Source of the DNA: a virus
Taxonomy: Duplodnaviria > Caudoviricetes
Length of the DNA: 64,000 nt
Virus record (IMG/VR): IMGVR_UViG_3300049988_000124
Coordinates: 128,001-192,000 of that record
Reading direction: 5' to 3' (one strand)
Shown here one piece after another: positions 1-64,000 of the stretch (its first letter is position 1; the number at the start of each line of letters is the position of its first letter). The position numbers were made by a program, and so were the translations under genes. The notes beneath the pieces are model-generated. The model was not told where the DNA came from. It searched no databases and worked only from the letters and a program-made list of their open reading frames with translations.

Positions 1-434
1 ATGTGATTGTTGACCTCGGAGAGGTTCTTGAAGTACGTCTCCTGGCTATCCTCAACCTTCTTCTCGAACGCTTCCCATGCTTTAAGGTCAGCCTTGGCTG
101 GTACCTTGTTCAGGACCGCGTTCAGATAGTTGATCGTGTGCGTGTGAAAGTTCTGGAAACTCACGAACTCGCTGCGAAGAGGAATCTTCTCACCGAACAA
201 CTTGCTAAGGAGACCCTCGATCGCCAGATGCATGCTGGTATCAGTGCCGATGTGTTCAACGATCTGCTCATGCTGATCCATGATGTTGAACGACTCGAGA
301 CCCAGTGAGTCGGGAGTAACGCGGTCGTAGTTTACGAATGCCACGAGCTGAGGCGACGGACCCATCTGCGTGGTGATCCGCTGATAGGCACGGCCCATGC
401 GGTAGCGCTGGTATAGTGAATTGAAGTCAGACAT
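1..434 (-). CDS. Putative head/inner-body protein, partial (runs off left edge); paralog of 476..1519
   Basis: Not in ORF track. Hand translation MSDFNSLYQRYRMGRAYQRITTQMGPSPQLVAFVNYDRVTPDSLGLESFNIMDQHE aligns with the next gene; GLE-S and AIE-G motifs. Confidence 0.75.
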   Translation of the reverse strand, partial: MSDFNSLYQRYRMGRAYQRITTQMGPSPQLVAFVNYDRVTPDSLGLESFNIMDQHEQIVEHIGTDTSMHLAIEGLLSKLFGEKIPLRSEFVSFQNFHTHTINYLNAVLNKVPAKADLKAWEAFEKKVEDSQETYFKNLSEVNNH

Positions 435-475
435 TGAGGGTACCTTCTACTTGTTTCTTGTCTGCTGACGGACTG

Positions 476-1519
476 TTACTTGTGATTGATCTCGTAGTGC
501 CGTGAGACATGAATCATCGACTTGTACAGCCAATGCTCAATCTTAATAATGAGAGCGACTGCGTCGCTGACACATTTACTGGCTTTGTTCATCGAGACAA
601 GAACGTGAGCCGGAACCATCTTCATCAGCGCTTCGTGCTGAGAGCGACGGTTCTGACGCGCCATTTCATTGGTTGCCGACCGTGCTGCATGCTCTACCCA
701 GTTACGATTCTTGTGATCGTCTCCTCCCCTGGAAAAGCTGGTGGCAACGTTCATGACGTCAGATTGGCGGCTGTACGAATCCCACCTCTGCTGATGTTGC
801 GAGGCTTTGATGAGCAGAAGAAGCTTGGCCATCTGGTCGCACGTATCAGTGACTCGGTCAGCGTAGGTGTGATACTTATCCTGCGAGACAGCGATTGCCT
901 TCAGTGTTCCTTTGAAGGTCGCAACATTCCACCCACCCTTGGCGAAGTCATCTTCCTTACCAAAGTCCTCGAATGCTGCGGCATTGCGCTCGGTATTGCG
1001 AATGTGGGCACCGAGCTGACTCGAGCCAGAGTTCTGGATGTGCGCTTTGTAGAATTTCTCCCACGCATCACCGTCCGTACCACCCGGGATCTTGGGAAGA
1101 ATGAAATCAAGCGTCTTGAACGCATCGTCGATGTAGCGAAGCGCTCGCTCTGCTTGACCCTTCGAGATCGTGTAGATGTTGCTGCTCTTCTCACTAAGAG
1201 GCTCACGCATCATGTCGGTGAGGTTGTCGGCACGGTTGAACGTGATCTTGTTCTTGAACCGCTCCGCCACTGACTTCAGGCGACCCATGAAGCTCTCGCA
1301 CGCCATGTTCATTGACGGGTCTGCGAGAATCTCAGCAACGATAGCTTCGTGCTGATCCATGATGTCGAATGATTCAAGACCGATTGACTCACCCGTCACC
1401 TTGTCGTAATTGACAAAAGCAACGAGATGATGCGAGGGTCCCAGCTGGGCGGTAATTGACAGGTAAGCCATACCCATCGCGTAACGATCAACTAGGGCAT
1501 CGGTAACTGGGTCACTCAT
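476..1519 (-). CDS. Putative head/inner-body protein with prohead-protease motifs
   Basis: SIGLE-S and MACE-S fit the phiKZ gp175 S/A/G-X-E consensus; tandem paralog downstream. Confidence 0.6.
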   Translation of the reverse strand: MSDPVTDALVDRYAMGMAYLSITAQLGPSHHLVAFVNYDKVTGESIGLESFDIMDQHEAIVAEILADPSMNMACESFMGRLKSVAERFKNKITFNRADNLTDMMREPLSEKSSNIYTISKGQAERALRYIDDAFKTLDFILPKIPGGTDGDAWEKFYKAHIQNSGSSQLGAHIRNTERNAAAFEDFGKEDDFAKGGWNVATFKGTLKAIAVSQDKYHTYADRVTDTCDQMAKLLLLIKASQHQQRWDSYSRQSDVMNVATSFSRGGDDHKNRNWVEHAARSATNEMARQNRRSQHEALMKMVPAHVLVSMNKASKCVSDAVALIIKIEHWLYKSMIHVSRHYEINHK

Positions 1520-1549
1520 GTGTTTGTCCTTTGGAGTGTTAAAAGATAA

Positions 1550-2554
1550 TTACAGAAACAGGATCATGGTGCTCTTGATGATCAAGACCGCACTGCAGCA
1601 GATCTCGTAGACGATCTTGGCAGCAAGGAGGGCTAGCTTCAAACAGAAGCCGTAGAAGGCAACCGTGAGACCGATGTAGGATGCGTGACCCAGGAACTTG
1701 GAGCGGGTGACAGCATGGACCATGACGGGTGCCTGCTTGGTGAACTTGCGACCAGCCTCGAACGCCTTGGGGATACCCTTGACCACGAAGTTAGCGGCCT
1801 GGCGTGCAAAGACGCCGATCGTGCTGAAGGCTGAACGAACAACCGTTGCACTACCATTACAGACTTCGTTCACGGTCGGACCTGACCAACCAAGCGAGCG
1901 AGCAGTGCCCACGACTTTGGTCGGAATAGTTACCGGCGTAATGGTAACACCAGCCCTCGCCGTTGCTGCTGCTTTGATTCCACTACCTGGAAAAGGAATA
2001 GCGGATAGCATGTCCTTGATCTTACCGAAGAACGCCATGAACACTTCGCGGCTAGCCATACCACCTGGCATGCGAGAGCCACAAAAGGCAAGTACGGCCA
2101 TCGCTGCTGTAATAGCGGCGAGCGCCATCATCACTGTCTTGAAGGGATGGGCTTTGATCTCTTCGCCAGCCTCGATGACCTTGTCCTTCATCGAAGCTTT
2201 TACATCCTCAATGATGTCGAGGAGTTTGTCACCCACGGGCTTGAAAATCTCGAGGAGGTGATTGCCGACGTTCTTGAGAACGTTGATAACCTTGGCGGAC
2301 CAAGCCGCACTCTTCTCAGATGCTTCGTTAGTCAAAGCTTCAATAGCGAGATTGTCCTGGGCAATGTGGCCAGACATCGACTCAGTGGCAATCGCCATGA
2401 ACGATACCTGACTAAGAAGACCCGTTGCCTTCAGTACACTCAAAGTAGCAGGGGTGACCCCTTGCTGATCAATCGCGTGAATTGATTGAATAGTCTGCTC
2501 CAGCTTATCATGAGCCTGAAGCAGCATGTCGGTTTCTGCCGCCGTATAGGTCAT
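1550..2554 (-). CDS. Putative head/ejection protein, paralog of 55925..57052
   Basis: VLKATGLLS, IATE-S, EKSAAWSAKVI and KAHPFKTV blocks shared with 55925..57052; hydrophobic segments. Confidence 0.65.
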   Translation of the reverse strand: MTYTAAETDMLLQAHDKLEQTIQSIHAIDQQGVTPATLSVLKATGLLSQVSFMAIATESMSGHIAQDNLAIEALTNEASEKSAAWSAKVINVLKNVGNHLLEIFKPVGDKLLDIIEDVKASMKDKVIEAGEEIKAHPFKTVMMALAAITAAMAVLAFCGSRMPGGMASREVFMAFFGKIKDMLSAIPFPGSGIKAAATARAGVTITPVTIPTKVVGTARSLGWSGPTVNEVCNGSATVVRSAFSTIGVFARQAANFVVKGIPKAFEAGRKFTKQAPVMVHAVTRSKFLGHASYIGLTVAFYGFCLKLALLAAKIVYEICCSAVLIIKSTMILFL

Positions 2555-3315
2555 GACAGGGGAGTTCCTTCTGGTTCTTCGTGAAGGTGGGCGGGAAGAC
2601 CACGCAGGATGTTCTCGAAGGGCTGCGTCTCATCGACCTGCCACCGAAGAGCCGAGGTCATGCCCTGGTCACGGAAGTAGGAGCCGTTGATACGCGCAAT
2701 CGTCGAGGTGGGTGCCTGCGAGACACTGTTCAGTGCCACCATCTTGAATGGTTTGGTCTGATCAGTCAGACGGTACTGGATGGAGATCTTGTCACGGTCC
2801 CTGGACAAGTGAGCAATGATCCCCTCGAACACGGATGCGGACACACCGATACCCTGGCCAGTTAGCTCACGCGCATGAGCGAACAAGCGTAGCATGTCTT
2901 GGTACTGAAAGAAATAGGGTACCTTACCTTGCGTCACGAACTCAGACCAGAGAACGTAGACGATGTGTGGATCCTGAATAACCCGGTAGGACGTCATGAA
3001 CACATCACCTTCTTTCAGGTGCAACACCAGATACTCGATGTTGTTGTAGGTCATGCGTCCCATGTCGGAAGGGACGATCGTGAACGAGGCCAGGAGGTTC
3101 AAACCAACATGGTACTTGTTATCAAAGATCATGTCCATGACGCCGGGCGTCGTGACCGTGTCACCGATCGTCAAGGCATCATAGGCCTGGAACTTCAAGG
3201 GGATACGCAACTCCAGTGACTGACCAGTAAAGACCAGTGACTGGTTAGCCTCATCCTTCTTGAAGTAGGGTGTCGTAGTCGATAACGTTTGTAGTTTTTC
3301 TGGGTAGGGGCTCAT
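2551..3315 (-). CDS. Conserved jumbo-phage-type protein, possibly virion
   Basis: 254 aa in virion gene cluster; ATGA overlap with downstream gene; C-terminal ARINGSYF..GMTSAL resembles a remembered jumbo-phage motif. Confidence 0.5.
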   Translation of the reverse strand: MSPYPEKLQTLSTTTPYFKKDEANQSLVFTGQSLELRIPLKFQAYDALTIGDTVTTPGVMDMIFDNKYHVGLNLLASFTIVPSDMGRMTYNNIEYLVLHLKEGDVFMTSYRVIQDPHIVYVLWSEFVTQGKVPYFFQYQDMLRLFAHARELTGQGIGVSASVFEGIIAHLSRDRDKISIQYRLTDQTKPFKMVALNSVSQAPTSTIARINGSYFRDQGMTSALRWQVDETQPFENILRGLPAHLHEEPEGTPLS

Positions 3316-3550
3316 AGGACAAACCTTTGATAATCACTGATGGTATTTGATACTCATCAGGATAAGCGTAGCAGCTGACGTTAAATCCTTGATCCTCTAA
3401 CGATTCAATTAGATCATCGAGTGAGTCAAAGGACAGTGACCCTTCAACTTCGACGCAGAATCGGTGGATTTGATTTAACTCGACCATGTCGGCACGAATC
3501 TGTTTTGCTAGGTTGAAATCAACGACGTTGGAAGGCTGATCGTTTTCCAT
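3251..3550 (-). CDS. Hypothetical acidic protein
   Basis: 99 aa; AGGA upstream; same strand as cluster. Confidence 0.55.
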   Translation of the reverse strand: MENDQPSNVVDFNLAKQIRADMVELNQIHRFCVEVEGSLSFDSLDDLIESLEDQGFNVSCYAYPDEYQIPSVIIKGLSYEPLPRKTTNVIDYDTLLQEG

Positions 3551-3598
3551 GAACCAGTTTCCTGAACAAGTGTGTAAAACCGTAACAGTTATTCTTGG

Positions 3599-4870
3599 TT
3601 AAGCGCAGACGTAGTCGAAGAATTGAGCAGGCAGGTTAACACCCTGGCTGTGCTCGGTCACCAGTGCTGGGATGAACGAAGGATTGATGCTCTCGTCTTG
3701 GCGGTCAACGTCATAGTCCTGGTCAGACAAGAAGATCGACTTGCGATCAAAGGAATCAGACCAGATCAAGTAACTAGGACACAGACCACATCCGTAGTTC
3801 AGCATGCCCGACAATGGCCGCTTGGAAACTTCCTGGTAGAGCTTAGGCGTTCCGGTTGGAATCACGTCAGTTGCAACCGTGAACAGATTGGGATTGTTCA
3901 TGACCACGAGGAAGCTGTGATAATGGGCCAGGCGTGAGTGCTGGAATTCCTTGTTGGCCAGCGTTGCCACCGGCAGTGACGTCTTGTTCACGAACACCGC
4001 ATCATACGGGTCTGAATACTTCAGTGATGACTGCGATGCACCCACCCCGAAGCGGTCAGGCTTGTAGAGCGTGCGCGGGTTGTGGCGGAACTGCTGGATC
4101 AAGGGAAGCTTGTTCGTGTTGATCGAAACGTGGGTTGAATCCACGACGCCTAGAACCTGATGATCCCGGTGGTAGAAATATCCATCGATGACCGCGAAGA
4201 TTGACTTACCCAGAATAGAGGGAGTCGTGACCACCGCGCGCTTCTGATAGTCGGGCTTGGATACATTGGACTTGGTCATGGGAACGATCTTGTGACCACC
4301 CACAGCCTTGGTGTCAACGATCACGATGTCCTTGCGACCACTCAGACGAATGGTCCGAAAGCCGTCCATGACGTAGAGGACGTTTCCCAGGATCACGGTA
4401 CGGTGAAACACCCCGTTAATTGCGACCAGGTAATTGCTCATGTCCTCGTCAGACTTGATTGCTAGATCATCGAGCGTACCTTTGCGCTTGGGATCATTCT
4501 TTACATCGGGCGTATTAACCGAAGTAAAGTAGATCTCATAGTCCCCGTAAGCCAAGGGATTAAAGACCGAGAGCCTGCGGTCGTAGAGACCAGAGACGAG
4601 CTTTAGAGGAATGGTGTCGTTCTTGTAGCGAGCAACGAACAAGTCGGTGAGGAGCGAGTTCAACCCGGTACTAATCGGCTGGGTTAAATCAAGACCGGTG
4701 ACAGCGTTGAAGATTCGCCCCAGAGAAAGGCAGGAGAAGGTAAACACGTTCTTGCTGACCACAAGGTAGTGCTCGCCGTGAATAAAGGCTGAGAGGGGAC
4801 GGGTGAGGTCCTCTGACTCAATCAAGCGGTTGTTCTTGACCGTAACGGTCCGGGCAACAGTGTAGGGCAT
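3599..4870 (-). CDS. Putative virion structural protein (possibly phiKZ gp101-like)
   Basis: Likely ATG 4870 (MPYTVART); the longer track start overlaps a hairpin; size and context fit. Confidence 0.45.
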   Translation of the reverse strand: MPYTVARTVTVKNNRLIESEDLTRPLSAFIHGEHYLVVSKNVFTFSCLSLGRIFNAVTGLDLTQPISTGLNSLLTDLFVARYKNDTIPLKLVSGLYDRRLSVFNPLAYGDYEIYFTSVNTPDVKNDPKRKGTLDDLAIKSDEDMSNYLVAINGVFHRTVILGNVLYVMDGFRTIRLSGRKDIVIVDTKAVGGHKIVPMTKSNVSKPDYQKRAVVTTPSILGKSIFAVIDGYFYHRDHQVLGVVDSTHVSINTNKLPLIQQFRHNPRTLYKPDRFGVGASQSSLKYSDPYDAVFVNKTSLPVATLANKEFQHSRLAHYHSFLVVMNNPNLFTVATDVIPTGTPKLYQEVSKRPLSGMLNYGCGLCPSYLIWSDSFDRKSIFLSDQDYDVDRQDESINPSFIPALVTEHSQGVNLPAQFFDYVCA

Positions 4871-4920
4871 TAAAACCTCGCTAATAGAGGATTCTGAAAT
4901 CATAAAATTGAGACAAATCA

Positions 4921-4947
4921 GTGAGAGGGGCACATGGCCCCCCTCAC
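4921..4947 (-). terminator. Hairpin after gp26-like gene
   Basis: GTGAGAGGGGC-ACAT-GGCCCCCCTCAC imperfect inverted repeat just past stop at 4960. Confidence 0.55.
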
Positions 4948-4959
4948 CGACGGATATGG

Positions 4960-6654
4960 TTAGATAAATGTACCAACCTTGACATTGGTCGGGCAACCGT
5001 AGAGAACGTTCTTCACCGACGCATTGACGATGTTGAGGAACTCTACGATCACGACGGCATCCTTGTAGTTACCCGTCGTGTCACCGATGATGTTGAAGGC
5101 GTCCTTGTAGTTGGTCACCGGAATCGGTGCACTAACGAGCTGAGCGCCTGTCAAGACATCACGCACCACGAAGTGAGTCGGCACCTGCGGGAGGAGCGAG
5201 ACTTCCGGATCGTAGGGCGGGGTTGCTTGCGTATAAAACGAGTTCAGGAACGATGACAGATTCCCAAAGATCGAGCTCGGCACGAAATACTGCTTCTTGG
5301 CGGTATCGTAGTGCAGCGCAGGCCTGCGGGCTGTCGGAATGTCCTGCCCCAGAATGTAGGGCGAGCTGATTGCATCCTTGATCGTCCAGCGAACCAGACC
5401 ATTAGGAGCCCCGAACTGAATCACGATACCTTGCTGGTAGAGCGTGGTGACCGGATACGCAACAGGATCCACCGCGTTCATGTCAACGCCGATCGCGTAG
5501 ACCTGCTGTACCCCGAAGTAGGACGAGTCCGTCGTCAAGTTACCAACCGTGATCGTCACGAACGGCGTTACATCAATGTGGGTGCGACCATCGGCGAAGT
5601 AGAGCCAGTAGCGCATGATGTAGCGAGCAAGCGTTGAGTTATAGGTCGGGATGGGCAGGATCTTGTTGGTAACAGCAAAGTCATTGGGAATGACCGTCAC
5701 TGGTACATCGATTGAGATCATTGAACCCGTAGCATCACCCAGACCAGGGGCAATCGCTTCACTATCGGAGCGGTAGTATTTCACCGTCACGATCTGCTTC
5801 AGTCCAGCAAAAGCTGAGATGAAGTCGTCCTGACCATAAAGGATACACTTGGTACCATCAATGGTGGTAGCAGACGTGGAGCCATCATCGTAGACCACCG
5901 TGGCGGTCAAGCCGAGGGAGGCGAAGTCCTGCTTCTCGTAGACGAAGAAGGTACCATTGGCGAGCTGCTGGTGACCCGAGATCGTCATGCCGACGATGGT
6001 GGGCGCGTAGAGCACGTCCTCGTTGATGACCTGGGACTCAGTGGCAAAGAGAAGCGCTGAGAAGACCTCAGAACCATCCTCACTAAAGACCTTGACCTGG
6101 ACTTCCTCGTTGTGAGCGAGGGTAACGTTGACGTGACTGCGCGGCAGCCACCAGCTCGTGCGGCTACTATCGAGCGGGGCAAGCGGGATCATCTGGGAGA
6201 TGAGCATGCCCGTTGAGTCGTAATATTCCGAGATCACTGTAGCATCAGCGGTCCCAGGGTATCTGGTCAAGGTGTAGAAACGAGGAGACTTACCGATCAC
6301 GACGCACTTGGAGTCAGGGGTCACCGGGTAGGGCATACCCCTGCTATCCACGAACAAGCGAAGCGTGGTAGCACCGTAGTCCAGGATCGAGACAACGTTG
6401 TTGTTGTCTTTGGAGAACGTCACAGCCTCGTAGGTCGGGTAGAAGTTAACTTCATTCACCGAAGTGACCCGAAGGAGTGTTCCATCGGTGTCACTAACGA
6501 GTGAGTCCACAGCTGGAACGATCTTGGCACCGAGATAAGCGGCGTAGGTCGGATCATTCCACATCGGATCGTAGATCATGTTGCGTGCATAGACGCCCGG
6601 TGCCTGAGGCTTCAGGAGTGCCACCGGGGGCAGAATGGGATTGGGTGTTGTCAT
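4960..6654 (-). CDS. Virion structural protein, phiKZ gp26-like
   Basis: 564 aa, beta-rich; size and position match gp26 in the gp26-27-28 / sheath-tube block; TAATG overlap. Confidence 0.6.
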   Translation of the reverse strand: MTTPNPILPPVALLKPQAPGVYARNMIYDPMWNDPTYAAYLGAKIVPAVDSLVSDTDGTLLRVTSVNEVNFYPTYEAVTFSKDNNNVVSILDYGATTLRLFVDSRGMPYPVTPDSKCVVIGKSPRFYTLTRYPGTADATVISEYYDSTGMLISQMIPLAPLDSSRTSWWLPRSHVNVTLAHNEEVQVKVFSEDGSEVFSALLFATESQVINEDVLYAPTIVGMTISGHQQLANGTFFVYEKQDFASLGLTATVVYDDGSTSATTIDGTKCILYGQDDFISAFAGLKQIVTVKYYRSDSEAIAPGLGDATGSMISIDVPVTVIPNDFAVTNKILPIPTYNSTLARYIMRYWLYFADGRTHIDVTPFVTITVGNLTTDSSYFGVQQVYAIGVDMNAVDPVAYPVTTLYQQGIVIQFGAPNGLVRWTIKDAISSPYILGQDIPTARRPALHYDTAKKQYFVPSSIFGNLSSFLNSFYTQATPPYDPEVSLLPQVPTHFVVRDVLTGAQLVSAPIPVTNYKDAFNIIGDTTGNYKDAVVIVEFLNIVNASVKNVLYGCPTNVKVGTFI

Positions 6655-9281
6655 TATACCAGAACCTCACTAATGGCCAGCTGTGCAGGAAGAAGCGTCA
6701 GCGAGATAAGCCGTTGTACCAATACCATTTGCGTGGCATTTGCCCCGGTGAGATTGGCGTAATGCGCCGCCAGCGTCACGAAGCGACGATCAAGAAGCGG
6801 GTTAGCCCGACCCAAGATCACATCTCGCTCGAGAAGGAGCTTGTAACCATCTAACTGCTTCAAGAACGCATCATCCTTGGCCTCATCAATCAGAACCAGT
6901 GTTCCATCAGCCACGTCTCGCACGATTCGGGCAAGGTAGGGACTATAGAGCGTGTACTGATCCGTGATGGTCACGAGCGCTGGGTAGACAGGCTTGGTGA
7001 GACGCAGGACCCGCGTGATACGCGTCCGCAGATTCTCCTCACTCACCGGACTGATCGTTGACAAGATCTTACCAACACCGTAGGGAACCGTCCACTCTAG
7101 AAGATAGGGTGAGCCATCCTTCAGGTTAGTCTGGGAGATCAGCGTGGTTCCATTCTCGGTGACCTTCTCAACGAGCTTACCGCGCACGAAAGCGCGACCA
7201 CAAGACGCACTCCAGGCCATCGGGGGTAGATCCCGGTGAAGCTTGTTCTGGATGGCGTAGCCCTTGTCAATCGAGACCGGCTTATCACCGTGAACGAGAA
7301 CTTCTAGAACATTGCCGCTACCGGCAAGATCCAGATACTCCTGATTGCTCACCTGCAAGATCTGCTGGAGCACATCACCATTGTCGCCGAGCACTGGCGT
7401 ACAGCTGTAATCGATATCCTCGATCAAGCGGTAACCATTGGTGTAGATCTCGATGATCTCAGAGCCAACAAGTGGGATGACCTGATTGTTGATGTCCTTC
7501 ATCTCGAGCGGCAGCACGATTGGCTGCTTAGCCTGGATCATGGCATCGAGCTCTACTACTTGCGTAGTCAGACCACAGATCGGCACCAGGTAGAACGCAT
7601 TGTTGTAGTGCGAGGTACTCACCTTGAAGGTAGAGGTGCCATTGCTGTTCTGCGTCACTCGGTAGTCAGCGGGGCTTACTGGAATTGTCCGGTATCCCTT
7701 GGTAGTGCTTCCACCAACAATGGTCTTGGGCGTGTCGTAGGGAACGACCTTGACTAAGCGGTAGTCATCGTGGGGTACCGTGATCGTCGGAACACTAAGG
7801 GTCGGGTTATAGGGGATAGCAGCGTTGCTACCGTCCTCAGTGATGTAGACCCCGATGCGGGTACCATGAGCAATGAAGCTGCCTGCCTTAAAGCCGAGCT
7901 TGACGCCACCACCACAATCCGTCAGACCAACGAAGTGGTGCGGAACTTTCCGGCCATCAGCGTAGACGATAACCTGACACGGAAAGTCAATGAGCCGAGC
8001 AGGCTTCGAGATCGTGACCTCACCACCTTTGTAGGTGTAGTAATGCATCGTCTCAGCCAGCGTGGAGGCAACGTTGTAATAGCCCATGGCATCAGTGTAG
8101 CGCTTGGCCAGGTTGGTGTCACCCAGATGATCGAAGTGGTAGAGAAGATCCAGGAACGCGGACTTCTCGAGGAACGATGCCTTCCACTCAGTGATCTGAT
8201 TCGCTGACATCCCAACGAGCTGCCGCTTGATCTCGGCATCACTCAAGGTGTAGAGATCCTTGATGTGATTGGTCTCATCCTGGAGACGCTGCGGATCTGT
8301 TGGGAAGCGCACGTAGAGACGCGCACTAACGCCCGTAGACCCCAGTGAGTTCTGGAAGACCTGGAGGTTGTTGCGACCGACCGAGAAGTCATTGTGGGTG
8401 ATGGACTCAACCGCGTGATCATCGATCTGATGACCATAGACACCGCGCCCAGTTGCTGGATCAAAGACCACCAGGGTCAAGGTATCGTTGGTGATCGTGA
8501 CGTTGTTGGGGTTGAGGGCCTTGGGGATGTGAAGGACCTCGCGGTACTCCTTGTAGCGCTCGCTGTAATAGCCCGTCACATTGTCATCGATCGCAAGCTC
8601 ACAGTAACCAGCAATGTCCGGATCACACGTGATCTGAACGATGTTACCAGGAGTAAGCGTTGGGTAACGATCAGGCGTGTACGTCCAGCCGTTGATGAAC
8701 AGGATGGTTCCTGCTGGATATTGCGCTTTAGCAGCAGCGATAGCCGCTGCAACATTAGCCGGTGACTGTGCTCCAGTTCCCACGGTCATCAGCTGCGTCA
8801 CCGTCGGCGTCAACCGCGTGGTGTCGTAGTAGACCGTCATGTAGAGCTTGGGGTAGGACTCACCGATGCAACCCGAGGTGAGATTGCGATCGATCGCCAC
8901 CAAGACGGTACCGCGCAGTGGATCAAAGCGTAGCCACACACCCCCTTCGGGGATCTTGCGACCGGAGGATGCATAGGTGGAGATCTGGACGTGGTCCTCG
9001 GCAAGGACGCTACTGTCCTTCACCCACTCGTGTGAGGGAAGAGAGGTAAACCGACCAAAAGCGTGAACAGCTACCCGGTACACTGCATAGACCTTGTCGG
9101 TGGTGGGAAGACCCACCACCGAATGGCCAACAGGAATGGAACCAGTTTGAAGCCGCTCAGCCGCCTTTGCTAAAGGAAAGTTTGCCCGACCATGATCATT
9201 GGTAGCGTTCCACACCTGATGGAAGTAAACGCTACCCAGATGATTCATCATCGCGCGAGACAGGGCTGACGGTAGTCTCAT
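6654..9281 (-). CDS. Virion structural protein, phiKZ gp27-like
   Basis: 875 aa; synteny and size. Confidence 0.6.
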   Translation of the reverse strand: MRLPSALSRAMMNHLGSVYFHQVWNATNDHGRANFPLAKAAERLQTGSIPVGHSVVGLPTTDKVYAVYRVAVHAFGRFTSLPSHEWVKDSSVLAEDHVQISTYASSGRKIPEGGVWLRFDPLRGTVLVAIDRNLTSGCIGESYPKLYMTVYYDTTRLTPTVTQLMTVGTGAQSPANVAAAIAAAKAQYPAGTILFINGWTYTPDRYPTLTPGNIVQITCDPDIAGYCELAIDDNVTGYYSERYKEYREVLHIPKALNPNNVTITNDTLTLVVFDPATGRGVYGHQIDDHAVESITHNDFSVGRNNLQVFQNSLGSTGVSARLYVRFPTDPQRLQDETNHIKDLYTLSDAEIKRQLVGMSANQITEWKASFLEKSAFLDLLYHFDHLGDTNLAKRYTDAMGYYNVASTLAETMHYYTYKGGEVTISKPARLIDFPCQVIVYADGRKVPHHFVGLTDCGGGVKLGFKAGSFIAHGTRIGVYITEDGSNAAIPYNPTLSVPTITVPHDDYRLVKVVPYDTPKTIVGGSTTKGYRTIPVSPADYRVTQNSNGTSTFKVSTSHYNNAFYLVPICGLTTQVVELDAMIQAKQPIVLPLEMKDINNQVIPLVGSEIIEIYTNGYRLIEDIDYSCTPVLGDNGDVLQQILQVSNQEYLDLAGSGNVLEVLVHGDKPVSIDKGYAIQNKLHRDLPPMAWSASCGRAFVRGKLVEKVTENGTTLISQTNLKDGSPYLLEWTVPYGVGKILSTISPVSEENLRTRITRVLRLTKPVYPALVTITDQYTLYSPYLARIVRDVADGTLVLIDEAKDDAFLKQLDGYKLLLERDVILGRANPLLDRRFVTLAAHYANLTGANATQMVLVQRLISLTLLPAQLAISEVLV

Positions 9282-9328
9282 GTGCGGAATATCCCTGAGT
9301 TGGATTTTCTATAAACGAGTAACAGGAA

Positions 9329-10369
9329 TTAGATGTCAAAAAAACTAGGGGTCTTGACTACTTGACTGAGCACTTCCTTGCCTTCATTCAGAAGGTTCAA
9401 GTTCTTCATCGAGAAGGACAGACCAATACGCTCAGCGGAGAGGACCTGCATGATGAGGAACAAGAAGTAAGGCGGGTATTCCATGGCGATCGCCGCCACG
9501 GGCTTATCCGGCGTGATCGAGGCAAGCTTGGCATTCAGGACTGCTCGGCTGAGGCGAGCATTGTTCAGCTGATCATGGTCATAGGCGTCGATGACCTTGA
9601 AGACTTCCTCGAGCGTCTGGGGGACAGCCTTACCGAGAACGTCGTGCATCATGGCCAGAATCTGCTGGAGATCAGTACCCTGAGGCAGACCCAGCGGCTT
9701 GGCATGGGCTTTCATGAACGCCTCGGCGATGTCGATCGAGGTCATCTTGCCGATGTAGAAAGCACAGAAAATCGACTGCACAAATAGCTGAACATTGAGA
9801 GTCAGACCAAACAACTTGGCCAGATTCCCCCCTATGGTCATACTATAGACCTTGGCGACATAGCGTACAAGGGACGTGGATATCCAAGCGCTGCTTGTCG
9901 AGTTGTAGTAATGCCTCGACAAGAAATCCCGCACTACTCGGTTATAAAACCTCGATGCGTCGAGGAAGTCGCCGTTGGCTTTGGTGATATCCGTGATGTT
10001 GATGACCAGCTTGTCGTTCAGTTCGGGAATGAGCGATAATGTTCTGGTGGATGACGTTGTTGTCATCTCTTTCATTTGGAGGAGATCAATCGGGACGAAA
10101 GTTTGGTCTACCGCCTCGCGCAGCGCGACGGTTTTGCTGGGGAGCCGAAGGAGTGCAAACTCTTTGTCGACTCCCGACACATTGAGTCGGTATACGAGGT
10201 CACTTAACAACGAGTGACCGAAGAACCGTGTTTTGAATGCTTCGCTCGTTTTCTCGTGCGGAAGAATATAGGCTCGATTGTGGACGAGGAAATCCTCAAC
10301 ATCCTCAATCATCTTCGCGGGCATGAACGATGCTCCGCTGGGCGTTTGGTACACATTCTGTCGTCCCAT
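9329..10369 (-). CDS. Virion structural protein, phiKZ gp28-like
   Basis: 346 aa; divergent from the tail sheath as in phiKZ-like phages. Confidence 0.55.
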   Translation of the reverse strand: MGRQNVYQTPSGASFMPAKMIEDVEDFLVHNRAYILPHEKTSEAFKTRFFGHSLLSDLVYRLNVSGVDKEFALLRLPSKTVALREAVDQTFVPIDLLQMKEMTTTSSTRTLSLIPELNDKLVINITDITKANGDFLDASRFYNRVVRDFLSRHYYNSTSSAWISTSLVRYVAKVYSMTIGGNLAKLFGLTLNVQLFVQSIFCAFYIGKMTSIDIAEAFMKAHAKPLGLPQGTDLQQILAMMHDVLGKAVPQTLEEVFKVIDAYDHDQLNNARLSRAVLNAKLASITPDKPVAAIAMEYPPYFLFLIMQVLSAERIGLSFSMKNLNLLNEGKEVLSQVVKTPSFFDI

Positions 10370-10402
10370 GTTGGGAACCTCCTCACGGACGTTAAAAGTT
10401 CA

Positions 10403-10408
10403 GTCATA
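10403..10408 (-). promoter_or_regulatory. Late-type promoter motif TATGAC
   Basis: About 35 nt before gp28-like start; phiKZ late promoters have TATG at the TSS. Confidence 0.5.
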
Positions 10409-10436
10409 AGATTTGTTTAAACACGAAAGGACTACC

Positions 10437-12431
10437 ATGTTCAACACTGGTTACCCGACCACGAATTTCGCGTGGAGGGATGATTCCGGTGCAGCCACCG
10501 GCGCTCTGCTCTCAGCTCCTACTGAGGGTCTCAATGTTCCCTTCTTCTTCGTTATGTCAGAGCGCGGCACGCCTGGTGAGATCTACTACGGCGCTGGCGC
10601 TGAGATCACCAAGGCCCTGGGTGCTGGCACCTTTGATCCTAACTCGCCTTTCTACAACACGTCCACCGTGTTCGCAGCAGCGGCGATGGCGGGTCAGGGC
10701 GTCGAGATCATGCGTCTCGTTGACCCCGATGCCAAGAAGGCCTCGTTCGGTCTCTTCTTGTCGGCGTCGGCCAAGGACGTCACCCAGTATCAGAAGAATG
10801 CCGATGGTAGTCGCAAGATCGACGGCGTCACCGGTGCTCCGCTCCCCAAGCTCGCTAGCGACAACGTTACCGTCGTCAAGGAGCCGGGTGTAGTTCTGAA
10901 GTGGTCGGTGCGCAAGCTCGCCGACAACGAGGACTTCTCAGCCCTCACCGTGGTCACCACGACGGCCTCGGGCGTTACCACCAAGACCTACCCGATCATG
11001 GCAGGCACCCTCGAGCAGGGCACCTTTGGTAACCGTCAGGGCTTCAGCCTCTACTCGTCACCGGCTCGTGGATCAACGGCTGCGCAGGAAATCAACTCCA
11101 CGCTCTACCGTTTCGTTCCCTATGAGCTGCCGACGGCGGTGTCCACCACGGCGCGTCCGATCAACGACGTCAACGGTAGCCAGTTCAACGACTTCTCGTT
11201 CAAGAACAGTGCTGTCTACAACGGTACCGGTTACAACTACGCGGCCAACTCGGTGTTCAACAACAACTACGTTGATCGCCAGGGCAACCAGCTCCTCCCC
11301 TATGACTTCCACGTCTACGGCGAGAACATCGGCCTCATTGGTGCAGCTGCCCTCGCGGTTAGCCCTGAGATCGTTGGTGTTGATGCCTACGAGCTCGACC
11401 TGGTAACGGGTACTGATCTCGATGGTCACTTCTTCGATCACATCGTGATCGACGATGCCTCGAGCACGGTGGTGAACGCTTCGGTCGTGAACTACGCCTC
11501 GGGTGGTACAGACGGCGACACCAGCTGGGCCAAGCTCGACGCACTCGTCAAGGATTGGCTGAACGGCTCAAGCCACGGTGAGTTCTCGAACCTCCAGCAG
11601 CATCCGATGACGCACTACTCGGATCCGGGTTTCTCCATGCCGACGAAGTTCGCGCTTCTGAACATGCTGAGCCTGCGGGACAACATGAAGATCGACCTGT
11701 CCACGCAGGACGTCGCGCTTCGTCCCAACACCAAGGCCGAGGATATGGCAGCGGCACAGACGCTGCTCTTCCGCACGCAGATGTACCCGCAGTCGATCAT
11801 CAACGGTGTTGGCTGTCTCCGGGTGGGCATCTACGCGCACGCTGGTCAGCTGGTCGTGGGCTCTGGGTACGACAAGATCGTTCCCTACACCTACAACCGT
11901 CTGCTGCAGCGCCGTGACCTGGATGGTGGTGCCTACATCAAGGGTTCGTCAGGTGGTCTGCCTAACTCGGGCGTTACGGTGTTCCGTAAGGCTAACTGGG
12001 TGGCCGACGATGAGCCGACGCAGGCTGCTGCCTGGGCTGGCTGCGTGAACGTGGTTCGCCACGCTACGCGCACGACGACCTTCTACCCCTCGATCCGCAC
12101 TGTGTACCCGAACGATACCTCGCTCCTGTCGGACGATGAGATCTCGGATCGCCTGCTCTACCTCGTCAAGATCTGCCGTGAGGTGTGGGCCAATTACGCT
12201 GGTGCTCGCCAGCCGACCAAGGACCTCTACCCGCGCATTCAGAACGACATCAATCAGCGCGCTGCTGCTGCCTTCTCGGGCGATAGCATCTCGGTGATCG
12301 CGACAGTGGGTCAGACCGCTGTGGATGCCAACCTGGGTTCGCAGATCTCCATTGACCTGAACGTGACTGGCCCTGCTCCTCTGCGGACCATGAACTACAA
12401 CGTCATTGTTGGTCGGGTACAGCCTGAGTAA
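10437..12431 (+). CDS. Contractile tail sheath protein (phiKZ gp29-like)
   Basis: N-terminal P-FF..SERG..FDPNSPFYNT pattern resembles gp29; about 664 aa; GAAAGGA RBS before ATG 10437; followed by tube-sized gene. Confidence 0.85.
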   Translation: MFNTGYPTTNFAWRDDSGAATGALLSAPTEGLNVPFFFVMSERGTPGEIYYGAGAEITKALGAGTFDPNSPFYNTSTVFAAAAMAGQGVEIMRLVDPDAKKASFGLFLSASAKDVTQYQKNADGSRKIDGVTGAPLPKLASDNVTVVKEPGVVLKWSVRKLADNEDFSALTVVTTTASGVTTKTYPIMAGTLEQGTFGNRQGFSLYSSPARGSTAAQEINSTLYRFVPYELPTAVSTTARPINDVNGSQFNDFSFKNSAVYNGTGYNYAANSVFNNNYVDRQGNQLLPYDFHVYGENIGLIGAAALAVSPEIVGVDAYELDLVTGTDLDGHFFDHIVIDDASSTVVNASVVNYASGGTDGDTSWAKLDALVKDWLNGSSHGEFSNLQQHPMTHYSDPGFSMPTKFALLNMLSLRDNMKIDLSTQDVALRPNTKAEDMAAAQTLLFRTQMYPQSIINGVGCLRVGIYAHAGQLVVGSGYDKIVPYTYNRLLQRRDLDGGAYIKGSSGGLPNSGVTVFRKANWVADDEPTQAAAWAGCVNVVRHATRTTTFYPSIRTVYPNDTSLLSDDEISDRLLYLVKICREVWANYAGARQPTKDLYPRIQNDINQRAAAAFSGDSISVIATVGQTAVDANLGSQISIDLNVTGPAPLRTMNYNVIVGRVQPE

Positions 12432-12444
12432 CACCAAGAATACC

Positions 12445-12483
12445 TAAGGGGGGATAGTTGATAAAATCCCCCCTTACTTTTTT
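12445..12483 (+). terminator. Intrinsic terminator-like hairpin between sheath and tube
   Basis: TAAGGGGGGAT-10nt-ATCCCCCCTTA followed by T run. Confidence 0.6.
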
Positions 12484-12510
12484 CTCACGTACATTAGGAG
12501 TTTTAACACC

Positions 12511-13383
12511 ATGGGTCAGATGCGCGGCAGCCTGATCGCCAATGGCGGTGCTTTTGCTGCTTCCCCCAGTTCGTACACAGCTAATGTCGTAGAAGGTGGC
12601 CAGCTCGGTTTTGGTCCTCTCCTCGGCAACCTTGATGCCAACACCCCGCAGGTTCACCTGCCGCTGCAGTTCGTCGTAACGCACGTTCCGACGTTCTTCC
12701 AGTACATCCCCAATGGTGCGGCAATCTTCAAGGCGCTCTTTGAGACTCACCTGGTCTCGATGGACGGTCTTGATTTCACCTACTCGATGGAAACCGAGGG
12801 TACACCTGTCGGCCGTGATGGTCAGCAGCAGATGGTCCCGACACGTCAGACCCGTTCGCAGATCTCGCCCACCGGGACCTGGCCGGAGAAGATCGGTAAC
12901 GTCATCTACAACCTCGGCCGTACCTGGCTGAACGCCATGCGCGACGTTGACACTCAGGCATCCTCGATGGCTGGTATCATCTCGCAGGGCACCGTCCTGC
13001 CTCCGCACGTCGCCTCGATGTTCGCCGCTGACATCTTCGCGATTCAGTACGACACCACGATGCGTCCGGAGAACATCATCGACGCCTTCGCGATGACGAA
13101 CTTCTTCCCGACCGATATCGGTGGCCACGGCTACCAGTATAACGCGACGGAGGTTCATCGCCCGGATCGTACCTTCACCTTCACCTGCATGGTGCAGCAC
13201 AACAACAACACCGTGAACGTCGCCAAGAGCCTCGCCACGCTGACCAACCTGCACCGTGTCAACTACCAGGACGCTCTTCCGATCGCGCAGCGCATCGAGG
13301 ACAACCTGGTGGGTGAGGGCATGGCTCGCCAGGTCGACGACTACCTCAGCGCCTTCCGTAACCTGAACGGGGCTGTGGGTTAA
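12511..13383 (+). CDS. Tail tube protein (phiKZ gp30-like)
   Basis: 290 aa directly after sheath; AGGAG RBS. Confidence 0.8.
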   Translation: MGQMRGSLIANGGAFAASPSSYTANVVEGGQLGFGPLLGNLDANTPQVHLPLQFVVTHVPTFFQYIPNGAAIFKALFETHLVSMDGLDFTYSMETEGTPVGRDGQQQMVPTRQTRSQISPTGTWPEKIGNVIYNLGRTWLNAMRDVDTQASSMAGIISQGTVLPPHVASMFAADIFAIQYDTTMRPENIIDAFAMTNFFPTDIGGHGYQYNATEVHRPDRTFTFTCMVQHNNNTVNVAKSLATLTNLHRVNYQDALPIAQRIEDNLVGEGMARQVDDYLSAFRNLNGAVG

Positions 13384-13402
13384 TCGTTTAACCAACTGAA
13401 GA

Positions 13403-13434
13403 GTAGAGAGGAGGGCACATGCCCTCCTCTCTAC
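13403..13434. terminator. Bidirectional hairpin between convergent tube and portal genes
   Basis: Perfect 14-bp stem GTAGAGAGGAGGGC-ACAT-GCCCTCCTCTCTAC. Confidence 0.75.
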
Positions 13435-13449
13435 CTTTATCGCATCTAT

Positions 13450-16011
13450 TCAGTAACCAGCAGGGGGTACTTGGTTGTTAGGATCACTCATGGGATCCAT
13501 GGGAGCCGCTGCTGCTGCCTCCTTGGCTTTAGCTGCTTCCCTGATCTGGATCTTAGATTCCACCATCTCAGTGAGATTCTCCAAGCCGTTATGAAGCTCA
13601 GAGATAGCACTAAGGTGATCACTGAAGTTGTTACCCTCAGGAATCTGCACACCCGACATCCCGACACTCTCGAGATAGTCACGAATGTTGCTACCAACGA
13701 TTCGACTACGCAGAAGACCAATGGTGGCACGAAGCTTGTCATTGGATCCAGCGAGCTCGTCTGGGAAGAGCGAGGTAACCAAGTTGGTGATCGCACTGAT
13801 CATACCGTCCATGGACTCGAACTGTGCCTTGGAGGGCGCGATATTCGGCTTGGGTAGCGTGATTGACATTCCCTCAAGGAGTGTCTCCAGTGTACAATCA
13901 GCTGGAAGCTTGGTCTCGGCCTCCTTACCGTTGGCTGGCTGCAGCGCTGACTCATCGGTGCTGCTGTTGCCCTTGTCCTTACCCTTTGACCGCTTCTTAC
14001 CGAGCTCAGGAACAATCTCAAGGAGTTCCTTCTGGAACTCAGCGGAGAAGCGCGCATATTTGCGAATCACATCGCTGATGTGCTTGATCACCGCGTCCTG
14101 ATAGATCTGGACTTCCATGGCAAAGAAGAGATTGGTCGTTGTCACCGAGCGAGCATATTCATCCTCGTTCAGGGAGTTCATCGTGGAGGCTGGCACATCC
14201 ATGCCGTTGATGATCGACTTATCCAGATACTCCATCATGGATGAGTCAAAGTCAGTAGCACTACCCTTATCAGCGGCAACGTTGTCGACGCTGAAGTTCT
14301 CCATGCCTGGAATGCCCTCAGCCTTTACGGTAAAGGCTTTCTGCTGGATCTGGGACTGGATATGCCCAGGGTCCGTTGAGAAGGTCATGGACGTTTTCTG
14401 GATGTACTGGTCAATGAGCGTCTGGAACATCATCTCGGGCTGTTCCATGTTGTTCTCATCGAACTTCAAGGTGAGAAGACGCTTATCCATCGCTGACTTG
14501 ATTGAGGCCAAGACGCGTGAGACCTGGACGGCCATCTTCATACCCAGGGCAAACTTAATGCCGTTGAGCTTGGAGACACCGTAGCCGTATTGATCGGTCT
14601 CAAAGGTCATGTAGGTCACCAGTTCCTTTGGCAGGAACAAGATGCGGGTTCGCTTCTCTCGGAGCATGCGAGTGAAGAGACAACGAAGGGTTGCATCCAT
14701 GTTGGGGATCTCAACCCGGCCGTAGCCAGCTTTGCCTAGGCGCTTCTGGATGTGACCGCCGATGACCTTGGAGTAGAGATGCTGCATGGTCTGGCGATCC
14801 ATGGCGCTACGCCCGGTGGTACCCATGCCATATGCTTGATTGATTTGTGAAAAGATGTCATTGCCGCGTTTGCTATAACGAGCGTCTGCTTCTTGTTCGT
14901 CTGCGTCTTGGGTTACAACACTAACGGGATTGCCGGTTACATCGAGAAGAATGAGGTAACCCTGGTGATCGCCTGGCTCTCCTGGTGTGTGGATTACCGT
15001 GACCGACTCAGGTGGCAAGCGCATGAGGAGCGGATTGCCATCGGGGGCTGAGCTATCCTCTGGATCAACGTCGATCTCGAGGAGCGGCTGATGAGTCGCT
15101 AGCTTGAAGCGCTCCTTGATCTTCTTGTGGGTGGCACGCTTGCGCTTCTCGTCCCCTGCTGCATTAACGCGCAACACTGAGGGATTGTCAGTGAGATTGA
15201 GCGACTCGGTCGCCAGGAACCTCTCCACGGCCTGATGGGCAGCAGCAGTGAGTGCTCCCTTGGGAATCTGACGATCTGAATCACTCATGAGATCAAGGGC
15301 ATCATACCCCAGTGTCTCCAGACCGATCCGCTCGTCTTTGTCAGGACGCGCCGTGTTGCTGTCACCAAAGCCAAAGAGGCTTTCCTGACACAGAGGCTCA
15401 ACCACATCCTTGACGAACGCTTCTGTTGCCAGGTAGGAGTCGTCGTGGATCTTCTCGAACGAAGAAAGAGGAACTGTGGCAAAGACCGAGGCCCCGGTCT
15501 CATAGCCGAACTGGTAAACCCACTGAGGGGCTGCTGTCTTCAAGTTCAGCTTCTTCTGAAAGAACTTGGTAGCCATGACACCGAGCTTGGTCTCGATAGA
15601 CTCATCCACGCCCTCGATATCGAACTGGATGCCGATCTCTTTGCGACTAAGATCAGACGGAGAGAAGATCGAGGCAACCATGAGCCTGGCGGCTTTGCGC
15701 ACGTCGGGCATGAGTTCGAGGATCCGCCGGTTCTCCATGCGGTCCTGGCCTACGCGCTGATAAGCGGTCGACATTAGACCCATGACAGAGCCGATGGGCG
15801 AGGGCCTACCAGTTGCAGTCTTGGTCTCTGGACGAAGCGCTGTACGCAGGAGTTTGGCGCGGGTATCGTTGGGGATCAGCTCGGCTGTACCGAAGCTTCT
15901 GGTAACCGGAGTGTCTGTACTATCTGACTTGCGGAAATCGAATAAGCCTCTCGACATCTTCATGATATTGAGGGCTTTAGTTCCTGAGGTCTTGCTTGGC
16001 GACTGAGCCAT
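13450..16011 (-). CDS. Portal protein (phiKZ gp129-like)
   Basis: 853 aa; ILELMPDV..AA..MVASIFSP-DL segment; divergent from gp128/127-like genes; ATE and GLE motifs in N-terminal third. Confidence 0.75.
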   Translation of the reverse strand: MAQSPSKTSGTKALNIMKMSRGLFDFRKSDSTDTPVTRSFGTAELIPNDTRAKLLRTALRPETKTATGRPSPIGSVMGLMSTAYQRVGQDRMENRRILELMPDVRKAARLMVASIFSPSDLSRKEIGIQFDIEGVDESIETKLGVMATKFFQKKLNLKTAAPQWVYQFGYETGASVFATVPLSSFEKIHDDSYLATEAFVKDVVEPLCQESLFGFGDSNTARPDKDERIGLETLGYDALDLMSDSDRQIPKGALTAAAHQAVERFLATESLNLTDNPSVLRVNAAGDEKRKRATHKKIKERFKLATHQPLLEIDVDPEDSSAPDGNPLLMRLPPESVTVIHTPGEPGDHQGYLILLDVTGNPVSVVTQDADEQEADARYSKRGNDIFSQINQAYGMGTTGRSAMDRQTMQHLYSKVIGGHIQKRLGKAGYGRVEIPNMDATLRCLFTRMLREKRTRILFLPKELVTYMTFETDQYGYGVSKLNGIKFALGMKMAVQVSRVLASIKSAMDKRLLTLKFDENNMEQPEMMFQTLIDQYIQKTSMTFSTDPGHIQSQIQQKAFTVKAEGIPGMENFSVDNVAADKGSATDFDSSMMEYLDKSIINGMDVPASTMNSLNEDEYARSVTTTNLFFAMEVQIYQDAVIKHISDVIRKYARFSAEFQKELLEIVPELGKKRSKGKDKGNSSTDESALQPANGKEAETKLPADCTLETLLEGMSITLPKPNIAPSKAQFESMDGMISAITNLVTSLFPDELAGSNDKLRATIGLLRSRIVGSNIRDYLESVGMSGVQIPEGNNFSDHLSAISELHNGLENLTEMVESKIQIREAAKAKEAAAAAPMDPMSDPNNQVPPAGY

Positions 16012-16103
16012 GTGTATAAATCCTCTTTAAACTCGTATTTGGGGGGTTTACTGATGAAAAGTAAACAACATACCCCTCACATCATGGAAGGTAGATTTTC
16101 AAC

Positions 16104-18305
16104 ATGATTTCACCTGATAGGATGCTGCCGCAGCAGCAGATCTACAACTTCCTGAGAACCACCACCGTTAAGTTCAGCCCGCTTGCTGATTACTTGAACG
16201 CTACCTTGATCCAGAAAGGATTCGAGGTTAACGATCAAGATCCCGCATCGTGGAAATATTACCTGAACATGGTAGGTCGCTATCACGTGTCCGACACGCC
16301 CATGGTGGTAATGTCGGTTGACACCCACCAGCAGATCGTGTTCTCACCGGAAACATTGAAGAATCATCCGCGCACCAAAGCTGCCTACGTACCAGGCGGA
16401 CCTTTTTATAACAGGCTCTGTGACACCTACCCCGATCAGGTAGATCTCATCAAGTCTATATTATTCCCAGTAGAATCGCTGGAAAAAGCAATGATGGCCG
16501 AGGACTTAACGCTCCTCAAGTACGGCCACGGTTACCTCGAGGAGTATGAGGAGTCGGTCCTCATCATGAAGGTCGAGGCGTTCCTCGAGATCATGAAAGA
16601 GCGCTGGTACTTCGACTTCCTCGATGATGAGCCGTTCTTCCACATTACCTTCTGGGCAAGTCTCCCCATTCATCTGGCATCGCTGCTGATGACGGCCAGG
16701 CTCGAACATGTCCACACACCCTATGTTCACAGCTTCGAGCTCTGGAGCACGCTGAAGGCAGAAGGACTGGATGACTATTCAGACATCTTGAGCCGTGAGA
16801 AGGCCATGATGCTCTACCAGAACATCAAGTACTTTCGCAACAATGCCGGTAAGCAGAGTAACCTCGATATTCTGACCACTCGTCTGTTGTCGGACTTGGG
16901 TATTGGTATCTACGGCCGCATCGTTGTTCAGCAGTCCGAGAAGCGAGCAGAGGATTATCAGCTAACCCCGCAGCTGGTCCCGATCCGTCTTCCGGTGGTC
17001 TCCGAGGCTCTGCCTGCTCCCATTGAAATAAAGTCGGTCTCCACGGTTCAGTCAGAAATCTTGGAGAAGGGTCTGACTGACTCCAACTCCGCTGAGATGG
17101 TAACCACCATTGAGCGAAAGCTCGGCGACACCAGGCTGAATGAGTTTGCCACCAAGTTCCTGGAGATCAGGCCGGTAGCACAGAACAAGCCCTACGTGGA
17201 ACTCCTAAACGGGTTCTTGATGGAGACCTTGACGGTCTCGATCATGGAAGGTTATTATTCCAAGGCTATCGAGGTCAGGGATCCGCTCACCAATGAGTTG
17301 ATCTTCTTGAACCCCAAGGAACTCTTGGCCCTCTACAATTACGCCGTCTATAAGTCCATGGGTCTAGAGCCCGAGGATTTCCCCAGAAGCGTTCTCCTGC
17401 GCCATGCGTTTAATACGACGATTGGGAAGCCTGCGGCCAAGATCCCTTACTACAACGGGGAACTCTACGTCAAGATGGCTGTCGAGCCGACGGAGTATCT
17501 GAGTGGTCTGGACTATGACCGGGATATTCAGAGCCCGGCTGAGTTCACCGAGCAGGCAACGCGGTTGTGGCTTCGCTACATGACGCACTACCTGGCTGAC
17601 CAGGGTACCAAGATCGACAGTGTTCGAACCATTCTAGAATATCTAAATGGTTTCTGTCATACCCGGCGTGAGCAGCCGATTGATCTCATCACCGGCTACA
17701 CCAATTACGCTGAGTGGTTGGGTCCAACAGGTATCAATCTGCAGAACAACATCATTCCGCAGTATGACCTCCAGACTGATCCGCGCAAGCAGTGGGGTAA
17801 TCTTGCTGACACGATCATCAGTACGCTCATTCCGATCAACGACACGCTTCGACGCTTTGGTAACTTTACCTTGTCTAACTCGGGCTTCGAGCGACTGCGT
17901 CAACTCTTTGTTCAGATGTGCAGCTACCGCGTGGTCTTCTTGCAGAGTGATCGTGAGACTTCAGAGCACCTCGTTGCCGGTAAATGGTCGACCTATTACG
18001 GTCCTGACCATATGGACACTTTCTCTGACTTTATCGTCACCACCAACATGGATGTCAACCACAAGGTTAACTTGAGAAAGGATCTCACTCTTCTAAGTGG
18101 AGTGACCGAACATCTGGCAACAAAGGTCAGCAGTCCTGCTGGCTATAGTGTGACAACAACAGTTGTTGATCAACACAATCACGCCGTATTGAAGTCTGAA
18201 CATCTGAGAGCTACCTCCACCACCATCGGAGTCTCAGAGGCACAAGGTACCTTGCATCTCGCACGCACGCCGATCATGGCTCAGGGCATCTTTCCCGCTT
18301 CGTAA
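16104..18305 (+). CDS. Virion structural protein, phiKZ gp128-like
   Basis: 733 aa; WKYYLN..G-YH..D..M motif; next to portal. Confidence 0.65.
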   Translation: MISPDRMLPQQQIYNFLRTTTVKFSPLADYLNATLIQKGFEVNDQDPASWKYYLNMVGRYHVSDTPMVVMSVDTHQQIVFSPETLKNHPRTKAAYVPGGPFYNRLCDTYPDQVDLIKSILFPVESLEKAMMAEDLTLLKYGHGYLEEYEESVLIMKVEAFLEIMKERWYFDFLDDEPFFHITFWASLPIHLASLLMTARLEHVHTPYVHSFELWSTLKAEGLDDYSDILSREKAMMLYQNIKYFRNNAGKQSNLDILTTRLLSDLGIGIYGRIVVQQSEKRAEDYQLTPQLVPIRLPVVSEALPAPIEIKSVSTVQSEILEKGLTDSNSAEMVTTIERKLGDTRLNEFATKFLEIRPVAQNKPYVELLNGFLMETLTVSIMEGYYSKAIEVRDPLTNELIFLNPKELLALYNYAVYKSMGLEPEDFPRSVLLRHAFNTTIGKPAAKIPYYNGELYVKMAVEPTEYLSGLDYDRDIQSPAEFTEQATRLWLRYMTHYLADQGTKIDSVRTILEYLNGFCHTRREQPIDLITGYTNYAEWLGPTGINLQNNIIPQYDLQTDPRKQWGNLADTIISTLIPINDTLRRFGNFTLSNSGFERLRQLFVQMCSYRVVFLQSDRETSEHLVAGKWSTYYGPDHMDTFSDFIVTTNMDVNHKVNLRKDLTLLSGVTEHLATKVSSPAGYSVTTTVVDQHNHAVLKSEHLRATSTTIGVSEAQGTLHLARTPIMAQGIFPAS

Positions 18306-18334
18306 TTTTTAAGACATTTAGGACACCTAGATCA

Positions 18335-19192
18335 ATGGCTACCAACACCACGAGCTTCACCCCCATCCAGCACGCCAAGGAAAGCCTCCTTGGTATGACT
18401 CACGCACTCGAACAGCGTTTCGGGTGCGAGCCCCGACTGGACAAGGGAACAACGCTGAACACCAAGTTCGATACCTTCCCCAACAAGCTTCCCGCCAACG
18501 CTCGCCACGTCGCTTTCTTCGCCTGGGGTGTCGGTGGACGGGTCAACGATGATACGCACCTGACTTCGGCTGAGTTCGCGCTCGGTACCAATATGGCGCT
18601 CTACGATATGCGCCCGTTCCGCGCGGTTCCCTTCGAGACCGATCTCTCGGCCGAGGAGCGTGCTAAGTACGGCATGCGGGTGCTCAAGATGATCAACGGC
18701 ACGATGTACTGCCTCTACTACCTGAAGAGGATCGACTTCACGCAGAGTCAGGTTCAGTATATTCGTACGGACTCGCAGTCCGGCGAGCGCAGCTCCTACG
18801 AGATCAACTACGCCAATCTTGGTACGGCGACCGCTGGTCCTGCTCGTCCCGTACACGGCAGCAACGGTGTCGTCGAAGACGTCGCTGACTCCGTCTCAGT
18901 AATCCTGCCTGGTCTCATCACCCTGACGGGTCAGGAAGTCTACGAGTCGGTCGCGGTGATGGACAATGGTGATCCGCGTTTTGCTGTAGCAAGCGAGCTC
19001 GGTTTCGTCTCGGCTTCGATCGAGTCGGTGGCAGTGACTGACTTTGCTGGTCGTCCGTTCAATTACCAGGAAGCGATCTTCGCCCAGCTCGTTGACCAGT
19101 ATAACTGGACCGGTCAGTCGTTCGTCTCGACTGCTGACGTTCTGACGCGTGATCTGTCCTTCTCAATGAAGAACCTGATCAACCAGTCGTAA
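18335..19192 (+). CDS. Virion structural protein, phiKZ gp127-like
   Basis: 285 aa; RPFR....DL..EER.KY..R and YY.KRID segments; synteny. Confidence 0.6.
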   Translation: MATNTTSFTPIQHAKESLLGMTHALEQRFGCEPRLDKGTTLNTKFDTFPNKLPANARHVAFFAWGVGGRVNDDTHLTSAEFALGTNMALYDMRPFRAVPFETDLSAEERAKYGMRVLKMINGTMYCLYYLKRIDFTQSQVQYIRTDSQSGERSSYEINYANLGTATAGPARPVHGSNGVVEDVADSVSVILPGLITLTGQEVYESVAVMDNGDPRFAVASELGFVSASIESVAVTDFAGRPFNYQEAIFAQLVDQYNWTGQSFVSTADVLTRDLSFSMKNLINQS

Positions 19193-19215
19193 TTTCAACA
19201 AAAAAGAAACATGAG

Positions 19216-19247
19216 CATAGAGGGGAGGCACCAGCCTCCCCTCTATG
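19216..19247. terminator. Bidirectional hairpin between convergent genes
   Basis: Perfect 14-bp stem CATAGAGGGGAGGC-ACCA-GCCTCCCCTCTATG. Confidence 0.75.
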
Positions 19248-19254
19248 TCTGTTG

Positions 19255-19605
19255 TTATGCGGGTTGTTTGTTGCGATTGCGAATGGAGTTCACGTGATCC
19301 CTCAACGACATGTTCAGGTCGTATCCGTGAACGTCGCAGTTCTCGAGGGTGGAATTGAGTTCATCGATCGTGGAACACATCGCCAGATTAATGATCATCT
19401 GTGCCTGCTCGAACGAGTCGTACGTGTAATTGTCCTGGATGGCGAGTACTGCGTTACAGAACGCATTGTCGAGACCTGGTTCCGGAGTAGTCTCACCTGC
19501 GATGTCCTGCAACCACTGCGGAAGAGGTACATCCATCGCATTGTTCTTAACGTAGTCAAACATCCGCTGTGCGTCTTCTGGACTGATGTTCTTTGGATCG
19601 ACCAT
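19255..19605 (-). CDS. Hypothetical protein
   Basis: AAGGAG RBS before ATG 19605 (MVDPK). Confidence 0.65.
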   Translation of the reverse strand: MVDPKNISPEDAQRMFDYVKNNAMDVPLPQWLQDIAGETTPEPGLDNAFCNAVLAIQDNYTYDSFEQAQMIINLAMCSTIDELNSTLENCDVHGYDLNMSLRDHVNSIRNRNKQPA

Positions 19606-19627
19606 GTCACTCTCCTTTGCTACCACA

Positions 19628-20164
19628 TCATTGAACAAACCATTGTTGATTAAGTGGTACTACATCATTAGATGTATCAGGATTAGAATTATCGCTTTCC
19701 TGAGGAACTAAGTCGATCGCCGCCAGATCATATTCATCGAGCACATTCTCTACGATAGAAAATGGCGGGCCGTTATAGTTTCTGGGATCTTCTTGATCCA
19801 GAGTGATATAAGTGGCGGTCCTGGTACCGATATCGGTTATCCGATTACGTACCTCCATCCCACGGAACACGAACTCGGTGTCGATCTTAAGGTTGAAGAG
19901 CGTTAGTTGACCATTGGCCACTTCTTGAGAAATGTTCTCAGTGGTCCGGTCATAGTCAAGAGGAATGATCCCCAACGCTTCCACTTCACTGGATACTAGA
20001 TCCCGGTGATCATCTGCATCTGTACCAGTGACGTGTTCGATAACCGGTTGAACAGATACGATGCCTTTACCATCCGGTAGCTGAATCTGATTCTTGGCTC
20101 CTTCGACGAACGTTGAGCCTTCAGGAAACTTGTACGCACCAGAGAGGGTGAAACGAACGTCCAT
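19628..20164 (-). CDS. Hypothetical protein
   Basis: 178 aa; AGGAG RBS. Confidence 0.65.
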   Translation of the reverse strand: MDVRFTLSGAYKFPEGSTFVEGAKNQIQLPDGKGIVSVQPVIEHVTGTDADDHRDLVSSEVEALGIIPLDYDRTTENISQEVANGQLTLFNLKIDTEFVFRGMEVRNRITDIGTRTATYITLDQEDPRNYNGPPFSIVENVLDEYDLAAIDLVPQESDNSNPDTSNDVVPLNQQWFVQ

Positions 20165-20174
20165 GACTGTTCTC

Positions 20175-20489
20175 CTAGTGAAGAGTGGCTTGTGTGTGAT
20201 AAAGCTTCAGAGTCTCGAGCATGTACTTGTGAGCACGAATGAGGAACGCTTCCATCTCAGCCTCGTCGAACACGAAGTCGTGCGCGACATCGAGGTCGAG
20301 GGTTACTTCCTTGTTCGTCTGAGTGAAGGTGAGAAAGACTTTGTAGTCGTGATCATCAGGATCTTCAGTCAACGCCATCTTCAAACAGCGCTGATCAAAC
20401 CCCCGCCTCGATAATTCCTCGTAGACATTGATGATCTTGTTCATCGTTTCTTGGTGAGGACTACCTGCCCCATCAATTCTGTCTGCCAC
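20175..20489 (-). CDS. Hypothetical protein
   Basis: GTG start after AAGGAGG RBS inside the upstream gene tail. Confidence 0.65.
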   Translation of the reverse strand: MADRIDGAGSPHQETMNKIINVYEELSRRGFDQRCLKMALTEDPDDHDYKVFLTFTQTNKEVTLDLDVAHDFVFDEAEMEAFLIRAHKYMLETLKLYHTQATLH

Positions 20490-21096
20490 TAGGTAACCTC
20501 CTTTGATTGCCCTCGATCACTATCGTGGGGGAAGTCGATCCCTCGATGATCACTCCCTCGAGTTTGTCGAAGATTTCGCACCAGTCAGCATATTGCATGC
20601 AACAATCAGCGTTATCACTAAAATCATCCGGCTTGATCACCGTTTGAACGTGACGAAAGACGCCGTGTGGATCAACATCGTTACCAAAGATAATCGCTAG
20701 GTTTCGAGTGATGTTGGTCGGGCAAGTGTGCTCGTTGATGTAGTAATCTTGACCCTCAAGTTTGAGAGTGCCGTCATTACTGAACATATGTGAGTAAAGA
20801 GGCTGATCGAAGACGAAGTAGATCTGTTCCTTACCTGGCTCATCATAACCAGGATAGGCGATCTTCAAGAGCATTAGACCTTGACGCTGTCTTGGTTTAT
20901 CAGTGGTCTCGATAGAGACATTGTTGTTCTCATCCACCTCGCCCTTGATGTAGATACCACAATGCTCACAAGGCCAAGGACCAAAAGAACGTCGCACGCC
21001 TTCGAAGAGATGATCGACTTGGAAAGTATCCGTTGCCCCGCAGTCGGGACAAGGAATGAATACCCTGGAGACGACACATGGTTCAATCTTGATCAT
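20473..21096 (-). CDS. Zinc-ribbon hypothetical protein
   Basis: CPDC and CEHC pairs near N-terminus; GAGGAG RBS before ATG 21096. Confidence 0.65.
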   Translation of the reverse strand: MIKIEPCVVSRVFIPCPDCGATDTFQVDHLFEGVRRSFGPWPCEHCGIYIKGEVDENNNVSIETTDKPRQRQGLMLLKIAYPGYDEPGKEQIYFVFDQPLYSHMFSNDGTLKLEGQDYYINEHTCPTNITRNLAIIFGNDVDPHGVFRHVQTVIKPDDFSDNADCCMQYADWCEIFDKLEGVIIEGSTSPTIVIEGNQRRLPSGRQN

Positions 21097-21109
21097 GATA
21101 AATTCTCCT

Positions 21110-21496
21110 CTAACACTTACCTTGTGGTTCATCTTGTTCAGATACAAGACCATAGCGACTATTGACTCGTTCTAATCCAGATGCACTTACTTTTGATGCA
21201 AAGTAAGCGATCATCCTTCTCATGCGAGACAATAGGTCGTCTTCATCTGCGATATTGTTGGAACTAAATCCCGTTTTGGTACCCTCATCGTCTTCGTCGA
21301 CATTGATGAAGACTTTGTATGTTTTACCGGTATCGGATTCGGTTACATCGCCTTCGAATGACAACGAGTTTCCCGAACCATCTCCTTCGAAAGTTTCCTC
21401 TCGATTAAGTTCTTGTAAAAGGAACCCGAGTTTGATAGAGAGGTGTCTAAAACGTTGTTCACCATCTGGAGTAGTCTGAAAGCTAGTCTTTGTCAC
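21110..21496 (-). CDS. Hypothetical protein
   Basis: GTG start after GAGGAGG RBS inside the upstream gene tail. Confidence 0.6.
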   Translation of the reverse strand: MTKTSFQTTPDGEQRFRHLSIKLGFLLQELNREETFEGDGSGNSLSFEGDVTESDTGKTYKVFINVDEDDEGTKTGFSSNNIADEDDLLSRMRRMIAYFASKVSASGLERVNSRYGLVSEQDEPQGKC

Positions 21497-21498
21497 AT

Positions 21499-21918
21499 CT
21501 ACCTCCTCTGATTAGTTTCGATCATGATGGTTGGAGATGTGGATTCCTTGGTGATCTCTTCGCTCTCACGACTCTCCACCTCAACCGTATCCCAATCTTC
21601 TTTCAACTGACCTATGGTTAGGATAAGTGGAACTGGAGACTCAGGGTTGAACTGACGATGGGTAAAATCATAAGTGAGATCACCGACTCGAACAACGTAG
21701 TGGTTGTAAAAATCTTCATTGAACCATATCTCATGGATATTTGGAAAAGGTTCCCCCATCCAATCCATTAGGTGGATCAGTTCACTTTGGATGCCATATT
21801 TGTCTAAGTGGTCCATGAATTGCAAAGAAACATGGTAACACTCGCCTGCAATGTCGTCAGCATTGAAGTCAGGTGTCCAAGGAAGCTCAAACGCATCAAT
21901 GAGTTGTTGTTCTATCAT
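21499..21918 (-). CDS. Putative papain/transglutaminase-fold enzyme (Cys-His-Asp triad)
   Basis: GECYHVS...NHYVVRVGDLTYDFTHRQF; GGAGGGAG RBS before ATG 21918. Confidence 0.55.
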   Translation of the reverse strand: MIEQQLIDAFELPWTPDFNADDIAGECYHVSLQFMDHLDKYGIQSELIHLMDWMGEPFPNIHEIWFNEDFYNHYVVRVGDLTYDFTHRQFNPESPVPLILTIGQLKEDWDTVEVESRESEEITKESTSPTIMIETNQRR

Positions 21919-22031
21919 TACTCCCTCCGGTTCCAAATATCTCGACCCAACCAATCAAATCCAAAGGCTCTACCTAAGCAGAGCCAGAGGATCGGAAAGA
22001 TCAGTAACCAAATAGGAATAGGATCACCCAT
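21918..22031 (-). CDS. Small hydrophobic peptide (37 aa)
   Basis: Not in track. MGDPIPIWLLIFPILWLCLGRAFGFDWLGRDIWNRRE fills the gap and overlaps both neighbours. Confidence 0.55.
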   Translation of the reverse strand: MGDPIPIWLLIFPILWLCLGRAFGFDWLGRDIWNRRE

Positions 22032-22485
22032 GACGACTTGGCAGCATCTTGAGATCGTAAAGGAAATCATCAGGGATCATGCCATTCTCAAATGAGTGAT
22101 GGTAACCCTTCTGCTCTTTGCGATTAGCCGGAGTGAAGAACTCAATCCCTGTGGCGCAGTAACCAGTGAACGTACCAAGATCCACTCGCTCAATCTTGAA
22201 GCCCGCTTGGACCATCTGATTGATTCGGGTAATCATCTCATTGTAGCGGCGGACCAGGTCGGTCACCTGTGCTGGCGTGAACGCACGCTTTCCCATGTCG
22301 TTCGTGTTCACGAACGTATTAGTGGGCGCTTTGTTACGCACGAACGAGAAGCGACAGATAACACTGTCCTGGTTGCTACCCAGAGGATTCATCGCTTGGA
22401 CAAGCATCTCCTCGAAGATATCAGCAGAGAGAAATCCAATGTGGTCTTCACGCCGGAGATCTAGTTCTTGATTACTGTCCGCCAC
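22024..22485 (-). CDS. Hypothetical protein
   Basis: AAGGAG RBS then GTG 22485; the track start lies inside a terminator. Confidence 0.6.
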   Translation of the reverse strand: MADSNQELDLRREDHIGFLSADIFEEMLVQAMNPLGSNQDSVICRFSFVRNKAPTNTFVNTNDMGKRAFTPAQVTDLVRRYNEMITRINQMVQAGFKIERVDLGTFTGYCATGIEFFTPANRKEQKGYHHSFENGMIPDDFLYDLKMLPSRHG

Positions 22486-22527
22486 GATTATTCTCCTTGA
22501 CTTAAACACTTGGTCAAAAAATAAAGC

Positions 22528-22550
22528 AGGAGGGGGTACCATCCCCTCCT
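22528..22550 (-). terminator. Intrinsic terminator after the 617-aa gene
   Basis: AGGAGGGG-7nt-CCCCTCCT followed by T-rich tract on minus strand. Confidence 0.6.
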
Positions 22551-22572
22551 ACTCTATCAGGTCACTATTTGG

Positions 22573-24426
22573 TTACTGCGTAATCCCCAGGCTGGGTACA
22601 TTCTTGTACGCCATGATCACGGCATTGCCGTTGCGCTGATCATCGATCGTGGTGAACACGTCGACGGCCTGAAGATACTGGTGCGGATCCACGCCGTACT
22701 GGACGGCAAAGATCGTCTGGTCCACCGGAAGGAGTGCACTCTGATACTTACCAAAGCGCTGCATCTCCTTCTCGTTGTACTCCTTAGGATCAGCCATATA
22801 GTTCTTGAACTGATCGGTGGGATGCACCTCAGAGGCGTAGGGCTCAACGGAGATCCGATCAAGACTCGACTGGTTCGGGTCACTGAAGGGAAGACCGCAC
22901 TGGGCCATGTGGAAGATATCAGCAATCGGGGTACTGATGAGCTTGGGCTTCTTATCCAGGCTCGGCAGGATCGTCTTGTTCGTGACGTTGGTGATGACCA
23001 CCCGCCTGCGCGACAGAAGGTAGGTCTTCTCCACCAGGACCTTGTCGTTCAAAGCCTTCATGAACTCCGGTGCATCCGGACTGTCGGTAACAGGGATAGC
23101 GAACTTGTTCGGGTACACGCCATCAATCGAGTAAGGGAAGGCAGGTGACGACTGGATCGCGTGCGTCGGGACCGTCTCACCATCCTCGAACATCACGTCC
23201 ACGCTCTTAACAAGAGCGTTCCAGATCGCATTGGAGACAATCGTCTCCAGTTTGTAGCGACCATCTGGATGATTGGTGAACGAGCTGGTGTACGAGGACG
23301 ACAGCAGTTCATTCAAGTCATCGAAGGTCGTGATCTGAACCGACGTACCAGGCTTGGTCGACAAGCGGAACGCCAGGTAGAGGGCACGGTTGACGTGCTT
23401 GACTAGATAGTTGGTCAGTGCTCGGTAGGAGCCCATCTGCATCGTCTGGAGCTTGTTGATCAAGTGCTTGTGAATCATCCCGTCGGGATCATTCTCCACG
23501 GCCTCGATGCACTTGTCACGAACCTGGATGAAGTCCTTGGTGGGAACATCCAGAACATCCAAGTGATTGTAATTGACGATGTAGAAGAACACCGTTCCCA
23601 GGAGTGAGTTGGGTGCTACGGCGTAGAAGTCACGCAGGACCTGCATCGGATCATCGAGGATTTCCTGATGATAGGAAATTGCTGCCTGTACCGTGAACTG
23701 CTGATCACGCGTCTTGAAGTCGATCCGCTCACCGATCATGATGCGATCGTCCTTGGCACGCTCGCCTGCCCAGCTCTTCTTGGCCGTGACGTTGGAGAAA
23801 GCGACATCTCCGTCCGGCAGTGTGTCCAGAGGATTGGTCACGTACTCAACTGCTGGAGTGAGTGGTGCTACTGGGAGTACCGGACCGCCGTTCGGTGCAT
23901 CAGGAGCAAACACCGACTTACTCGCAGTCGGGGTCGGGGTGAAGTTGGTCTTGGAAGGGAGATCATCACCGAGGTGTGATCCAGCCATGGGACGCTGCGG
24001 CTGACCACCGAAGTTGCCACCCTGCCTGCCGCCTTGTGAGAAGATCGAGCCACCACCGATGCCACCACCGAACATGCCCCCACTACTGTTCATCTGAGGC
24101 TGCATCTGATAGCCGTTGAAGCCACCAAAGGTCGTGTTCTGCGCCATGCGCTGCTTGTACTGGTTGAAGATGTGCTCGACGAACTGTCCCACGACCTGGA
24201 ACAACTGATCCTGATTGATCTGTCCACCGCCATTAGGGTTGACCTGTCGACCATAATTCACGACGTGGTTGAAGAGACCTTGCGCATTTGCCATGGTCTG
24301 CTGGTTGTTGGGCGTGAAGTCCGACATGAACACCCTAGCAAAGTCAGCACCGACGTTAGCGATGTTGGCCTGGAGGATGTTGTGCGCTGCTTGAAGGATG
24401 TTGTTGTAAAAGACGTGATCGAACAT
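22573..24426 (-). CDS. Large hypothetical protein with G/Q/N/F-rich low-complexity region, downstream of nvRNAP beta gene
   Basis: 617 aa; TFGGFNGYQMQPQMNSSGGMFGGGIGGGSIFSQGGRQGGNFGGQPQ. Confidence 0.7.
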   Translation of the reverse strand: MFDHVFYNNILQAAHNILQANIANVGADFARVFMSDFTPNNQQTMANAQGLFNHVVNYGRQVNPNGGGQINQDQLFQVVGQFVEHIFNQYKQRMAQNTTFGGFNGYQMQPQMNSSGGMFGGGIGGGSIFSQGGRQGGNFGGQPQRPMAGSHLGDDLPSKTNFTPTPTASKSVFAPDAPNGGPVLPVAPLTPAVEYVTNPLDTLPDGDVAFSNVTAKKSWAGERAKDDRIMIGERIDFKTRDQQFTVQAAISYHQEILDDPMQVLRDFYAVAPNSLLGTVFFYIVNYNHLDVLDVPTKDFIQVRDKCIEAVENDPDGMIHKHLINKLQTMQMGSYRALTNYLVKHVNRALYLAFRLSTKPGTSVQITTFDDLNELLSSSYTSSFTNHPDGRYKLETIVSNAIWNALVKSVDVMFEDGETVPTHAIQSSPAFPYSIDGVYPNKFAIPVTDSPDAPEFMKALNDKVLVEKTYLLSRRRVVITNVTNKTILPSLDKKPKLISTPIADIFHMAQCGLPFSDPNQSSLDRISVEPYASEVHPTDQFKNYMADPKEYNEKEMQRFGKYQSALLPVDQTIFAVQYGVDPHQYLQAVDVFTTIDDQRNGNAVIMAYKNVPSLGITQ

Positions 24427-24497
24427 GGGGTTTAGTCCTTCAACTATGAATTAAAAGGGTGATGCTACAAGAGCATCACCCTGAATGGATATGGTAG

Positions 24498-26051
24498 TTA
24501 TCGAGGAAGTGCTGCCTTGATCCGGTCAATGTCAGCAGCATAATCTGGATGGGTAATAGCACCGTTACGGTCCGTTGGAACGTACGGGTTCAGATACCCA
24601 GTGCGACCAATCGTCTTACCGACGAAGGCATTGATTGATTCGCCCACCACCATGGAAGGGTGAAGACGCTGCTCAGCGCGACCACCCATGCGGATCTTAC
24701 TGAGACCACCTGCGAGCAAGTAATTGTCGCTGACAATTTCAGGCGGAGCCACGTAATCCTTGTCCTCGTCGGGACGCGCTGAACTACTGTGGCGGAACAT
24801 CATCGAGTTGATGCGCAGCGCTAGCTTTACATCACGCAAGGAGATGTTGGAACGCTTGGCCAGCGGATAAATCTGCTTGGTCATGCGGGTGCCGTAGGAC
24901 TTTACCAACAAGCCGTTGGCGACGTCCATGCGAGAATTGTAGAGATCTTGGACCTGGTTGTTAACCATGAACGAGTCAATCTCGCCGAACACGTAGACGA
25001 GCAGATCGTAGATGTCATCGATCATCACGCCGAACGCCCGCAAGCGGTCACAGGTCATGGGATCGATAAAGGAGTCAACCGAGTTCAGATGCGACTCTGC
25101 GTTACTGTGGGCTTTGGGACCAGCGGGATCGGGGAAGAGAATAACCCCGAGCATGATCTTCCAAATATAGCCATCAACGTACACATTGTCGATATCTTGA
25201 ATACGAAAAGCAGTGAGCGTGTAAAGAAGGTTAACGACGAACTTCTTGATCTGGTCATCACCCAGCATCGTCTTCCTGACGCGCAGGTAGAGACCGGGAC
25301 CCTGCTCGACCTTGTCGTCGTACTTCCTTGCAGCGAAATACTCAAAGGCGTCAGTGTCCTGACCGACCTCGGTGGTGAAGTCGATGTCTTTCTGGTTAAG
25401 ACCGAATTTCAGCAAGGTCTTGGTGAAACCGAACTTGGCCAACATGTAGTGAACAAGCGTGGTCTCGCAAACCTTGTTGGCGATCGCACCGTGGAAGAGC
25501 CTGGAAGTCACCACGAAGTGATCGTAGTAGGCACCAGAATTGTAGGACTGAATCTTGAACACAATCTTGCGATTGAACGTCAAGTTCACGCGGATGGGAG
25601 AGACGGACATGCCGTCTTTGTCTTTCTCACTAACGCGCGAGAAGGTCTGCTCCAGGATGACCTTTCGGATCATGGAGTATTTATCACGGATCATCAGCAT
25701 GTCGTTGAACATGTAGGGCATGTAGAGATGAACCGGTAGGTGGTGTTCACCAAAGCGCACGTTGTAGCGTACCAGACGCATGTGCGTGACGGTAAGTGGG
25801 ACTTTAGCACGTCCCGCAGACTTACTCGAGCCAGACGTTAGCTCGTGGAGGACCGTCTCCTCCGGACTCAGGATAACAGGATCACCCACTAGTTCCAGCT
25901 GATCACCGACGAGCTTGAAGCCCTCTCGGAGAACCATGGCTGGGAAATGGGGTGACTCATCGATGTTCTCCTTAACAAAACCTCGCAAGGCGAAGTCGTT
26001 GAAGGGGGGACATTCATCCGAGACTTCCTTAACCAGATCATCAAAGGTCAT
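24498..26051 (-). CDS. Non-virion RNA polymerase beta-like subunit, N-terminal part (phiKZ gp123-like)
   Basis: 517 aa; PPFN at N-terminus, LYMPY, C-terminal GRTGYLNPYV; matches remembered gp123 features. Confidence 0.75.
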   Translation of the reverse strand: MTFDDLVKEVSDECPPFNDFALRGFVKENIDESPHFPAMVLREGFKLVGDQLELVGDPVILSPEETVLHELTSGSSKSAGRAKVPLTVTHMRLVRYNVRFGEHHLPVHLYMPYMFNDMLMIRDKYSMIRKVILEQTFSRVSEKDKDGMSVSPIRVNLTFNRKIVFKIQSYNSGAYYDHFVVTSRLFHGAIANKVCETTLVHYMLAKFGFTKTLLKFGLNQKDIDFTTEVGQDTDAFEYFAARKYDDKVEQGPGLYLRVRKTMLGDDQIKKFVVNLLYTLTAFRIQDIDNVYVDGYIWKIMLGVILFPDPAGPKAHSNAESHLNSVDSFIDPMTCDRLRAFGVMIDDIYDLLVYVFGEIDSFMVNNQVQDLYNSRMDVANGLLVKSYGTRMTKQIYPLAKRSNISLRDVKLALRINSMMFRHSSSARPDEDKDYVAPPEIVSDNYLLAGGLSKIRMGGRAEQRLHPSMVVGESINAFVGKTIGRTGYLNPYVPTDRNGAITHPDYAADIDRIKAALPR

Positions 26052-26095
26052 GTAGAACCGCTCCTCTTTGCCTGGCTAAGAGGTAGGACCGATTC

Positions 26096-27493
26096 CTACC
26101 CCATGGATATTCGTACGTTGTATTTCTTCAGAAGCGCAAAGAGCGCCAGGAAGCCTCCTGTGATAGCAGTTGCGATACCCCACCCGGACTTCATCATGTC
26201 CGCGACGTACTTATACATGGTGGCTTTGTGGCTCAAGACCATCCCAGTTGCCCTGTGGTCTTGTTCGGTTCGGTCATTCTCCAGCTTGACCGACTCATTA
26301 CTGAGCTTGGCATCCTCATTGTCCAAACTCTTCATCACAAAAGCAGTACTCATGCGGGCATCCTTGTGATCAAGAATCTCCTTGATGGTTTTCTCCCGCT
26401 CGTTGACATCAGCGGTAAGCCGCTTCTTGTCCGCACGAAGCGTGATGTTTTCTTGATCCTTCTCCTGGATCGCAGCTTGTTGCAGATCCAAGGTACGTCT
26501 AAGGGTTGTGATCTCCTCTTTGAGCATGGGGTCACCACTGCGCTCGGCTAGGAACAACTGCTCGTCATGGAAGCGTTCAATCGATTTGCGCTGAAACACA
26601 TAGTCACGGTGTCGCGACTCTGAAGCAAACAGCGCCATGCCGTAGAACTTACCAAACATTGTGTCACGAAGATCAGCATCGAGGACTGTTGCCCCCAATT
26701 TACTAAGCTCCGTGTACGTAAACCGGAATTCGCCCTTGGCTGCCAGATGAAGATTCTCGATGACAAATTCATCAGGACCTAGAGTCGGGTCGAACACCAA
26801 GTTATCATAAGCAAAAGGAACAAAATAATGATCCAATATGGCGATCCGCATTTCCTTCACGACATCTGGGGCTTCGCGGTGATGATAGTCAAAGCCTGTA
26901 CGCACTTGAATTAGGTCTTGACGCTTGATGCAATATTCCACCAGACTCTTGTACTGGTGGTAGATAGCGGTGGGGTCCTGAATGATAAGGGAGGAAGGAA
27001 GGTTAACGATTGCCTCGTCGTGACGGTCAGCAACGTCGCGTGCGATCAGCTCTCGCGTTGCCTCCAGGTTCGACTCGGTCGTCAAGTAACAGTCGAGCTC
27101 GTCGATAAAGACACTGCCCTGGTTGAGCATGGAACCCGGAATCCGGATCTCTGACTTACTCACCTGAACAGGCTTGCCCTTGGTGCCGTAACTGGAAGGA
27201 TTCTCGCTATTGTGGATCTTGATAATCACGTAATTGCGCTGGTCATTGCGCGGACGCGTATTATCTTGAATAAGCGACTTGATCTTGGTGGGCGTCGAGC
27301 GCACGTTGGCACCCAGCATCACCGACTCGGCCATGTAGTTCTGGACCGAGATCTTCAAGTTAAAGCCAGGGTTCTCCATTGAGATAACACGAGGATCACT
27401 CTCGTAATCCTTGGCGGTGGGCTCACTTTGGTAACTGAACCTCGGCACGTCCGAGCTTCGATCAAACCGTTTAAAGTTGATGTTGTCGAACAT
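26096..27493 (-). CDS. Coiled-coil protein with C-terminal hydrophobic segment (gp122-position)
   Basis: 465 aa; heptad-rich stretch EEITTLRR..KTIKEIL; C-terminal GWGIATAITGGFLALFALL. Confidence 0.6.
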   Translation of the reverse strand: MFDNINFKRFDRSSDVPRFSYQSEPTAKDYESDPRVISMENPGFNLKISVQNYMAESVMLGANVRSTPTKIKSLIQDNTRPRNDQRNYVIIKIHNSENPSSYGTKGKPVQVSKSEIRIPGSMLNQGSVFIDELDCYLTTESNLEATRELIARDVADRHDEAIVNLPSSLIIQDPTAIYHQYKSLVEYCIKRQDLIQVRTGFDYHHREAPDVVKEMRIAILDHYFVPFAYDNLVFDPTLGPDEFVIENLHLAAKGEFRFTYTELSKLGATVLDADLRDTMFGKFYGMALFASESRHRDYVFQRKSIERFHDEQLFLAERSGDPMLKEEITTLRRTLDLQQAAIQEKDQENITLRADKKRLTADVNEREKTIKEILDHKDARMSTAFVMKSLDNEDAKLSNESVKLENDRTEQDHRATGMVLSHKATMYKYVADMMKSGWGIATAITGGFLALFALLKKYNVRISMG

Positions 27494-27548
27494 GATAAAA
27501 GAGCTCCTCAGCTTTTATGTTCTGGGTCGAGGAAAAGACCCGACTAAT

Positions 27549-27563
27549 CACTTGAGTAATATA
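27549..27563 (-). promoter_or_regulatory. Early-type promoter TATATTAC-TCAA-GTG
   Basis: Exact phiKZ early consensus TATATTAC about 55 nt upstream of the operon with the nvRNAP subunit. Confidence 0.65.
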
Positions 27564-27580
27564 GCGGTTAACCTTGCTTG

Positions 27581-27614
27581 AGTAAGAGGGAGGGCTGATA
27601 CCCTCCCTCTTACT
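27581..27614 (-). terminator. Hairpin after the 535-aa gene
   Basis: Perfect 14-bp stem AGTAAGAGGGAGGG-CTGATA-CCCTCCCTCTTACT. Confidence 0.7.
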
Positions 27615-27620
27615 GGTTGA

Positions 27621-29228
27621 TTAGATTGTTTTGAGTTTTCCATCAGCACCCACACCCATGGACCGACTCTGGAAATAGTCCGTCATGGTAGAGCTCTGAA
27701 AGACCGCATTGGTGAAACCAGGATTGATCGCGGGAATCAATGCTCCGTTGTAGACCGGATACTGACTCGTTGATACACCCGGTACCGTCATGGCGTCCTT
27801 GGTGGTAGTGCCGAGCTTCGTAAACAACCCATCCACGGTAGTTTTACTACTGGCTGATAGATTGGGGTTGGTGAGAATACTGATGCTCAGATCAGGAGTG
27901 TTGAGCGACTGGGGCGCATCGATCTTGTCAATGACGCTACCTGCGATCCCCACCTGACTACCTACCACGTTACCGAAGATCTGACCAAGGAGCTGCTGGC
28001 CCATCGGTGAGGAGGCACGTGAACAGTTGAGAAGATCCTCAACCAGGTCAACCATACCCTCGAGTGCTGCCAAGAGCAGACCAAGACCAAACAAACTATC
28101 GGCTTGATTGGCGGACATATAGTCCTGATCACGAACTGCGCAACCAAGACTGCGAACCACGTTCAAGATAGCATTAGCAGTGGTGGAATCCACTCCCGAG
28201 TTATTCGTGTTGACAACAGAGCCGTCTTCACGAATAAGGGTGTGGGCTGCATTGGTGACGAAGAATGATGACAGATTGTCTGACCCAGTAGCAGCCGCGA
28301 GCGGTGACACTGTAGCGTTGAACTCTAGTAGATCATTCGACGAGGCTTTCTTGGTCGAGTCCTTGGTGACCTGACCCATGATCTGCTTAACACCGAACTG
28401 TGATCCACGCCTGATTGCTTCATTAACGAGAAAGCCACCGAGGGTTTCCTCGCTCTTTCCAAACAGATCAATAGCAGCGTTTCCAACAACTTGACCAAGC
28501 GCGTTACTGAAAAGACCGGTTAGCTTCTGCTTGGTGAAAACGTTCGCTACTGTTCCAGGTAGATTCTTTAGCTGAGAAATGTCTGACTTGAAACGAGAAG
28601 CGAGAGTGAGAAGGTTGGTGCCCGTCATCTGACGAGATCCACTACCTTGTGTCACCGTACCACTCGTGATCGGTGCAGACCCTGCCTGGATACCCGTTAC
28701 CCGGAACGATGTCGCCACTGGGCGCTTAGGGCTCAGGAGCGTACTGGAGACAGGATCTGAGATCTGGGTAGGGACAGTGGATTCAGAAGAAACATCGCGG
28801 TTCTTGAACACACCAGCGAACCGGTTGCTGATCCCTGAGGCAAGACCGTTTGCAGCTTTGTCAAAAGTTCCGAGGCGAGACTGAAGGGCTGAGCGAAGAG
28901 ACCCAACCAAATTACCAGCAGTTTTATCAAGGCCAGTTAGACCAACCAGCGCCTGGACTGGCGCAGAGCTAGCAACAGAGGCAATCTTACCGGCACTACC
29001 GAGCACCCCTGAGCCGAGCAGCGCAGCACCACCGCCCAGCGCCAGTCCACTGACTAGGTTGCTGGTGTTATTGGCACTGATGGCTTTCTTCAAGGAGGCA
29101 GAAGCACCGGTGTCAATGGTAGTTAGGTTGATGTTCGTACTACCGACGGCTATGTTGGGAGTGCCCCCGATGGGTGCCACTTTGGCGAGGGTTTTGTTAT
29201 TGGTCGAGGAGGGTTGAATGAATGCCAT
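27621..29228 (-). CDS. Ser/Thr/Gly/Ala-rich putative virion protein
   Basis: 535 aa; GGAGGGAG RBS; follows vRNAP subunit in the same unit; glycine-rich hydrophobic stretch. Confidence 0.55.
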   Translation of the reverse strand: MAFIQPSSTNNKTLAKVAPIGGTPNIAVGSTNINLTTIDTGASASLKKAISANNTSNLVSGLALGGGAALLGSGVLGSAGKIASVASSAPVQALVGLTGLDKTAGNLVGSLRSALQSRLGTFDKAANGLASGISNRFAGVFKNRDVSSESTVPTQISDPVSSTLLSPKRPVATSFRVTGIQAGSAPITSGTVTQGSGSRQMTGTNLLTLASRFKSDISQLKNLPGTVANVFTKQKLTGLFSNALGQVVGNAAIDLFGKSEETLGGFLVNEAIRRGSQFGVKQIMGQVTKDSTKKASSNDLLEFNATVSPLAAATGSDNLSSFFVTNAAHTLIREDGSVVNTNNSGVDSTTANAILNVVRSLGCAVRDQDYMSANQADSLFGLGLLLAALEGMVDLVEDLLNCSRASSPMGQQLLGQIFGNVVGSQVGIAGSVIDKIDAPQSLNTPDLSISILTNPNLSASSKTTVDGLFTKLGTTTKDAMTVPGVSTSQYPVYNGALIPAINPGFTNAVFQSSTMTDYFQSRSMGVGADGKLKTI

Positions 29229-29240
29229 GGTTCTCCCTCC

Positions 29241-29906
29241 TTACACGTTAGTATCGAGGTGCATGGCCTGAAGGGTAGTCCTCAGTGTCTGCACTGACTT
29301 CACGCCCTGTGTGCCGAGCATCACGGATGTATCGGAGTCGCCGGTTTCCTCAATCTCAGACTTCATCTGAGCGTAAGCGGTAAGGTCACCCCCTCGCACC
29401 GAGATCATCTCGTGGAGCGTCTTGGTCAAGCCCTTCTCGGCAATCATCTGTGCCTGCGGGAAGGAAATGGCCGAACCCTTATCGGGCTTCACCACCTGAT
29501 CGGTCAAGGGGTTCAGACGCTTATCAGAATCAGGTACCGACAGACCATCCATCAGATACTGCTTCAAGCGGCGAACCGGAAGCTTCAAGACGTAGTATTT
29601 CTCCGGGGTCAGGCAGTAGCGACGACCAATGGGATCCCACAAGCGAAGACGCTCGAGTACCTGGACACCCAGGGCCTTGGCGACCTTGAAGGAAGCCTCC
29701 AGGCTGATCACCACCTTGAAGGGGGGAACCAGGAACTTCAGCTTGGCGTTCTTATTGTCGCGCAGGGTTTCCATGTAGCGATGAAACTCCTGGTCACTCA
29801 TGCCAGCGAAGAAGTCCTCGTACACCTTGCCGTTATACCCAGATGGGTCTTGCATGTTAATCATCTTCAGGATGAACTCCTGAATCTGCTGTCTCTTAGG
29901 GGTCAT
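29241..29906 (-). CDS. Virion RNA polymerase beta-like subunit, C-terminal part (phiKZ gp149-like)
   Basis: LKLPVRRLKQYL, KGSAISFPQAQM, SVRGGD and C-terminal AMHL match gp149; ATG 29906. Confidence 0.85.
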   Translation of the reverse strand: MTPKRQQIQEFILKMINMQDPSGYNGKVYEDFFAGMSDQEFHRYMETLRDNKNAKLKFLVPPFKVVISLEASFKVAKALGVQVLERLRLWDPIGRRYCLTPEKYYVLKLPVRRLKQYLMDGLSVPDSDKRLNPLTDQVVKPDKGSAISFPQAQMIAEKGLTKTLHEMISVRGGDLTAYAQMKSEIEETGDSDTSVMLGTQGVKSVQTLRTTLQAMHLDTNV

Positions 29907-29936
29907 AATGCTGTTTACCAATCGCGATTGGGTTAA

Positions 29937-29942
29937 GTCATA
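29937..29942 (-). promoter_or_regulatory. Late-type promoter motif TATGAC
   Basis: About 31 nt before gp149-like ATG. Confidence 0.55.
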
Positions 29943-29959
29943 AAATCACACGACTGGTA

Positions 29960-29983
29960 GGAGAAGGGCTAATGCCCTCCTCC
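29960..29983 (-). terminator. Hairpin
   Basis: GGAGAAGGGC-TAAT-GCCCTCCTCC just past stop at 29993. Confidence 0.55.
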
Positions 29984-29992
29984 CCAGCTTGT

Positions 29993-30820
29993 TTACAAAT
30001 CAAAGTGCAGTTTGTTGTTCATCTCGAACTTAAGATCGATCCCGAGCGTTTCTGCCAACTCTACGGTCTCGTTCATCGATGCAAAGAAGCGGCGGAATAG
30101 TTCGCGCTTATTACCACCGGTTGGATCAAACATCTCTGGTGCACCACCATCGAGCACCTTCTTCGTAATACCCTTATCTGAGCTCCAATCAATCTTGTCG
30201 AACTGGCTCCAGTGACGAATGCACGAAACAAGATCAAACATTGACTTGTCTTTACCAACCACGCTGCCATCGAGATTGTATCGACGATCCTCGCTGTCGG
30301 AAAAGGTCACAGGCTTACCTGGAGCCGCAATAACACCAGTGATCGAGATCACCAGGCCCATGCGATTCAGATAATGAGACTTCTCACTAATCTCCGACTT
30401 ATCGGGGATAAGAGAAGCAAACCATGCTTTCATGGGCCAATGCTGGGGATGGACCCAGAGATAAGGCGACATTGGTTTGGTGGTTTGGCGAAGATCATCA
30501 GGGGCAATGACATCGACCAGATCACACGGGTTCTCTGTTTCAGGGAAACATTTTCCATCGGCGTAGAAGAGTTCGCCCTCGCTACTGTAATAGCGCAACC
30601 CTTCTTCATACTCAGCCGTACTTTGTTCGACCATTCCACAAAGGTCGACTCTGCGTGAACTCCTTGCCCGATAAGCCTGGGGTACCAGAAGCATCATAGA
30701 CGGGAGAAACGATGACACCAGTGAGCTCTCGCCCATACCGAGAATGTCAAGCATTCCACCCAGACCACCTTCTACTGGGTGACCCATACTCAAGAGCTGC
30801 CCAACTCCTTTAGCGTCCAT
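29993..30820 (-). CDS. Hypothetical protein
   Basis: 275 aa; GGAGGGTAGG upstream. Confidence 0.6.
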   Translation of the reverse strand: MDAKGVGQLLSMGHPVEGGLGGMLDILGMGESSLVSSFLPSMMLLVPQAYRARSSRRVDLCGMVEQSTAEYEEGLRYYSSEGELFYADGKCFPETENPCDLVDVIAPDDLRQTTKPMSPYLWVHPQHWPMKAWFASLIPDKSEISEKSHYLNRMGLVISITGVIAAPGKPVTFSDSEDRRYNLDGSVVGKDKSMFDLVSCIRHWSQFDKIDWSSDKGITKKVLDGGAPEMFDPTGGNKRELFRRFFASMNETVELAETLGIDLKFEMNNKLHFDL

Positions 30821-30900
30821 TGGTAAGCCTACCCTCCTAAACTAAACTGTAACCGATGCAAACCCTACTCGTTGTTAACCACGTTCCCCCGATTCGTTAC

Positions 30901-31254
30901 TTAACCACCAATCCCCATGTGGTTCTCTACTGGCTGCTCGCGGCCATCCTTGACCGTGATTCCGCCAGCTGTATCGCGCTCGATCACGGCAACCTCATAG
31001 GGACCAACGAAGGCCAAAATGGGTAGCTCGGCAACCGAGTAATAGACCGTCTCAGGATGACTGAGCTTTGCCATGGTCTCATCAAAGAGCTGGTGCAGAC
31101 CATCAGGATCAGGCAGCTCTGTTGATGCTGGCATAAAGAGACAATACGCCATCTGGCTCGTCTCAGTGTCGACGAAAACCACGAGGTGTTCAGCCTCATT
31201 GGTGCCCGTAGACTTAATCAGATCATCAACATTCTTCGTTAGTGGCATGTGCAC
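30901..31254 (-). CDS. Hypothetical protein
   Basis: 117 aa; GGGAGG RBS. Confidence 0.6.
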   Translation of the reverse strand: MHMPLTKNVDDLIKSTGTNEAEHLVVFVDTETSQMAYCLFMPASTELPDPDGLHQLFDETMAKLSHPETVYYSVAELPILAFVGPYEVAVIERDTAGGITVKDGREQPVENHMGIGG

Positions 31255-31290
31255 CTCCCGCTCACATTGTCAAAAAAATACAGGAAGATA

Positions 31291-31314
31291 GTGGGAGGCA
31301 TTGCAGCCTCCCAC
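31291..31314 (-). terminator. Intrinsic terminator
   Basis: GTGGGAGGC-ATTGCA-GCCTCCCAC with T tract downstream on minus strand. Confidence 0.6.
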
Positions 31315-31333
31315 GTTTCTTCGATTGGATTAA

Positions 31334-31756
31334 CTATATCTCAATCCCACTAATGCCGATTTCCTGGGATGTCTCGAGACGCTTCTTGAGATCATCGATG
31401 GTATCATCTGTGGAAAAGGTAAGTTCTTCACCTGACATGCGATCCCTCAACCGGATGGAGATCGCCTCAATGTCGTAGCCCATTGCAATCAAGACGTTGC
31501 GCATCATGTTGATGGTCAACTTCCTGGGGTCCAGGAGGAACTTCCGGTCAGCCGCCGCTTTCTGGGAATGTTCCTTCTGGGTCTTGTTGGTGTTGTTGTT
31601 CTCGAGGTTGTGATGCGCGTAGCGCTTCAGGTAACCATCGTTGGTAATCTGCAATCCATGAAAGATCACACGAACCAACCGAGGAAGGTCTGGCGAGCTT
31701 ACCGACCGGACGTCTTCCTCTTCAAACATCAGCTTATTGCCACTGACTCGGCCCAT
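31334..31756 (-). CDS. Hypothetical protein
   Basis: 140 aa; AAGGAG RBS. Confidence 0.65.
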   Translation of the reverse strand: MGRVSGNKLMFEEEDVRSVSSPDLPRLVRVIFHGLQITNDGYLKRYAHHNLENNNTNKTQKEHSQKAAADRKFLLDPRKLTINMMRNVLIAMGYDIEAISIRLRDRMSGEELTFSTDDTIDDLKKRLETSQEIGISGIEI

Positions 31757-32408
31757 GGCATAATGCTCCTTTTAAGTGAGTAACCGTATCTTGCAAACAA
31801 TCTGTGATAGTCAGAAGAGCGGGGTGCGGTTCAGTCGCTGCTTCGAAGATCAAGGTTACGTGCGTGAGATACAAGCCATAGAGAAGCGAGAACGCGAACA
31901 AGTCACCGTGGTCAGCGAGATATTGACTGGGGTGATGATGCTCACGCATCGCGATGTCGTGGAGATGCGCTTTGATCCCCGACTGCTGACGGCGCAGTTG
32001 GTTAATGGGTTGGGAATCCTCAAGAATCCCGTCCCATAGATCAAAGGGTCCACCAGAACCAAATGACACCTCGCTCAGAAGAGTGGAGGCAATCAGTTGG
32101 TGGAGAAGCGGTGCGGTAATATCAGAATTGATATCGCCACCTACCACATCGCTTAGAAGATAGTGTCGATAAAGAAGCGTCTTGGGGCTCTGGGGCTTAC
32201 CGACGACTTCACCCATCCACGTTGCCTGAAGAGGCGCAGCACTGGCGCGTTTCTCAACAATGGTCCACAGCGTGGTATCGTACTGATCCCACAAGAACGG
32301 CTCACCGCTGAGAAACGCTAACCAGTCGTGAATGGTCAACACGAAAGGACAAAGACGAGCCGGGAGATCAGGCAAACACGCGCGTGTCTTCTGTATCCAG
32401 TTCGTCAT
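31734..32408 (-). CDS. Hypothetical protein
   Basis: Likely ATG 32408 (MTNWIQK); short overlaps with neighbours. Confidence 0.5.
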   Translation of the reverse strand: MTNWIQKTRACLPDLPARLCPFVLTIHDWLAFLSGEPFLWDQYDTTLWTIVEKRASAAPLQATWMGEVVGKPQSPKTLLYRHYLLSDVVGGDINSDITAPLLHQLIASTLLSEVSFGSGGPFDLWDGILEDSQPINQLRRQQSGIKAHLHDIAMREHHHPSQYLADHGDLFAFSLLYGLYLTHVTLIFEAATEPHPALLTITDCLQDTVTHLKGALCHGPSQWQ

Positions 32409-33399
32409 TATTGGCAGCAACCGGGGGTCGAGATCCTTCGGTCGGGTGGACAAGAATCTTCTCGGCGTCCTGGATGAGATCGTGGATGGCCTGCTCGCGC
32501 TGTCCGAACAAGCACGACTCCACATGAATGCTGACCTTCTTGGAATAGAGAACCAGATCCTCCAGCCGCATTGGACTGGTGGCGGTGATACGATACTGCT
32601 TGATCAGACCTTCCATCTGCTCTAGCTGTCGTCCGAGTTCACCGTAACTCATCTGCTGAGCTACCCGGCCCTGCTCCATGATCCCAACGATCGACACTTC
32701 AAGGCGATAGCGACGACCAAGGTTCTTGTTGAAGAAAGGCAGTATATAGTTCTTGAAGAAAGCGTCAAGGACACTCAGCTTGACCGTGAAGATCTCACTG
32801 GCGATGGTCACCGACAAGGTGTCGGAATTGTCGTTATAGTCGAGCGTGTTGAGACCGGTCTCCCGGCGCAGCTGCTCAATATCCATGGCCTGGCGCGACA
32901 GTGAGCGTGTCTCACGGGTGAGCGCATCGATCACGATAGCAGGGAACCCCAGGTGAGACTCGGCCACCTTCAAAAGACCCCAGAAGCCGTAAGCCATGTC
33001 GCACATGAGCTCGACTTGTGTCCGGGTCATCTGGGTCTTGGTGGTGTCACCCTTTGAGACATCAAAGATGCTGATCTCAATGAGGGGGGCACAGATATTG
33101 CGGCACAGCCAGTCCACTCGGTTCTGATCCGAGAAGACGTAGTTGGGCTGAGAGATAGCACCATCTGGTCCGCGCATGCGCAGGTCCCACAAGGGAACAC
33201 GAGCGAACGCCAACTGGGTGGGGCTGCGCACTAGCTTGGAGAAGTCATAGCGCGTGATGTGATCGTAAGCCTCTTGGCTACCATCACTGAAGACGACCAG
33301 TGTCTCAATGCGGTTAGCCAGGAAGAAGTCAGCAGCTTCAGGATTGGACAAGCCATCCTTGGTGAAGTAAATGCTGGTCGTTGCCCTCATGACAAACAC
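32368..33399 (-). CDS. Hypothetical protein
   Basis: 343 aa; downstream of an early-type promoter. Confidence 0.65.
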   Translation of the reverse strand: MFVMRATTSIYFTKDGLSNPEAADFFLANRIETLVVFSDGSQEAYDHITRYDFSKLVRSPTQLAFARVPLWDLRMRGPDGAISQPNYVFSDQNRVDWLCRNICAPLIEISIFDVSKGDTTKTQMTRTQVELMCDMAYGFWGLLKVAESHLGFPAIVIDALTRETRSLSRQAMDIEQLRRETGLNTLDYNDNSDTLSVTIASEIFTVKLSVLDAFFKNYILPFFNKNLGRRYRLEVSIVGIMEQGRVAQQMSYGELGRQLEQMEGLIKQYRITATSPMRLEDLVLYSKKVSIHVESCLFGQREQAIHDLIQDAEKILVHPTEGSRPPVAANNDELDTEDTRVFA

Positions 33400-33452
33400 C
33401 TATACGTGAATATGTGAATAAAGGTAGTGGGCTTTTATTCTAACCCTCATTC

Positions 33453-33458
33453 TATGAC
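33453..33458 (+). promoter_or_regulatory. Possible late-type promoter TATGAC for 33549..34031
   Basis: Intergenic, about 90 nt upstream of start (longer than other copies). Confidence 0.35.
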
Positions 33459-33523
33459 CTCGCAAAAGGCCATTCTTTTTTATCTTTTTGCAAAACTCAA
33501 CTCGGAGCTAATTGGCTCTTCGT

Positions 33524-33538
33524 CACCTTAGTAATATA
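33524..33538 (-). promoter_or_regulatory. Early-type promoter TATATTAC-TAAG-GTG
   Basis: Exact consensus, same spacing to GTG as 27549 copy. Confidence 0.6.
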
Positions 33539-33548
33539 GGCTTGTAAA

Positions 33549-34031
33549 ATGGCTGACATCATTGAAGAAACCCAGGCAAAGATCCGCCGTAGTCTGGGTG
33601 TAGAAATGGCGCTGATGGAGGATGTCTTCGATGAGACAGCCGAGCTGCGCAAGACCATCACTGCTCGCCTCGTTGACGCTGCCAGTAAAGTCAAGATCGT
33701 CGATGTTCTCGATGATGGTACAGCCATGGTCCGCGAGGACACAGGCTTTGCTATGTCTGTCGTAGCAGGGGCCCTGAAGGCACTAGAGGCAACCGAGAAG
33801 GCCAAGGTCCAGTCCATCGGTCTCAAGATGCGTCAGAACGAGGCAGAGATTGCATCGGCTGCGGTACACCAGGATCGCATCCTGGCGGTGCTGGAGATGA
33901 CCAAGCCTGGAAACCTGAAGGATCACGAGTTCGAACCCGCCGCCTTGGAGCACAAGATGGAGGAAATGTTCGATGCTCAGATCCAAGGATTCGAGATGAA
34001 CACCAACCCGAACGATTTGTCGAACGGATAA
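33549..34031 (+). CDS. Hypothetical helical protein
   Basis: 160 aa; lone plus-strand gene ending at a bidirectional hairpin. Confidence 0.65.
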   Translation: MADIIEETQAKIRRSLGVEMALMEDVFDETAELRKTITARLVDAASKVKIVDVLDDGTAMVREDTGFAMSVVAGALKALEATEKAKVQSIGLKMRQNEAEIASAAVHQDRILAVLEMTKPGNLKDHEFEPAALEHKMEEMFDAQIQGFEMNTNPNDLSNG

Positions 34032-34046
34032 CCACCAAGAGGATAG

Positions 34047-34075
34047 GACAGGGCATCCCGAAAGGGAGCCCTGTC
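34047..34075. terminator. Bidirectional hairpin
   Basis: GACAGGGC-ATCCC-GAAA-GGGA-GCCCTGTC between convergent genes. Confidence 0.7.
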
Positions 34076-34092
34076 TTACCTTATTGTTTGAG

Positions 34093-34821
34093 TTAGTTGC
34101 TCTGACGAAGAGCAGCCGCACGGCGGTTGTAGAAGGTCACGAACTCCTGCTTGCCGAGCACGCGAACGATCGTGGCACTCTCGATACGACCGGCCTGGCC
34201 GTTAGCAAGGCCCGAGAACAGACCGTTGATGAACCCAACCTTCTGCTCGTCGACGTGAGCGAGCGTGGTCGAGCCCTTCATGAAGTTCTCGCCCTTGGCC
34301 ACACCGTCCTTATTCTCGGCGAAGAAGTCGAGAAGGGCAGTCAGTACCGCTGTGGTCGGATGCTTGATGACGAAGCGCGTAATCTCATTGGCGATCTTGG
34401 CCGATGAGCGGAAATGCTCGGGCTTATCACCACCAGTTGAGTTCTCGGCCTTGAATGCAGCCAGGGTCTCCTGGAGCTGCGCTACCAGAGGATCGTCACT
34501 GGCGGAAACAGGCTCGTCGTCGACAGTCTCGTCGGTGACCGCAGTCTCCTCGGTCACAGGCTCCTCGATGGTCGCACCGACCTGAGCCGCCAGGCTCTCA
34601 GCGAGCGCATCTGCTTCAGCGTCGCTGGCGTCGGTATTCGACTGACCTTCGGCGACCTGATTGCTCGCAACACCGTCCTGTGCCTGGACGTCGGTGTTCG
34701 CCGTCACGATCTTGTCCTCACCGCCGGTCTCCTCGGGCGGCTGCTCGGGGGCAGGAGTAGGAGTGGTGGCAGGACGCTGCTGGTTGTTGGGACGCGGTCC
34801 ACGGTTACCGTTGTTCGCCAT
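34093..34821 (-). CDS. Hypothetical protein with acidic disordered N-terminal half
   Basis: GAAAAGGAAA RBS before ATG 34821; P/E/D-rich N-terminus. Confidence 0.65.
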   Translation of the reverse strand: MANNGNRGPRPNNQQRPATTPTPAPEQPPEETGGEDKIVTANTDVQAQDGVASNQVAEGQSNTDASDAEADALAESLAAQVGATIEEPVTEETAVTDETVDDEPVSASDDPLVAQLQETLAAFKAENSTGGDKPEHFRSSAKIANEITRFVIKHPTTAVLTALLDFFAENKDGVAKGENFMKGSTTLAHVDEQKVGFINGLFSGLANGQAGRIESATIVRVLGKQEFVTFYNRRAAALRQSN

Positions 34822-34935
34822 GGTATTTCCTTTTCTACTTGTTTGAAACTCAAAGCTCGTTGACATACCCCAACCCAACCACACCTAGATGCGGGTAAGT
34901 TGGTAAGAGCATAACATCAAAGCAGAGCCCTACTA

Positions 34936-36354
34936 TTAAGCTCTAATGAGATATTTATCAATGTTTGAAATGTCAACGGTGTTGTGCGACTTACCGTGCA
35001 TGGCTTTCAGGGCCGAGGTTGTCTGGTTACGGGCAAAGTCATTGGCAACAGGCGCAAATGCTTTCTGTCCCAACTCTTCGAACAGATTACCAAAGCACTT
35101 GGCACAAAAGCCCTTGGTAGCTTTACAGTAACCAGGCGTTCTGATCACCAGGTCCTTACCGACGAGCGAAGGAATAGATTCCTCGGTAATCAATGTAGTC
35201 GAGCCGTTCTTGTTAACCACGTAATTCCACAAGAAGTCTTCCAGGGAATCTTTGGTAGCAAAGACGTCCTCGCCGTTCGTCGTGCCGCAATCATCGGTGT
35301 CGATGCGAGTATCTTGCAGAACGCGCAAGATGAGTTTGGCGATCACGCCGCCGTCAGCGGTCTCAATGGCGCGCGAGTAAGAGCCCGAGCGAACCTCGTT
35401 AAAGATCGTCGGCAGATCCTTCTGCTTCCATCCATTACCCATCGGGTTATCAACGAAGACGAACTTACCAGGTGAGCCGAAGACTTCCGTCATTCCTTGG
35501 GTCAAGAAGAGCTTCTTCAAGGTCACGTTGAAGTACTTGGCCTTCAAGAGGAAGTGCATGGAAGGGTCACCCTCCAGGTACGTCCGGTAAGCAGCGATGA
35601 GTTGCTTTTCGATATCCGACATGACCGCCACGTCACCAGCCTCAATGGCTTCGCGGTTCTCCCGAACGAGACGCTCGCGCAAGTCAGTGATCGACTGCGG
35701 GATCGTAATGGTTTTCTCAGAGATCCCAGGATTCACCATCTCACAGGCTTGCCCGAACAAGGAGAGTGTGTTGATGTACTTATCCTTCACGTCCCTGATC
35801 GTGACCTGGTTGTTGATCATACAGTACGCAATCTTCTTCTCGAGCATCGAGATTTTGATCTCGGTGTTCATGTAGCCGATCACGTCACCGAAGGGGTAGA
35901 CGAGGAGGAGGTAGTTGGTAATGAAGATACCAATGGAGGTATCGACTGGCTCACTGCCCTTGTAGTTCAGGATCTCTCCTGGATTCAAGATAAACGAGTC
36001 CTGAGGGGTGCACAGGGGCAGTTTTTCCCCAGGGGTATAGATGATCCCAGTATCAGTGGCAGTGACCTCATAGGCCTTCTCACCGCTGTTGGTATCATAG
36101 ACCCTGGTAAAGGACGTGACCGCGTAGAACCGGTCCGGGTTGTGGTCAAGGATGAAGAGTTTGCCCAAGTAGAGGGGACACTCTGTGGTGATGCGGAACT
36201 TGTCACCGGTCTGGCGACTACCAACGAGGCGCTCAGGGATCATCCAGATCTCACGACAAAGATCGATGTTGATCAAGGATGACTGGTTAGCAATGATAAA
36301 TTCAACGAGCGGGGATCTAGCAGCCATGGGTGGATTACTCCTGGTAGAGGCCAT
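34936..36354 (-). CDS. Virion RNA polymerase beta-prime-like subunit (phiKZ gp80-like)
   Basis: SYSRAIETADGG, DDCGT and IRTPGYCK..GFCAKCFG zinc motif of the beta-prime C-terminal region. Confidence 0.85.
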   Translation of the reverse strand: MASTRSNPPMAARSPLVEFIIANQSSLINIDLCREIWMIPERLVGSRQTGDKFRITTECPLYLGKLFILDHNPDRFYAVTSFTRVYDTNSGEKAYEVTATDTGIIYTPGEKLPLCTPQDSFILNPGEILNYKGSEPVDTSIGIFITNYLLLVYPFGDVIGYMNTEIKISMLEKKIAYCMINNQVTIRDVKDKYINTLSLFGQACEMVNPGISEKTITIPQSITDLRERLVRENREAIEAGDVAVMSDIEKQLIAAYRTYLEGDPSMHFLLKAKYFNVTLKKLFLTQGMTEVFGSPGKFVFVDNPMGNGWKQKDLPTIFNEVRSGSYSRAIETADGGVIAKLILRVLQDTRIDTDDCGTTNGEDVFATKDSLEDFLWNYVVNKNGSTTLITEESIPSLVGKDLVIRTPGYCKATKGFCAKCFGNLFEELGQKAFAPVANDFARNQTTSALKAMHGKSHNTVDISNIDKYLIRA

Positions 36355-37321
36355 CCACGGTCTGCTTTACCGTGGCATCGGGGAATTGGTGAAAGAGAAG
36401 CGACACATCTTTGGTGTAGGCGGCCTGGTCTTCGTGTACGGCGTAGAGAAAGCAGTACATCGCGATGAGCTCGTGGGGCAGCGGATTCATGTTGCGAACA
36501 TTGTAGTAATGCACGCACCAGCGGTTTGCTACCTGGTAATGGTACCACTGCTTGTTGAACGAGGGAACAAGGTCATCGGGGAGGAGTGTTTCATTCAGCG
36601 TGAAAATGTAGTTATACGCAGCAAAGTTCGCAGGGGCAACCGTGTCCAGGATGATCTGATTCTGAAGCTCGGTGAGCTGATCATACACCGGGTGATGCTG
36701 GAAGGCATCAATCGCTTTAGCAAAGCGAACAATCAGTGTACGAATGCGGTTGCGGTAGGCGGTGTGGGCATCCGCATCGAACTCAGTCACGAGGCGCTCA
36801 CTCTTGATCAAACTGTAAAGATTGGTCATGTAGTGGGTGAACACGTCGGTCTGGGAGATGAAGGAATAATACTGGTCAATGAGCTCGGCCAAATGCGGCG
36901 CTAGTGGCTCGTTACCATCGAGACCCCCGAGCTCTGACAGATACGTCTGGATAAGCGTTTCATGGTCACCAAGGTTACCCTCTAGAATGTGACCCACACA
37001 GTCCTTGAGCTTACTGTCATGCTTCAAATGCTGGTAGAGCGTATTGGGAAGCAGGTACGAGGAGAAGGTAAGGAATGAGAAGAGCGTGTCGTTATTCTCA
37101 AACACATCAGCGTAATCGATGTTGAGAACCAGACCAATTGTTTCCAGATCCCTGGTGAGGTTCAAGAATGCACTCTCTAGGATGTGCTGATCGGTTGACT
37201 CATCAACGTCGACACTTTGGCGGTAGGATTCTGTCTCAATCCCTGCTTTGGCAGCAGGAGACATGGAGCAGATCAGAAACAGAGCATTGTTAGTGTTGGG
37301 AGTCATTTCATTCGGGATCAC
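36335..37321 (-). CDS. Hypothetical or virion protein upstream of vRNAP subunit (gp79-position)
   Basis: 328 aa; GGAGG RBS with GTG; late-type motif upstream. Confidence 0.55.
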   Translation of the reverse strand: MIPNEMTPNTNNALFLICSMSPAAKAGIETESYRQSVDVDESTDQHILESAFLNLTRDLETIGLVLNIDYADVFENNDTLFSFLTFSSYLLPNTLYQHLKHDSKLKDCVGHILEGNLGDHETLIQTYLSELGGLDGNEPLAPHLAELIDQYYSFISQTDVFTHYMTNLYSLIKSERLVTEFDADAHTAYRNRIRTLIVRFAKAIDAFQHHPVYDQLTELQNQIILDTVAPANFAAYNYIFTLNETLLPDDLVPSFNKQWYHYQVANRWCVHYYNVRNMNPLPHELIAMYCFLYAVHEDQAAYTKDVSLLFHQFPDATVKQTVDGLYQE

Positions 37322-37341
37322 TGTGATCCTCCTATCTTGGC

Positions 37342-37347
37342 GTCATA
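37342..37347 (-). promoter_or_regulatory. Late-type promoter motif TATGAC
   Basis: About 21 nt before GTG 37321, just past a terminator. Confidence 0.55.
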
Positions 37348-37372
37348 AAATTGCCAAAAAATAAAGGAAGAA

Positions 37373-37398
37373 AAGAGGGGAGCCGAAGCCCCCCTCTT
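37373..37398 (-). terminator. Intrinsic terminator with cUUCGg loop
   Basis: Minus strand AAGAGGGGGC-TTCG-GCTCCCCTCTT followed by T-rich tract. Confidence 0.75.
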
Positions 37399-37406
37399 AG
37401 TGTTGA

Positions 37407-38909
37407 TCAGCTGAGCGTGACTTCGACCTTCACACCGAGCTTGTCGCCGAGGCGCTTGAGCTCGTTGATGTGGTAGAAGAAATCGGTCATGTGCGTATCG
37501 TCGACCTTGGCACTGTTCGAGGCTGCATTGCTGACCGGCACCTTGACAGCAGGAGTCTCGACCGGTACATCGGTCACCGAGCCGACCGGCTTCTTGGGAG
37601 CCTGCTTCATCACCTTCAAGAACTGCGTATGCGAGAGCTTGATGACCACGCTCTTCAGACCGTTCTGGAAGTGCTTGCGCGCTGCCTCCGTCAGGTTGGC
37701 GTTGTTGCCGAGCCGAACAAAGACGTTGCGATTGCGCAGGTCGTACTGCTCGATCACGACGTTGATCGGACCGATCCGGTCCTCGCCGATCTTGGTGAAC
37801 ACCATGACGGTCGTGCCGACTGGATGATCCTCGGGGTTGAGACGCTGACGATCGAGTTCCTTCAGGATGACGAAATCATCGAGCGAGTCCCAGGTGTCAG
37901 TACCCTGCTCATCGAAGAGCAGTCGAACCCGATCGTTGGACTGGTGGGGTGCATCCTTGCCCCAACGCAGGATCGTCACCGGCGTCGGTATCCGAACGCC
38001 CTGAACAGGCACGACCAGCAAGCGCTGACCAACAGTGTAGACGTCAGGGTCGAGGAAGGTAACCTGCGGGTCATCGACCTTGCCGAGGATGCCCTTCAGC
38101 TCGATCGATTCGGTCGTGACGACGATGGTCTCGTTGTTGCTCTTGTTGCGAATGGCAAGACCACCATGCTGCTCGATCCACTCCGTCACCACGCCTTCGT
38201 AGACGACGTTGTCGTTGGTCCCATCGCTGAAGAGGATACGCGTGTCGACGGGCGTGAGTTCGGGCGAAGGACGCACCATCTTGGGCTCTTCCTCGCGCGG
38301 CGTGCCGTCGACGTTGAGGAGCTTCACGATGAGGTAATCGCCCGGAACGTGCCAGGCGACGTTGCCGCCGTTGTTCACCCGCGAGCGGAACTTCGAGCCG
38401 AGCCCCGACCATTCGAGAATGGTGATGTCGTGGTCCGGCGCACCGGCGATCAGGAACATGCCCGCTCGCTCGACCAACATGCGGGTACCGGCAGGATGAT
38501 CCTGCTGGTTGATGACGGGCGTGAACGCGAAGTTGCCGAACACCTCATCGACGAGATTGCTGGCCATTGGAGCCTCGTCCGCTGGTGCATCCTCCTTCTT
38601 GGACGGGCGGGGCGGGAGCGAGACGACCTCGGTGCCGTTCTCGGCGACGATCGCGTTGATGAACACGCTCTCGATATGAGCGTCGACCTGCTTGTCCTCG
38701 TTGACGGTCGTCATGCGAACGTAATCGTTCTCGAGGTACTCGGCGATCTTGCTGTCGAACTCACCGCCGTCATCGTTGAGCTGCCACAGAATACGGCTGC
38801 CGATGGGATAATCGGTCGGGTTGGGATGATAGTTGACGCCCTCGATATCGAGCTGGATTTCGGCGGGAGTGGTCACCTCGTTGGTGCCTGCATCCGTGTT
38901 GATATCCAT
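37407..38909 (-). CDS. Multidomain protein with five tandem Tudor/SH3-like modules
   Basis: Repeat starts DYPIGSRILW, DHPAGTRMLV, LTPVDTRILF, VYTVGQRLLV, DHPVGTTVMV; likely ATG 38909. Confidence 0.65.
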   Translation of the reverse strand: MDINTDAGTNEVTTPAEIQLDIEGVNYHPNPTDYPIGSRILWQLNDDGGEFDSKIAEYLENDYVRMTTVNEDKQVDAHIESVFINAIVAENGTEVVSLPPRPSKKEDAPADEAPMASNLVDEVFGNFAFTPVINQQDHPAGTRMLVERAGMFLIAGAPDHDITILEWSGLGSKFRSRVNNGGNVAWHVPGDYLIVKLLNVDGTPREEEPKMVRPSPELTPVDTRILFSDGTNDNVVYEGVVTEWIEQHGGLAIRNKSNNETIVVTTESIELKGILGKVDDPQVTFLDPDVYTVGQRLLVVPVQGVRIPTPVTILRWGKDAPHQSNDRVRLLFDEQGTDTWDSLDDFVILKELDRQRLNPEDHPVGTTVMVFTKIGEDRIGPINVVIEQYDLRNRNVFVRLGNNANLTEAARKHFQNGLKSVVIKLSHTQFLKVMKQAPKKPVGSVTDVPVETPAVKVPVSNAASNSAKVDDTHMTDFFYHINELKRLGDKLGVKVEVTLS

Positions 38910-38970
38910 GATCTGAAACCTTTCGTTCTTGTTGCCGACAGTTCGGCAGGGGTAAATCGTTGACACTGAA

Positions 38971-39019
38971 TGACCTAACAGGGGATGTGATCAAGAGACC
39001 AGCATCCCCGATTGGGTCA
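38971..39019 (-). other. Extended stem-loop in the leader of the tandem-repeat gene
   Basis: TGACC..GGGGATG-15nt-CATCCCC..GGTCA. Confidence 0.45.
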
Positions 39020-39025
39020 GTGAGA

Positions 39026-39169
39026 TCAGGCCGTGATGGTCGGAACCGGCGTCTTGCTCTCGTGGCTGATCTTCCAGGACCAAACGGTCGTGGCGACTTC
39101 CTTGAAGCCGATAGCAGCGAGACCCAGGACGACGAGTGCACCAACGGCGCGCGAGAAGAGCGAGACCAT
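39026..39169 (-). CDS. Small N-anchored membrane protein (47 aa)
   Basis: Not in track. MVSLFSRAVGALVVLGLAAIGFKEVATTVWSWK; AAAGGAA RBS; C/G-ending codons. Confidence 0.6.
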   Translation of the reverse strand: MVSLFSRAVGALVVLGLAAIGFKEVATTVWSWKISHESKTPVPTITA

Positions 39170-39226
39170 GTGAAATTCCTTTTCTTGAATGAATGAGAAC
39201 CGCTGAATCAGAATTGAATCGGCGAA

Positions 39227-39487
39227 TTACGTATTCTTCTTCTTGCCCTTGTTCAGACGCTGCTTCTTGCAACGCTCAGTACTCATCCACAACCGGTTAG
39301 CCAGGCGCTGCGCTGCGACGACAGCGGCTGCCTCCATGATGTGCGATGAGATCACCTCGTGTGCAGTACCTTTCTTCTGCATCACGATCCACCGCTTGCG
39401 GTGATTCCCACGGTTCAGGAGACGAGGCTCGACGCGCACCAGTCGCAGGTGGGTATCATGCCAATAGCCGCCACGCTCTTCGATCAT
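39227..39487 (-). CDS. Small basic hypothetical protein
   Basis: AAAGGA RBS before ATG 39487; R/K-rich. Confidence 0.55.
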   Translation of the reverse strand: MIEERGGYWHDTHLRLVRVEPRLLNRGNHRKRWIVMQKKGTAHEVISSHIMEAAAVVAAQRLANRLWMSTERCKKQRLNKGKKKNT

Positions 39488-39733
39488 GGGATTGGGGTGA
39501 ACGATCATAGAACTATCCTTTTGGAAGGACAAAGAAACTTAAGCGGAAGTTACTTCCCAGCTTTTGAGGCTGCAATCATCATTTGAAGAAGGAGAGCTTG
39601 CAGCACTGTCCTTCTTATCCTTGATCCAGTTTTACACGTGGGTTCTGTTTGTTCTTGTTATAGATACCCATTACTTCTTCCTCGATATTCTGGGCTTATT
39701 GACGTGCAGCGTGAAAAACTAAAGGAACAGGAA

Positions 39734-39757
39734 CAGGGAGAGGTTGCCCCCTCCCTG
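39734..39757 (-). terminator. Hairpin terminator
   Basis: CAGGGAG..CTCCCTG stem just past stop 39772, with T-rich tail on minus strand. Confidence 0.55.
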
Positions 39758-39771
39758 AACCGGTTAAACGA

Positions 39772-40098
39772 TTACGACAGCGCCTGCGAGATGGCGCGAG
39801 CGACGTCCTCGGCGTCACCGGCCGAGAAGAACGACGGCATCGCGCGGCCGGTGTAGTGGTAGTTCATCGCGCTGGCGACGCCGAGGCCGGTCGCGCTGGC
39901 CGCGACGACGGTCGTGGTGCCGGGGTTGTCGCGGAAGGCGCGGGCGATCTTGCCGAAGAAGCCGGGCTTGTCGATGGTGATCTCGTGCTTGTCGGTGCGC
40001 ACCGCGCCGTTGGCGTCGACGGTGGTGGTGTCCGACGAGATCGTGCCGGTGGTCGAAGCAGCGGCGGCGGCGGGCGAGATCTGAGAAATGACGGTCAT
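39772..40098 (-). CDS. Hypothetical protein with one hydrophobic helix
   Basis: MTVISQIS start after AAGGGA; strong C/G-ending codon bias. Confidence 0.65.
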   Translation of the reverse strand: MTVISQISPAAAAASTTGTISSDTTTVDANGAVRTDKHEITIDKPGFFGKIARAFRDNPGTTTVVAASATGLGVASAMNYHYTGRAMPSFFSAGDAEDVARAISQALS

Positions 40099-40272
40099 GG
40101 GAAATCCCTTCAGTTGAAATGTTTGTTGGAAAACGAAGCACCGCTCATGGGAATGTAAGCGGCGATAGAAAAGGTAGGTCGTGGGGGAGGGGTTGGAGTG
40201 ATACAACCGTTACATGACGAATTCCTTTTGCTTGAAGAATGAGGGGAAATGAGTCAATTCATCTACCCTTAT

Positions 40273-40287
40273 CAACTCAGTAATATG
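40273..40287 (-). promoter_or_regulatory. Early-type promoter CATATTAC-TGAG-TTG
   Basis: Near-consensus in an AT-rich intergenic region. Confidence 0.5.
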
Positions 40288-40326
40288 GGGCTTCAGAATT
40301 TTGATCTCGGTATCCCCTCGGGGATA

Positions 40327-40962
40327 TTACGCGCGCCGGTGGGCGACACCGACACCCAGGAGGGCACCGAAGCCGAGCCAGACGGCGTTGTTCTTCACCC
40401 AGTTGACGGTGTCGGTGCAGTTCTGCGAGAAGGTCTCGTAGATGCCCTGACGCTCGGCGGTCTTGGCCGCCTTCATCTCGAGCTTGGCGAGAAGCTCGGG
40501 TGCGAGCTCGTCCGGGTTGACCTGGCCGACGAAGTTGAGCTGCGAGAAGAAGCCGCCGCGCGTGAAGCCGTCGGGCCGGTAGTAGGAACCGTCCTGATCA
40601 GCGAAGCGGTAGCCGTCAGCGTAGAATCGCGAGCTCTCCGGCACGGTGCCGACGATCTTGCAGATCTGGTCGAGCCCGTTCAGATAGTAGCCGCCGATCT
40701 CGACGACTGCGTAGGGCGACTCGGGCGCGGGCTCCATGAAGGTGCACACGATGTCGTGAGCGTTCTTCTGCTCGACGGGCAGATCGCCCATCGTGCCGAC
40801 GACGCTGCCGTCCTCGCGGTAGTTGATGCCGTTGTCACCACGAAAACGGAAGCCGAGGTGATGCTCGGTCTCGTCCTCACCAAAGGCGTGGACCATGATG
40901 ACCTTGGCACCGACGGTGTCGACGAAGATGGTGCCGAGGGCGAGCTTGAGAGTATCGGACAT
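40327..40962 (-). CDS. Protein with two copies of the 60-aa G..Y..DG beta domain plus C-terminal anchor
   Basis: FRGDNGINYREDG and FADQDGSYYRPDG; C-terminal WLGFGALLGVGVA. Confidence 0.7.
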   Translation of the reverse strand: MSDTLKLALGTIFVDTVGAKVIMVHAFGEDETEHHLGFRFRGDNGINYREDGSVVGTMGDLPVEQKNAHDIVCTFMEPAPESPYAVVEIGGYYLNGLDQICKIVGTVPESSRFYADGYRFADQDGSYYRPDGFTRGGFFSQLNFVGQVNPDELAPELLAKLEMKAAKTAERQGIYETFSQNCTDTVNWVKNNAVWLGFGALLGVGVAHRRA

Positions 40963-40997
40963 GAGAGTATTCCTTTTTTCACTGATTGATGGGTGAT

Positions 40998-41031
40998 ACA
41001 TGACCTGAGGGCAAATGCCCTCAGGTCATGT
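40998..41031 (-). terminator. Hairpin
   Basis: Perfect 15-bp stem ACATGACCTGAGGGC-AAAT-GCCCTCAGGTCATGT. Confidence 0.7.
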
Positions 41032-41039
41032 GATGGGGT

Positions 41040-41747
41040 TTAATCGGGTGCAGTAACGAGCATCTGCCGTACCCAATCGGGCAGAGCGTTGAAGTTTTTG
41101 GTGGAGCGATCATGAATCTCGCCCTTCCACCTTACCCAATCCGACTGATGAGCTTCAACACCCTCAACAGCTCGGTCCCGATCACGCACAGAAGTTTGCG
41201 CGGCGAGCCAGGCGATGTCGTTCTTGAGCCACGGGTTCATGACCACACCTGCGGCCTTGAGTTGACTCATGATGTGGTTGAGGCCCTCGCGGACGTCGTG
41301 GTACCCTGCCCAGACCGGAGGCGGTGGATTCGCTTCACCTTCCTCGGGGTAGCGAACATAGGTACCCGAGCTAACTAGTGATCCTGGCATATGTCCACCG
41401 GTGGGTTGGAAGTTGTAGTGGAGATGAGCGACGTTGACCGACGGCTTACCGAATCCTTCCTTCTCGCCGTAGTCAGACGTGTAGGTGTCGAAGGTGAGGA
41501 GGAAACCGTCGCGGTGAGCGTAGACGTAGTAGGAGTCGGTACGCTCACGGCCGCAGTGGTTGTGCTGGAAGTCGTCCTTCAGCACCTGCTCGAAGCCCGA
41601 CTCGACGAACTTCTCCTGGTACTGCTCGAGGGACATACCGAAGTGGGTGTCACCCGACGACGTGAAGCTGTCGCGAAGCTCCTGGCGATCTTTCTCGTAT
41701 TGGAGACCGCTAGTCCACTCGTCCTCGTGTGGATTGTAGTAATCCAT
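41040..41747 (-). CDS. Hypothetical protein
   Basis: 235 aa; GAAAGGA RBS. Confidence 0.7.
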   Translation of the reverse strand: MDYYNPHEDEWTSGLQYEKDRQELRDSFTSSGDTHFGMSLEQYQEKFVESGFEQVLKDDFQHNHCGRERTDSYYVYAHRDGFLLTFDTYTSDYGEKEGFGKPSVNVAHLHYNFQPTGGHMPGSLVSSGTYVRYPEEGEANPPPPVWAGYHDVREGLNHIMSQLKAAGVVMNPWLKNDIAWLAAQTSVRDRDRAVEGVEAHQSDWVRWKGEIHDRSTKNFNALPDWVRQMLVTAPD

Positions 41748-41761
41748 GACGTGTCCTTTCG

Positions 41762-42001
41762 TTAACGAAAATTCTTGGCGATGAACTTGGCGTGGTCACC
41801 GTACCAGGTAACAGGACGGTTATACGCGTAGCGACACATCGGAATATCGGTGAATTGCACTTCGATGCGTTCGAGCTCTAGACCATCTGCCTGAACGTTA
41901 AGTACGTCATCGGCGGAGTCGTTCATCTCCTCGATCTTTTTGTTCTCACCGACGTTGAGGAGTTTGTCGGAGTGTCCGTTACGCTTGTAGTAGAGTGCCA
42001 C
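41762..42001 (-). CDS. Hypothetical protein
   Basis: GTG start; AAGGAG RBS. Confidence 0.6.
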   Translation of the reverse strand: MALYYKRNGHSDKLLNVGENKKIEEMNDSADDVLNVQADGLELERIEVQFTDIPMCRYAYNRPVTWYGDHAKFIAKNFR

Positions 42002-42041
42002 CTTACTTCTCCTTGGTTAGCTATTGGACATCGACTGGGTG

Positions 42042-42170
42042 TCAGTTGCCCTGGTGTGAGATTCGGTGTACGATTTTTCGCACCTTTCTGTAGAACTTGG
42101 CAAGGCGATTATACCTTGCCAGCTTCCGCCTGTCAGAACGTCGACGGTTATTAGCTGTTTTCCATCTCAT
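42042..42170 (-). CDS. Very basic 42-aa peptide
   Basis: MRWKTANNRRRSDRRKLARYNRLAKFYRKVRK; AGGGA RBS. Confidence 0.45.
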   Translation of the reverse strand: MRWKTANNRRRSDRRKLARYNRLAKFYRKVRKIVHRISHQGN

Positions 42171-42245
42171 GGATTTTTCCCTGATTGTTTGCTGATAGTT
42201 TATAAAGAGGGTGGACTCCGAAGAACCCACCCCAAATAGAAAATA

Positions 42246-42752
42246 TCAGTCCGGTTTGTAGACCGAGACGATGTTGTTCGCCGGGTCAGTGCTGAACATC
42301 TTCCTGCCGTCGGGAAGATAGCCCTTCTTGTTGGCGTCGTAGAAGCGGGGAAATTCGTCCTTGACTTCCTCGCAGATGAGAACGCGTCCGCCGTTACCGA
42401 GATTATACTCGGTGCCGACCCGAAGAGAGATGCCGGGCTTCTTGATCTCGATCATCCCGTTGGCATCCGCGTTGCGGTACGTATCATCGATCACGCGGAA
42501 GTGCTTGTCGGACTCCTCCCGGTCTTCCGGGCGGAGCGGAACGAGGCGGGTGATAGCACCGTTGTTGGTGAAGAGATCGTGAATGAACTCGGCTTCGATG
42601 AAACCGGTCATCGCACAACTCGACACAATGGTCCGGGTCTGGCGGAGACACTCCTCCAGTTCCGCGATGCGCTCCTTCAGCTTCGTGTTCTCCGAACGAA
42701 GAGGATTGTGTAGGAGACGATCTGCGAGCGTGGGTCCGTTATCATAGCTCAT
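42246..42752 (-). CDS. Coiled-coil protein with C-terminal G..Y..DG beta domain
   Basis: LRVGTEYNLGNGGRVLI...KGYLPDG...NIVSV. Confidence 0.7.
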   Translation of the reverse strand: MSYDNGPTLADRLLHNPLRSENTKLKERIAELEECLRQTRTIVSSCAMTGFIEAEFIHDLFTNNGAITRLVPLRPEDREESDKHFRVIDDTYRNADANGMIEIKKPGISLRVGTEYNLGNGGRVLICEEVKDEFPRFYDANKKGYLPDGRKMFSTDPANNIVSVYKPD

Positions 42753-42770
42753 GATTTTTCTCCCTAGAAT

Positions 42771-43334
42771 TTACAAGAGATTGAGAGTCTTCCTAACGGC
42801 AACTTCAGCTGCTCGCTTGCGAAGATCTTCCCAGTCGTCACTGATGTACGTATAAAGCATGAACTGATCGAGTGTCTGACCTCCTGCCCATTTAGGGAAA
42901 GAGGTCATCTCTCCGACTGCTTGAGCTACGGCAGCGACAATTTCATCGAAATGGTCTGGGAGCGGTTGCTGCTCGACCTTTTGAGGAGTCGAGATAACTT
43001 CGATGAGATCGCCGGGTGAATGATAGACACCGGCGCTGCGGTGCCATCCATCCCAGTGACCGTTAGCGTCGTAACAGCGCGTATCGCTGCCGAGGAAGAG
43101 CGTGTCGGTCTCGTTCATCGAGACGATGGTGACGACTTCATCGATCGCGTTGCGGTAGATACCGCCGACGACGACCACGATAGGATCGCGCTTGCTGGCA
43201 GCGAGGAGCTTCAGCTTGGCGACGATCGTTGTTGCTTGCGACTTGGTGATCCGACCATCGAGGGCAGGATACGTCCCCATTGAGTCAAAGACGCTGTCGA
43301 CGGCTTCTTGGTGAGTCAGTTCATTGATGTTCAT
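42771..43334 (-). CDS. Protein with central G..Y..DG beta domain
   Basis: VVGGIYRNAIDEVVTI...FLGSDTRCYDANG...DLIEV; AAGGAG RBS before ATG 43334. Confidence 0.7.
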   Translation of the reverse strand: MNINELTHQEAVDSVFDSMGTYPALDGRITKSQATTIVAKLKLLAASKRDPIVVVVGGIYRNAIDEVVTIVSMNETDTLFLGSDTRCYDANGHWDGWHRSAGVYHSPGDLIEVISTPQKVEQQPLPDHFDEIVAAVAQAVGEMTSFPKWAGGQTLDQFMLYTYISDDWEDLRKRAAEVAVRKTLNLL

Positions 43335-43420
43335 GATTACTCTCCTTGTTGATAGAGTTAAGACAGTATCTATTGCACCCGGACAGATGTTAAGTCCATT
43401 CGGATGCAAGGGTTAGTGTC

Positions 43421-43747
43421 TCAATAGTCGAACTTCTCACCCAGCGCAGTGAGGACGAGCACGAGACAGTCGAGAACGACCGCTACTTCATGCATTGCCC
43501 ACATGCGCCTGGAGACTTGCTCGAGCGCGGAGTTGTTGAGGTTCAACATGGGCGTGTACCCATCCTCCCCCTTAGTGCCCAGCGTGTAACCAGCAAGCAT
43601 GTCGACCTTCATCGAACTACTGTTGGTTATGTTGGCGACCAGCTGAACCTGGTCAAGACGGTTGAGGAGCGTTACCACCGCGACGTTGTCGGGGAAGAGC
43701 TTCGCTGTCTCTTGTACTTGGGTGATGATGTTTTTCTTGCTACCCAC
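43421..43747 (-). CDS. Hypothetical protein
   Basis: 108 aa; GGAG RBS with GTG. Confidence 0.6.
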   Translation of the reverse strand: MGSKKNIITQVQETAKLFPDNVAVVTLLNRLDQVQLVANITNSSSMKVDMLAGYTLGTKGEDGYTPMLNLNNSALEQVSRRMWAMHEVAVVLDCLVLVLTALGEKFDY

Positions 43748-43759
43748 GATGTTTCTCCG

Positions 43760-43996
43760 CTATGACCTAGAAGCCAACCGTTCCCGGCTACGGCTGGCAC
43801 GTAGATCTCGGTTTTTGTCCACCAAGTAATCAGGGACGTTCACTTTGTCCTTGGTGACTTTGTGAGTCACTTTGGTTTTCATGGACATCACCCGGTACTC
43901 AGTAGCGTTGCTGGTATCCGACACGATCTCGAACTCCTCGCTTCCCAGGGACGGACAGAGAACGAGATCGTGTTTCTTAAGACGCATTGCTGGCAT
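43760..43996 (-). CDS. Small SH3-like hypothetical protein
   Basis: LKKHDLV...FEIV...EYRV beta pattern. Confidence 0.55.
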   Translation of the reverse strand: MPAMRLKKHDLVLCPSLGSEEFEIVSDTSNATEYRVMSMKTKVTHKVTKDKVNVPDYLVDKNRDLRASRSRERLASRS

Positions 43997-43999
43997 CGG

Positions 44000-44239
44000 T
44001 CAGCTGATCTTCGAGAAGTGAATGAGGAAGGTCATCGGATCTCCGAAGATATCGAAGTAGATCACCTTCAACGTTGCCGTCCGTCCCTTGGCGTTCTCGA
44101 TCCTGACGACCCGTTCGGCCAGGCCGTCATACTCCTGAAGCTTCTCAGCCAGGTTGCGACACACCCTGGTCGTCAGACCAACGATACCTGCACTGCTGGC
44201 TGCCTTGAAGATTTCGTCGAAGAGTGGATTGTCAGACAT
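44000..44239 (-). CDS. Hypothetical protein
   Basis: 79 aa; AAGGA RBS. Confidence 0.6.
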   Translation of the reverse strand: MSDNPLFDEIFKAASSAGIVGLTTRVCRNLAEKLQEYDGLAERVVRIENAKGRTATLKVIYFDIFGDPMTFLIHFSKIS

Positions 44240-44253
44240 CGTACTGGTCCTTG

Positions 44254-44472
44254 TTAGACGCGAACGAAGCCGTTAGCCTCAGCCTGCGCAGCAGCCGCTT
44301 CCCAGAGCTTGGCCTGGGCGGTGTGAAACGCGACTTTCGCCTTCAGGGCAAAGTAGCGCGGCGGATAGCCGTTGATCTGGTCGATCTCGAGCTTCAGGAT
44401 GTTCACCTCGACGCGGTGCTTGCGAGCGACGTTGCGGCGAGTGGTGGCACACATTTCGGTCAGCTTGGTCAT
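44254..44472 (-). CDS. Small basic helical protein
   Basis: 72 aa; AGGAG RBS. Confidence 0.6.
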   Translation of the reverse strand: MTKLTEMCATTRRNVARKHRVEVNILKLEIDQINGYPPRYFALKAKVAFHTAQAKLWEAAAAQAEANGFVRV

Positions 44473-44520
44473 CGAACTTACTCCTGGTTAGATGTGAAAA
44501 GGTGGGTTGTAGTGTTGGGG

Positions 44521-44826
44521 TTAGATGAGGTTCTTCCACTTGGGAGAGAACAACATGGCGCCGTGGTAGGTATGATCATACCGGTAGATGATAAAGATCG
44601 AACTGATCTCACCATCGACATCGGTGGTGGACGAGACGGCGTAAGCCATCTTGTTCATGACAAGTTCACCCCGCAAGGTTTTCAACTCGTAGAGCATGAC
44701 GTAGAAGGTTTCGGCCGTAATTTCGAAAGGAGAATATACCTCCCAATCCAGAAACGACTTCCAGGTCGGCTTGTGGCCGTCCATGTCGGTGATCTGATCA
44801 CCGGGTGTGACAGATTTAAGTGTCAT
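44521..44826 (-). CDS. Hypothetical protein
   Basis: AAAGGAAG RBS before ATG 44826. Confidence 0.6.
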   Translation of the reverse strand: MTLKSVTPGDQITDMDGHKPTWKSFLDWEVYSPFEITAETFYVMLYELKTLRGELVMNKMAYAVSSTTDVDGEISSIFIIYRYDHTYHGAMLFSPKWKNLI

Positions 44827-44856
44827 GACATCTTCCTTTCTTAAAGAGTTAAAACG

Positions 44857-44870
44857 CACCTTTAATAGTA
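44857..44870 (-). promoter_or_regulatory. Variant promoter-like motif TACTATTA-AAG-GTG
   Basis: Intergenic; resembles 51223 copy. Confidence 0.35.
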
Positions 44871-44905
44871 CCCCGGCTCTGACCCAGGATACTAGAATAT
44901 ATGCG

Positions 44906-45136
44906 TTACTTCAGGAGGGCATCGCGCTGAGCCTTGAGGGCAGCGTATTTCTCCTGTTTGCGGGTAGGGAGATCGGCCAGACAGATCTCGTAGTCGCGAT
45001 CTGCGTCGTAGATTTTCTTCATCTCGTCCGTGAGTTCTTCGACTTTACTCATGATTTGAGCCTTTCCGAATTTAGTCGCCGTAGAAATTCCCGTGGAGAT
45101 AATAATCCTCGGGATCGAATGGTTCGAACGCACCAA
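44906..45136 (-). CDS. Small coiled-coil hypothetical protein (start uncertain, possibly MSKVEE)
   Basis: Fills the gap on the operon strand. Confidence 0.45.
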   Translation of the reverse strand: MVRSNHSIPRIIISTGISTATKFGKAQIMSKVEELTDEMKKIYDADRDYEICLADLPTRKQEKYAALKAQRDALLK

Positions 45137-45608
45137 CGACCACGGTTACCCCTGGACCATATTCCTTGGAAAGGAGCACGATGTGGGGGAGACCCATCGC
45201 CTTAGCGATAAGGTTGGTAACGCGGCGCATTGCGTCGCTCTGGGGTCGCCAGAACTCGAACATCTGATACTGCCGGGAGTTACACTGGTGAAACCACTGC
45301 AACTGCTTTGCCAGGTTCTTGTAGCAGAGTTGACGAAACTTCTCGATCTGCTCGATGTGGTCGGAGTAGAGCGTGAGACACACTCCCTTTCCTGGAACAG
45401 CATCACTCAAAACGAGCTGCTCTTTCTGGTCAGTGAAGAGTCGAGGATTTGCCTCAACGAACTCTATCACCTTTCCGAACTCGAGCAGGTTATCGACATC
45501 CGTGCCATCCGTGTCGATGGCAACGGCGTCGCGCAGGATCTGGTCAGCGGTCGGGATCGTGGTGTACCCGAAACGCAGACTGGTTTCCTGAAGACTCTTG
45601 GCGTCCAT
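45072..45608 (-). CDS. Hypothetical protein
   Basis: 178 aa; GAGGTG RBS. Confidence 0.6.
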   Translation of the reverse strand: MDAKSLQETSLRFGYTTIPTADQILRDAVAIDTDGTDVDNLLEFGKVIEFVEANPRLFTDQKEQLVLSDAVPGKGVCLTLYSDHIEQIEKFRQLCYKNLAKQLQWFHQCNSRQYQMFEFWRPQSDAMRRVTNLIAKAMGLPHIVLLSKEYGPGVTVVVGAFEPFDPEDYYLHGNFYGD

Positions 45609-45628
45609 GTGTCACCTCGTGTAAATGG

Positions 45629-46156
45629 TCAGCGGATACCCGCCTCGTATTGTTCTTTGGACACGCCCTTGAGGAGATAGTCATTCTCGTTGTATTCCGG
45701 CACGCATTCCGCCCGACAGAACACCACGGTGATACACGAACCCCGAAGGTCCTTGCTGTGGTGAAACTTGTAGTCGGTGTGACGCGAGACCCACTGCTCC
45801 ATGTAGGTACCACTGCCCGAGTAAGTCGGCCAGGGGAACTCCGGCGTGGAGTCGAGACTCACCACCATCTCGAGGAAGCGATCGTTTTTCATCTTAAGGA
45901 TGTTGACGATACGCGTGAGCTCGGGACTGGGTCGGAAGTCTGGTGGTAACGGATTGGCGTAAATCATGCCGGTAACCGGATCACCGGTTCCGAAGATGTC
46001 CGACAGATTGGGTTTGGTGTTGCGAGGACGACTGAGTGCGCCGCGTTCCATCCGCTGCGAGAAGGTGGGTTTTCCACCCATCGCTTCCCGCTCGGCGATC
46101 CGCGCATTGAGGCGCTCCAGTGCTTCCTTGCGCTTCTGTTCTTTCGACTTGGCCAT
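45629..46156 (-). CDS. Hypothetical protein with basic N-terminus
   Basis: 175 aa; GAGGAG RBS. Confidence 0.65.
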   Translation of the reverse strand: MAKSKEQKRKEALERLNARIAEREAMGGKPTFSQRMERGALSRPRNTKPNLSDIFGTGDPVTGMIYANPLPPDFRPSPELTRIVNILKMKNDRFLEMVVSLDSTPEFPWPTYSGSGTYMEQWVSRHTDYKFHHSKDLRGSCITVVFCRAECVPEYNENDYLLKGVSKEQYEAGIR

Positions 46157-46158
46157 GA

Positions 46159-46272
46159 CTAGCTCCTCACGATCAAACCAGTACGAAGATCCACGGCGTA
46201 CCGCAGACCATCGATGGTGACCCAGTCCACATTCTTCCTTCCGCCGGATGAATATAGCAAACTGGTTTTCAT
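46159..46272 (-). CDS. Small hypothetical peptide (37 aa)
   Basis: Not in track. MKTSLLYSSGGRKNVDWVTIDGLRYAVDLRTGLIVRS; GGGAGG RBS. Confidence 0.55.
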   Translation of the reverse strand: MKTSLLYSSGGRKNVDWVTIDGLRYAVDLRTGLIVRS

Positions 46273-46294
46273 AAAAACCTCCCTTGTCTAGCGT

Positions 46295-46462
46295 CTAGTC
46301 GCAGACGCCGGTTTTTCTCCACTCTTCAATGCGGCGACCGCATTGATCGTAGGTTGCGCCGCGCAAGTGGGTGTTGTGGACACCGCCTCGATGTTCCGGC
46401 TGCGAGTGGAGGATCAGACGGTATTTCTTCTTACCGTCCTTCCTGATTTCAGCGGTTGCCAT
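46295..46462 (-). CDS. Small basic hypothetical protein
   Basis: AAGGAG RBS before ATG 46462. Confidence 0.55.
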   Translation of the reverse strand: MATAEIRKDGKKKYRLILHSQPEHRGGVHNTHLRGATYDQCGRRIEEWRKTGVCD

Positions 46463-46473
46463 TAGGCTTCTCC

Positions 46474-46701
46474 TTAATTCTGATAAGGGTTGAGGATGAG
46501 CGCTTTCTGACGCTCGCTGAACGCGTTCAGCCAGAAGGTGTGACGCTCGTTGCCGATCTCCCACTCCGGATCGTCGTGATAGTCGATGCCGTACTTCTCC
46601 GTATATGCTGCACGCGCAACATCGGCGGCCGACTGGTGAATGTTGGTGTGGAACATGACCTCGCGGTCACCGGTCTGACTGGCAGGAATGGCGTAGGCCA
46701 T
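46474..46701 (-). CDS. Hypothetical protein
   Basis: GAAAGGA RBS before ATG 46701. Confidence 0.6.
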   Translation of the reverse strand: MAYAIPASQTGDREVMFHTNIHQSAADVARAAYTEKYGIDYHDDPEWEIGNERHTFWLNAFSERQKALILNPYQN

Positions 46702-46778
46702 GATGTGAAATCCTTTCATGGTGTAAATGGCAGATTGTGAAAAGGGCGGATACGAATACCCGCCCCTAACAGAAGCTG

Positions 46779-47417
46779 TCACTTGGGAAGCGGCATCCAC
46801 TCGAGGTTGGCCTCGTATGGATTTTCGGTGAACGCATCACCTTTCTGCCAACTCACCGCCTTCACTCCATTATGGGTCGTGAAGAACTTACCTTCCACCA
46901 GCTGCGCGACGACGGGCGTATGAGGAAATCCATCATCGTTATCGTTTCCACGTTGGCGAACGAGAACGTAAGATTCCTCAGCGGCAGGAAGGACAGAATC
47001 CTCGGTGAAAGGCTGGTACGACGACTGAGGCGAACGACTTACCATGCGAGGAATAACCGCGCAGGCGTTGATACCGCCTGCCGCCTGGAGCGCCGTGTCA
47101 CGACGCGCCGCAGAAGCGATGATCACACCGCTGCTACGCTGGACGACGTCGAATTCACACTCTCCCCTGGGTATGACCTGATACACACCCCTGGGATCAT
47201 GTCCCCCTTCGTAGCTGCTGGGTTCGCAGTGAGAAGCGTTCGCGAACCAGGCGATAACGCCCTTGGCGTCGATGGCATTCTGCGTCATTCGACCATCGAC
47301 GGTGATACAGAACCGCTCGGGCTTACCCTGGTAGTTCGTCCCGTCGAGGATATCGATTTCGACATTCTGACCATGACGGTCGGTGAAGTTGGCAAGATTG
47401 CCAGTCATCTCGGGCAT
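46779..47417 (-). CDS. Hypothetical protein
   Basis: 212 aa; GAAGGA RBS. Confidence 0.65.
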   Translation of the reverse strand: MPEMTGNLANFTDRHGQNVEIDILDGTNYQGKPERFCITVDGRMTQNAIDAKGVIAWFANASHCEPSSYEGGHDPRGVYQVIPRGECEFDVVQRSSGVIIASAARRDTALQAAGGINACAVIPRMVSRSPQSSYQPFTEDSVLPAAEESYVLVRQRGNDNDDGFPHTPVVAQLVEGKFFTTHNGVKAVSWQKGDAFTENPYEANLEWMPLPK

Positions 47418-47432
47418 GGAAATATCCTTCTT

Positions 47433-48053
47433 CTAGAGGGCAGCGGCGAGGTCGCGCTGACGACGCTTCTCGGCAGCATCGGCTTCGGCCTTGATGAGCT
47501 TGGGGCTCTTCTTGGTCGACAGCCAACCTTCGCGCTTCTCGTTGTCGGCGATGGTCGCGAGGACGTGGATGATGGTACCCTCGATCACCATCTTGCCTTG
47601 GGTGAAGATGAGGGTGGCGGTGTAGTGGTTCGAGCCGTCGTCGACGTCGCTGGGCGGTGCATTCCTGCGGAGCGCGTCGATAGCGTTTCCGGTCGAGGAA
47701 TACAGCGACACGCCCTGCATGACGAGAGCAAGGACGTCCAGCCGCATCTTAGACATACGCTCCAGCCCGTCACCCACGGTCTGAGCCACCGGGTCAAGAG
47801 CGGGGTTCGGTTTGTAGGTGAGCATCAGTAGATGATCACCGCCGACCTCGGCGACGTCGAGCGACGTCTGATGATCGGTGTCGACCAGGATGTTGCCCGA
47901 GTAGACCTCCTTGATCTCCCCGTCTGCGAACTTCGCCTGGTAATGGAGATGGGTGTGACCGTATCCGACGATCTTCACTTTCTCGTCCAGGTCAGCCGAG
48001 CTACCCGAACGGTTGGGCACAGCGACACGGTCGCCAATGAGCCAATTGTCCAT
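47433..48053 (-). CDS. Hypothetical protein with N-terminal Tudor/SH3-like module
   Basis: WLIGDRVAV...VKIVG...YQAKFADGEIKEV; GAAAGGA RBS before ATG 48053. Confidence 0.6.
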   Translation of the reverse strand: MDNWLIGDRVAVPNRSGSSADLDEKVKIVGYGHTHLHYQAKFADGEIKEVYSGNILVDTDHQTSLDVAEVGGDHLLMLTYKPNPALDPVAQTVGDGLERMSKMRLDVLALVMQGVSLYSSTGNAIDALRRNAPPSDVDDGSNHYTATLIFTQGKMVIEGTIIHVLATIADNEKREGWLSTKKSPKLIKAEADAAEKRRQRDLAAAL

Positions 48054-48072
48054 GGTGTAATCCTTTCTGCGT

Positions 48073-48243
48073 TTACTTGTTGGGGTTGAACCAGTAGCCA
48101 CCGTTCAGACGCCGAATTTCACGGCAATCATCTGCGACAGCGATACCCACCACCGCGACCAACATGGCCTCTCCGTACCGACCAAAGACGATCAGGAGGA
48201 GCACGAGGGCAGCGAGGATGATGAAGGGGAGAATGTCTTTCAT
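48073..48243 (-). CDS. Small membrane protein (56 aa)
   Basis: MKDILPFIILAALVLLLIVFGRYGEAMLVAVVGIAV. Confidence 0.6.
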   Translation of the reverse strand: MKDILPFIILAALVLLLIVFGRYGEAMLVAVVGIAVADDCREIRRLNGGYWFNPNK

Positions 48244-48285
48244 AGGACAAGTCCTTTCGAGTCGAAGAATAGTTACCGGCGAAAT

Positions 48286-48318
48286 AGTAGAGAGAGCCCA
48301 TGACGGGCTCTCTCTACT
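48286..48318 (-). terminator. Hairpin
   Basis: Perfect 14-bp stem AGTAGAGAGAGCCC-ATGAC-GGGCTCTCTCTACT. Confidence 0.7.
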
Positions 48319-48328
48319 GGTTAAGCGG

Positions 48329-48673
48329 TTAGGCGGGGACGGCGAGGTTGTCGTTGAGGACGAGCTCGCGCTGGGCGGTTGCGCCCTGGTTGACGTCACG
48401 CGCATCGATCCAGATACGGGTACGATGCATGTTGCTGATGCGGTTGCACATCAGGCGCAAGATGACCAGGCGACCGGAGACGACCGCGCCGTGATTGTCC
48501 TGCTTCTTGACCGGCACCCAGGCCAGGATCACGAAGGAACGGCTCCACCGACGGGTAGTGACCCCGGGCTGACGTCCGAGGACGATGCCGTAGTTGGTGA
48601 GGGGCGAGTACTGGGCGAGGAACCAGAAGGCGCGAAGGAGAACGCGGGCGAGCTGCTGAAGATAGATGTCCAT
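48329..48673 (-). CDS. Basic hypothetical protein
   Basis: 114 aa; C/G-ending codons; GGAAAGG RBS; overlapped 145 nt by the acyltransferase tail. Confidence 0.55.
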   Translation of the reverse strand: MDIYLQQLARVLLRAFWFLAQYSPLTNYGIVLGRQPGVTTRRWSRSFVILAWVPVKKQDNHGAVVSGRLVILRLMCNRISNMHRTRIWIDARDVNQGATAQRELVLNDNLAVPA

Positions 48674-49719
48674 GGGAATGCCTTTCCGTTAAAGAGCCAC
48701 AGAGTAAGTGCAAACTTACTCACGATGAACTCGTGGACCATCCACGAGATCGAGAACGAACCAACCGTAAGAATTGTGAAAAGAAACACGGGATTGGTAA
48801 CTTGGGTACTCAGGAGATAGAATAAGATCCCGAGCACGGGAACGTGAAACAGGTACACCGAGAAGCCGGACTGGCTGAGGCGGCGTACCAGATCGTTATT
48901 CTCTTGAACCCTCAAGGCTGTTGCCAGCACCGTAAAGCTCATGAGAACAGCGACCAGGGACATGATGAATGTCCGCAAGACCTTAAAGGCCGCACTGGCA
49001 CTGGGATCAGCGACCATATAGTAGACCGCGTTATACCAGCACATCGCCCCTAGAAGCGCGAAGACTCCGACCCAAGCCCACCGCGTGGAGGACATCCACG
49101 CACATAGTCCTTCTTGTCGTGAGACGAAGAACCCGGCTAGGTAGAATACCGCGTAATAAGGGGTAAGGACCGCGATCGTCGGTAAGATCTGCTCCCACTG
49201 GAGGAGATAGAGGATACCCCTGGACAATTGCGCGTTGCCGGTGGCCAACACCACGACGCCGAGCAAGAAGTACTTCGGGTAGGCCTTGATCTTAGCGTTG
49301 ATCCACCCACTCAATCCCGATTCATCGAGCATGTAGCCGAGCGGCGTGATAATCGATAGGACCAGGAGAAACCAGAGATGGTAAGGATTGGCAAATGTGA
49401 AAGAGCCACCTTTGACATCAATGGTGAAGGGTAGCACGAAGAGCCAGACGGCGAACGTCGGCACCAAGAGCTGTTCCAGTCGACGACCAATCGAGTACCG
49501 ACCGGCCACTTGGAGTCTTGCCATAAGAAACCCACTGATCGCGAAGAATGCTTCCATGCGAAACAGGTGGCTGGCGAAGAGGAAGTTGTCTGCCCATTGT
49601 AGAGGGTGGGCAGGGCTAGAAATATAGGATACGCTGTGAATGAGGGGACCTGCTAGAAGCAGGAAAGCGCGCCACGCATCGACCCCCAATATTCGATGCG
49701 GACGCGTCGCGATGTCCAT
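48529..49719 (-). CDS. Membrane acyltransferase family 3 (AT3), OpgC/MdoC-like
   Basis: Multi-TM; D..RA, H, FRMEAFFAISGF, HLWFLLVL, SVYLFH and C-terminal LFNGK motifs typical of OpgC-type AT3; AAGGAG RBS. Confidence 0.8.
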   Translation of the reverse strand: MDIATRPHRILGVDAWRAFLLLAGPLIHSVSYISSPAHPLQWADNFLFASHLFRMEAFFAISGFLMARLQVAGRYSIGRRLEQLLVPTFAVWLFVLPFTIDVKGGSFTFANPYHLWFLLVLSIITPLGYMLDESGLSGWINAKIKAYPKYFLLGVVVLATGNAQLSRGILYLLQWEQILPTIAVLTPYYAVFYLAGFFVSRQEGLCAWMSSTRWAWVGVFALLGAMCWYNAVYYMVADPSASAAFKVLRTFIMSLVAVLMSFTVLATALRVQENNDLVRRLSQSGFSVYLFHVPVLGILFYLLSTQVTNPVFLFTILTVGSFSISWMVHEFIVSKFALTLWLFNGKAFPWTSIFSSSPAFSFAPSGSSPSTRPSPTTASSSDVSPGSLPVGGAVPS

Positions 49720-49749
49720 TAAGGACTCCTTGTTTCCTAAAAGAGATAG

Positions 49750-49755
49750 GTCATA
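49750..49755 (-). promoter_or_regulatory. Late-type promoter motif TATGAC before the acyltransferase
   Basis: About 31 nt before ATG 49719, same spacing as for virion genes. Confidence 0.5.
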
Positions 49756-49767
49756 CCAGAGTGGGCT

Positions 49768-50379
49768 TTAATCATTCTCCTGCATCGAGAGGGTGTAGCC
49801 GTAATCGTAATCCTTAAACTCAGGCGAGCATTCGGGATACGGATTATTGCGACGATTGAGGGCCGAGGCATCAGCCCAGCCGTTCAGGTACGCCTCGCTC
49901 TTCTCGCCGGTCGTCTGGGCAGGCGCAGGCTCTGCTGTCAGAATCAGGTCCATAAAGGCCTGGAGGAACTTGTTGCCGCGCTCGATATTGTCCTGGGTTG
50001 CCCGCACGATCAAGAGCGGCTCGCCGTAATAGACGTTCATCCAGCCCAAGATCTTCGGGTCATCGAAACGAGCCGACGACTTATGGGTCGTGACGGTCAG
50101 GTCACCGACGATGGGATCGGTCGAACCACGAGTGCCGAGATCGGCGATATAGTTCTTGTCGCCGAAGACCCACACTTCGATCGGACCGTTGAGCGAGCGA
50201 CCCCACTTCTCAGTGAGGTTGACCTTCTTGCCGCCGATCTGCTTGTCGATCATGAGGCGTGCGAGCTTCTCACGAGCCACCGTGGTGGAACCGTGCTCGA
50301 ACTCGGACGAGCCCATGTAGTGGTAGTTGAAGCCGATGTCATCGTCGTTGACGAGCCGCTGGAGAAACATTGCAGTCAT
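49768..50379 (-). CDS. Hypothetical protein with YMGSSEFE motif and C-terminal Rmf/CrpP-like motif
   Basis: FNYHYMGSSEFEHG; AYLNGW...NPY....DYDYGY. Confidence 0.6.
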   Translation of the reverse strand: MTAMFLQRLVNDDDIGFNYHYMGSSEFEHGSTTVAREKLARLMIDKQIGGKKVNLTEKWGRSLNGPIEVWVFGDKNYIADLGTRGSTDPIVGDLTVTTHKSSARFDDPKILGWMNVYYGEPLLIVRATQDNIERGNKFLQAFMDLILTAEPAPAQTTGEKSEAYLNGWADASALNRRNNPYPECSPEFKDYDYGYTLSMQEND

Positions 50380-50392
50380 GATGATGCCTTTC

Positions 50393-50698
50393 TTAGATCT
50401 GCGACCGACTGTCCAGGTGCGCTTTCACGCGCCGGTGGAACTCATCATAGTCGTCCTTGTGGATGTAGATGGAATGGTAATTGCTCGAGTCGCCCTGGAA
50501 GCGCAGACCCTCGCCGAGGTTGGGGGAGCCGTGCTCACCCTTGATGTAGCGACAGGCGTACTGGTTCTGACCGAGCGCACGGTCGCCGTTGAACTCGCGA
50601 TAGCCAGCCTTGTCAGCCGAGTTATCGCACGGCTTGTCGTTACCGAGTCCGTGACAGAAGGGTCCGCTGTAATAGCCGTGTATTTTGCAATTGGGCAT
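50393..50698 (-). CDS. Cys/His-containing hypothetical protein
   Basis: AGAGGA RBS before ATG 50698. Confidence 0.6.
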   Translation of the reverse strand: MPNCKIHGYYSGPFCHGLGNDKPCDNSADKAGYREFNGDRALGQNQYACRYIKGEHGSPNLGEGLRFQGDSSNYHSIYIHKDDYDEFHRRVKAHLDSRSQI

Positions 50699-50727
50699 GG
50701 TAGCATTCCTCTTGTTTGAGTTGTAGG

Positions 50728-50922
50728 TCAATCGACCTGGTGAACCAGGTCTTCCTTGTCGGGCATCGAGTAGAACATCCGACCTTCCATGGTGTAGGAC
50801 ATGCCGTTGTCACCGTTCCAGCGGTAGCGACCGCCGCCCTTGTTGTATGAAGTGATGGTGACCTTGGTCTTACCATCGGCGGTGGTGTAGGTCTTGCCGA
50901 CCTCCATCTTCACAGTGGTCAT
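50728..50922 (-). CDS. Stand-alone G..Y..DG beta-domain protein
   Basis: MEVGKTYTTADGKTKVTI...WNGDNGMSYTMEG...DLVHQV. Confidence 0.7.
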   Translation of the reverse strand: MTTVKMEVGKTYTTADGKTKVTITSYNKGGGRYRWNGDNGMSYTMEGRMFYSMPDKEDLVHQVD

Positions 50923-50954
50923 GAATGATCTCCTTATCTCTATGAGTTACTGAA

Positions 50955-51188
50955 CTATTGCGGAAACCGATCGTGGACGTAGCCGCGCTTCACCATATCG
51001 GTGAGCTTCTCGGTGTACTTGGCGCGGACCACGTCGATCTTCTGATTGACCGACGTCTTGTCTTCACTATCTCCCATCCGCTCGCGGACCTTTTCCAAAG
51101 CACTCAGTGCCGTACCGTAGCATCCGAGGGCAGCGATGTCCACTTTCGTGACCGGAGGGGTGAACAGCTTCTTCATGAAATCGAGCAT
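50955..51188 (-). CDS. Hypothetical helical protein
   Basis: 77 aa; AGGAG RBS. Confidence 0.6.
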   Translation of the reverse strand: MLDFMKKLFTPPVTKVDIAALGCYGTALSALEKVRERMGDSEDKTSVNQKIDVVRAKYTEKLTDMVKRGYVHDRFPQ

Positions 51189-51222
51189 GGTAAGCTCCTG
51201 ATTAGAGGGGAATGAAATAACA

Positions 51223-51236
51223 CACTCTTAATAGTC
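51223..51236 (-). promoter_or_regulatory. Variant promoter-like motif GACTATTA-AGA-GTG
   Basis: Intergenic; resembles 44857 copy. Confidence 0.35.
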
Positions 51237-51276
51237 CCACCGATCGCACCGATGAGACTAGAATGGTTGTGTTGAG

Positions 51277-51432
51277 TTACGACTGGATGATCTTGGCGAT
51301 CTTCCTGCCGTTGTCGCGGATCTTGTTGATCTGAATGTAGATCATCAGACCCGTCCAGGCCGAGGCGACGAGGAGGCCCGACACCTTGGCGGTCTTCTGG
51401 GCGGCGCGGACGATCTTGAACTGCTTCTTCAT
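51277..51432 (-). CDS. Small single-TM protein (51 aa)
   Basis: Not in track. MKKQFKIVRAAQKTAKVSGLLVASAWTGLMIYIQINK; AAGGGA RBS. Confidence 0.6.
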   Translation of the reverse strand: MKKQFKIVRAAQKTAKVSGLLVASAWTGLMIYIQINKIRDNGRKIAKIIQS

Positions 51433-51456
51433 GGTAACGGGTATTCCCTTCTTCTT

Positions 51457-51467
51457 GGGGGGGGGGG
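51457..51467. repeat. G11 homopolymer (C11 on coding strand) upstream of an RBS
   Basis: Direct reading; intergenic. Confidence 0.8.
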
Positions 51468-51480
51468 TGAGGTGAGAGGG

Positions 51481-51675
51481 TTAGAGGAAGGCGGACATCA
51501 CCTTGGTGTAGAGTGCGCGACGAGCCTTGATGGCTGCGTCATGCGCTTCGATCACCGTGGGGATGGTGAAGTTGTTGCGGCTACGCTGGAGTTCCTCGAT
51601 GTTCTGGAGGAGCGAGATCTCGAGGAGATCCTTCTCGGCTTCGCTGAGCTCGACGGAGAGACGCTTAACGGACAT
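51481..51675 (-). CDS. Small helical hypothetical protein
   Basis: 64 aa; GAAAGGGA RBS. Confidence 0.6.
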   Translation of the reverse strand: MSVKRLSVELSEAEKDLLEISLLQNIEELQRSRNNFTIPTVIEAHDAAIKARRALYTKVMSAFL

Positions 51676-51714
51676 GATGTTTCCCTTTCTGGGATTAGAG
51701 GGTTGTGAGCGAAA

Positions 51715-51912
51715 CTACTTGATGCCGACGATGTCGTGGGCGGGATCGATGCAAGCACCGTCGACTTGATAGACGACATCGTTGCTACCGATATAGTAGG
51801 CGATGCCGGTATCGTTACCGTCATAGCCACCATCAGCCAAGCTGTCGACGATCGTGACTTCGTTGCCGGAATCGGTCAGGTAAGTGACCCGCGACGGAAA
51901 CTCGATGATCAT
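51715..51912 (-). CDS. Stand-alone G..Y..DG beta-domain protein
   Basis: YLTDSGNEVTIV...YIGSNDVVYQVDG...HDIVGI; GAGGAGG RBS. Confidence 0.7.
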   Translation of the reverse strand: MIIEFPSRVTYLTDSGNEVTIVDSLADGGYDGNDTGIAYYIGSNDVVYQVDGACIDPAHDIVGIK

Positions 51913-51928
51913 GGGAGTGACCTCCTCG

Positions 51929-52189
51929 TTACAGAGTCTTGGCGTGGACCTTGGCCCACTTGGTGTGCTGGTGGAAGTGGATGTCCCACAACCGAGCGCG
52001 CTCGCCCTCGCTCAGCCCGGCGTAGTCGCCGGACTGAGCAAACAGCTGACGCAGGATGCTCTGGTGATTGTCCATCTCCTCCTTGGCCTCCGCACGGATG
52101 CGAAGCAGCTTCACCTGCGCCGATGCACGGCGGGCAGCATGATAGGCGACGGTACCGAACACGAGCGTCTTGAGAATACGAATGATCAC
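51929..52189 (-). CDS. N-anchored coiled-coil mini-protein
   Basis: GTG 52189 after GAGGA; IIRILKTLVFGTVAYHAA. Confidence 0.6.
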   Translation of the reverse strand: MIIRILKTLVFGTVAYHAARRASAQVKLLRIRAEAKEEMDNHQSILRQLFAQSGDYAGLSEGERARLWDIHFHQHTKWAKVHAKTL

Positions 52190-52220
52190 GAGATAATCCT
52201 CTTCGTTGATGGTGGGAGAG

Positions 52221-52514
52221 TTAGACCGCGCGGCCGAAGAGCTGGCGGGTGATGCCCATGACGAGCGTGCCGACTGTCTCCTCGACCGAGGCCCCCTTCT
52301 CGGGCAGTTCGCAGATGAGGTCATCCAAGGTCTGGCCCTGGGTGCTCATCCAATTGGCGTTGCCGTCCTCGGTGTAGCGAACACCGTTGTCGCCGAGGAA
52401 GGGACGGAACATGTCGTGGCCCTTGTCGAAGATGTCGGTCTTCATCACGATGCGCACGGGGCGGCAGGTACGAGTCTGGTAGGTCTTGTTGACCTCGAGC
52501 TGGAAACGATCCAT
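52221..52514 (-). CDS. G..Y..DG beta-domain protein
   Basis: LEVNKTYQTRTCRPVRIV...FLGDNGVRYTEDG...DDLICEL. Confidence 0.7.
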   Translation of the reverse strand: MDRFQLEVNKTYQTRTCRPVRIVMKTDIFDKGHDMFRPFLGDNGVRYTEDGNANWMSTQGQTLDDLICELPEKGASVEETVGTLVMGITRQLFGRAV

Positions 52515-52551
52515 GGTGAAAACCTTTCTGATAACGGGAGGGGGGAGTTGC

Positions 52552-52851
52552 TTACGAGTAGTAGCAGCCGGTCGCGGTCTTGTACTTGTCCTTCTGCTGC
52601 TGGATCAACCGCTCGCCTTCGCGCCTGATGTCGGCCGAGCTATCGTAGCGGGCGACAGTGGCAGCGTGACGCATTTGGTAGCGCAGGACGAGCGAGTTGT
52701 ACTCCTCGCGAATACGACGGATCTCTTCGTAGATCTCCGACTTGAGCCGGTGATCTTCGCGCGGCGTGGTATTTGCCTTGTTCTGGGCAACGGTGTCGCT
52801 GACGATGGCAGCGCCAAGGGTGACGAGGGCGATACGACCAAAGATGCTCAT
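52552..52851 (-). CDS. N-anchored coiled-coil mini-protein
   Basis: MSIFGRIALVTLGAAIVS then helical charged region. Confidence 0.6.
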   Translation of the reverse strand: MSIFGRIALVTLGAAIVSDTVAQNKANTTPREDHRLKSEIYEEIRRIREEYNSLVLRYQMRHAATVARYDSSADIRREGERLIQQQKDKYKTATGCYYS

Positions 52852-52901
52852 GAGGGAAACCTTTCTGAATTGAATGAAGAGTTTACGAAGAACCTCCAGC
52901 C

Positions 52902-53249
52902 TTAGCTGAGATTCTTCTTGAAGACGACGAGCGTGTCGCGCAGCGTGGTGAGTTCGGCGCGCTTGATGTTGATCGACTGGCCGAGCAACTCGACGCCGCC
53001 CATCGCCAGGATGTGGCCGCGAAATTCGTCGTTGGTCTCGAGCATCTCGAGCGTGGCTTCGCCGACGATGATGCAGTCGGTGATGAAGCAGATCTGCTGG
53101 GGGAGCGGCAGCTCCTTGGCGTTGTCGCCTTCGCGAATCGACATCGCGATCACCGCGTTGATGCGCTGCACGGCGCTGTCGGACTCGATGTTACCGAACA
53201 GGTTGACCTGGGTGTTCTCGAGGATCGAAGCGAGCTGGTTGTCGAACAT
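52902..53249 (-). CDS. Hypothetical protein
   Basis: 115 aa; AGGAG RBS; first gene after an early-type promoter. Confidence 0.65.
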   Translation of the reverse strand: MFDNQLASILENTQVNLFGNIESDSAVQRINAVIAMSIREGDNAKELPLPQQICFITDCIIVGEATLEMLETNDEFRGHILAMGGVELLGQSINIKRAELTTLRDTLVVFKKNLS

Positions 53250-53298
53250 GAGAAGTCTCCTGAAAAGATCGAGGAAAGCAGGGATTTGCTATCCTTAT

Positions 53299-53313
53299 CA
53301 CATTGGTAATACG
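53299..53313 (-). promoter_or_regulatory. Early-type promoter CGTATTAC-CAAT-GTG
   Basis: Near-consensus with conserved 4-nt spacing to GTG. Confidence 0.55.
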
Positions 53314-53341
53314 GCGATTCAAAACGTTGATGTCGGTTTCG

Positions 53342-53599
53342 TTAGCGGGCCTTCTGACGCCGAATCTGCGTGAAGATCATCACCAGGATCGGGAACCAGC
53401 ACACCGCGATAGCGAGAAGCACCAGGCCCAGATAGTTGCGAGAGATGAACTGATGATAGGGACCACTGTCCTTGACCATGTAGTCGATCTCATCGCGGAA
53501 CGTGTGACCGTGCTTCTTGGCGTAGAAGTTCACCCCTTCGATATAGAGGATCAGGAAGATCATCGCGCAGATGGTGTAGGGATAGATAACGAGCATCAT
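53342..53599 (-). CDS. Two-TM small membrane protein
   Basis: Two hydrophobic helices in 85 aa. Confidence 0.65.
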   Translation of the reverse strand: MMLVIYPYTICAMIFLILYIEGVNFYAKKHGHTFRDEIDYMVKDSGPYHQFISRNYLGLVLLAIAVCWFPILVMIFTQIRRQKAR

Positions 53600-53602
53600 G
53601 AT

Positions 53603-54316
53603 TCAAATTCCTTTGGTGAGCCACTGATCGATATCCAGGACCGTCAGGCTAGCCTGATCGGTAACCATGGTGTCGATGAAGGTGCGGTTAGCAAAAGTGA
53701 GCGGTTGCTCAATCGGCGTATGGCCATGGAAGACATGGTCGATACCGTGGACCCGGATCTGTTCAGGATCGAGGTCCGGATTGTTCTGGATAGCGCGAAT
53801 CGTCTCACGGCTGCCGGTGATCAGATTGACCAGGTAGCGCTCGAGCGTCGGATCCGTGCACTGGAGTGCTAACATGTCCCAGCGATTGTGCATGTCAGCG
53901 TGGGCGATGCCGACGCGGTGACCACCAGGGGTGATGACCTCGAGGGCGAGCGGTGCGTTCTCCAGAAGGGACGCGAGGCGTTCCTGGATGGCAGGCGTCT
54001 TGGCGAGGAACCAGTCCCCACCATTGTGCGAGACGTTGTCAGCGCTCTCGTAGCCGAGGAGGAACTCGCGCGGCTGGAGATCGTGATTACCAAGCGTCCA
54101 GTGAAACCAGGGCTGGTTGATGTAGAGCTCGAACCATTCGCTATTGGGACCACGATCAACCAAGTCCCCGACGCAGATCACTGCATCGAGTTCAGGATCG
54201 AAGCCGAGGGAGACGAGGATGGTGTTGAACTGAGCGAACTCACCGTGGAGATCCCCCACGGCGAACACCCGGCGCTTATCCGATAGATCGAGCACCTTGA
54301 AGATAGTGGTCGTCAT
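53603..54316 (-). CDS. Ser/Thr protein phosphatase (calcineurin-like, lambda NinI/PphA type)
   Basis: GDLHG, GDLVDRG, GNHD and HGHT motifs. Confidence 0.9.
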   Translation of the reverse strand: MTTTIFKVLDLSDKRRVFAVGDLHGEFAQFNTILVSLGFDPELDAVICVGDLVDRGPNSEWFELYINQPWFHWTLGNHDLQPREFLLGYESADNVSHNGGDWFLAKTPAIQERLASLLENAPLALEVITPGGHRVGIAHADMHNRWDMLALQCTDPTLERYLVNLITGSRETIRAIQNNPDLDPEQIRVHGIDHVFHGHTPIEQPLTFANRTFIDTMVTDQASLTVLDIDQWLTKGI

Positions 54317-54372
54317 GGGTTTATCCTTTATTAAAAGGGAGGGACAAAGAAAAGCATTTGCTAGTCTTTCTT

Positions 54373-54387
54373 CACTTTAGTAGTATA
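54373..54387 (-). promoter_or_regulatory. Early-type promoter TATACTAC-TAAA-GTG
   Basis: One mismatch to consensus; upstream of the phosphatase. Confidence 0.55.
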
Positions 54388-54411
54388 TGCCTTCAGATCG
54401 ATGATCTCGGT

Positions 54412-54834
54412 TTACTTGGGTATCCCGATGTACGTGTTTTTATCTTCGTCGTAGGTAATGTGGAAGCGAGAATCGACGGTGAGTTTCTTCCATACACCCA
54501 CTGCGCCGTCTGTGCGGTCCCAGTCACTGGTAAGGCTACCCCGCGTCTGGATGATGCATCCATAGGCAAAAGTACACAACCCCTTCCTCCGAACGATCTC
54601 AGTCAAGTAGGTGGAGGTGATAATGGGACCATTCTTCGGGTCGTGGGCGGCAATGTAGCCGACCGGCACATCTCCCCGCACTAGGTAGAAGACGACTCGA
54701 CCGAGCGTCTTGTCCTGGTAGTCGAACAGATCGTAACCGTTGTAGCTGCCGATCTTCTTGGCCAGGTCTTTGCGACGTGACCAATTGTTGCGCAGGTTAC
54801 GTTCCTGCGTTTCCTCGAGTAACGATGGCGTCAT
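54412..54834 (-). CDS. GNAT-like acetyltransferase
   Basis: VRRKGLC motif-A-like segment; SD..RTDGAVGVWKKL; AAAGGA RBS before ATG 54834. Confidence 0.5.
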   Translation of the reverse strand: MTPSLLEETQERNLRNNWSRRKDLAKKIGSYNGYDLFDYQDKTLGRVVFYLVRGDVPVGYIAAHDPKNGPIITSTYLTEIVRRKGLCTFAYGCIIQTRGSLTSDWDRTDGAVGVWKKLTVDSRFHITYDEDKNTYIGIPK

Positions 54835-54847
54835 GCAAATTGTCCTT

Positions 54848-55165
54848 TTACTGGTACCGGCTGTACTCATTACGAGCACGCGCGAGTTGATCCTCGGTGT
54901 TCTGGAAGTCGTTCTCGACGAGTTGCTCGAACTCATCGTAGATCGCGGGATCAATGCCTTTGAACTCACCGGTCTGGTGCTTGACGTCGTAGCGACGAAC
55001 GATGGCATCGAGATACTCTGCCTCCCAGAAGCGAATGTCCTTGGCGAGCATTTCTTTCCTTACCGGGTCATGGATCTTGCGAACCGGGACCAAGGTGGAG
55101 GCAGTGCTCAAGCCAATGACGCCGACGGCGGCGAGAAGAGCTGGCATGATGAAACGAGTGTGCAT
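54848..55165 (-). CDS. N-anchored coiled-coil mini-protein
   Basis: FIMPALLAAVGVIGLST then helical region. Confidence 0.6.
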   Translation of the reverse strand: MHTRFIMPALLAAVGVIGLSTASTLVPVRKIHDPVRKEMLAKDIRFWEAEYLDAIVRRYDVKHQTGEFKGIDPAIYDEFEQLVENDFQNTEDQLARARNEYSRYQ

Positions 55166-55215
55166 GTATTATCCCCTTTGTTGATTACGAATGAGAACAT
55201 TAAGAATATCCTCTT

Positions 55216-55230
55216 CACGCTAGTAATGTA
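55216..55230 (-). promoter_or_regulatory. Early-type promoter TACATTAC-TAGC-GTG
   Basis: One mismatch; heads the large accessory tract. Confidence 0.55.
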
Positions 55231-55285
55231 GGGATGAACTGAGCTCATCTCGGATTATTTATTGTGGCAATTGTCAGCCGGATTG

Positions 55286-55291
55286 TATGAC
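55286..55291 (+). promoter_or_regulatory. Late-type promoter motif TATGAC
   Basis: About 29 nt before RNase H ATG. Confidence 0.5.
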
Positions 55292-55319
55292 ATTCTTTAG
55301 CCTATCGAAGGTAGGAACA

Positions 55320-55847
55320 ATGGCCAAACCAAAAAAGAAGGTAGAGATTGAGGCCAAACCTCTCTTTATCCCTCCCAATGCCATGCATCTGTGGGTCGAT
55401 GGATCCTTTCGTCCGCCTGACAATGCATCGTGTGCGTACCTGATCTTCTCCGAGAAGAGCAAGCACGTCGTTGCCATGGAGTGTCTTGCCTACCGGGGCA
55501 AGACCATTAACCAGATGGAATTAGAGGCCATCAACAAAGGCCTCGATAATCCCGGTGACTATTTCATCATCCACTCCGACAGTCAATATTCCATCTCTGC
55601 GCTAACCTTGTGGCACAAGTCATGGGAGCAGCATGGTTGGATGACGCCCAATGGTGAGCCTGTTAAGAACAAAGAGCTCATCCAGTCGATCTTGAAAAAG
55701 ATGCGTACCAAGAAGTTCGTCCGGTTCGTTAAAGTCAAGGCCCACACCGGTATCCCGCTCAATTCCGTTGTTGATTATTTAGCACAAGAACTCTCTGCGA
55801 AAATGAGAGATAATCCCAAAATCACCCAGCTAACTCTGGCAGCTTGA
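55320..55847 (+). CDS. rnhA: Ribonuclease HI (phiKZ gp155-like)
   Basis: VDGS, TINQMELEA, SDSQY, W...GW...VKN.EL and VKAHTG..N..VD motifs. Confidence 0.9.
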   Translation: MAKPKKKVEIEAKPLFIPPNAMHLWVDGSFRPPDNASCAYLIFSEKSKHVVAMECLAYRGKTINQMELEAINKGLDNPGDYFIIHSDSQYSISALTLWHKSWEQHGWMTPNGEPVKNKELIQSILKKMRTKKFVRFVKVKAHTGIPLNSVVDYLAQELSAKMRDNPKITQLTLAA

Positions 55848-55853
55848 GGTATA

Positions 55854-55881
55854 TAGACAGGTCCCAGCTGGGACCTGTCTA
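55854..55881. repeat. Perfect 28-bp palindrome (probable terminator)
   Basis: TAGACAGGTCCCAG/CTGGGACCTGTCTA directly after RNase H stop. Confidence 0.75.
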
Positions 55882-55892
55882 CCTCTTCATTG

Positions 55893-55898
55893 TATGAC
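55893..55898 (+). promoter_or_regulatory. Late-type promoter motif TATGAC
   Basis: About 27 nt before head-protein ATG 55925. Confidence 0.55.
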
Positions 55899-55924
55899 CA
55901 CATTTTCCACTAGAAGGATACGTA

Positions 55925-57052
55925 ATGTCTGACGTTGCTCAGGAAATCTCTACCGACTACGATATCGACAGCCAGCCCGTTCGTGACATCGAAGACCCGC
56001 TGGGTGAGTGCGATCAGGAGATGATTGAGATCGAGTCGCTCGACCAGGAGATCGACCAGCTGATGCAGGTAACGATCGCGATCGAGAATTACGGCATGGA
56101 TCCCAGCACCTTCGGTGTCCTGAAGGCAACCAATCTTCTCTCGGGTACCTCACTCGACGTTCTGGGGATGGAGAACTTTGCTAACCAGGATGCGGACAAG
56201 CTAGAGTCCGCTATGGCCACTGAGTCACTTATTGAGAAGATCAAGGAGAAGGCTGCTGCCTGGGCTGCTAAGATCATCGGTTTCACCAAGTCCTCGCTCA
56301 ACGCTGTTCTGGGAATGCTGACCAAGATCAAGGATCAGATTGTCGAGAAGGGCACAGCGCTCGTCACGGCAACCTGGGACGCAGCGAAGTCCGGTGCTCG
56401 CGTAGTCAAGGCTCACCCGTACAAGACAGTTATTGCAGCGATCGGTACAGCGGCTGCCATCATGGGCGTGGTTGCATTGATGGCTGCTCCTGGTACTTAC
56501 GCCAGTGTTGACTCACTGAGGGCATTCGCCGTTAAGCTGCGCGATGCGGTCGCTAACATCAAGCCTCCCTTCAACAAGGTAAAGGTTGAGATGGTGGATG
56601 GTAAGTTCTTCAACTCCGCAATCGTAGTCGACGTCGCCAATGGTGTTGAAACCGTGACATCGACGACCGCGATTACTACGACGTATAGTCAGGTTGAGCT
56701 TGGTTGGACACAGTCGGCCGTGAAGCTCGCGCTTGCTCAGTTCAGTAAGCTCTGGAATACCACCAAAGCAGCGCTGACTGCAATTCCTGGTAAGGTCGTA
56801 GAGATCGCCAAGAAGATCAACAACATGGGTGGTGGTGATGCAGCTACCAGTGTTCAGAACGTGGTGGCTGAGAAGACTGGCTCACCACTCACCGGTTGGG
56901 CTGCTAACAAGGTTGTTGACAGGATCTACACCACGCTACTCTTCAGCATCGTGGGTGTTGTTTACTCACTCTTGAAGGACGTGGTCCTGAAGGCATATCG
57001 CAGTGTTCAGGAAACCTTTGGTGCGCTAAAGGCTGAACCCAAGACGACATAA
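55925..57052 (+). CDS. Putative head/ejection protein, paralog of 1550..2554
   Basis: Acidic propeptide-like N-terminus; LGME-N and MATE-S motifs; EKAAAWAAKII; KAHPYKTV. Confidence 0.65.
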   Translation: MSDVAQEISTDYDIDSQPVRDIEDPLGECDQEMIEIESLDQEIDQLMQVTIAIENYGMDPSTFGVLKATNLLSGTSLDVLGMENFANQDADKLESAMATESLIEKIKEKAAAWAAKIIGFTKSSLNAVLGMLTKIKDQIVEKGTALVTATWDAAKSGARVVKAHPYKTVIAAIGTAAAIMGVVALMAAPGTYASVDSLRAFAVKLRDAVANIKPPFNKVKVEMVDGKFFNSAIVVDVANGVETVTSTTAITTTYSQVELGWTQSAVKLALAQFSKLWNTTKAALTAIPGKVVEIAKKINNMGGGDAATSVQNVVAEKTGSPLTGWAANKVVDRIYTTLLFSIVGVVYSLLKDVVLKAYRSVQETFGALKAEPKTT

Positions 57053-57060
57053 CCAATGAG

Positions 57061-57092
57061 ATTAGAGAGAGGGCAGTTGCCCTCTCTCTAAT
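57061..57092. terminator. Bidirectional hairpin
   Basis: Perfect 14-bp stem ATTAGAGAGAGGGC-AGTT-GCCCTCTCTCTAAT between convergent genes. Confidence 0.75.
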
Positions 57093-57095
57093 CCA

Positions 57096-57248
57096 CTATG
57101 CTTCATTTTTTGACTGACGACCAAGTGTATAAGCTTTCGTTAGTGCTTCTCTGGTCTTTTCTTCCAGCCACCAACCTACCTCAAGACTTGCCAGGATAGA
57201 TTCGATCGCTTTCTTGTCAGCCTCGGTTAGATCCACCGTGTCTGTCAT
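57096..57248 (-). CDS. Small hypothetical protein (50 aa)
   Basis: Not in track. MTDTVDLTEADKKAIESILASLEVGWW; ATGA overlap; GGAGG RBS. Confidence 0.6.
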   Translation of the reverse strand: MTDTVDLTEADKKAIESILASLEVGWWLEEKTREALTKAYTLGRQSKNEA

Positions 57249-57691
57249 GTGACCTCCGTGGTCATGGGAGGAGCAGTGATGGCCTGGTAAACCAGCTTAC
57301 ACTGAACATCCATCGGTACTACTTCATTGTTGTCACTACCATCCAGCGTCTCAGTGATCCACGTTGGAATAGGAAGACCAAGGAAGGTCAGATGGGCAGT
57401 GAGCCGACGAGGCGTGCTTGGACCAGTAAACCCTACCCAAGCGATGATCTCTTGAGCAAGCTTGTTGTTGGTAATGTAAGAAAGACCAGCGATGGTCAAC
57501 TGGTGATTGGTGCGCTGTTGTGCAAAAAGAAAAACCAGGGAATTTAGATTACCATTCTCTTCATACTCGTGCTTGAGATCGTTGAAGAGATCTTCTTTCT
57601 TCTTACCAAACATCTGGGCGGCGAAATACTTGGCCGTGACCATGAAATCTTCATCCAAGATCTCAATCTCAGAGGCAGGTGTCTGTGTCAT
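57245..57691 (-). CDS. Hypothetical protein
   Basis: 148 aa. Confidence 0.6.
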   Translation of the reverse strand: MTQTPASEIEILDEDFMVTAKYFAAQMFGKKKEDLFNDLKHEYEENGNLNSLVFLFAQQRTNHQLTIAGLSYITNNKLAQEIIAWVGFTGPSTPRRLTAHLTFLGLPIPTWITETLDGSDNNEVVPMDVQCKLVYQAITAPPMTTEVT

Positions 57692-57700
57692 GACAAACCT

Positions 57701-57964
57701 TTAATTCAAGCTACCAAACAGGTACAGACTCAAACCCGACATAGCCGACAGGCTGATCACTCCGAACATGAACCAGCGAAACCGACTGGGTGATTCGAGG
57801 TAGGCCTGTTCCCGACCCGCTTCGAATGCTTCATCATACTCGCACTGGCTAATCTGACGACGGGTGAAATCGAAGTGCTGGCGCTCTTCACGGCGCGCCT
57901 CGGCGCGAACTTGTGCTAGGATACCATTAGGCATTCCGGCAACCTTTGATGTAAACGGGTCCAT
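57701..57964 (-). CDS. C-anchored protein with AxxxG repeats
   Basis: YDEAFEAGREQAY; C-terminal TM. Confidence 0.6.
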   Translation of the reverse strand: MDPFTSKVAGMPNGILAQVRAEARREERQHFDFTRRQISQCEYDEAFEAGREQAYLESPSRFRWFMFGVISLSAMSGLSLYLFGSLN

Positions 57965-57996
57965 GGTAGAAATCCTTCATGTGTAAAATAACCAAC

Positions 57997-58491
57997 TTAC
58001 TTCTTTCGTGTCATAAAGAATGCGGCAACACCCAGCGTTGCACCAAATAGGGCGTAGGGAACAGTGTTGGGTCGCGAACTATCACCGTCGACGAATCCCT
58101 CGCCGTAACCTTCTAGGTACTGGTCTTTCTGTGCTTTAGTCTGGCCGTGCTTATAGCCTTCATCGTAGCCTGCTTTTCTAGCGAGATCAATGATTGACTT
58201 AACGTTGGTGGGATCGCGCGACTGGTCTGCGTCATAGTCTTGGCGAACTTGCAACCAGTAATGCTGAACTGACTTGAACCGGTCAAGGATCCGGCTGAAG
58301 TAGGCACTGTCACTAGACTTGGGAGCATGCTTGCTCTGATCCAGAAGGGCTGCATTAACGCGCAGTACCGACTCTTCCAATTCATCAAACGCGTAGGTAG
58401 TCGCTTCTCTCAGGTGCTCTTGTCTCACCGGAGTATTGGGATGGGATGCCATGGTAAATGTTCCTAGCGGCGATGTGTTGTTGCTTGGCAA
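57997..58491 (-). CDS. C-anchored protein with GxxxG (FliH/Yae1-like) repeats
   Basis: AGYDEGYKHG...YLEGYGEGFVDG; C-terminal TM; start may be 58452. Confidence 0.6.
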   Translation of the reverse strand: MPSNNTSPLGTFTMASHPNTPVRQEHLREATTYAFDELEESVLRVNAALLDQSKHAPKSSDSAYFSRILDRFKSVQHYWLQVRQDYDADQSRDPTNVKSIIDLARKAGYDEGYKHGQTKAQKDQYLEGYGEGFVDGDSSRPNTVPYALFGATLGVAAFFMTRKK

Positions 58492-58727
58492 GGAGGTGGT
58501 CGACGCTTGCCGCTCATGGGACCACCACGCTCATAAGCATCGTCTTCCAACTCCGACAAACAAGTGCAAGCTACAGTGTTAAAGTTAATCAGACCTGCCT
58601 TTATCTTGGCGTGTTCGAGTGCCGTGAGAATGGCTCTACTCTCAGATGTACCAAAACCATAGAAGTCGGCCATCACTTGAATTTCTCTGCAAAGTATTTC
58701 AACTGTGTCCATGGCTATTCTCCTCAC
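58464..58727 (-). CDS. Hypothetical protein
   Basis: AGGAG RBS before internal ATG (MDTVEIL). Confidence 0.5.
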   Translation of the reverse strand: MRRIAMDTVEILCREIQVMADFYGFGTSESRAILTALEHAKIKAGLINFNTVACTCLSELEDDAYERGGPMSGKRRPPPCQATTHRR

Positions 58728-58762
58728 ACCATGTAAGAAAGATAAAGTTGTAAAAAAGAGAC

Positions 58763-58780
58763 AGGAGCCTTTCGACTCCT
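58763..58780 (-). terminator. Short hairpin terminator
   Basis: AGGAG-CCTTTCGA-CTCCT with T tract on minus strand. Confidence 0.45.
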
Positions 58781-58784
58781 ATCC

Positions 58785-59228
58785 CTAATTGTTCACGGTA
58801 GATTCTTCTTGATGTTTATCAACGAACGCAAAGAGAACAGCTGCACACAATGCTAACGTGTCTACTTCTGGATGCTCCCCGACAAACATGGTTGGGTTCT
58901 TCTTCGAGCTCGTGAAGATTGTCAGAAAAGCACGGTAACTGCCGTCTGGTTTACGAAGCACGCCGTAATGAGTAAAGTCACCGACAAATCGAGTGAGCCA
59001 TTTTAGATCATCAAGTGAGGTGGTGAACTTGGGTTGTAGTGGTTTACTGTTCCCTGATAAGGACACCGAAGGATAACCACTAATACTATCCTTCGGTAGA
59101 GAGTATCGATCAGACCATCCAAGTGCTTGAATAATCTTGTCGTTTAGATAATAGAAATTACCTGTCTCATCAACAGCAGTCTGACACGCTTGAGCCAGAG
59201 ATTGTAGGCTGAGTAAACAAATAGCCAT
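58785..59228 (-). CDS. Phage ABA-sandwich-like protein, paralog of 59232..59666
   Basis: LNDKI..ALGW...FTTSLD...ALCAAVL. Confidence 0.5.
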   Translation of the reverse strand: MAICLLSLQSLAQACQTAVDETGNFYYLNDKIIQALGWSDRYSLPKDSISGYPSVSLSGNSKPLQPKFTTSLDDLKWLTRFVGDFTHYGVLRKPDGSYRAFLTIFTSSKKNPTMFVGEHPEVDTLALCAAVLFAFVDKHQEESTVNN

Positions 59229-59231
59229 TAC

Positions 59232-59666
59232 CTACACACTCGCGTTATTGGCTTCTTGTTTCACAGCAAGAGCAAACAGAATACTAGCAAATAGTGCACC
59301 TACTTCTGTGTAAGCATCCGCACCTACGCTTCCACCATCCCACTCTACAGAAGCGGTCCATGCGTTGGGCCCCTTCTTTACGACGTAATAAGCGTATTTA
59401 TCACTGAGCATGTCAAGAGGGATGGTAATAAGAGACAGGTCTTCAGTGAACCGAGGAAGTACATCATACTCAACAAAACGAGACTGCCTGTGAACATCCG
59501 GCTTGGTGGTGACCCAGTAGAGCGTCTCTTCTGCGTTGACATCGTGCTTAAGCTTCCAACCGAACAGTAGTGCAATGTTCAAGTTAAGATGGGCACCATC
59601 TTCTCCTGATTTGATTGCCATACAGTCGGTGGCAAGTTCACGAGCAATCTTGGGATCAATAGTCAT
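59232..59666 (-). CDS. Phage ABA-sandwich-like protein
   Basis: LNLNIALLFGW...PRFTEDL...AWTASV...ALFASIL. Confidence 0.5.
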   Translation of the reverse strand: MTIDPKIARELATDCMAIKSGEDGAHLNLNIALLFGWKLKHDVNAEETLYWVTTKPDVHRQSRFVEYDVLPRFTEDLSLITIPLDMLSDKYAYYVVKKGPNAWTASVEWDGGSVGADAYTEVGALFASILFALAVKQEANNASV

Positions 59667-59673
59667 CGTTCGT

Positions 59674-61842
59674 TTATCCTAACAATGCCGTGGACGGATC
59701 AAAGAAGTCACTGACGAGACCATTGCAGCGAATGTCCACCGTACCGATACCAAGTGCATCGAGGAAGTGGTAATAGCCTGCCATGACCTGCGAGATATGC
59801 GCTCTGATATCCATCACACTCAAGAAGAAAGGCTGCAACTGCCCTTTAAACGGAGGGATGTAGATCGCACTGATGTTGCGACCTTTATTGTCCTCCAAGA
59901 AGCGAACCAACCGGGCATGAGTCTCTGGATGATCCTTCTCCATCTGCGCCATGAACACTTCATTCTTGAAAAGGCGCATGCCGCCCTTCAAGGGGATCTT
60001 GAAGCATTTGTTCGGGATCACCATTTCGCCGTACTCAGGCGCGAACACTTCCTGCCAGAATTTGTAGTAGAAGTAGTTCGACTGCATGGGATCAGCGTAA
60101 TCCTCCTTGCGTCTCACCGACACCGTCTGCAAGAAGTCCGACTCCCGCTTGTCGTGGATCGAGGTAAAGATCGACTGCTCCACGCCTGCGACGTGCTGGA
60201 GGATGGACCCGGCCCGAATAGGTTCTGCCTTCTCAATGACGGCAAAGAGATTGACGACAAATTCCTCGAAGCCTTTCACCACGAGCTTAGGATAGGTCGA
60301 GCTACGAAAGCCCACGCCCTTGATGTCCTTGCGTGGATTGGGAAGAAGGGAGCCTTCCTGCATCGTTGCAATTGCCAGATAGTGCTTGGCCAAAGCGGTC
60401 ACGATCACGATGGGATAGAGGAACTCATTCTTCATCGAGATGCGGAAGACGTCCTTACCCTCTACCCCGAAGCCTGCTGACAGCCTGGCAAAGATATGCT
60501 CGAGCGACTGCGACAAGATAAACACGACGAGCGCGTTCATCTGGTAAGACTCCTGACTAAAGTCGATCTTACCCCGCTTCCAGCGAATGAGCTCCTGGGT
60601 CGAGAAGATGTTGGAGTCCGTATCGGACAGGGGAACCGTGTAGCGCGCCATCTTGTGCTGCATGACTAGCCGTGAGAAAGTCGTCTCAATCCGCAAGATA
60701 GGACGAAGGATCCGCAGGTGTGGTTCGAAGTTCTGAACAAAGTGACGACAGCAGTAGATGAATTCTTTCAAGCCTTCCGGATTGTTCTTGGCTGCATCCT
60801 TCAAGCTGTTCCACTTATCTTCGGTACCAGGCTTGTTACCGAGGCGACGATAGTCCGTGGCAAGGACGGCGTTGACGACGTCACCTGGGTACTTCTTCAG
60901 CTCACCCGGGTTGACGTCCGCCACGAGGAGGGGATCAATGTCGCCGTGGATGAAGCAGGAGTCGATCCACCCACGCATCATCTCCTCATTATAGCGGCAC
61001 AGATTGTTCAGGCAGCCTGCGTAGAAGACGTAGGCCCGCTCTACTTCCGTGAGGTTGCTGATGATCTTGACGAGGTCATGATCGTCGAGTTTGGTGGTGT
61101 AATTCTTAACCGAGGTGATAAGGTAGGTGGCGACTTGGCCGACACTCGGTGAGTATAAGGTTCCATCGAGAATGAGGGGACCAAAGTCTACCGGGACGTG
61201 GCGAGCATGGTTGATCACGTAGGTGATGGCATCGCGCATCTGGGGAAGGTAGAGGTTCCCGTTTACCGCACGCTCAATGAAGCTGTAACCCTGCTTCACA
61301 CTCATCCGGCCAGACGAGGTGATCGAGTTAAAGCCAGCCTTACACGACATGATGAACTGCTTCATTGCCATGCCGCCTGCAATGGCATTATTGAAGATCT
61401 TGGCGTTGGCCTGGTTCTGATAGTAGTATTGTGCTTCGCGCTTCTCACCTTGCGCTTCGTGCATCAGATACTGCTTCTTGAAGGCGTTACGTTCTCTCAC
61501 CTTCTCATCAATACTGATGCGCAAGTATGATTCTTTGCGCGAGACTGGATGGTAGCAGGTGCCAGAGGGAGCAAGGTTGTTATCCTTCACTACCTCTAGA
61601 ACGTAGCGATCTAGATCCATCGTGACTTCTTTGGTGTCCCCTTCCCTGGGGTGTACCAGAGCCTCGACTTGCGGAGTCTTGTAGTTCTCGCGGATCTTTT
61701 CCTTAACGAACCCCTCGATTGTGTCGTGGGGGATATGGGGGTATTTCAGCTGCAGGTAACGGCTCATTCCTGCCAAATAGTTGGTCAGGAGGTTGGGGCG
61801 TTGTCTCTCTACGGCGTAGTCTGGATTGCGAATGTATGTCAC
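59674..61842 (-). CDS. Family-B DNA polymerase, polymerase subunit (phiKZ gp50-like)
   Basis: KIFNNA (KxxxN), NSITSSGR and SDTDS motifs; 722 aa; no exonuclease domain, as expected for the split phiKZ polymerase. Confidence 0.85.
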   Translation of the reverse strand: MTYIRNPDYAVERQRPNLLTNYLAGMSRYLQLKYPHIPHDTIEGFVKEKIRENYKTPQVEALVHPREGDTKEVTMDLDRYVLEVVKDNNLAPSGTCYHPVSRKESYLRISIDEKVRERNAFKKQYLMHEAQGEKREAQYYYQNQANAKIFNNAIAGGMAMKQFIMSCKAGFNSITSSGRMSVKQGYSFIERAVNGNLYLPQMRDAITYVINHARHVPVDFGPLILDGTLYSPSVGQVATYLITSVKNYTTKLDDHDLVKIISNLTEVERAYVFYAGCLNNLCRYNEEMMRGWIDSCFIHGDIDPLLVADVNPGELKKYPGDVVNAVLATDYRRLGNKPGTEDKWNSLKDAAKNNPEGLKEFIYCCRHFVQNFEPHLRILRPILRIETTFSRLVMQHKMARYTVPLSDTDSNIFSTQELIRWKRGKIDFSQESYQMNALVVFILSQSLEHIFARLSAGFGVEGKDVFRISMKNEFLYPIVIVTALAKHYLAIATMQEGSLLPNPRKDIKGVGFRSSTYPKLVVKGFEEFVVNLFAVIEKAEPIRAGSILQHVAGVEQSIFTSIHDKRESDFLQTVSVRRKEDYADPMQSNYFYYKFWQEVFAPEYGEMVIPNKCFKIPLKGGMRLFKNEVFMAQMEKDHPETHARLVRFLEDNKGRNISAIYIPPFKGQLQPFFLSVMDIRAHISQVMAGYYHFLDALGIGTVDIRCNGLVSDFFDPSTALLG

Positions 61843-62035
61843 AGGCCTACCTCGAATGTATAAATCATCACCGACTCAAATCATCGTTACCTCAAATGAA
61901 ATAAGAAAAAACCAACAACCTTTTTTAAGTCTACTCTATGGCGTACTCGTACGTGGCCGCATTTAAACATATAAAGATAAATAGCCCAGTACCCACCACG
62001 TTATTGGACAAGGTTAGGAAATCGGATATTTTACC

Positions 62036-62305
62036 ATGACAACTACGACGGAAGATACCTCACTCGTTAGTGGTGAGATTGACAACCACAAGCAGAACAT
62101 TAACAATTGGGCTGATACCATTCAGAACCAGAAGGTGCCTGAATCCAGGAAAGGCGTGAACGACCGCTTCGTTCGCGATTGCAAGCAGCTCGTTGCTTAT
62201 CTCGATGAGTCTGATTCTCCCTCCTCAGCCGACCTCGTTGACTTCGAGGATCGTCACAACAGCTTGGAAGTGCAGTTCCATCAGCTGAGTGACGACGCTC
62301 AGTGA
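62036..62305 (+). CDS. Small acidic helical protein
   Basis: 89 aa; GTGA overlap with next gene. Confidence 0.6.
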   Translation: MTTTTEDTSLVSGEIDNHKQNINNWADTIQNQKVPESRKGVNDRFVRDCKQLVAYLDESDSPSSADLVDFEDRHNSLEVQFHQLSDDAQ

Positions 62306-63237
62306 GTGAGGAGCTCCTGAACGATGAGTCGGTAGCAGAAGAAGAAGTAACGACGGGTAAGAAGAAAAAGGCCAAAGTCCCGAAAGAACCCAAAGCCAAG
62401 AAGCGCCCGTCCGACTTCGAGATCTTCCGCACCATCCTTCAACGCACCTCCGAGCGCAAGCAAGCATTTCTCTTGAGGAACCTGGGTGAAGATCCAGACA
62501 TCCTCTTCTTGTGCTCGGCAGATGAAGCAGGATTTACGTTCGGATCTCCAGATCAAGCCATCTCCATGATCGAGTTCACTGATCTAGAACTCAAGTCGGT
62601 CGTGGATCATTACTTGGGTAAACTCCACGGTCTACAACCGGACAGAGAGATCAGCGGCTTCGTATGCCTGCGCGATCAAATCTCTGAATTGGGTAAAACC
62701 AAGGGGGAAGAGTTTACCGACGAGGTCTTTACGAACGAAGCAGGTTCTGCCTGGATCGTGCGGAAGGACAACAAGGATCGGTCCAAGCCGTTCTACTACG
62801 CGCTGGCCATCGACAGCCTCTTTCATGTTCAACTCGTTGCTGACTATTGCAAGAACTTCAGACCCTTGCTCGACGGCAACAATGCTGACTATCTCTACTA
62901 CCCCTATAGTCACGAGTCCAACGACACCGCATCCATCGTAACCCTCCCGCCTCGTGCGGAGTACCGCGACCATATGCTGGGTAAAGCCTATCCTCACGGC
63001 TTCAGGGCCATGATGACCAAGGGCTTGGATATCGCCATGACCAAGTGCGTGCGTGACGACTTTCCTTATCCCGTGGTGGATGAGGAGATCATCGTTTGGC
63101 ACGACGGGGGTAGTGCTTGTCAGCTCGTTCACCGGGTCGTCGCGCAAGGCTGGCGTATGATCACGGTGCGGCCTAATGCCATTCACGTACCCACTCCCCA
63201 AACACCTTTGCATCTCACAGGAAATCACCAGTTATGA
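62302..63237 (+). CDS. Hypothetical protein with basic N-terminal patch
   Basis: 311 aa; GKKKKAKVPKEPKAKKR; ATGA overlap with next gene. Confidence 0.65.
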   Translation: MSEELLNDESVAEEEVTTGKKKKAKVPKEPKAKKRPSDFEIFRTILQRTSERKQAFLLRNLGEDPDILFLCSADEAGFTFGSPDQAISMIEFTDLELKSVVDHYLGKLHGLQPDREISGFVCLRDQISELGKTKGEEFTDEVFTNEAGSAWIVRKDNKDRSKPFYYALAIDSLFHVQLVADYCKNFRPLLDGNNADYLYYPYSHESNDTASIVTLPPRAEYRDHMLGKAYPHGFRAMMTKGLDIAMTKCVRDDFPYPVVDEEIIVWHDGGSACQLVHRVVAQGWRMITVRPNAIHVPTPQTPLHLTGNHQL

Positions 63238-64000
63238 CTGACCAGTCAAACCAGGACGATCAGGATGACATCCTGAACGATCCTACCGATGTCACAGAGG
63301 AGTCAACAGCCAATGTTGCTCCTCCTGTTGATCCCGTCGCCGACGTGATCGACGAGGACGACACTGCTCCTGCCGACGCTCCTGCTGAAGCCAATGACGA
63401 GGACAACGTCGAGGCTGACGACGAGGATGAAGACGCCGAGATCACCAGCACCACTCAGATTCAGTACGATGACACGCTCATCGAGCTGCGCGGTGGTAGC
63501 ATGGAAGAGATCGAGGCGCTGCTCCAGGCAGCCAACGACACCCTCGGCTACAAGGCACTCGATGCTGATGTTCGCACAACAGGATCGTGGGCTAACATCC
63601 TTTATCGCATGCGCATGGATCCCAACTTCGAGGAGATCCGGTCGCAGAAGGCAATCTCGCTCTTCTCTCCTGAACAGCGAGCAATCCTTCAGGAAGTCGC
63701 GGTCGATGATAACGGCAAGGTCTCCTTCAAGGCCTCGGTCAAGCGTAACGAGGACGGCAAGATCGTTCTTCGTACCTCGCGCCTCAACAAGAAGCTGTCG
63801 ACTGGTGAGCGCAAGACCCTGACAGGTCAGGCAGCACTTCTGGCCTTTGAGACCGAAGGCAAGGGTGGCGGTTGGCGCGTACCGCTCTACAATTCTGGAC
63901 TGACGATCGATATCCTGGCACCGACGGGTAACGATTTCCAGACCATGCTCTACAATTGTTCGATCCTTGACCGAGAGATGGGCTCGCGCCTGGGTGCCCA
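63234..64000 (+). CDS. phiKZ gp52-like core protein, partial (runs off right edge)
   Basis: Not in track. Open frame from ATG 63234; acidic N-terminus; RVPLYNSGLTIDILAPT matches the remembered gp52-family IPLWHSG...AP motif. Confidence 0.65.
   Translation, partial: MTDQSNQDDQDDILNDPTDVTEESTANVAPPVDPVADVIDEDDTAPADAPAEANDEDNVEADDEDEDAEITSTTQIQYDDTLIELRGGSMEEIEALLQAANDTLGYKALDADVRTTGSWANILYRMRMDPNFEEIRSQKAISLFSPEQRAILQEVAVDDNGKVSFKASVKRNEDGKIVLRTSRLNKKLSTGERKTLTGQAALLAFETEGKGGGWRVPLYNSGLTIDILAPTGNDFQTMLYNCSILDREMGSRLGA

What the first reader, a model, noticed from the sequence alone, without database searches (positions are those of the whole stretch)
40327..52514. Expanded family of an uncharacterised 60-aa beta domain (7 copies in 6 genes)
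The consensus is l.vG..Y.t..G..V.I - variable loop - F.G.nG..Y..dG - (h/d)Dlv. It occurs twice in 40327..40962 and once each in 42246, 42771, 50728, 51715 and 52221. It is stand-alone or fused to coiled coils or a TM anchor. The scaffold is fixed while the central loop is hypervariable, as in a diversified binder repertoire such as anti-defence or host-protein inhibitors (inference). This is the best candidate here for an undescribed system.
Basis: partly seen in the sequence, partly recalled or inferred. Interest (0 to 1): 0.72.

Follow-up and report, generated by a model that had tools for sequence, protein, structure and literature searches.

The report
Uncatalogued phage beta-barrel domain family
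The seven copies are real members of a widespread, still unnamed phage domain of about 65 residues with an SH3/Tudor-like barrel fold; this giant phage has multiplied it to at least 14 copies, but its function is unknown and nothing shows a hypervariable binder repertoire.

Summary
All seven copies match a profile built only from unrelated metagenomic proteins (E 1e-7 to 1e-18). The 308-kb phiKZ-like genome holds 14-15 copies in 12 genes. A profile of the copies finds 792 protein clusters (E<=1e-3) among 1.84 billion representatives. These are mostly phage proteins, with one to eight tandem copies. Consensus: LKLEVGKTY.tR.G..V.IV-loop-YPF.GdnG..YTedG-loop-DLVEEV.

No Pfam, NCBIfam or PDB entry covers the domain. 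PHROGs holding canonical members are marked 'unknown function'. AlphaFold2 gives a confident small all-beta barrel (pLDDT 88) of SH3/Tudor/KOW type, with only weak matches to solved structures (Z<=5.4).

The loops differ between old paralogs but are conserved between orthologs. The genome has no reverse transcriptase, and no copy matches a known anti-defence family.

The clues to function are indirect:
- Relatives are fused to MazZ-like pyrophosphohydrolase domains, once to a Tad2-like domain, and to many unknown modules.
- Some members carry tail anchors.
- One two-copy member always sits just upstream of the virion RNA polymerase gp149 homologue.

Most likely this is a non-catalytic binding or adaptor module. 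It is a new family with a known fold, of moderate interest.

The parts
40327..40962 (-). 211-aa protein with two copies of the domain (DNA 40744-40962 and 40507-40722), then a long helix ending in a C-terminal hydrophobic tail anchor
   Evidence: ext.hmm domain E 5.5e-9 and 2.4e-10. AF2 gives two barrels at pLDDT >90, a flexible linker and helix 155-210, pTM 0.48. The architecture is conserved in P0020/21/40/43/44.
42246..42752 (-). 168-aa protein with a coiled-coil-like N-terminal part and one domain copy at the C-terminus (DNA 42249-42452)
   Evidence: ext.hmm E 5.6e-8. It is 51% identical to residues 230-364 of P0033, where it is fused with the homologue of the upstream gene.
42771..43334 (-). 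187-aa protein (start corrected to the ATG at 43334) with one central domain copy (DNA 42960-43187)
   Evidence: ext.hmm E 3e-12 and A4 six-frame E 9.8e-12. P0033 residues 1-118 align from residue 26 of the longer ORF. Shine-Dalgarno ACAAGGAG.
50728..50922 (-). 64-aa stand-alone single-domain protein, the most canonical copy in the window
   Evidence: ext.hmm E 4.6e-18. AF2 pLDDT 88.2, all-beta. A 79%-identical orthologue is P0151.
51715..51912 (-). 65-aa stand-alone single-domain protein, the most divergent and most acidic copy (pI 4.05)
   Evidence: ext.hmm E 1.4e-7, A4 six-frame E 6.3e-5, leave-one-out only E 0.058, pI.
52221..52514 (-). 97-aa protein with one domain copy (DNA 52299-52514) and a short hydrophobic C-terminal tail
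   Evidence: ext.hmm E 5.8e-17. Orthologues are P0031 (96%), P0143, P0104 and P0131. P0143 has a TM-like tail.
29993..30820 (-). It is always found immediately upstream of the virion-RNAP gp149 homologue.
   Evidence: ext.hmm E 2.5e-9 and 2.8e-8. About 10 orthologous clusters. The adjacency is kept in 3 of 3 relatives.
29241..29921 (-). Context: homologue of phiKZ gp149 (virion RNA polymerase beta-like subunit), directly downstream of the 275-aa two-copy member
   Evidence: phrog_3233 E 8.9e-59. It is 32% identical to phiKZ PHIKZ149, E 1.2e-28.

Best explanation
The seven copies belong to a genuine, phage-borne and so far uncatalogued domain family of about 60-70 residues. The fold is a five-stranded SH3/Tudor/KOW-like beta-barrel. 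The residues that stay conserved look like fold determinants (turn glycines, core aromatics and aliphatics, and the DL of the last strand): G9, Y12, G17, I23, Y43, G47, D58, L59.

The proteins have no signal peptide and are mostly acidic, so they act in the cytoplasm or, when tail-anchored, on its membrane face. The domain is not catalytic. It most likely works as a binding or adaptor module whose two variable loops and strand surfaces give each paralogue its own partner. When it is fused or arrayed, it would tether or multimerise other modules, such as a MazZ-like pyrophosphohydrolase, a Tad2-like sponge, membrane anchors, coiled coils and many unknown domains.

In this 308-kb phiKZ-like phage the family has grown to 14-15 copies in 12 genes. 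Six genes lie in a co-directional block of small accessory genes, and one lies inside the virion-RNA-polymerase gene cluster. The paralogues are old and individually conserved; they are not an actively diversifying repertoire.

Shown: the family, its fold class, its architectures, its distribution, and loop conservation among orthologues. Inferred: the binding/adaptor role and the cellular location. The target is unknown.
For: Family reality:
- Leave-one-out and external-only profiles support every copy.
- 792 representative clusters match at E<=1e-3 and 94 at <=1e-10.
- Tandem arrays reach 8 copies, and one 5-kb contig has 3+4+8 copies in three adjacent genes.

Fold:
- AF2 pLDDT is 88 for the 64-aa protein, and each barrel of the two-copy protein scores >90.
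- The nearest solved folds are Tudor/KOW/CarD/BAH-core/FlgD barrels at Z 4-5.4.
- BFVD and ESM Atlas neighbours at TM 0.7-0.8 are all uncharacterised phage proteins.

Not catalytic, and modular:
- The conserved columns are Gly, aromatic and aliphatic residues plus one Asp.
- The tails are diverse, and one tail family occurs either N- or C-terminal to the domain.
- Fusions among 144 members: dGTP_diPhyd_N x4, DUF6378 x2, Tad2-like x1.
- In relatives, 42771 and 42246 form one fused gene, and a domain copy is fused to the homologue of window gene 44906-45136.

Charge and anchoring:
- 68% of domain instances are net negative, median pI 5.3.
- TM tails occur in 7 of 144 members and in gene 40327.

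Phage context:
- External members sit among ERF/YqaJ, DNA polymerase A/exonuclease and primase genes, in runs of small ORFs.
- The cultured Sinorhizobium phage phiN3 carries a member, gp272, annotated 'hypothetical protein'.

Loops are conserved within orthologous groups.
Against: - No binding partner, ligand or phenotype is known for any member, so the adaptor role rests on architecture alone.
- Structural matches to Tudor/KOW barrels are weak (Z<=5.4, no Foldseek PDB match at E<=1e-3) and carry no functional information.
- Canonical external members keep polar K/T/R residues in GKTYxxRxG that the window copies have lost. The family may therefore not share one function.
- Three window copies (42246, 42771, 51715) are weak in within-genome leave-one-out tests and rely on the external profile.
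Confidence: 0.6

Rival explanations
1. One reading: the paralogues are a diversified repertoire of inhibitors aimed at host defence or other host proteins. The fixed barrel would present a hypervariable loop.
For: - The six genes lie in a block of small accessory genes.
- Three of the six have no orthologue in a related 270-kb phage, which carries other copies instead.
- One external member carries a Tad2-like domain and six carry MazG/MazZ-like domains.
- A proven counter-defence protein, Nip of phage phi3T, is built from two SH3-like domains plus a dimerisation domain (PMC11984713).
Against: - The loop is not hypervariable between orthologues.
- The genome has no reverse transcriptase, so no diversity-generating retroelement.
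- The domain has no detectable relation to Tad2-like (hhalign probability 0.6%) or to Nip (3.5 bits).
- The suggestive fusions occur in 7 of 144 members. They say more about the partner domains than about this one.
Confidence: 0.2
2. The domain is a Tudor-like RNA-polymerase-binding module. Members would be transcription accessory factors for the phage's own multisubunit polymerases or for the host enzyme.
For: - The 275-aa two-copy member lies immediately upstream of the phiKZ gp149 (virion RNAP) homologue.
- This pairing is kept in 3 of 3 relatives, although the member is only 31-49% identical between them against 67-81% for the polymerase piece.
- Several of the nearest solved folds are RNAP-binding barrels: CarD, the UvrD/PcrA Tudor domain, Mfd, the RapA N-terminal domain and the Spt5/NusG KOW domain.
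Against: - Those structural matches are tied at Z about 4 with unrelated barrels such as BAH, FlgD and PsaE.
- phiKZ and Psa21 encode the polymerases but have no copy of the domain.
- Gene adjacency is known for one member only, and most members occur in phages without multisubunit RNAPs.
Confidence: 0.12
3. The barrel itself binds a nucleotide or a signalling molecule, acting as a sponge or sensor domain.
For: The recurrent fusions are to nucleotide-handling domains: MazZ-like dGTP_diPhyd_N, DUF6378 and Tad2-like. Many members are small stand-alone or tandem proteins, like the known sponges.
Against: No conserved polar pocket is evident, since the conserved columns look structural. The window copies have lost the K/T/R residues of the canonical motif. 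No relation to Tad2-like was detected.
Confidence: 0.07
4. The resemblance is chance or compositional, and there is no real domain.
For: Pairwise BLAST E-values between copies are marginal. Six giant repeat proteins among the first 150 profile hits were spurious.
Against: The external-only profile hits all copies at E 1e-7 to 1e-18. Hundreds of self-consistent relatives exist. The fold is predicted with confidence.
Confidence: 0.01

Closest known systems
SH3-like small beta-barrels of the Tudor/KOW/CarD type (for example CarD N-terminal domain 4l5g, Spt5 KOW 4zn3, RDM15 Tudor 7de9, UvrD/PcrA C-terminal Tudor 7egs/5dma)
   Same: Size (about 60 aa), five-strand all-beta barrel, frequent tandem use, non-catalytic binding role. 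Z 4.0-4.5 over 47-52 aligned residues.
   Different: - No sequence relation: the profile search of the PDB gave E>=0.086.
- Z is well below the level that marks homology.
- The aromatic-cage and RNAP-contact residues were not examined.
- The best single hit is an unrelated 47-aa chain, 8s7v_L, at Z 5.4.
Nip (phi3T_120), counter-defence protein against SpbK (PMC11984713)
   Same: A phage accessory protein of about 279 aa with two N-terminal SH3-like domains followed by a C-terminal module. This layout is very like the 275-aa two-copy member and the many external forms with two copies plus a tail.
   Different: It is not a sequence relative: 3.5 bits against the family HMM, and no A4 match anywhere in phi3T. 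Nip's tail is HU-like, and the tails here are unrelated and unknown. It is an analogy of architecture only.
PHROG families phrog_22518 and phrog_23578 (both 'unknown function')
   Same: Canonical external members match them (E 1.4e-22 and 1.7e-8), so the domain already sits unnamed in phage protein clusters.
   Different: None of the six window proteins matches any PHROG at E<=0.1. The PHROGs carry no function or domain definition.
Pfam DUF4222 (PF13973)
   Same: Four of 144 external members match at E<=1e-4 for the whole protein, best 3e-7. In the member examined, P0004, the best stretch is a 25-residue N-terminal hairpin (G..Y..R.G..V.I; residues 68-92), and no single stretch passes the threshold on its own.
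   Different: The match is partial and is not shown to reach the gathering score. No window copy and nothing in the genome matches. DUF4222 itself has no known function.
Other small-protein paralogue expansions in large phages, such as the SH3-like barrel paralogues of phiEco32-like phages noted earlier in this scan (e1-158098)
   Same: Multiplied, unannotated, small beta-barrel proteins in accessory regions of virulent phages.
   Different: It is a different family: profile A4 finds nothing in phiEco32 at E<=0.1.

Membership tests
The new family itself (LKLEVGKTY...GDNG.YT.DG...DLVEEV domain) | Significant match to a profile built only from external members | tested here: met
   All seven copies score E 1.4e-7 to 4.6e-18 against 2174 ORFs. 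Six of the seven also match in the six-frame search with A4 at E<=0.01.
SH3/Tudor/KOW-like small beta-barrel fold | Five-stranded all-beta barrel of about 60 residues, superposable on solved members | tested here: inconclusive
   The AF2 model is all-beta with pLDDT 88. Tudor, KOW and CarD barrels align at Z 4.0-4.5, rmsd 2.0-3.1 over 47-52 residues, but Z<8 and Foldseek finds no PDB hit at E<=1e-3.
Pfam DUF4222 (PF13973) | HMM score above the gathering cut-off (27 bits) | tested here: not met
   The six proteins give no hit at E<=1. The best hit in the genome is 7.6 bits, at an unrelated place.
Pfam PF26890 (Phage_HP1_YO09), suggested by one Atlas cluster (11% of members) | Detectable homology to HP1 orf9 and its relatives | tested here: not met
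   hhalign of A4 against an alignment of 10 PF26890 proteins gives probability 0.2%. The family HMM scores HP1 orf9 at 1.1 bits. The Pfam model itself is not in the local library.
Pfam PF24203 (Phage_ProQ_C_like) and PF07866 (DUF1653), structural neighbours in the Atlas | HMM match in the genome | tested here: not met
   Neither model gives a match at E<=10 in a six-frame search of the genome.
Tad2-like anti-Thoeris sponge (PF11195) | Sequence homology of the barrel to the Tad2-like domain | tested here: not met
   hhalign of A3 against the Tad2-like part of P0139 gives probability 0.6%. Pfam finds no PF11195 hit on the window proteins. The two domains only co-occur in one protein.
Nip-type counter-defence proteins (phi3T_120) | Sequence homology to Nip | tested here: not met
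   3.5 bits against the family HMM. A4 finds no match in phi3T.
DGR-diversified binder repertoires | Reverse transcriptase in the genome, and changes focused in the variable region between close relatives | tested here: not met
   No RVT_1 match at E<=0.01. The 4 changes between 52221 and P0031, and the changes between 50728 and P0151, are scattered and not in the central loop.
Known anti-defence function of any kind | Experimental counter-defence phenotype or binding to a defence protein or signal | not testable with these tools
   No assay was possible, and no anti-defence profile library was on hand.

The most novel reading that the evidence does not exclude
The barrel is a phage-specific targeting adaptor. 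Each paralogue would dock on a different host or phage machine, such as a defence protein or the injected virion RNA polymerase. Fusions would deliver effector modules (nucleotide hydrolases, sponges, membrane anchors) to these targets. That would make this a modular host-takeover and counter-defence toolkit shared by hundreds of uncultured phages.
Probability: 0.2. Interest if true: 0.7.

Novelty: new member of a known kind. Interest (0 to 1): 0.45.

Why it matters
A domain found in about 800 protein clusters (at 50% identity), almost all from phages, has no entry in Pfam, NCBIfam or the PDB and no described function. It is repeatedly multiplied: 14-15 copies in this phage, and 15 copies in three adjacent genes elsewhere. 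It is also joined to modules tied to nucleotide metabolism and to counter-defence. Defining it as a family would annotate hundreds of 'hypothetical' phage proteins. It would also give concrete targets for interaction screens, above all the two-copy protein that always accompanies the virion RNA polymerase gp149 homologue, and the Tad2 and MazZ fusions. By itself, without a function, it is a solid new domain of unknown function and not a new kind of system.

Tried and rejected
- Pfam, PHROGs and NCBIfam gave nothing for the six proteins.
- megablast and tblastn against 50,697 phage records gave no significant match. BLAST is too insensitive for this family.
With the 275-aa protein or its alignment it found no relative in IMG/VR.
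- The search for homologous proteins with alignment A3 returned only two close hits, because of word-index limits.
- Profile search of PDB sequences: best E 0.086. Foldseek against the PDB: nothing at E<=1e-3.
- Homodimer prediction for the 64-aa protein gave no verdict, so it is evidence neither way.
- Relations tested and rejected: PF26890/HP1 orf9, PF24203 and PF07866, DUF4222 for the window copies, the Tad2-like domain, Nip, the neighbouring five-barrel 519-aa protein, and the phiEco32 paralogue family.
- MORN, YD or tail-fibre repeats: six giant repeat proteins among the first hits matched only profile positions 31-57 and fail the external HMM, so they were discarded as spurious.
- Early-promoter timing: the exact phiKZ-type TATATTAC occurs only at 27556 and 33531 (minus strand). 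One-mismatch copies are no more frequent than chance (18 found, 14.8 expected). The expression class of the block is therefore left open.
- The Atlas search of the 275-aa protein gave nothing usable.

Full report
**Setting.** The window is bases 128001-192000 of a single 307,821-bp phage contig. Large genes match phiKZ-type families (phrog_3004, 3184, 3222, 2927), and the DNA polymerase is about 27% identical to those of Psa21 and Noxifer. This is therefore a distant phiKZ-like jumbo phage. Earlier notes of this scan place it in leaf metagenomes with a probable sphingomonad host; I did not test that. The six genes of the finding lie on the minus strand, in a long co-directional run of small genes between about 55 kb and 37 kb. 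The run also holds an AT3 acyltransferase and a NinI-like phosphatase. Each of the six has a good Shine-Dalgarno motif.

**Is the repeat real?** Pairwise BLAST between the copies is marginal, but profile methods settle the question.
- Leave-one-out HMMs recover the left-out member at E 2e-6 to 5e-5 for 40327, 50728 and 52221. For 42246, 42771 and 51715 they give only 0.002 to 0.06.
- A profile of ten copies, searched against 1.84 billion representative proteins, found 792 proteins at E<=1e-3 and 94 at E<=1e-10.
- Six giant glycine-rich repeat proteins among the top 150 are spurious. The rest form a strikingly coherent family with the consensus LKLEVGKTYxxRxGxxVxIV - loop - YPFxGxxGxxYxxxG - loop - DLxEEV.
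- An HMM made only from 256 external instances then hits all seven window copies at E 1.4e-7 to 4.6e-18.
- A six-frame search of the genome with the external-only alignment A4 gives ten matches at E<=0.01.

**Extent in this genome.** The same HMM finds two copies in a 275-aa protein at window 29993-30820. It also finds copies at genome 23696-23950, 39570-40127, 211460-211741(+), 225817-226536 and 245482-246093, plus a marginal one at 6378-6611. The total is 14-15 domains in 12 genes.

**Fold.** AlphaFold2 models the 64-aa protein as an all-beta domain with pLDDT 88. In the two-copy protein each barrel scores above 90, the linker is flexible, and a long helix runs into a hydrophobic C-terminal tail. 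The pTM of 0.48 means the two barrels are beads on a string. Foldseek finds no PDB match at E<=1e-3. The exhaustive aligner gives at best Z 5.4 (8s7v_L), followed by a plateau at Z 4-4.7. That plateau holds SH3-like barrels such as Tudor, KOW, CarD, BAH-core and FlgD domains. In BFVD and the ESM Atlas the close neighbours (TM 0.7-0.8, Foldseek probability 1.0) are all uncharacterised phage proteins. The fold class is therefore SH3/Tudor-like, but no homology to a characterised superfamily is shown.

**Is it catalogued?** It is not.
- Pfam matches nothing on the window proteins.
- Among 144 external members Pfam matches only partner domains and a partial DUF4222 hairpin.
- 121 relatives carry no precomputed Pfam hit on the barrel, although that annotation includes families as recent as PF26890.
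- NCBIfam gives nothing, and a profile search of PDB sequences gives nothing.
- Canonical members fall in phrog_22518 and phrog_23578, both marked 'unknown function'.
- Leads from the Atlas were tested and rejected: PF26890/HP1 orf9 (hhalign probability 0.2%), and PF24203 and DUF1653.
- Literature searches found no description.
- A cultured example exists. Sinorhizobium phage phiN3 gp272 is annotated 'hypothetical protein' and matches at E 6e-13. phiKZ, Psa21, HP1, phiEco32 and phi3T have none.

**Architecture and context elsewhere.**
- Of 142 external proteins, 45 have one copy, 82 have two, and the rest have three to eight.
- One 5-kb contig has three adjacent genes with 3, 4 and 8 copies.
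- Tails are diverse and mostly unknown, and one tail family occurs on either side of the barrel.
- Recognisable partners are dGTP_diPhyd_N (4 members), DUF6378 (2) and a Tad2-like domain (1).
- TM-like tails occur in 7 of 144 members.
- Neighbourhoods are phage replication, recombination or mobile-element regions full of small ORFs.
- Domain instances are mostly acidic, with a median pI of 5.3. This argues against general nucleic-acid binding.

**The 'hypervariable loop'.** Both loops vary in length among paralogues: loop 1 is 9-22 residues and loop 2 is 7-18. Among orthologues the picture is different.
- Gene 52221 differs from P0031 at four scattered positions, none in the central loop.
- Gene 50728 and its 79%-identical orthologue keep the loop nearly unchanged.
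- In the 40327 subfamily the loop motif TPe.AEY..GFRF is conserved across proteins that share only about 30% identity.
- The genome has no reverse transcriptase.

The paralogues are thus old, and each is individually constrained. A related 270-kb phage shows turnover at the gene level. There, 42771 and 42246 are one 367-aa gene. Genes 50728, 51715 and 52221 have no clear orthologue in it, while other copies are present. One of those copies is fused to the homologue of window gene 44906-45136.

The 275-aa two-copy protein has an invariant WVHPQH motif between its barrels. It lies directly upstream of the homologue of phiKZ gp149, a virion RNA polymerase subunit. The pair is kept in all three relatives that could be read. 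The 275-aa protein is only 31-49% identical between them, against 67-81% for the polymerase piece. Several RNAP-binding Tudor/KOW barrels are among the weak structural neighbours. Together this supports a transcription-factor rival, but only for this member and only by association.

**Verdict.** This is a real, widespread, unnamed phage domain with a common fold. It is most likely a non-catalytic binding or adaptor module (confidence 0.6). An anti-defence repertoire (0.2), RNAP binding (0.12) and ligand binding (0.07) remain open.

Noticed in passing
window 29993-30820 with 29241-29921: A 275-aa protein with two barrels and an invariant WVHPQH motif is a conserved upstream neighbour of the virion-RNAP gp149 homologue in 3 of 3 related contigs. 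It evolves much faster than the polymerase piece.
   Followed up: partly
window 42246-43334: The adjacent genes 42771 and 42246 correspond to the N- and C-terminal parts of a single 367-aa protein (P0033) in a related 270-kb phage. This is a gene split here or a fusion there.
   Followed up: partly
window 44906-45136; L021:3799-4206: The 76-aa product of this small window gene is 66% identical to the C-terminal 41 residues of a 135-aa protein in the related phage. The N-terminus of that protein is a copy of the barrel, so this is domain shuffling between relatives.
   Followed up: no
window 37407-38966: A 519-aa protein with about five tandem repeats of another barrel-like module ((D/Y)(H/Y)P.G.R.L pattern) lies next to the block. 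hhalign finds no relation to the family studied here (probability 0.2%).
   Followed up: partly
window 40998-41032: A perfect 15-bp inverted repeat (CACATGACCTGAGGG...CCCTCAGGTCATGT) lies right after the stop of gene 41040-41747 and before the start of 40327-40962, with no T-run. It may be a processing or attenuation hairpin.
   Followed up: no
L007:1780-4616: A 5.1-kb metagenomic contig carries three adjacent genes with 3, 4 and 8 tandem copies of the domain (15 in all), next to a Metallophos_2-like gene.
   Followed up: no
L025:1-12370: In a bacterial assembly, a 214-aa member lies in a mobile-element region with a 2524-aa polyvalent protein (PBECR1/LPD23/Kinase-PolyVal), DUF6378, a DnaG zinc ribbon and a VapE-like primase. 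The 214-aa layout of barrel plus a conserved tail of about 150 aa recurs in dozens of clusters.
   Followed up: no
window 54380-54387 and 55223-55230 (minus strand): One-mismatch variants of the phiKZ early core (TATACTAC, TACATTAC) sit in the intergenic spaces that head the accessory block. Such variants are no more frequent in the window than chance.
   Followed up: partly

Follow-up and report, generated by a model that had tools for sequence, protein, structure and literature searches.

A stand-alone AT3 acyltransferase and its small partner ORF in a phiKZ-like jumbo phage: a candidate cassette for acylation of host surface polysaccharide

Introduction

AT3 acyltransferases carry an R-X10-H motif in TM helix 1 that is absolutely conserved (Arg14 and His25 in OafB) and an RXXR motif at the cytoplasmic face of TM helix 3 that is highly conserved, the second arginine of which touches the 3'-phosphate of CoA in OafB (PMC9833829). 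In phages, AT3 genes are classic in temperate phages (PMC9558356). One of their serotype-converting O-antigen acetylases, Oac of Shigella phage Sf6, is a stand-alone AT3 that is presumed to alter phage adsorption by modifying a surface glycan of the host, and the Sf6 annotation gives the gene a promoter and a terminator of its own. Among bacterial members, the succinyltransferase ExoH and the acetyltransferase ExoZ, both stand-alone AT3 proteins, are encoded in the succinoglycan cluster of Sinorhizobium meliloti (PMC9558356), and the Escherichia coli gene opgC adjoins opgGH. Jumbo phages, for example cyanophages with LPS/capsule clusters, have host-like surface-glycan genes that have been proposed to act against superinfection or rival phages, as set out by Iyer et al. 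(2021, PMC7824862).

The locus described here is comparable with each of these systems in some respects and departs from them in others. Like Sf6 Oac, it encodes a phage-borne stand-alone AT3 in what appears to be a self-contained transcription unit. However, Sf6 Oac has no significant similarity to the phage AT3 (BLASTP E 0.07) and falls far outside its clade in the tree; oac lies beside an integrase gene and is expressed from the prophage, whereas the present gene lies in a phiKZ-like genome without integrase, behind a promoter-like motif of the phage RNA polymerase type. The likeness to ExoH and ExoZ is one of description and setting, since the Wzx/Wzy-type exopolysaccharide cluster of an alphaproteobacterium is also the context in which bacterial relatives of the phage AT3 are found. 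No Sinorhizobium record was recovered when the phage AT3 or E. coli OpgC was searched by tblastn against 72,556 plasmid records, so any relation to ExoH or ExoZ is probably distant; our AT3 trees were built without the sequences of these two proteins. With the jumbo-phage glycan genes, the locus has in common that large lytic or pseudolysogenic phages carry host-like surface genes. In contrast, those genes, in the sections of PMC7824862 concerned, encode cytoplasmic sugar-nucleotide enzymes and glycosyltransferases, with no mention there of a membrane AT3, and they form clusters, whereas here a single enzyme is accompanied by a small partner.

Results

The phage genome and the layout of the locus

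The window, that is, the whole 64,000-nt stretch of DNA analysed, comprises bases 128001-192000 of a single virus record of 307,821 bp with 52% GC. The genome carries an ORF homologous to gp149 of phiKZ, a virion RNA polymerase subunit, which matches 277 jumbo-phage records, and on this gene evidence it is that of a phiKZ-like jumbo phage. Neither a tyrosine (PF00589) nor a serine (PF00239) integrase or resolvase was matched in the whole genome. Both results agree with the lytic jumbo phage that an earlier note on this DNA had assumed. A host in the Sphingomonadaceae is suggested by relatives only. The following features were recognized at the locus, all on the minus strand (window coordinates).

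49750..49755, minus strand: TATGAC(C), candidate promoter for the non-virion RNA polymerase (middle/late type), 30 nt 5' of the AT3 ATG
49726..49731, minus strand: Shine-Dalgarno sequence AAGGAG of the AT3 gene, 7 nt 5' of the ATG (from sequence reading)
48529..49719, minus strand: coding sequence of the AT3 (PF01757) acyltransferase, 396 aa (ORF and Pfam match)
48679-49719, minus strand: catalytic core of the AT3, residues 1-347
48529..48678, minus strand: Ser/Pro-rich C-terminal extension of the AT3 ORF, with a 145-nt overlap with the partner gene
48329..48673, minus strand: small conserved partner ORF P0002, 114 aa, with GGAAAGG 8 nt 5' of its ATG
48286..48318, minus strand: perfect 14-bp hairpin with a 5-nt loop, 11 nt past the stop of the small ORF, candidate terminator

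A moron-type layout, that is, the TATGAC motif at 49750-49755, the two ORFs and the terminator-like hairpin at 48286-48318, is thus found within a co-directional run of genes. The hairpin folds as RNA with -31.8 kcal/mol (z -5.6), and 0 of 200 shuffled sequences folded as well. It is 100% conserved in L035, a short ENA contig, with flanks that differ. We infer that it serves as a terminator closing a two-gene unit, with a weak U-tract (AUUUCG). At the other end, the sequence upstream of AT3 codon 3 in a variant of about 96% identity is unrelated to that of the present phage, which hints at a cassette boundary near this codon. The earlier note had described the AT3 gene alone; that gene stands, while the conserved ORF next to it, the loss of its usual stop and the hairpin at the end of the unit had been missed.

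The AT3 gene is intact and begins at position 49719

The AT3 ORF matched the Pfam profile PF01757 (Acyl_transf_3) with 83 bits (E 2.7e-23; gathering cut-off 31 bits) over residues 11-328 and profile positions 2-324 of 326. A six-frame search of the 307,821-bp genome confirmed this match and found it to be the only AT3 gene. PHROG 3333 ('O-acetyltransferase') was also matched, at 1e-8. Since every homologue aligns from residue 8 onward with the TM1 motif included, the ATG at 49719 is taken as the true start. A GGA/AAGGA pattern of the kind seen before this ATG stands 5' of nearly all genes in the tract around AT3.

The R-X10-H motif is intact (R17-AFLLLAGPLI-H28). An alignment of 32 clade members shows conservation of R17-X10-H28, F53-R54, R80, H114, H292 and G345, with H28 the same in all of them and R17 kept in at least 90%. 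The RXXR hallmark is absent in its strict form, and the aligned site reads R80-L-E-Q83, with R80 invariant and Q83 present in at least 90% of the clade, including members in bacterial biosynthetic clusters. Judged from this alignment, RXXQ is a clade-wide variant and not a lesion of the phage copy.

The AF2 model, built on 32 relatives, is all-helical with a pLDDT of 91.5 and a pTM of 0.91, and the model together with full-length TM scores of 0.76-0.79 to OpgC models assigns the protein to the TmAT fold. This agrees with the transmembrane acyltransferase superfamily as presented in PMC12423673. The best solved structure was human HGSNAT, matched weakly (E 0.04, TM 0.5), and a PDB search with the protein sequence returned none. 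No SGNH domain was found in the protein by Pfam search or in the model. The identification as an AT3 acyltransferase made in the earlier note is borne out by the Pfam score, the intact R-X10-H motif and the model confidence.

The GC and GC3 of the gene are typical of the genome, which argues against recent acquisition and for a settled gene. The stretch was identical, without differences, in a second leaf-metagenome run, and hence is no assembly artefact. The phage thus has a genuine and undamaged AT3 gene, whose enzyme family is known, whose setting is unusual and whose clade is undescribed.

Relation to OpgC/MdoC

The four motifs that had been read as a match to OpgC/MdoC are all present and lie at equivalent places in E. 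coli OpgC: FRM..FF.ISG begins at residue 53 in the phage AT3 and 58 in OpgC, HLWFLLVL at 114 and 139, YL.H at 289 and 316, and LF.GK at 342 and 368. E. coli WecH and Sf6 Oac lack all four. The MdoC/OpgC equivalog NF003014 was the only informative NCBIfam match (72.4 bits, E 3.9e-20, positions 12-374 of 386), the one other row being at chance level (0.12). In addition, the top 30 Swiss-Prot fold matches of the model were all OpgC, at TM 0.76-0.79 over the full length. Both proteins are stand-alone AT3 enzymes of about 350-385 aa, with predicted folds alike over the whole length (TM 0.78), and share R-X10-H besides the four motifs.

However, the equivalog cut-off of NF003014 is 338 bits, identity to E. 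coli OpgC is 25% overall, and the BLAST alignment is significant over the N-terminal 140 residues only. The 34-row clade of the query stood apart from the E. coli OpgC clade in one tree with SH-aLRT supports of 88/94 and in a second with 100/100, these values coming from quick searches, and Sf6 Oac and WecH were placed far outside. E. coli OpgC has RVER where the phage AT3 has RLEQ; the phage gene is phage-borne, is coupled to a small partner ORF and encodes a 47-residue tail; and its cellular relatives lie in Wzy-type polysaccharide clusters and not beside opgGH. No opgG or opgH was found near clade members among the contexts read, of which three to four are bacterial. From these comparisons, the phage AT3 is a member of an undescribed clade that is sister to OpgC/MdoC. 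The description 'OpgC-like' is apt insofar as the closest characterised relatives are OpgC/MdoC by NCBIfam, fold and motifs, but the protein is no OpgC orthologue, and the phylogeny against OpgC and Oac that the earlier note had proposed as a check went against a place within either group.

Relatives and their genomic contexts

The family is rare. An exhaustive HMMER search found 253 relatives in 1.8 billion representatives, the best at 35-37% identity, and a metagenome scan added only one new, distant AT3 locus. No match was obtained by tblastn of the AT3 protein or of P0017 against 50,697 phage genomes, in IMG/VR scans with the AT3 protein or the alignment, or in a scan of GTDB genomes for AT3 relatives. 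Contexts were read for eleven clade members (twelve places), with three bacterial contexts long enough to read.

The contexts of P0012, P0022 and P0028 hold Wzz, Poly_export, Wzy_C, glycosyltransferases, Glf and a Wzx-type flippase; a tyrosine kinase (Wzz/tyrosine kinase) and a second AT3 also occur in the bacterial polysaccharide clusters of the clade, and near P0005 there is a gene for a hexapeptide acetyltransferase. For the chain-length regulator of L007, the best matches are in Sphingomonadaceae plasmids, several of them from leaves. Several clade members bear the automatic JGI name 'glucan biosynthesis protein C'.

The other contexts are phage or phage-like. L004 is a 282.5-kb phage contig that is kin to the present phage by tblastx, with flanking genes 40-75% identical, and its AT3 lies at another locus, in a region matching 70-87 kb of this genome. 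L014, a 270.6-kb phage contig from the same sample as L004, is syntenic with it. In the 545-kb contig L003, AT3 stands amid many small ORFs of unknown function; the 17.8-kb phage-like fragment L017 carries AT3 and Tad3; and in a Sphingomonas assembly AT3 lies in a prophage-like stretch with Ogr/Delta, GapR and HTH repressor-type genes. The clade, with RXXQ for RXXR, is thus common to Sphingomonadaceae-like polysaccharide clusters and several very large phages. Independent acquisition of the phage AT3 copies was considered and dropped, the place of the query inside its clade not being settled in the tree.

A conserved partner ORF and a read-through tail

P0002 had zero matches in Pfam, PHROG and NCBIfam, a search of the protein atlas with the small protein gave no usable match, and 5 members were found in 5.8 billion clusters. 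Homologous ORFs lie directly 3' of AT3 in L004, L014 and L017, and L035 holds a 67%-identical copy in which the N-terminal 40 residues are kept. The conserved core reads W43-x3-F47-V48 ... V70 ... R78 ... R86-x-W88. By these comparisons, AT3 and the small ORF are conserved as a pair in four phage contexts. A complex prediction for the AT3 core and the small protein scored 0.00, with the fold of the partner uncertain, and weighs neither for nor against a complex.

The AT3 core closes with FNGK at residue 346, and the family usually ends just after. In the relatives, AT3 ends 3-8 residues past FNGK, and its stop overlaps the start of the small ORF as ATGA or TAATG. Here the junction is CCATGG, in which TGG is residue 350 where the relatives have TGA, and the AT3 frame reads 47 codons further. 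The same TGG and the same downstream stop are found in L035, which is about 80-87% identical, and in the variant of about 96% identity (run X3); the extension therefore seems to be old and tolerated. We rejected a frameshift or a fault of assembly as explanation of the tail, given the identity of the second sample and the retention of both the TGG and the stop in two diverged relatives. Compared with L035, the 145-nt overlap contains 25 differences, which are spread evenly over the codon positions in both frames and single out neither frame as the constrained one. The tail would be a cytoplasmic, disordered by-product.

The TATGAC motif and the timing of expression

TATGAC occurs at 19 sites 12-50 nt upstream of called starts in the genome, compared with a median of 3 sites and a next best of 10 for 180 control hexamers of the same composition, and TATGAC(C) is enriched about 6-fold upstream of starts. 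Nearly half of all copies (46 of 104) lie in non-coding DNA, which makes up 14.6% of the genome. The modal distance to the start is 20-39 nt and the commonest continuation is ACC, as at AT3. The motif precedes the gp149 homologue, the endolysin gene and an RNase H gene, and for most of the 17 other TATGAC genes PHROG gave no informative annotation. It had previously been proposed that AT3 shares this motif with virion genes; the motif is indeed real and also stands 5' of the virion RNA polymerase gp149 homologue and the endolysin gene, while the 'head protein' named in the earlier note (55925-57052) had zero PHROG or phage matches.

In phiKZ, the non-virion polymerase requires TATG, the late consensus, and starts transcription at its G. 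By itself TATG is not enough there, it is found in two middle promoters as well, and the genes of the virion polymerase belong to the middle class (PMC4666361). By analogy, the genes behind TATGAC are most likely read by the non-virion polymerase and would be of the middle or late class. Of the late expression previously proposed for AT3, the upstream motif is confirmed, and the word 'late' itself draws only on analogy with the phiKZ TATG promoter. No TATGAC was found before AT3 in the kin phages L004 and L014.

The genes of the tract around AT3 are small and form one co-directional series on the minus strand. A strong early-type promoter core, TATATTAC, has 24 copies in the genome, 18 of them upstream of genes, and TATATTAC is usually followed four bases later by (G/T)TG. 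Upstream of AT3, only degenerate early-type motifs were seen, at about 53.3, 54.4 and 55.2 kb and perhaps at 51.2 kb. No convincing terminator was found between these sites and AT3, so that earlier expression of AT3 by read-through is possible.

Discussion

Considering the above results, we propose a model in which the TATGAC promoter, a stand-alone O-acyltransferase of TmAT fold, the small partner ORF and the strong hairpin would form a self-contained two-gene cassette. By the established AT3 mechanism, for which R17 and H28 are intact, the enzyme would take an acyl group from cytoplasmic acyl-CoA through the membrane pore and attach it as an ester to a sugar at the outer side of the inner membrane. 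The likeliest acceptor would be a host surface polysaccharide (EPS, capsule or O-antigen-like repeat units). The acyl group may be acetyl or succinyl, and the likeness to OpgC could mean succinyl. As a result, the cell surface would be changed in middle or late infection, which may block the adsorption of competing phages or spare the progeny loss on infected cells and debris. We give about an even chance to the proposal that the cassette acylates host surface polysaccharide during infection and alters adsorption, with substrate, donor, timing and benefit all put forward by inference. Surface polysaccharide is favoured over periplasmic glucans because the bacterial contexts of the clade, a small sample, are Wzx/Wzy-type clusters. 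Acylation of host glucans, LPS/EPS or peptidoglycan had been suggested earlier; within that range, the contexts favour a Wzy-dependent surface polysaccharide as target, and periplasmic glucans have become less likely.

Several observations were counted against the surface polysaccharide model. The closest characterised proteins, in both sequence and fold, are OPG succinyltransferases. RLEQ takes the place of RXXR, TATGAC is absent before AT3 in L004 and L014, and the bacterial contexts are few.

The phage AT3 might instead be a functional OpgC that succinylates the osmoregulated periplasmic glucans of the host and so changes periplasmic charge or envelope stress signalling. In keeping with this, NCBIfam gives the MdoC equivalog as its sole informative match (E 3.9e-20), OpgC proteins make up the top 30 Swiss-Prot fold matches, the four motifs occur in E. 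coli OpgC and in neither of two acetyltransferases, and several clade members bear the JGI name 'glucan biosynthesis protein C'. Nevertheless, we hold it to be improbable, given a score of 72 bits against the equivalog cut-off of 338, an identity of 25% with BLAST significance confined to the N-terminal 140 residues, a separate and well-supported clade, RLEQ in place of the RVER of OpgC, and clade contexts in which opgG and opgH are absent and the bacterial ones are Wzy-type clusters. These contexts, being polysaccharide and not cell-wall clusters, also bear on O-acylation of peptidoglycan in the manner of OatA/PatA, by which the phage would confer transient muramidase resistance and either tune the timing of lysis or resist rival lysins. 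AT3 proteins do include peptidoglycan O-acetyltransferases (PMC9558356), and the candidate promoter motif is common to AT3 and the phage endolysin gene. But OatA-type enzymes have a fused SGNH domain, which the phage AT3 lacks, and the protein has no detectable similarity to OatA-type proteins, its best characterised relatives being OpgC; this makes modification of peptidoglycan very improbable.

Alternatively, the AT3 pair may do little or nothing for this phage and be a passenger, one that moves between related phages, persists through drift or has been partly inactivated by RXXQ and the loss of the stop codon. Such a view would account for the rarity of the family (253 in 1.8 billion, and none in 50,697 phage genomes or IMG/VR), for the different loci of AT3 in kin phages, for the differing upstream flank in the variant of about 96% identity, and for the 47-codon low-complexity tail that follows from TGG in place of the stop. 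We regard it as quite doubtful all the same, since all clade-invariant residues are intact and RXXQ is the norm of the clade, the composition matches the genome, AT3 and its partner have kept their reading frames in at least four diverged lineages of phages as well as in the relative of about 80-87% identity, and the gene has a good Shine-Dalgarno sequence and a promoter-like motif at modal spacing.

The surface polysaccharide model can be extended into a broader one, in which AT3 and its partner would be a mobile, phage-specific cassette read by a phage polymerase, with which nucleus-forming jumbo phages and other phages of leaf alphaproteobacteria would re-acylate host exopolysaccharide in middle or late infection, and in which the W-x3-FV...R-x-W protein would be a new partner or regulator of AT3. 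We consider this extension unlikely as a whole. The finding is incremental and brings no new principle. Surface re-decoration by jumbo phages has already been proposed in print (PMC7824862). The AT3 genes of phages are mostly familiar from lysogenic conversion by temperate phages; here the phage is phiKZ-like and obligately lytic and the AT3 gene follows a motif of the phage polymerase type, which would mean surface re-decoration within one infection cycle. Furthermore, the partner ORF may offer a handle on how stand-alone AT3 enzymes without an SGNH domain complete acceptor transfer.

Two public gene calls at this locus were corrected in the course of the analysis. The call for AT3 begins at Met55, by which TM1 and the catalytic histidine are missing, and that for the partner is a 67-aa protein cut at Val48, by which conserved residues are lost.

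Public annotation of the AT3 gene and its partner

The public gene calls are wrong for both members of the cassette, as the AT3 gene (window 48529-49719) is called from Met55, giving a protein of 342 aa in which TM1 and the catalytic His are missing, and the small partner ORF (48329-48673) is called from Val48, giving 67 aa in which the conserved Trp and Phe are missing.

Occurrence of the cassette in other large phages

Two further jumbo-phage contigs from one sample, L004 (JGI 3300056892, 282,563 bp) and L014 (270,626 bp), are kin of the studied phage, with many flanking genes at 40-75% protein identity. Both carry the AT3 and small-ORF pair at a genomic position other than that in the studied phage, between homologues of the genes located at 76.4 kb and 79.3 kb of the studied genome. 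The ENA contig L003 (545,211 bp) has phage-like content, comprising HNH endonucleases, an N6/N4 methylase and rows of small uncharacterised ORFs; its AT3 protein is 34% identical, and the contig lacks any homologue of the small ORF. The pair also occurs on L017, a phage-like fragment of 17.8 kb. L017 further codes for a protein of the Tad3 (anti-Thoeris) family and for one with a DnaJ domain (positions 6229-6975).

Promoter cores, hairpins and the ORF beyond the cassette

The early-type promoter core TATATTAC has 24 copies genome-wide, 18 of them upstream of genes, typically arranged as TCA-N13/14-...-TATATTAC(C/T)-N3-(G/T)TGA. The tract at 39-55 kb that surrounds the AT3 gene has this core in degenerate form only. 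The elements concerned in the window are as follows:

27556-27563 and 33531-33538, minus strand, early-type core TATATTAC
40963-41039, minus strand, long perfect hairpin TGACCTGAGGGCA...TGCCCTCAGGTCA, upstream of the ORF at 40327-40962
48073-48243, minus strand, 56-aa ORF directly 3' of the hairpin that follows the cassette

The long hairpin occupies an intergenic gap in the same minus-strand tract as the AT3 gene and is probably another transcription stop. The 56-aa ORF has two hydrophobic stretches, from which it is likely to encode a small membrane protein. It is retained in the ~96% identical variant of sequencing run X3, whose loose end yields LLLIVFGRY on translation, as in the studied phage. 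In L035, the ~80-87% identical relative, the ribosome-binding region of this ORF is retained.

A further locus of the phage, outside the window

Locus L036 lies outside the window and contains three genes:

genome 232090-235084 (L036 591-1745, 2194-2598 and 3178-3585), all on the minus strand

Its products are a protein resembling glutathionylspermidine synthase (PF03738, 432 bits), a DUF350 membrane protein and a hexapeptide-repeat transferase of 135 aa, the repeat region of which shares 40-50% identity with hexapeptide acetyltransferases located near AT3 relatives in bacterial polysaccharide clusters.
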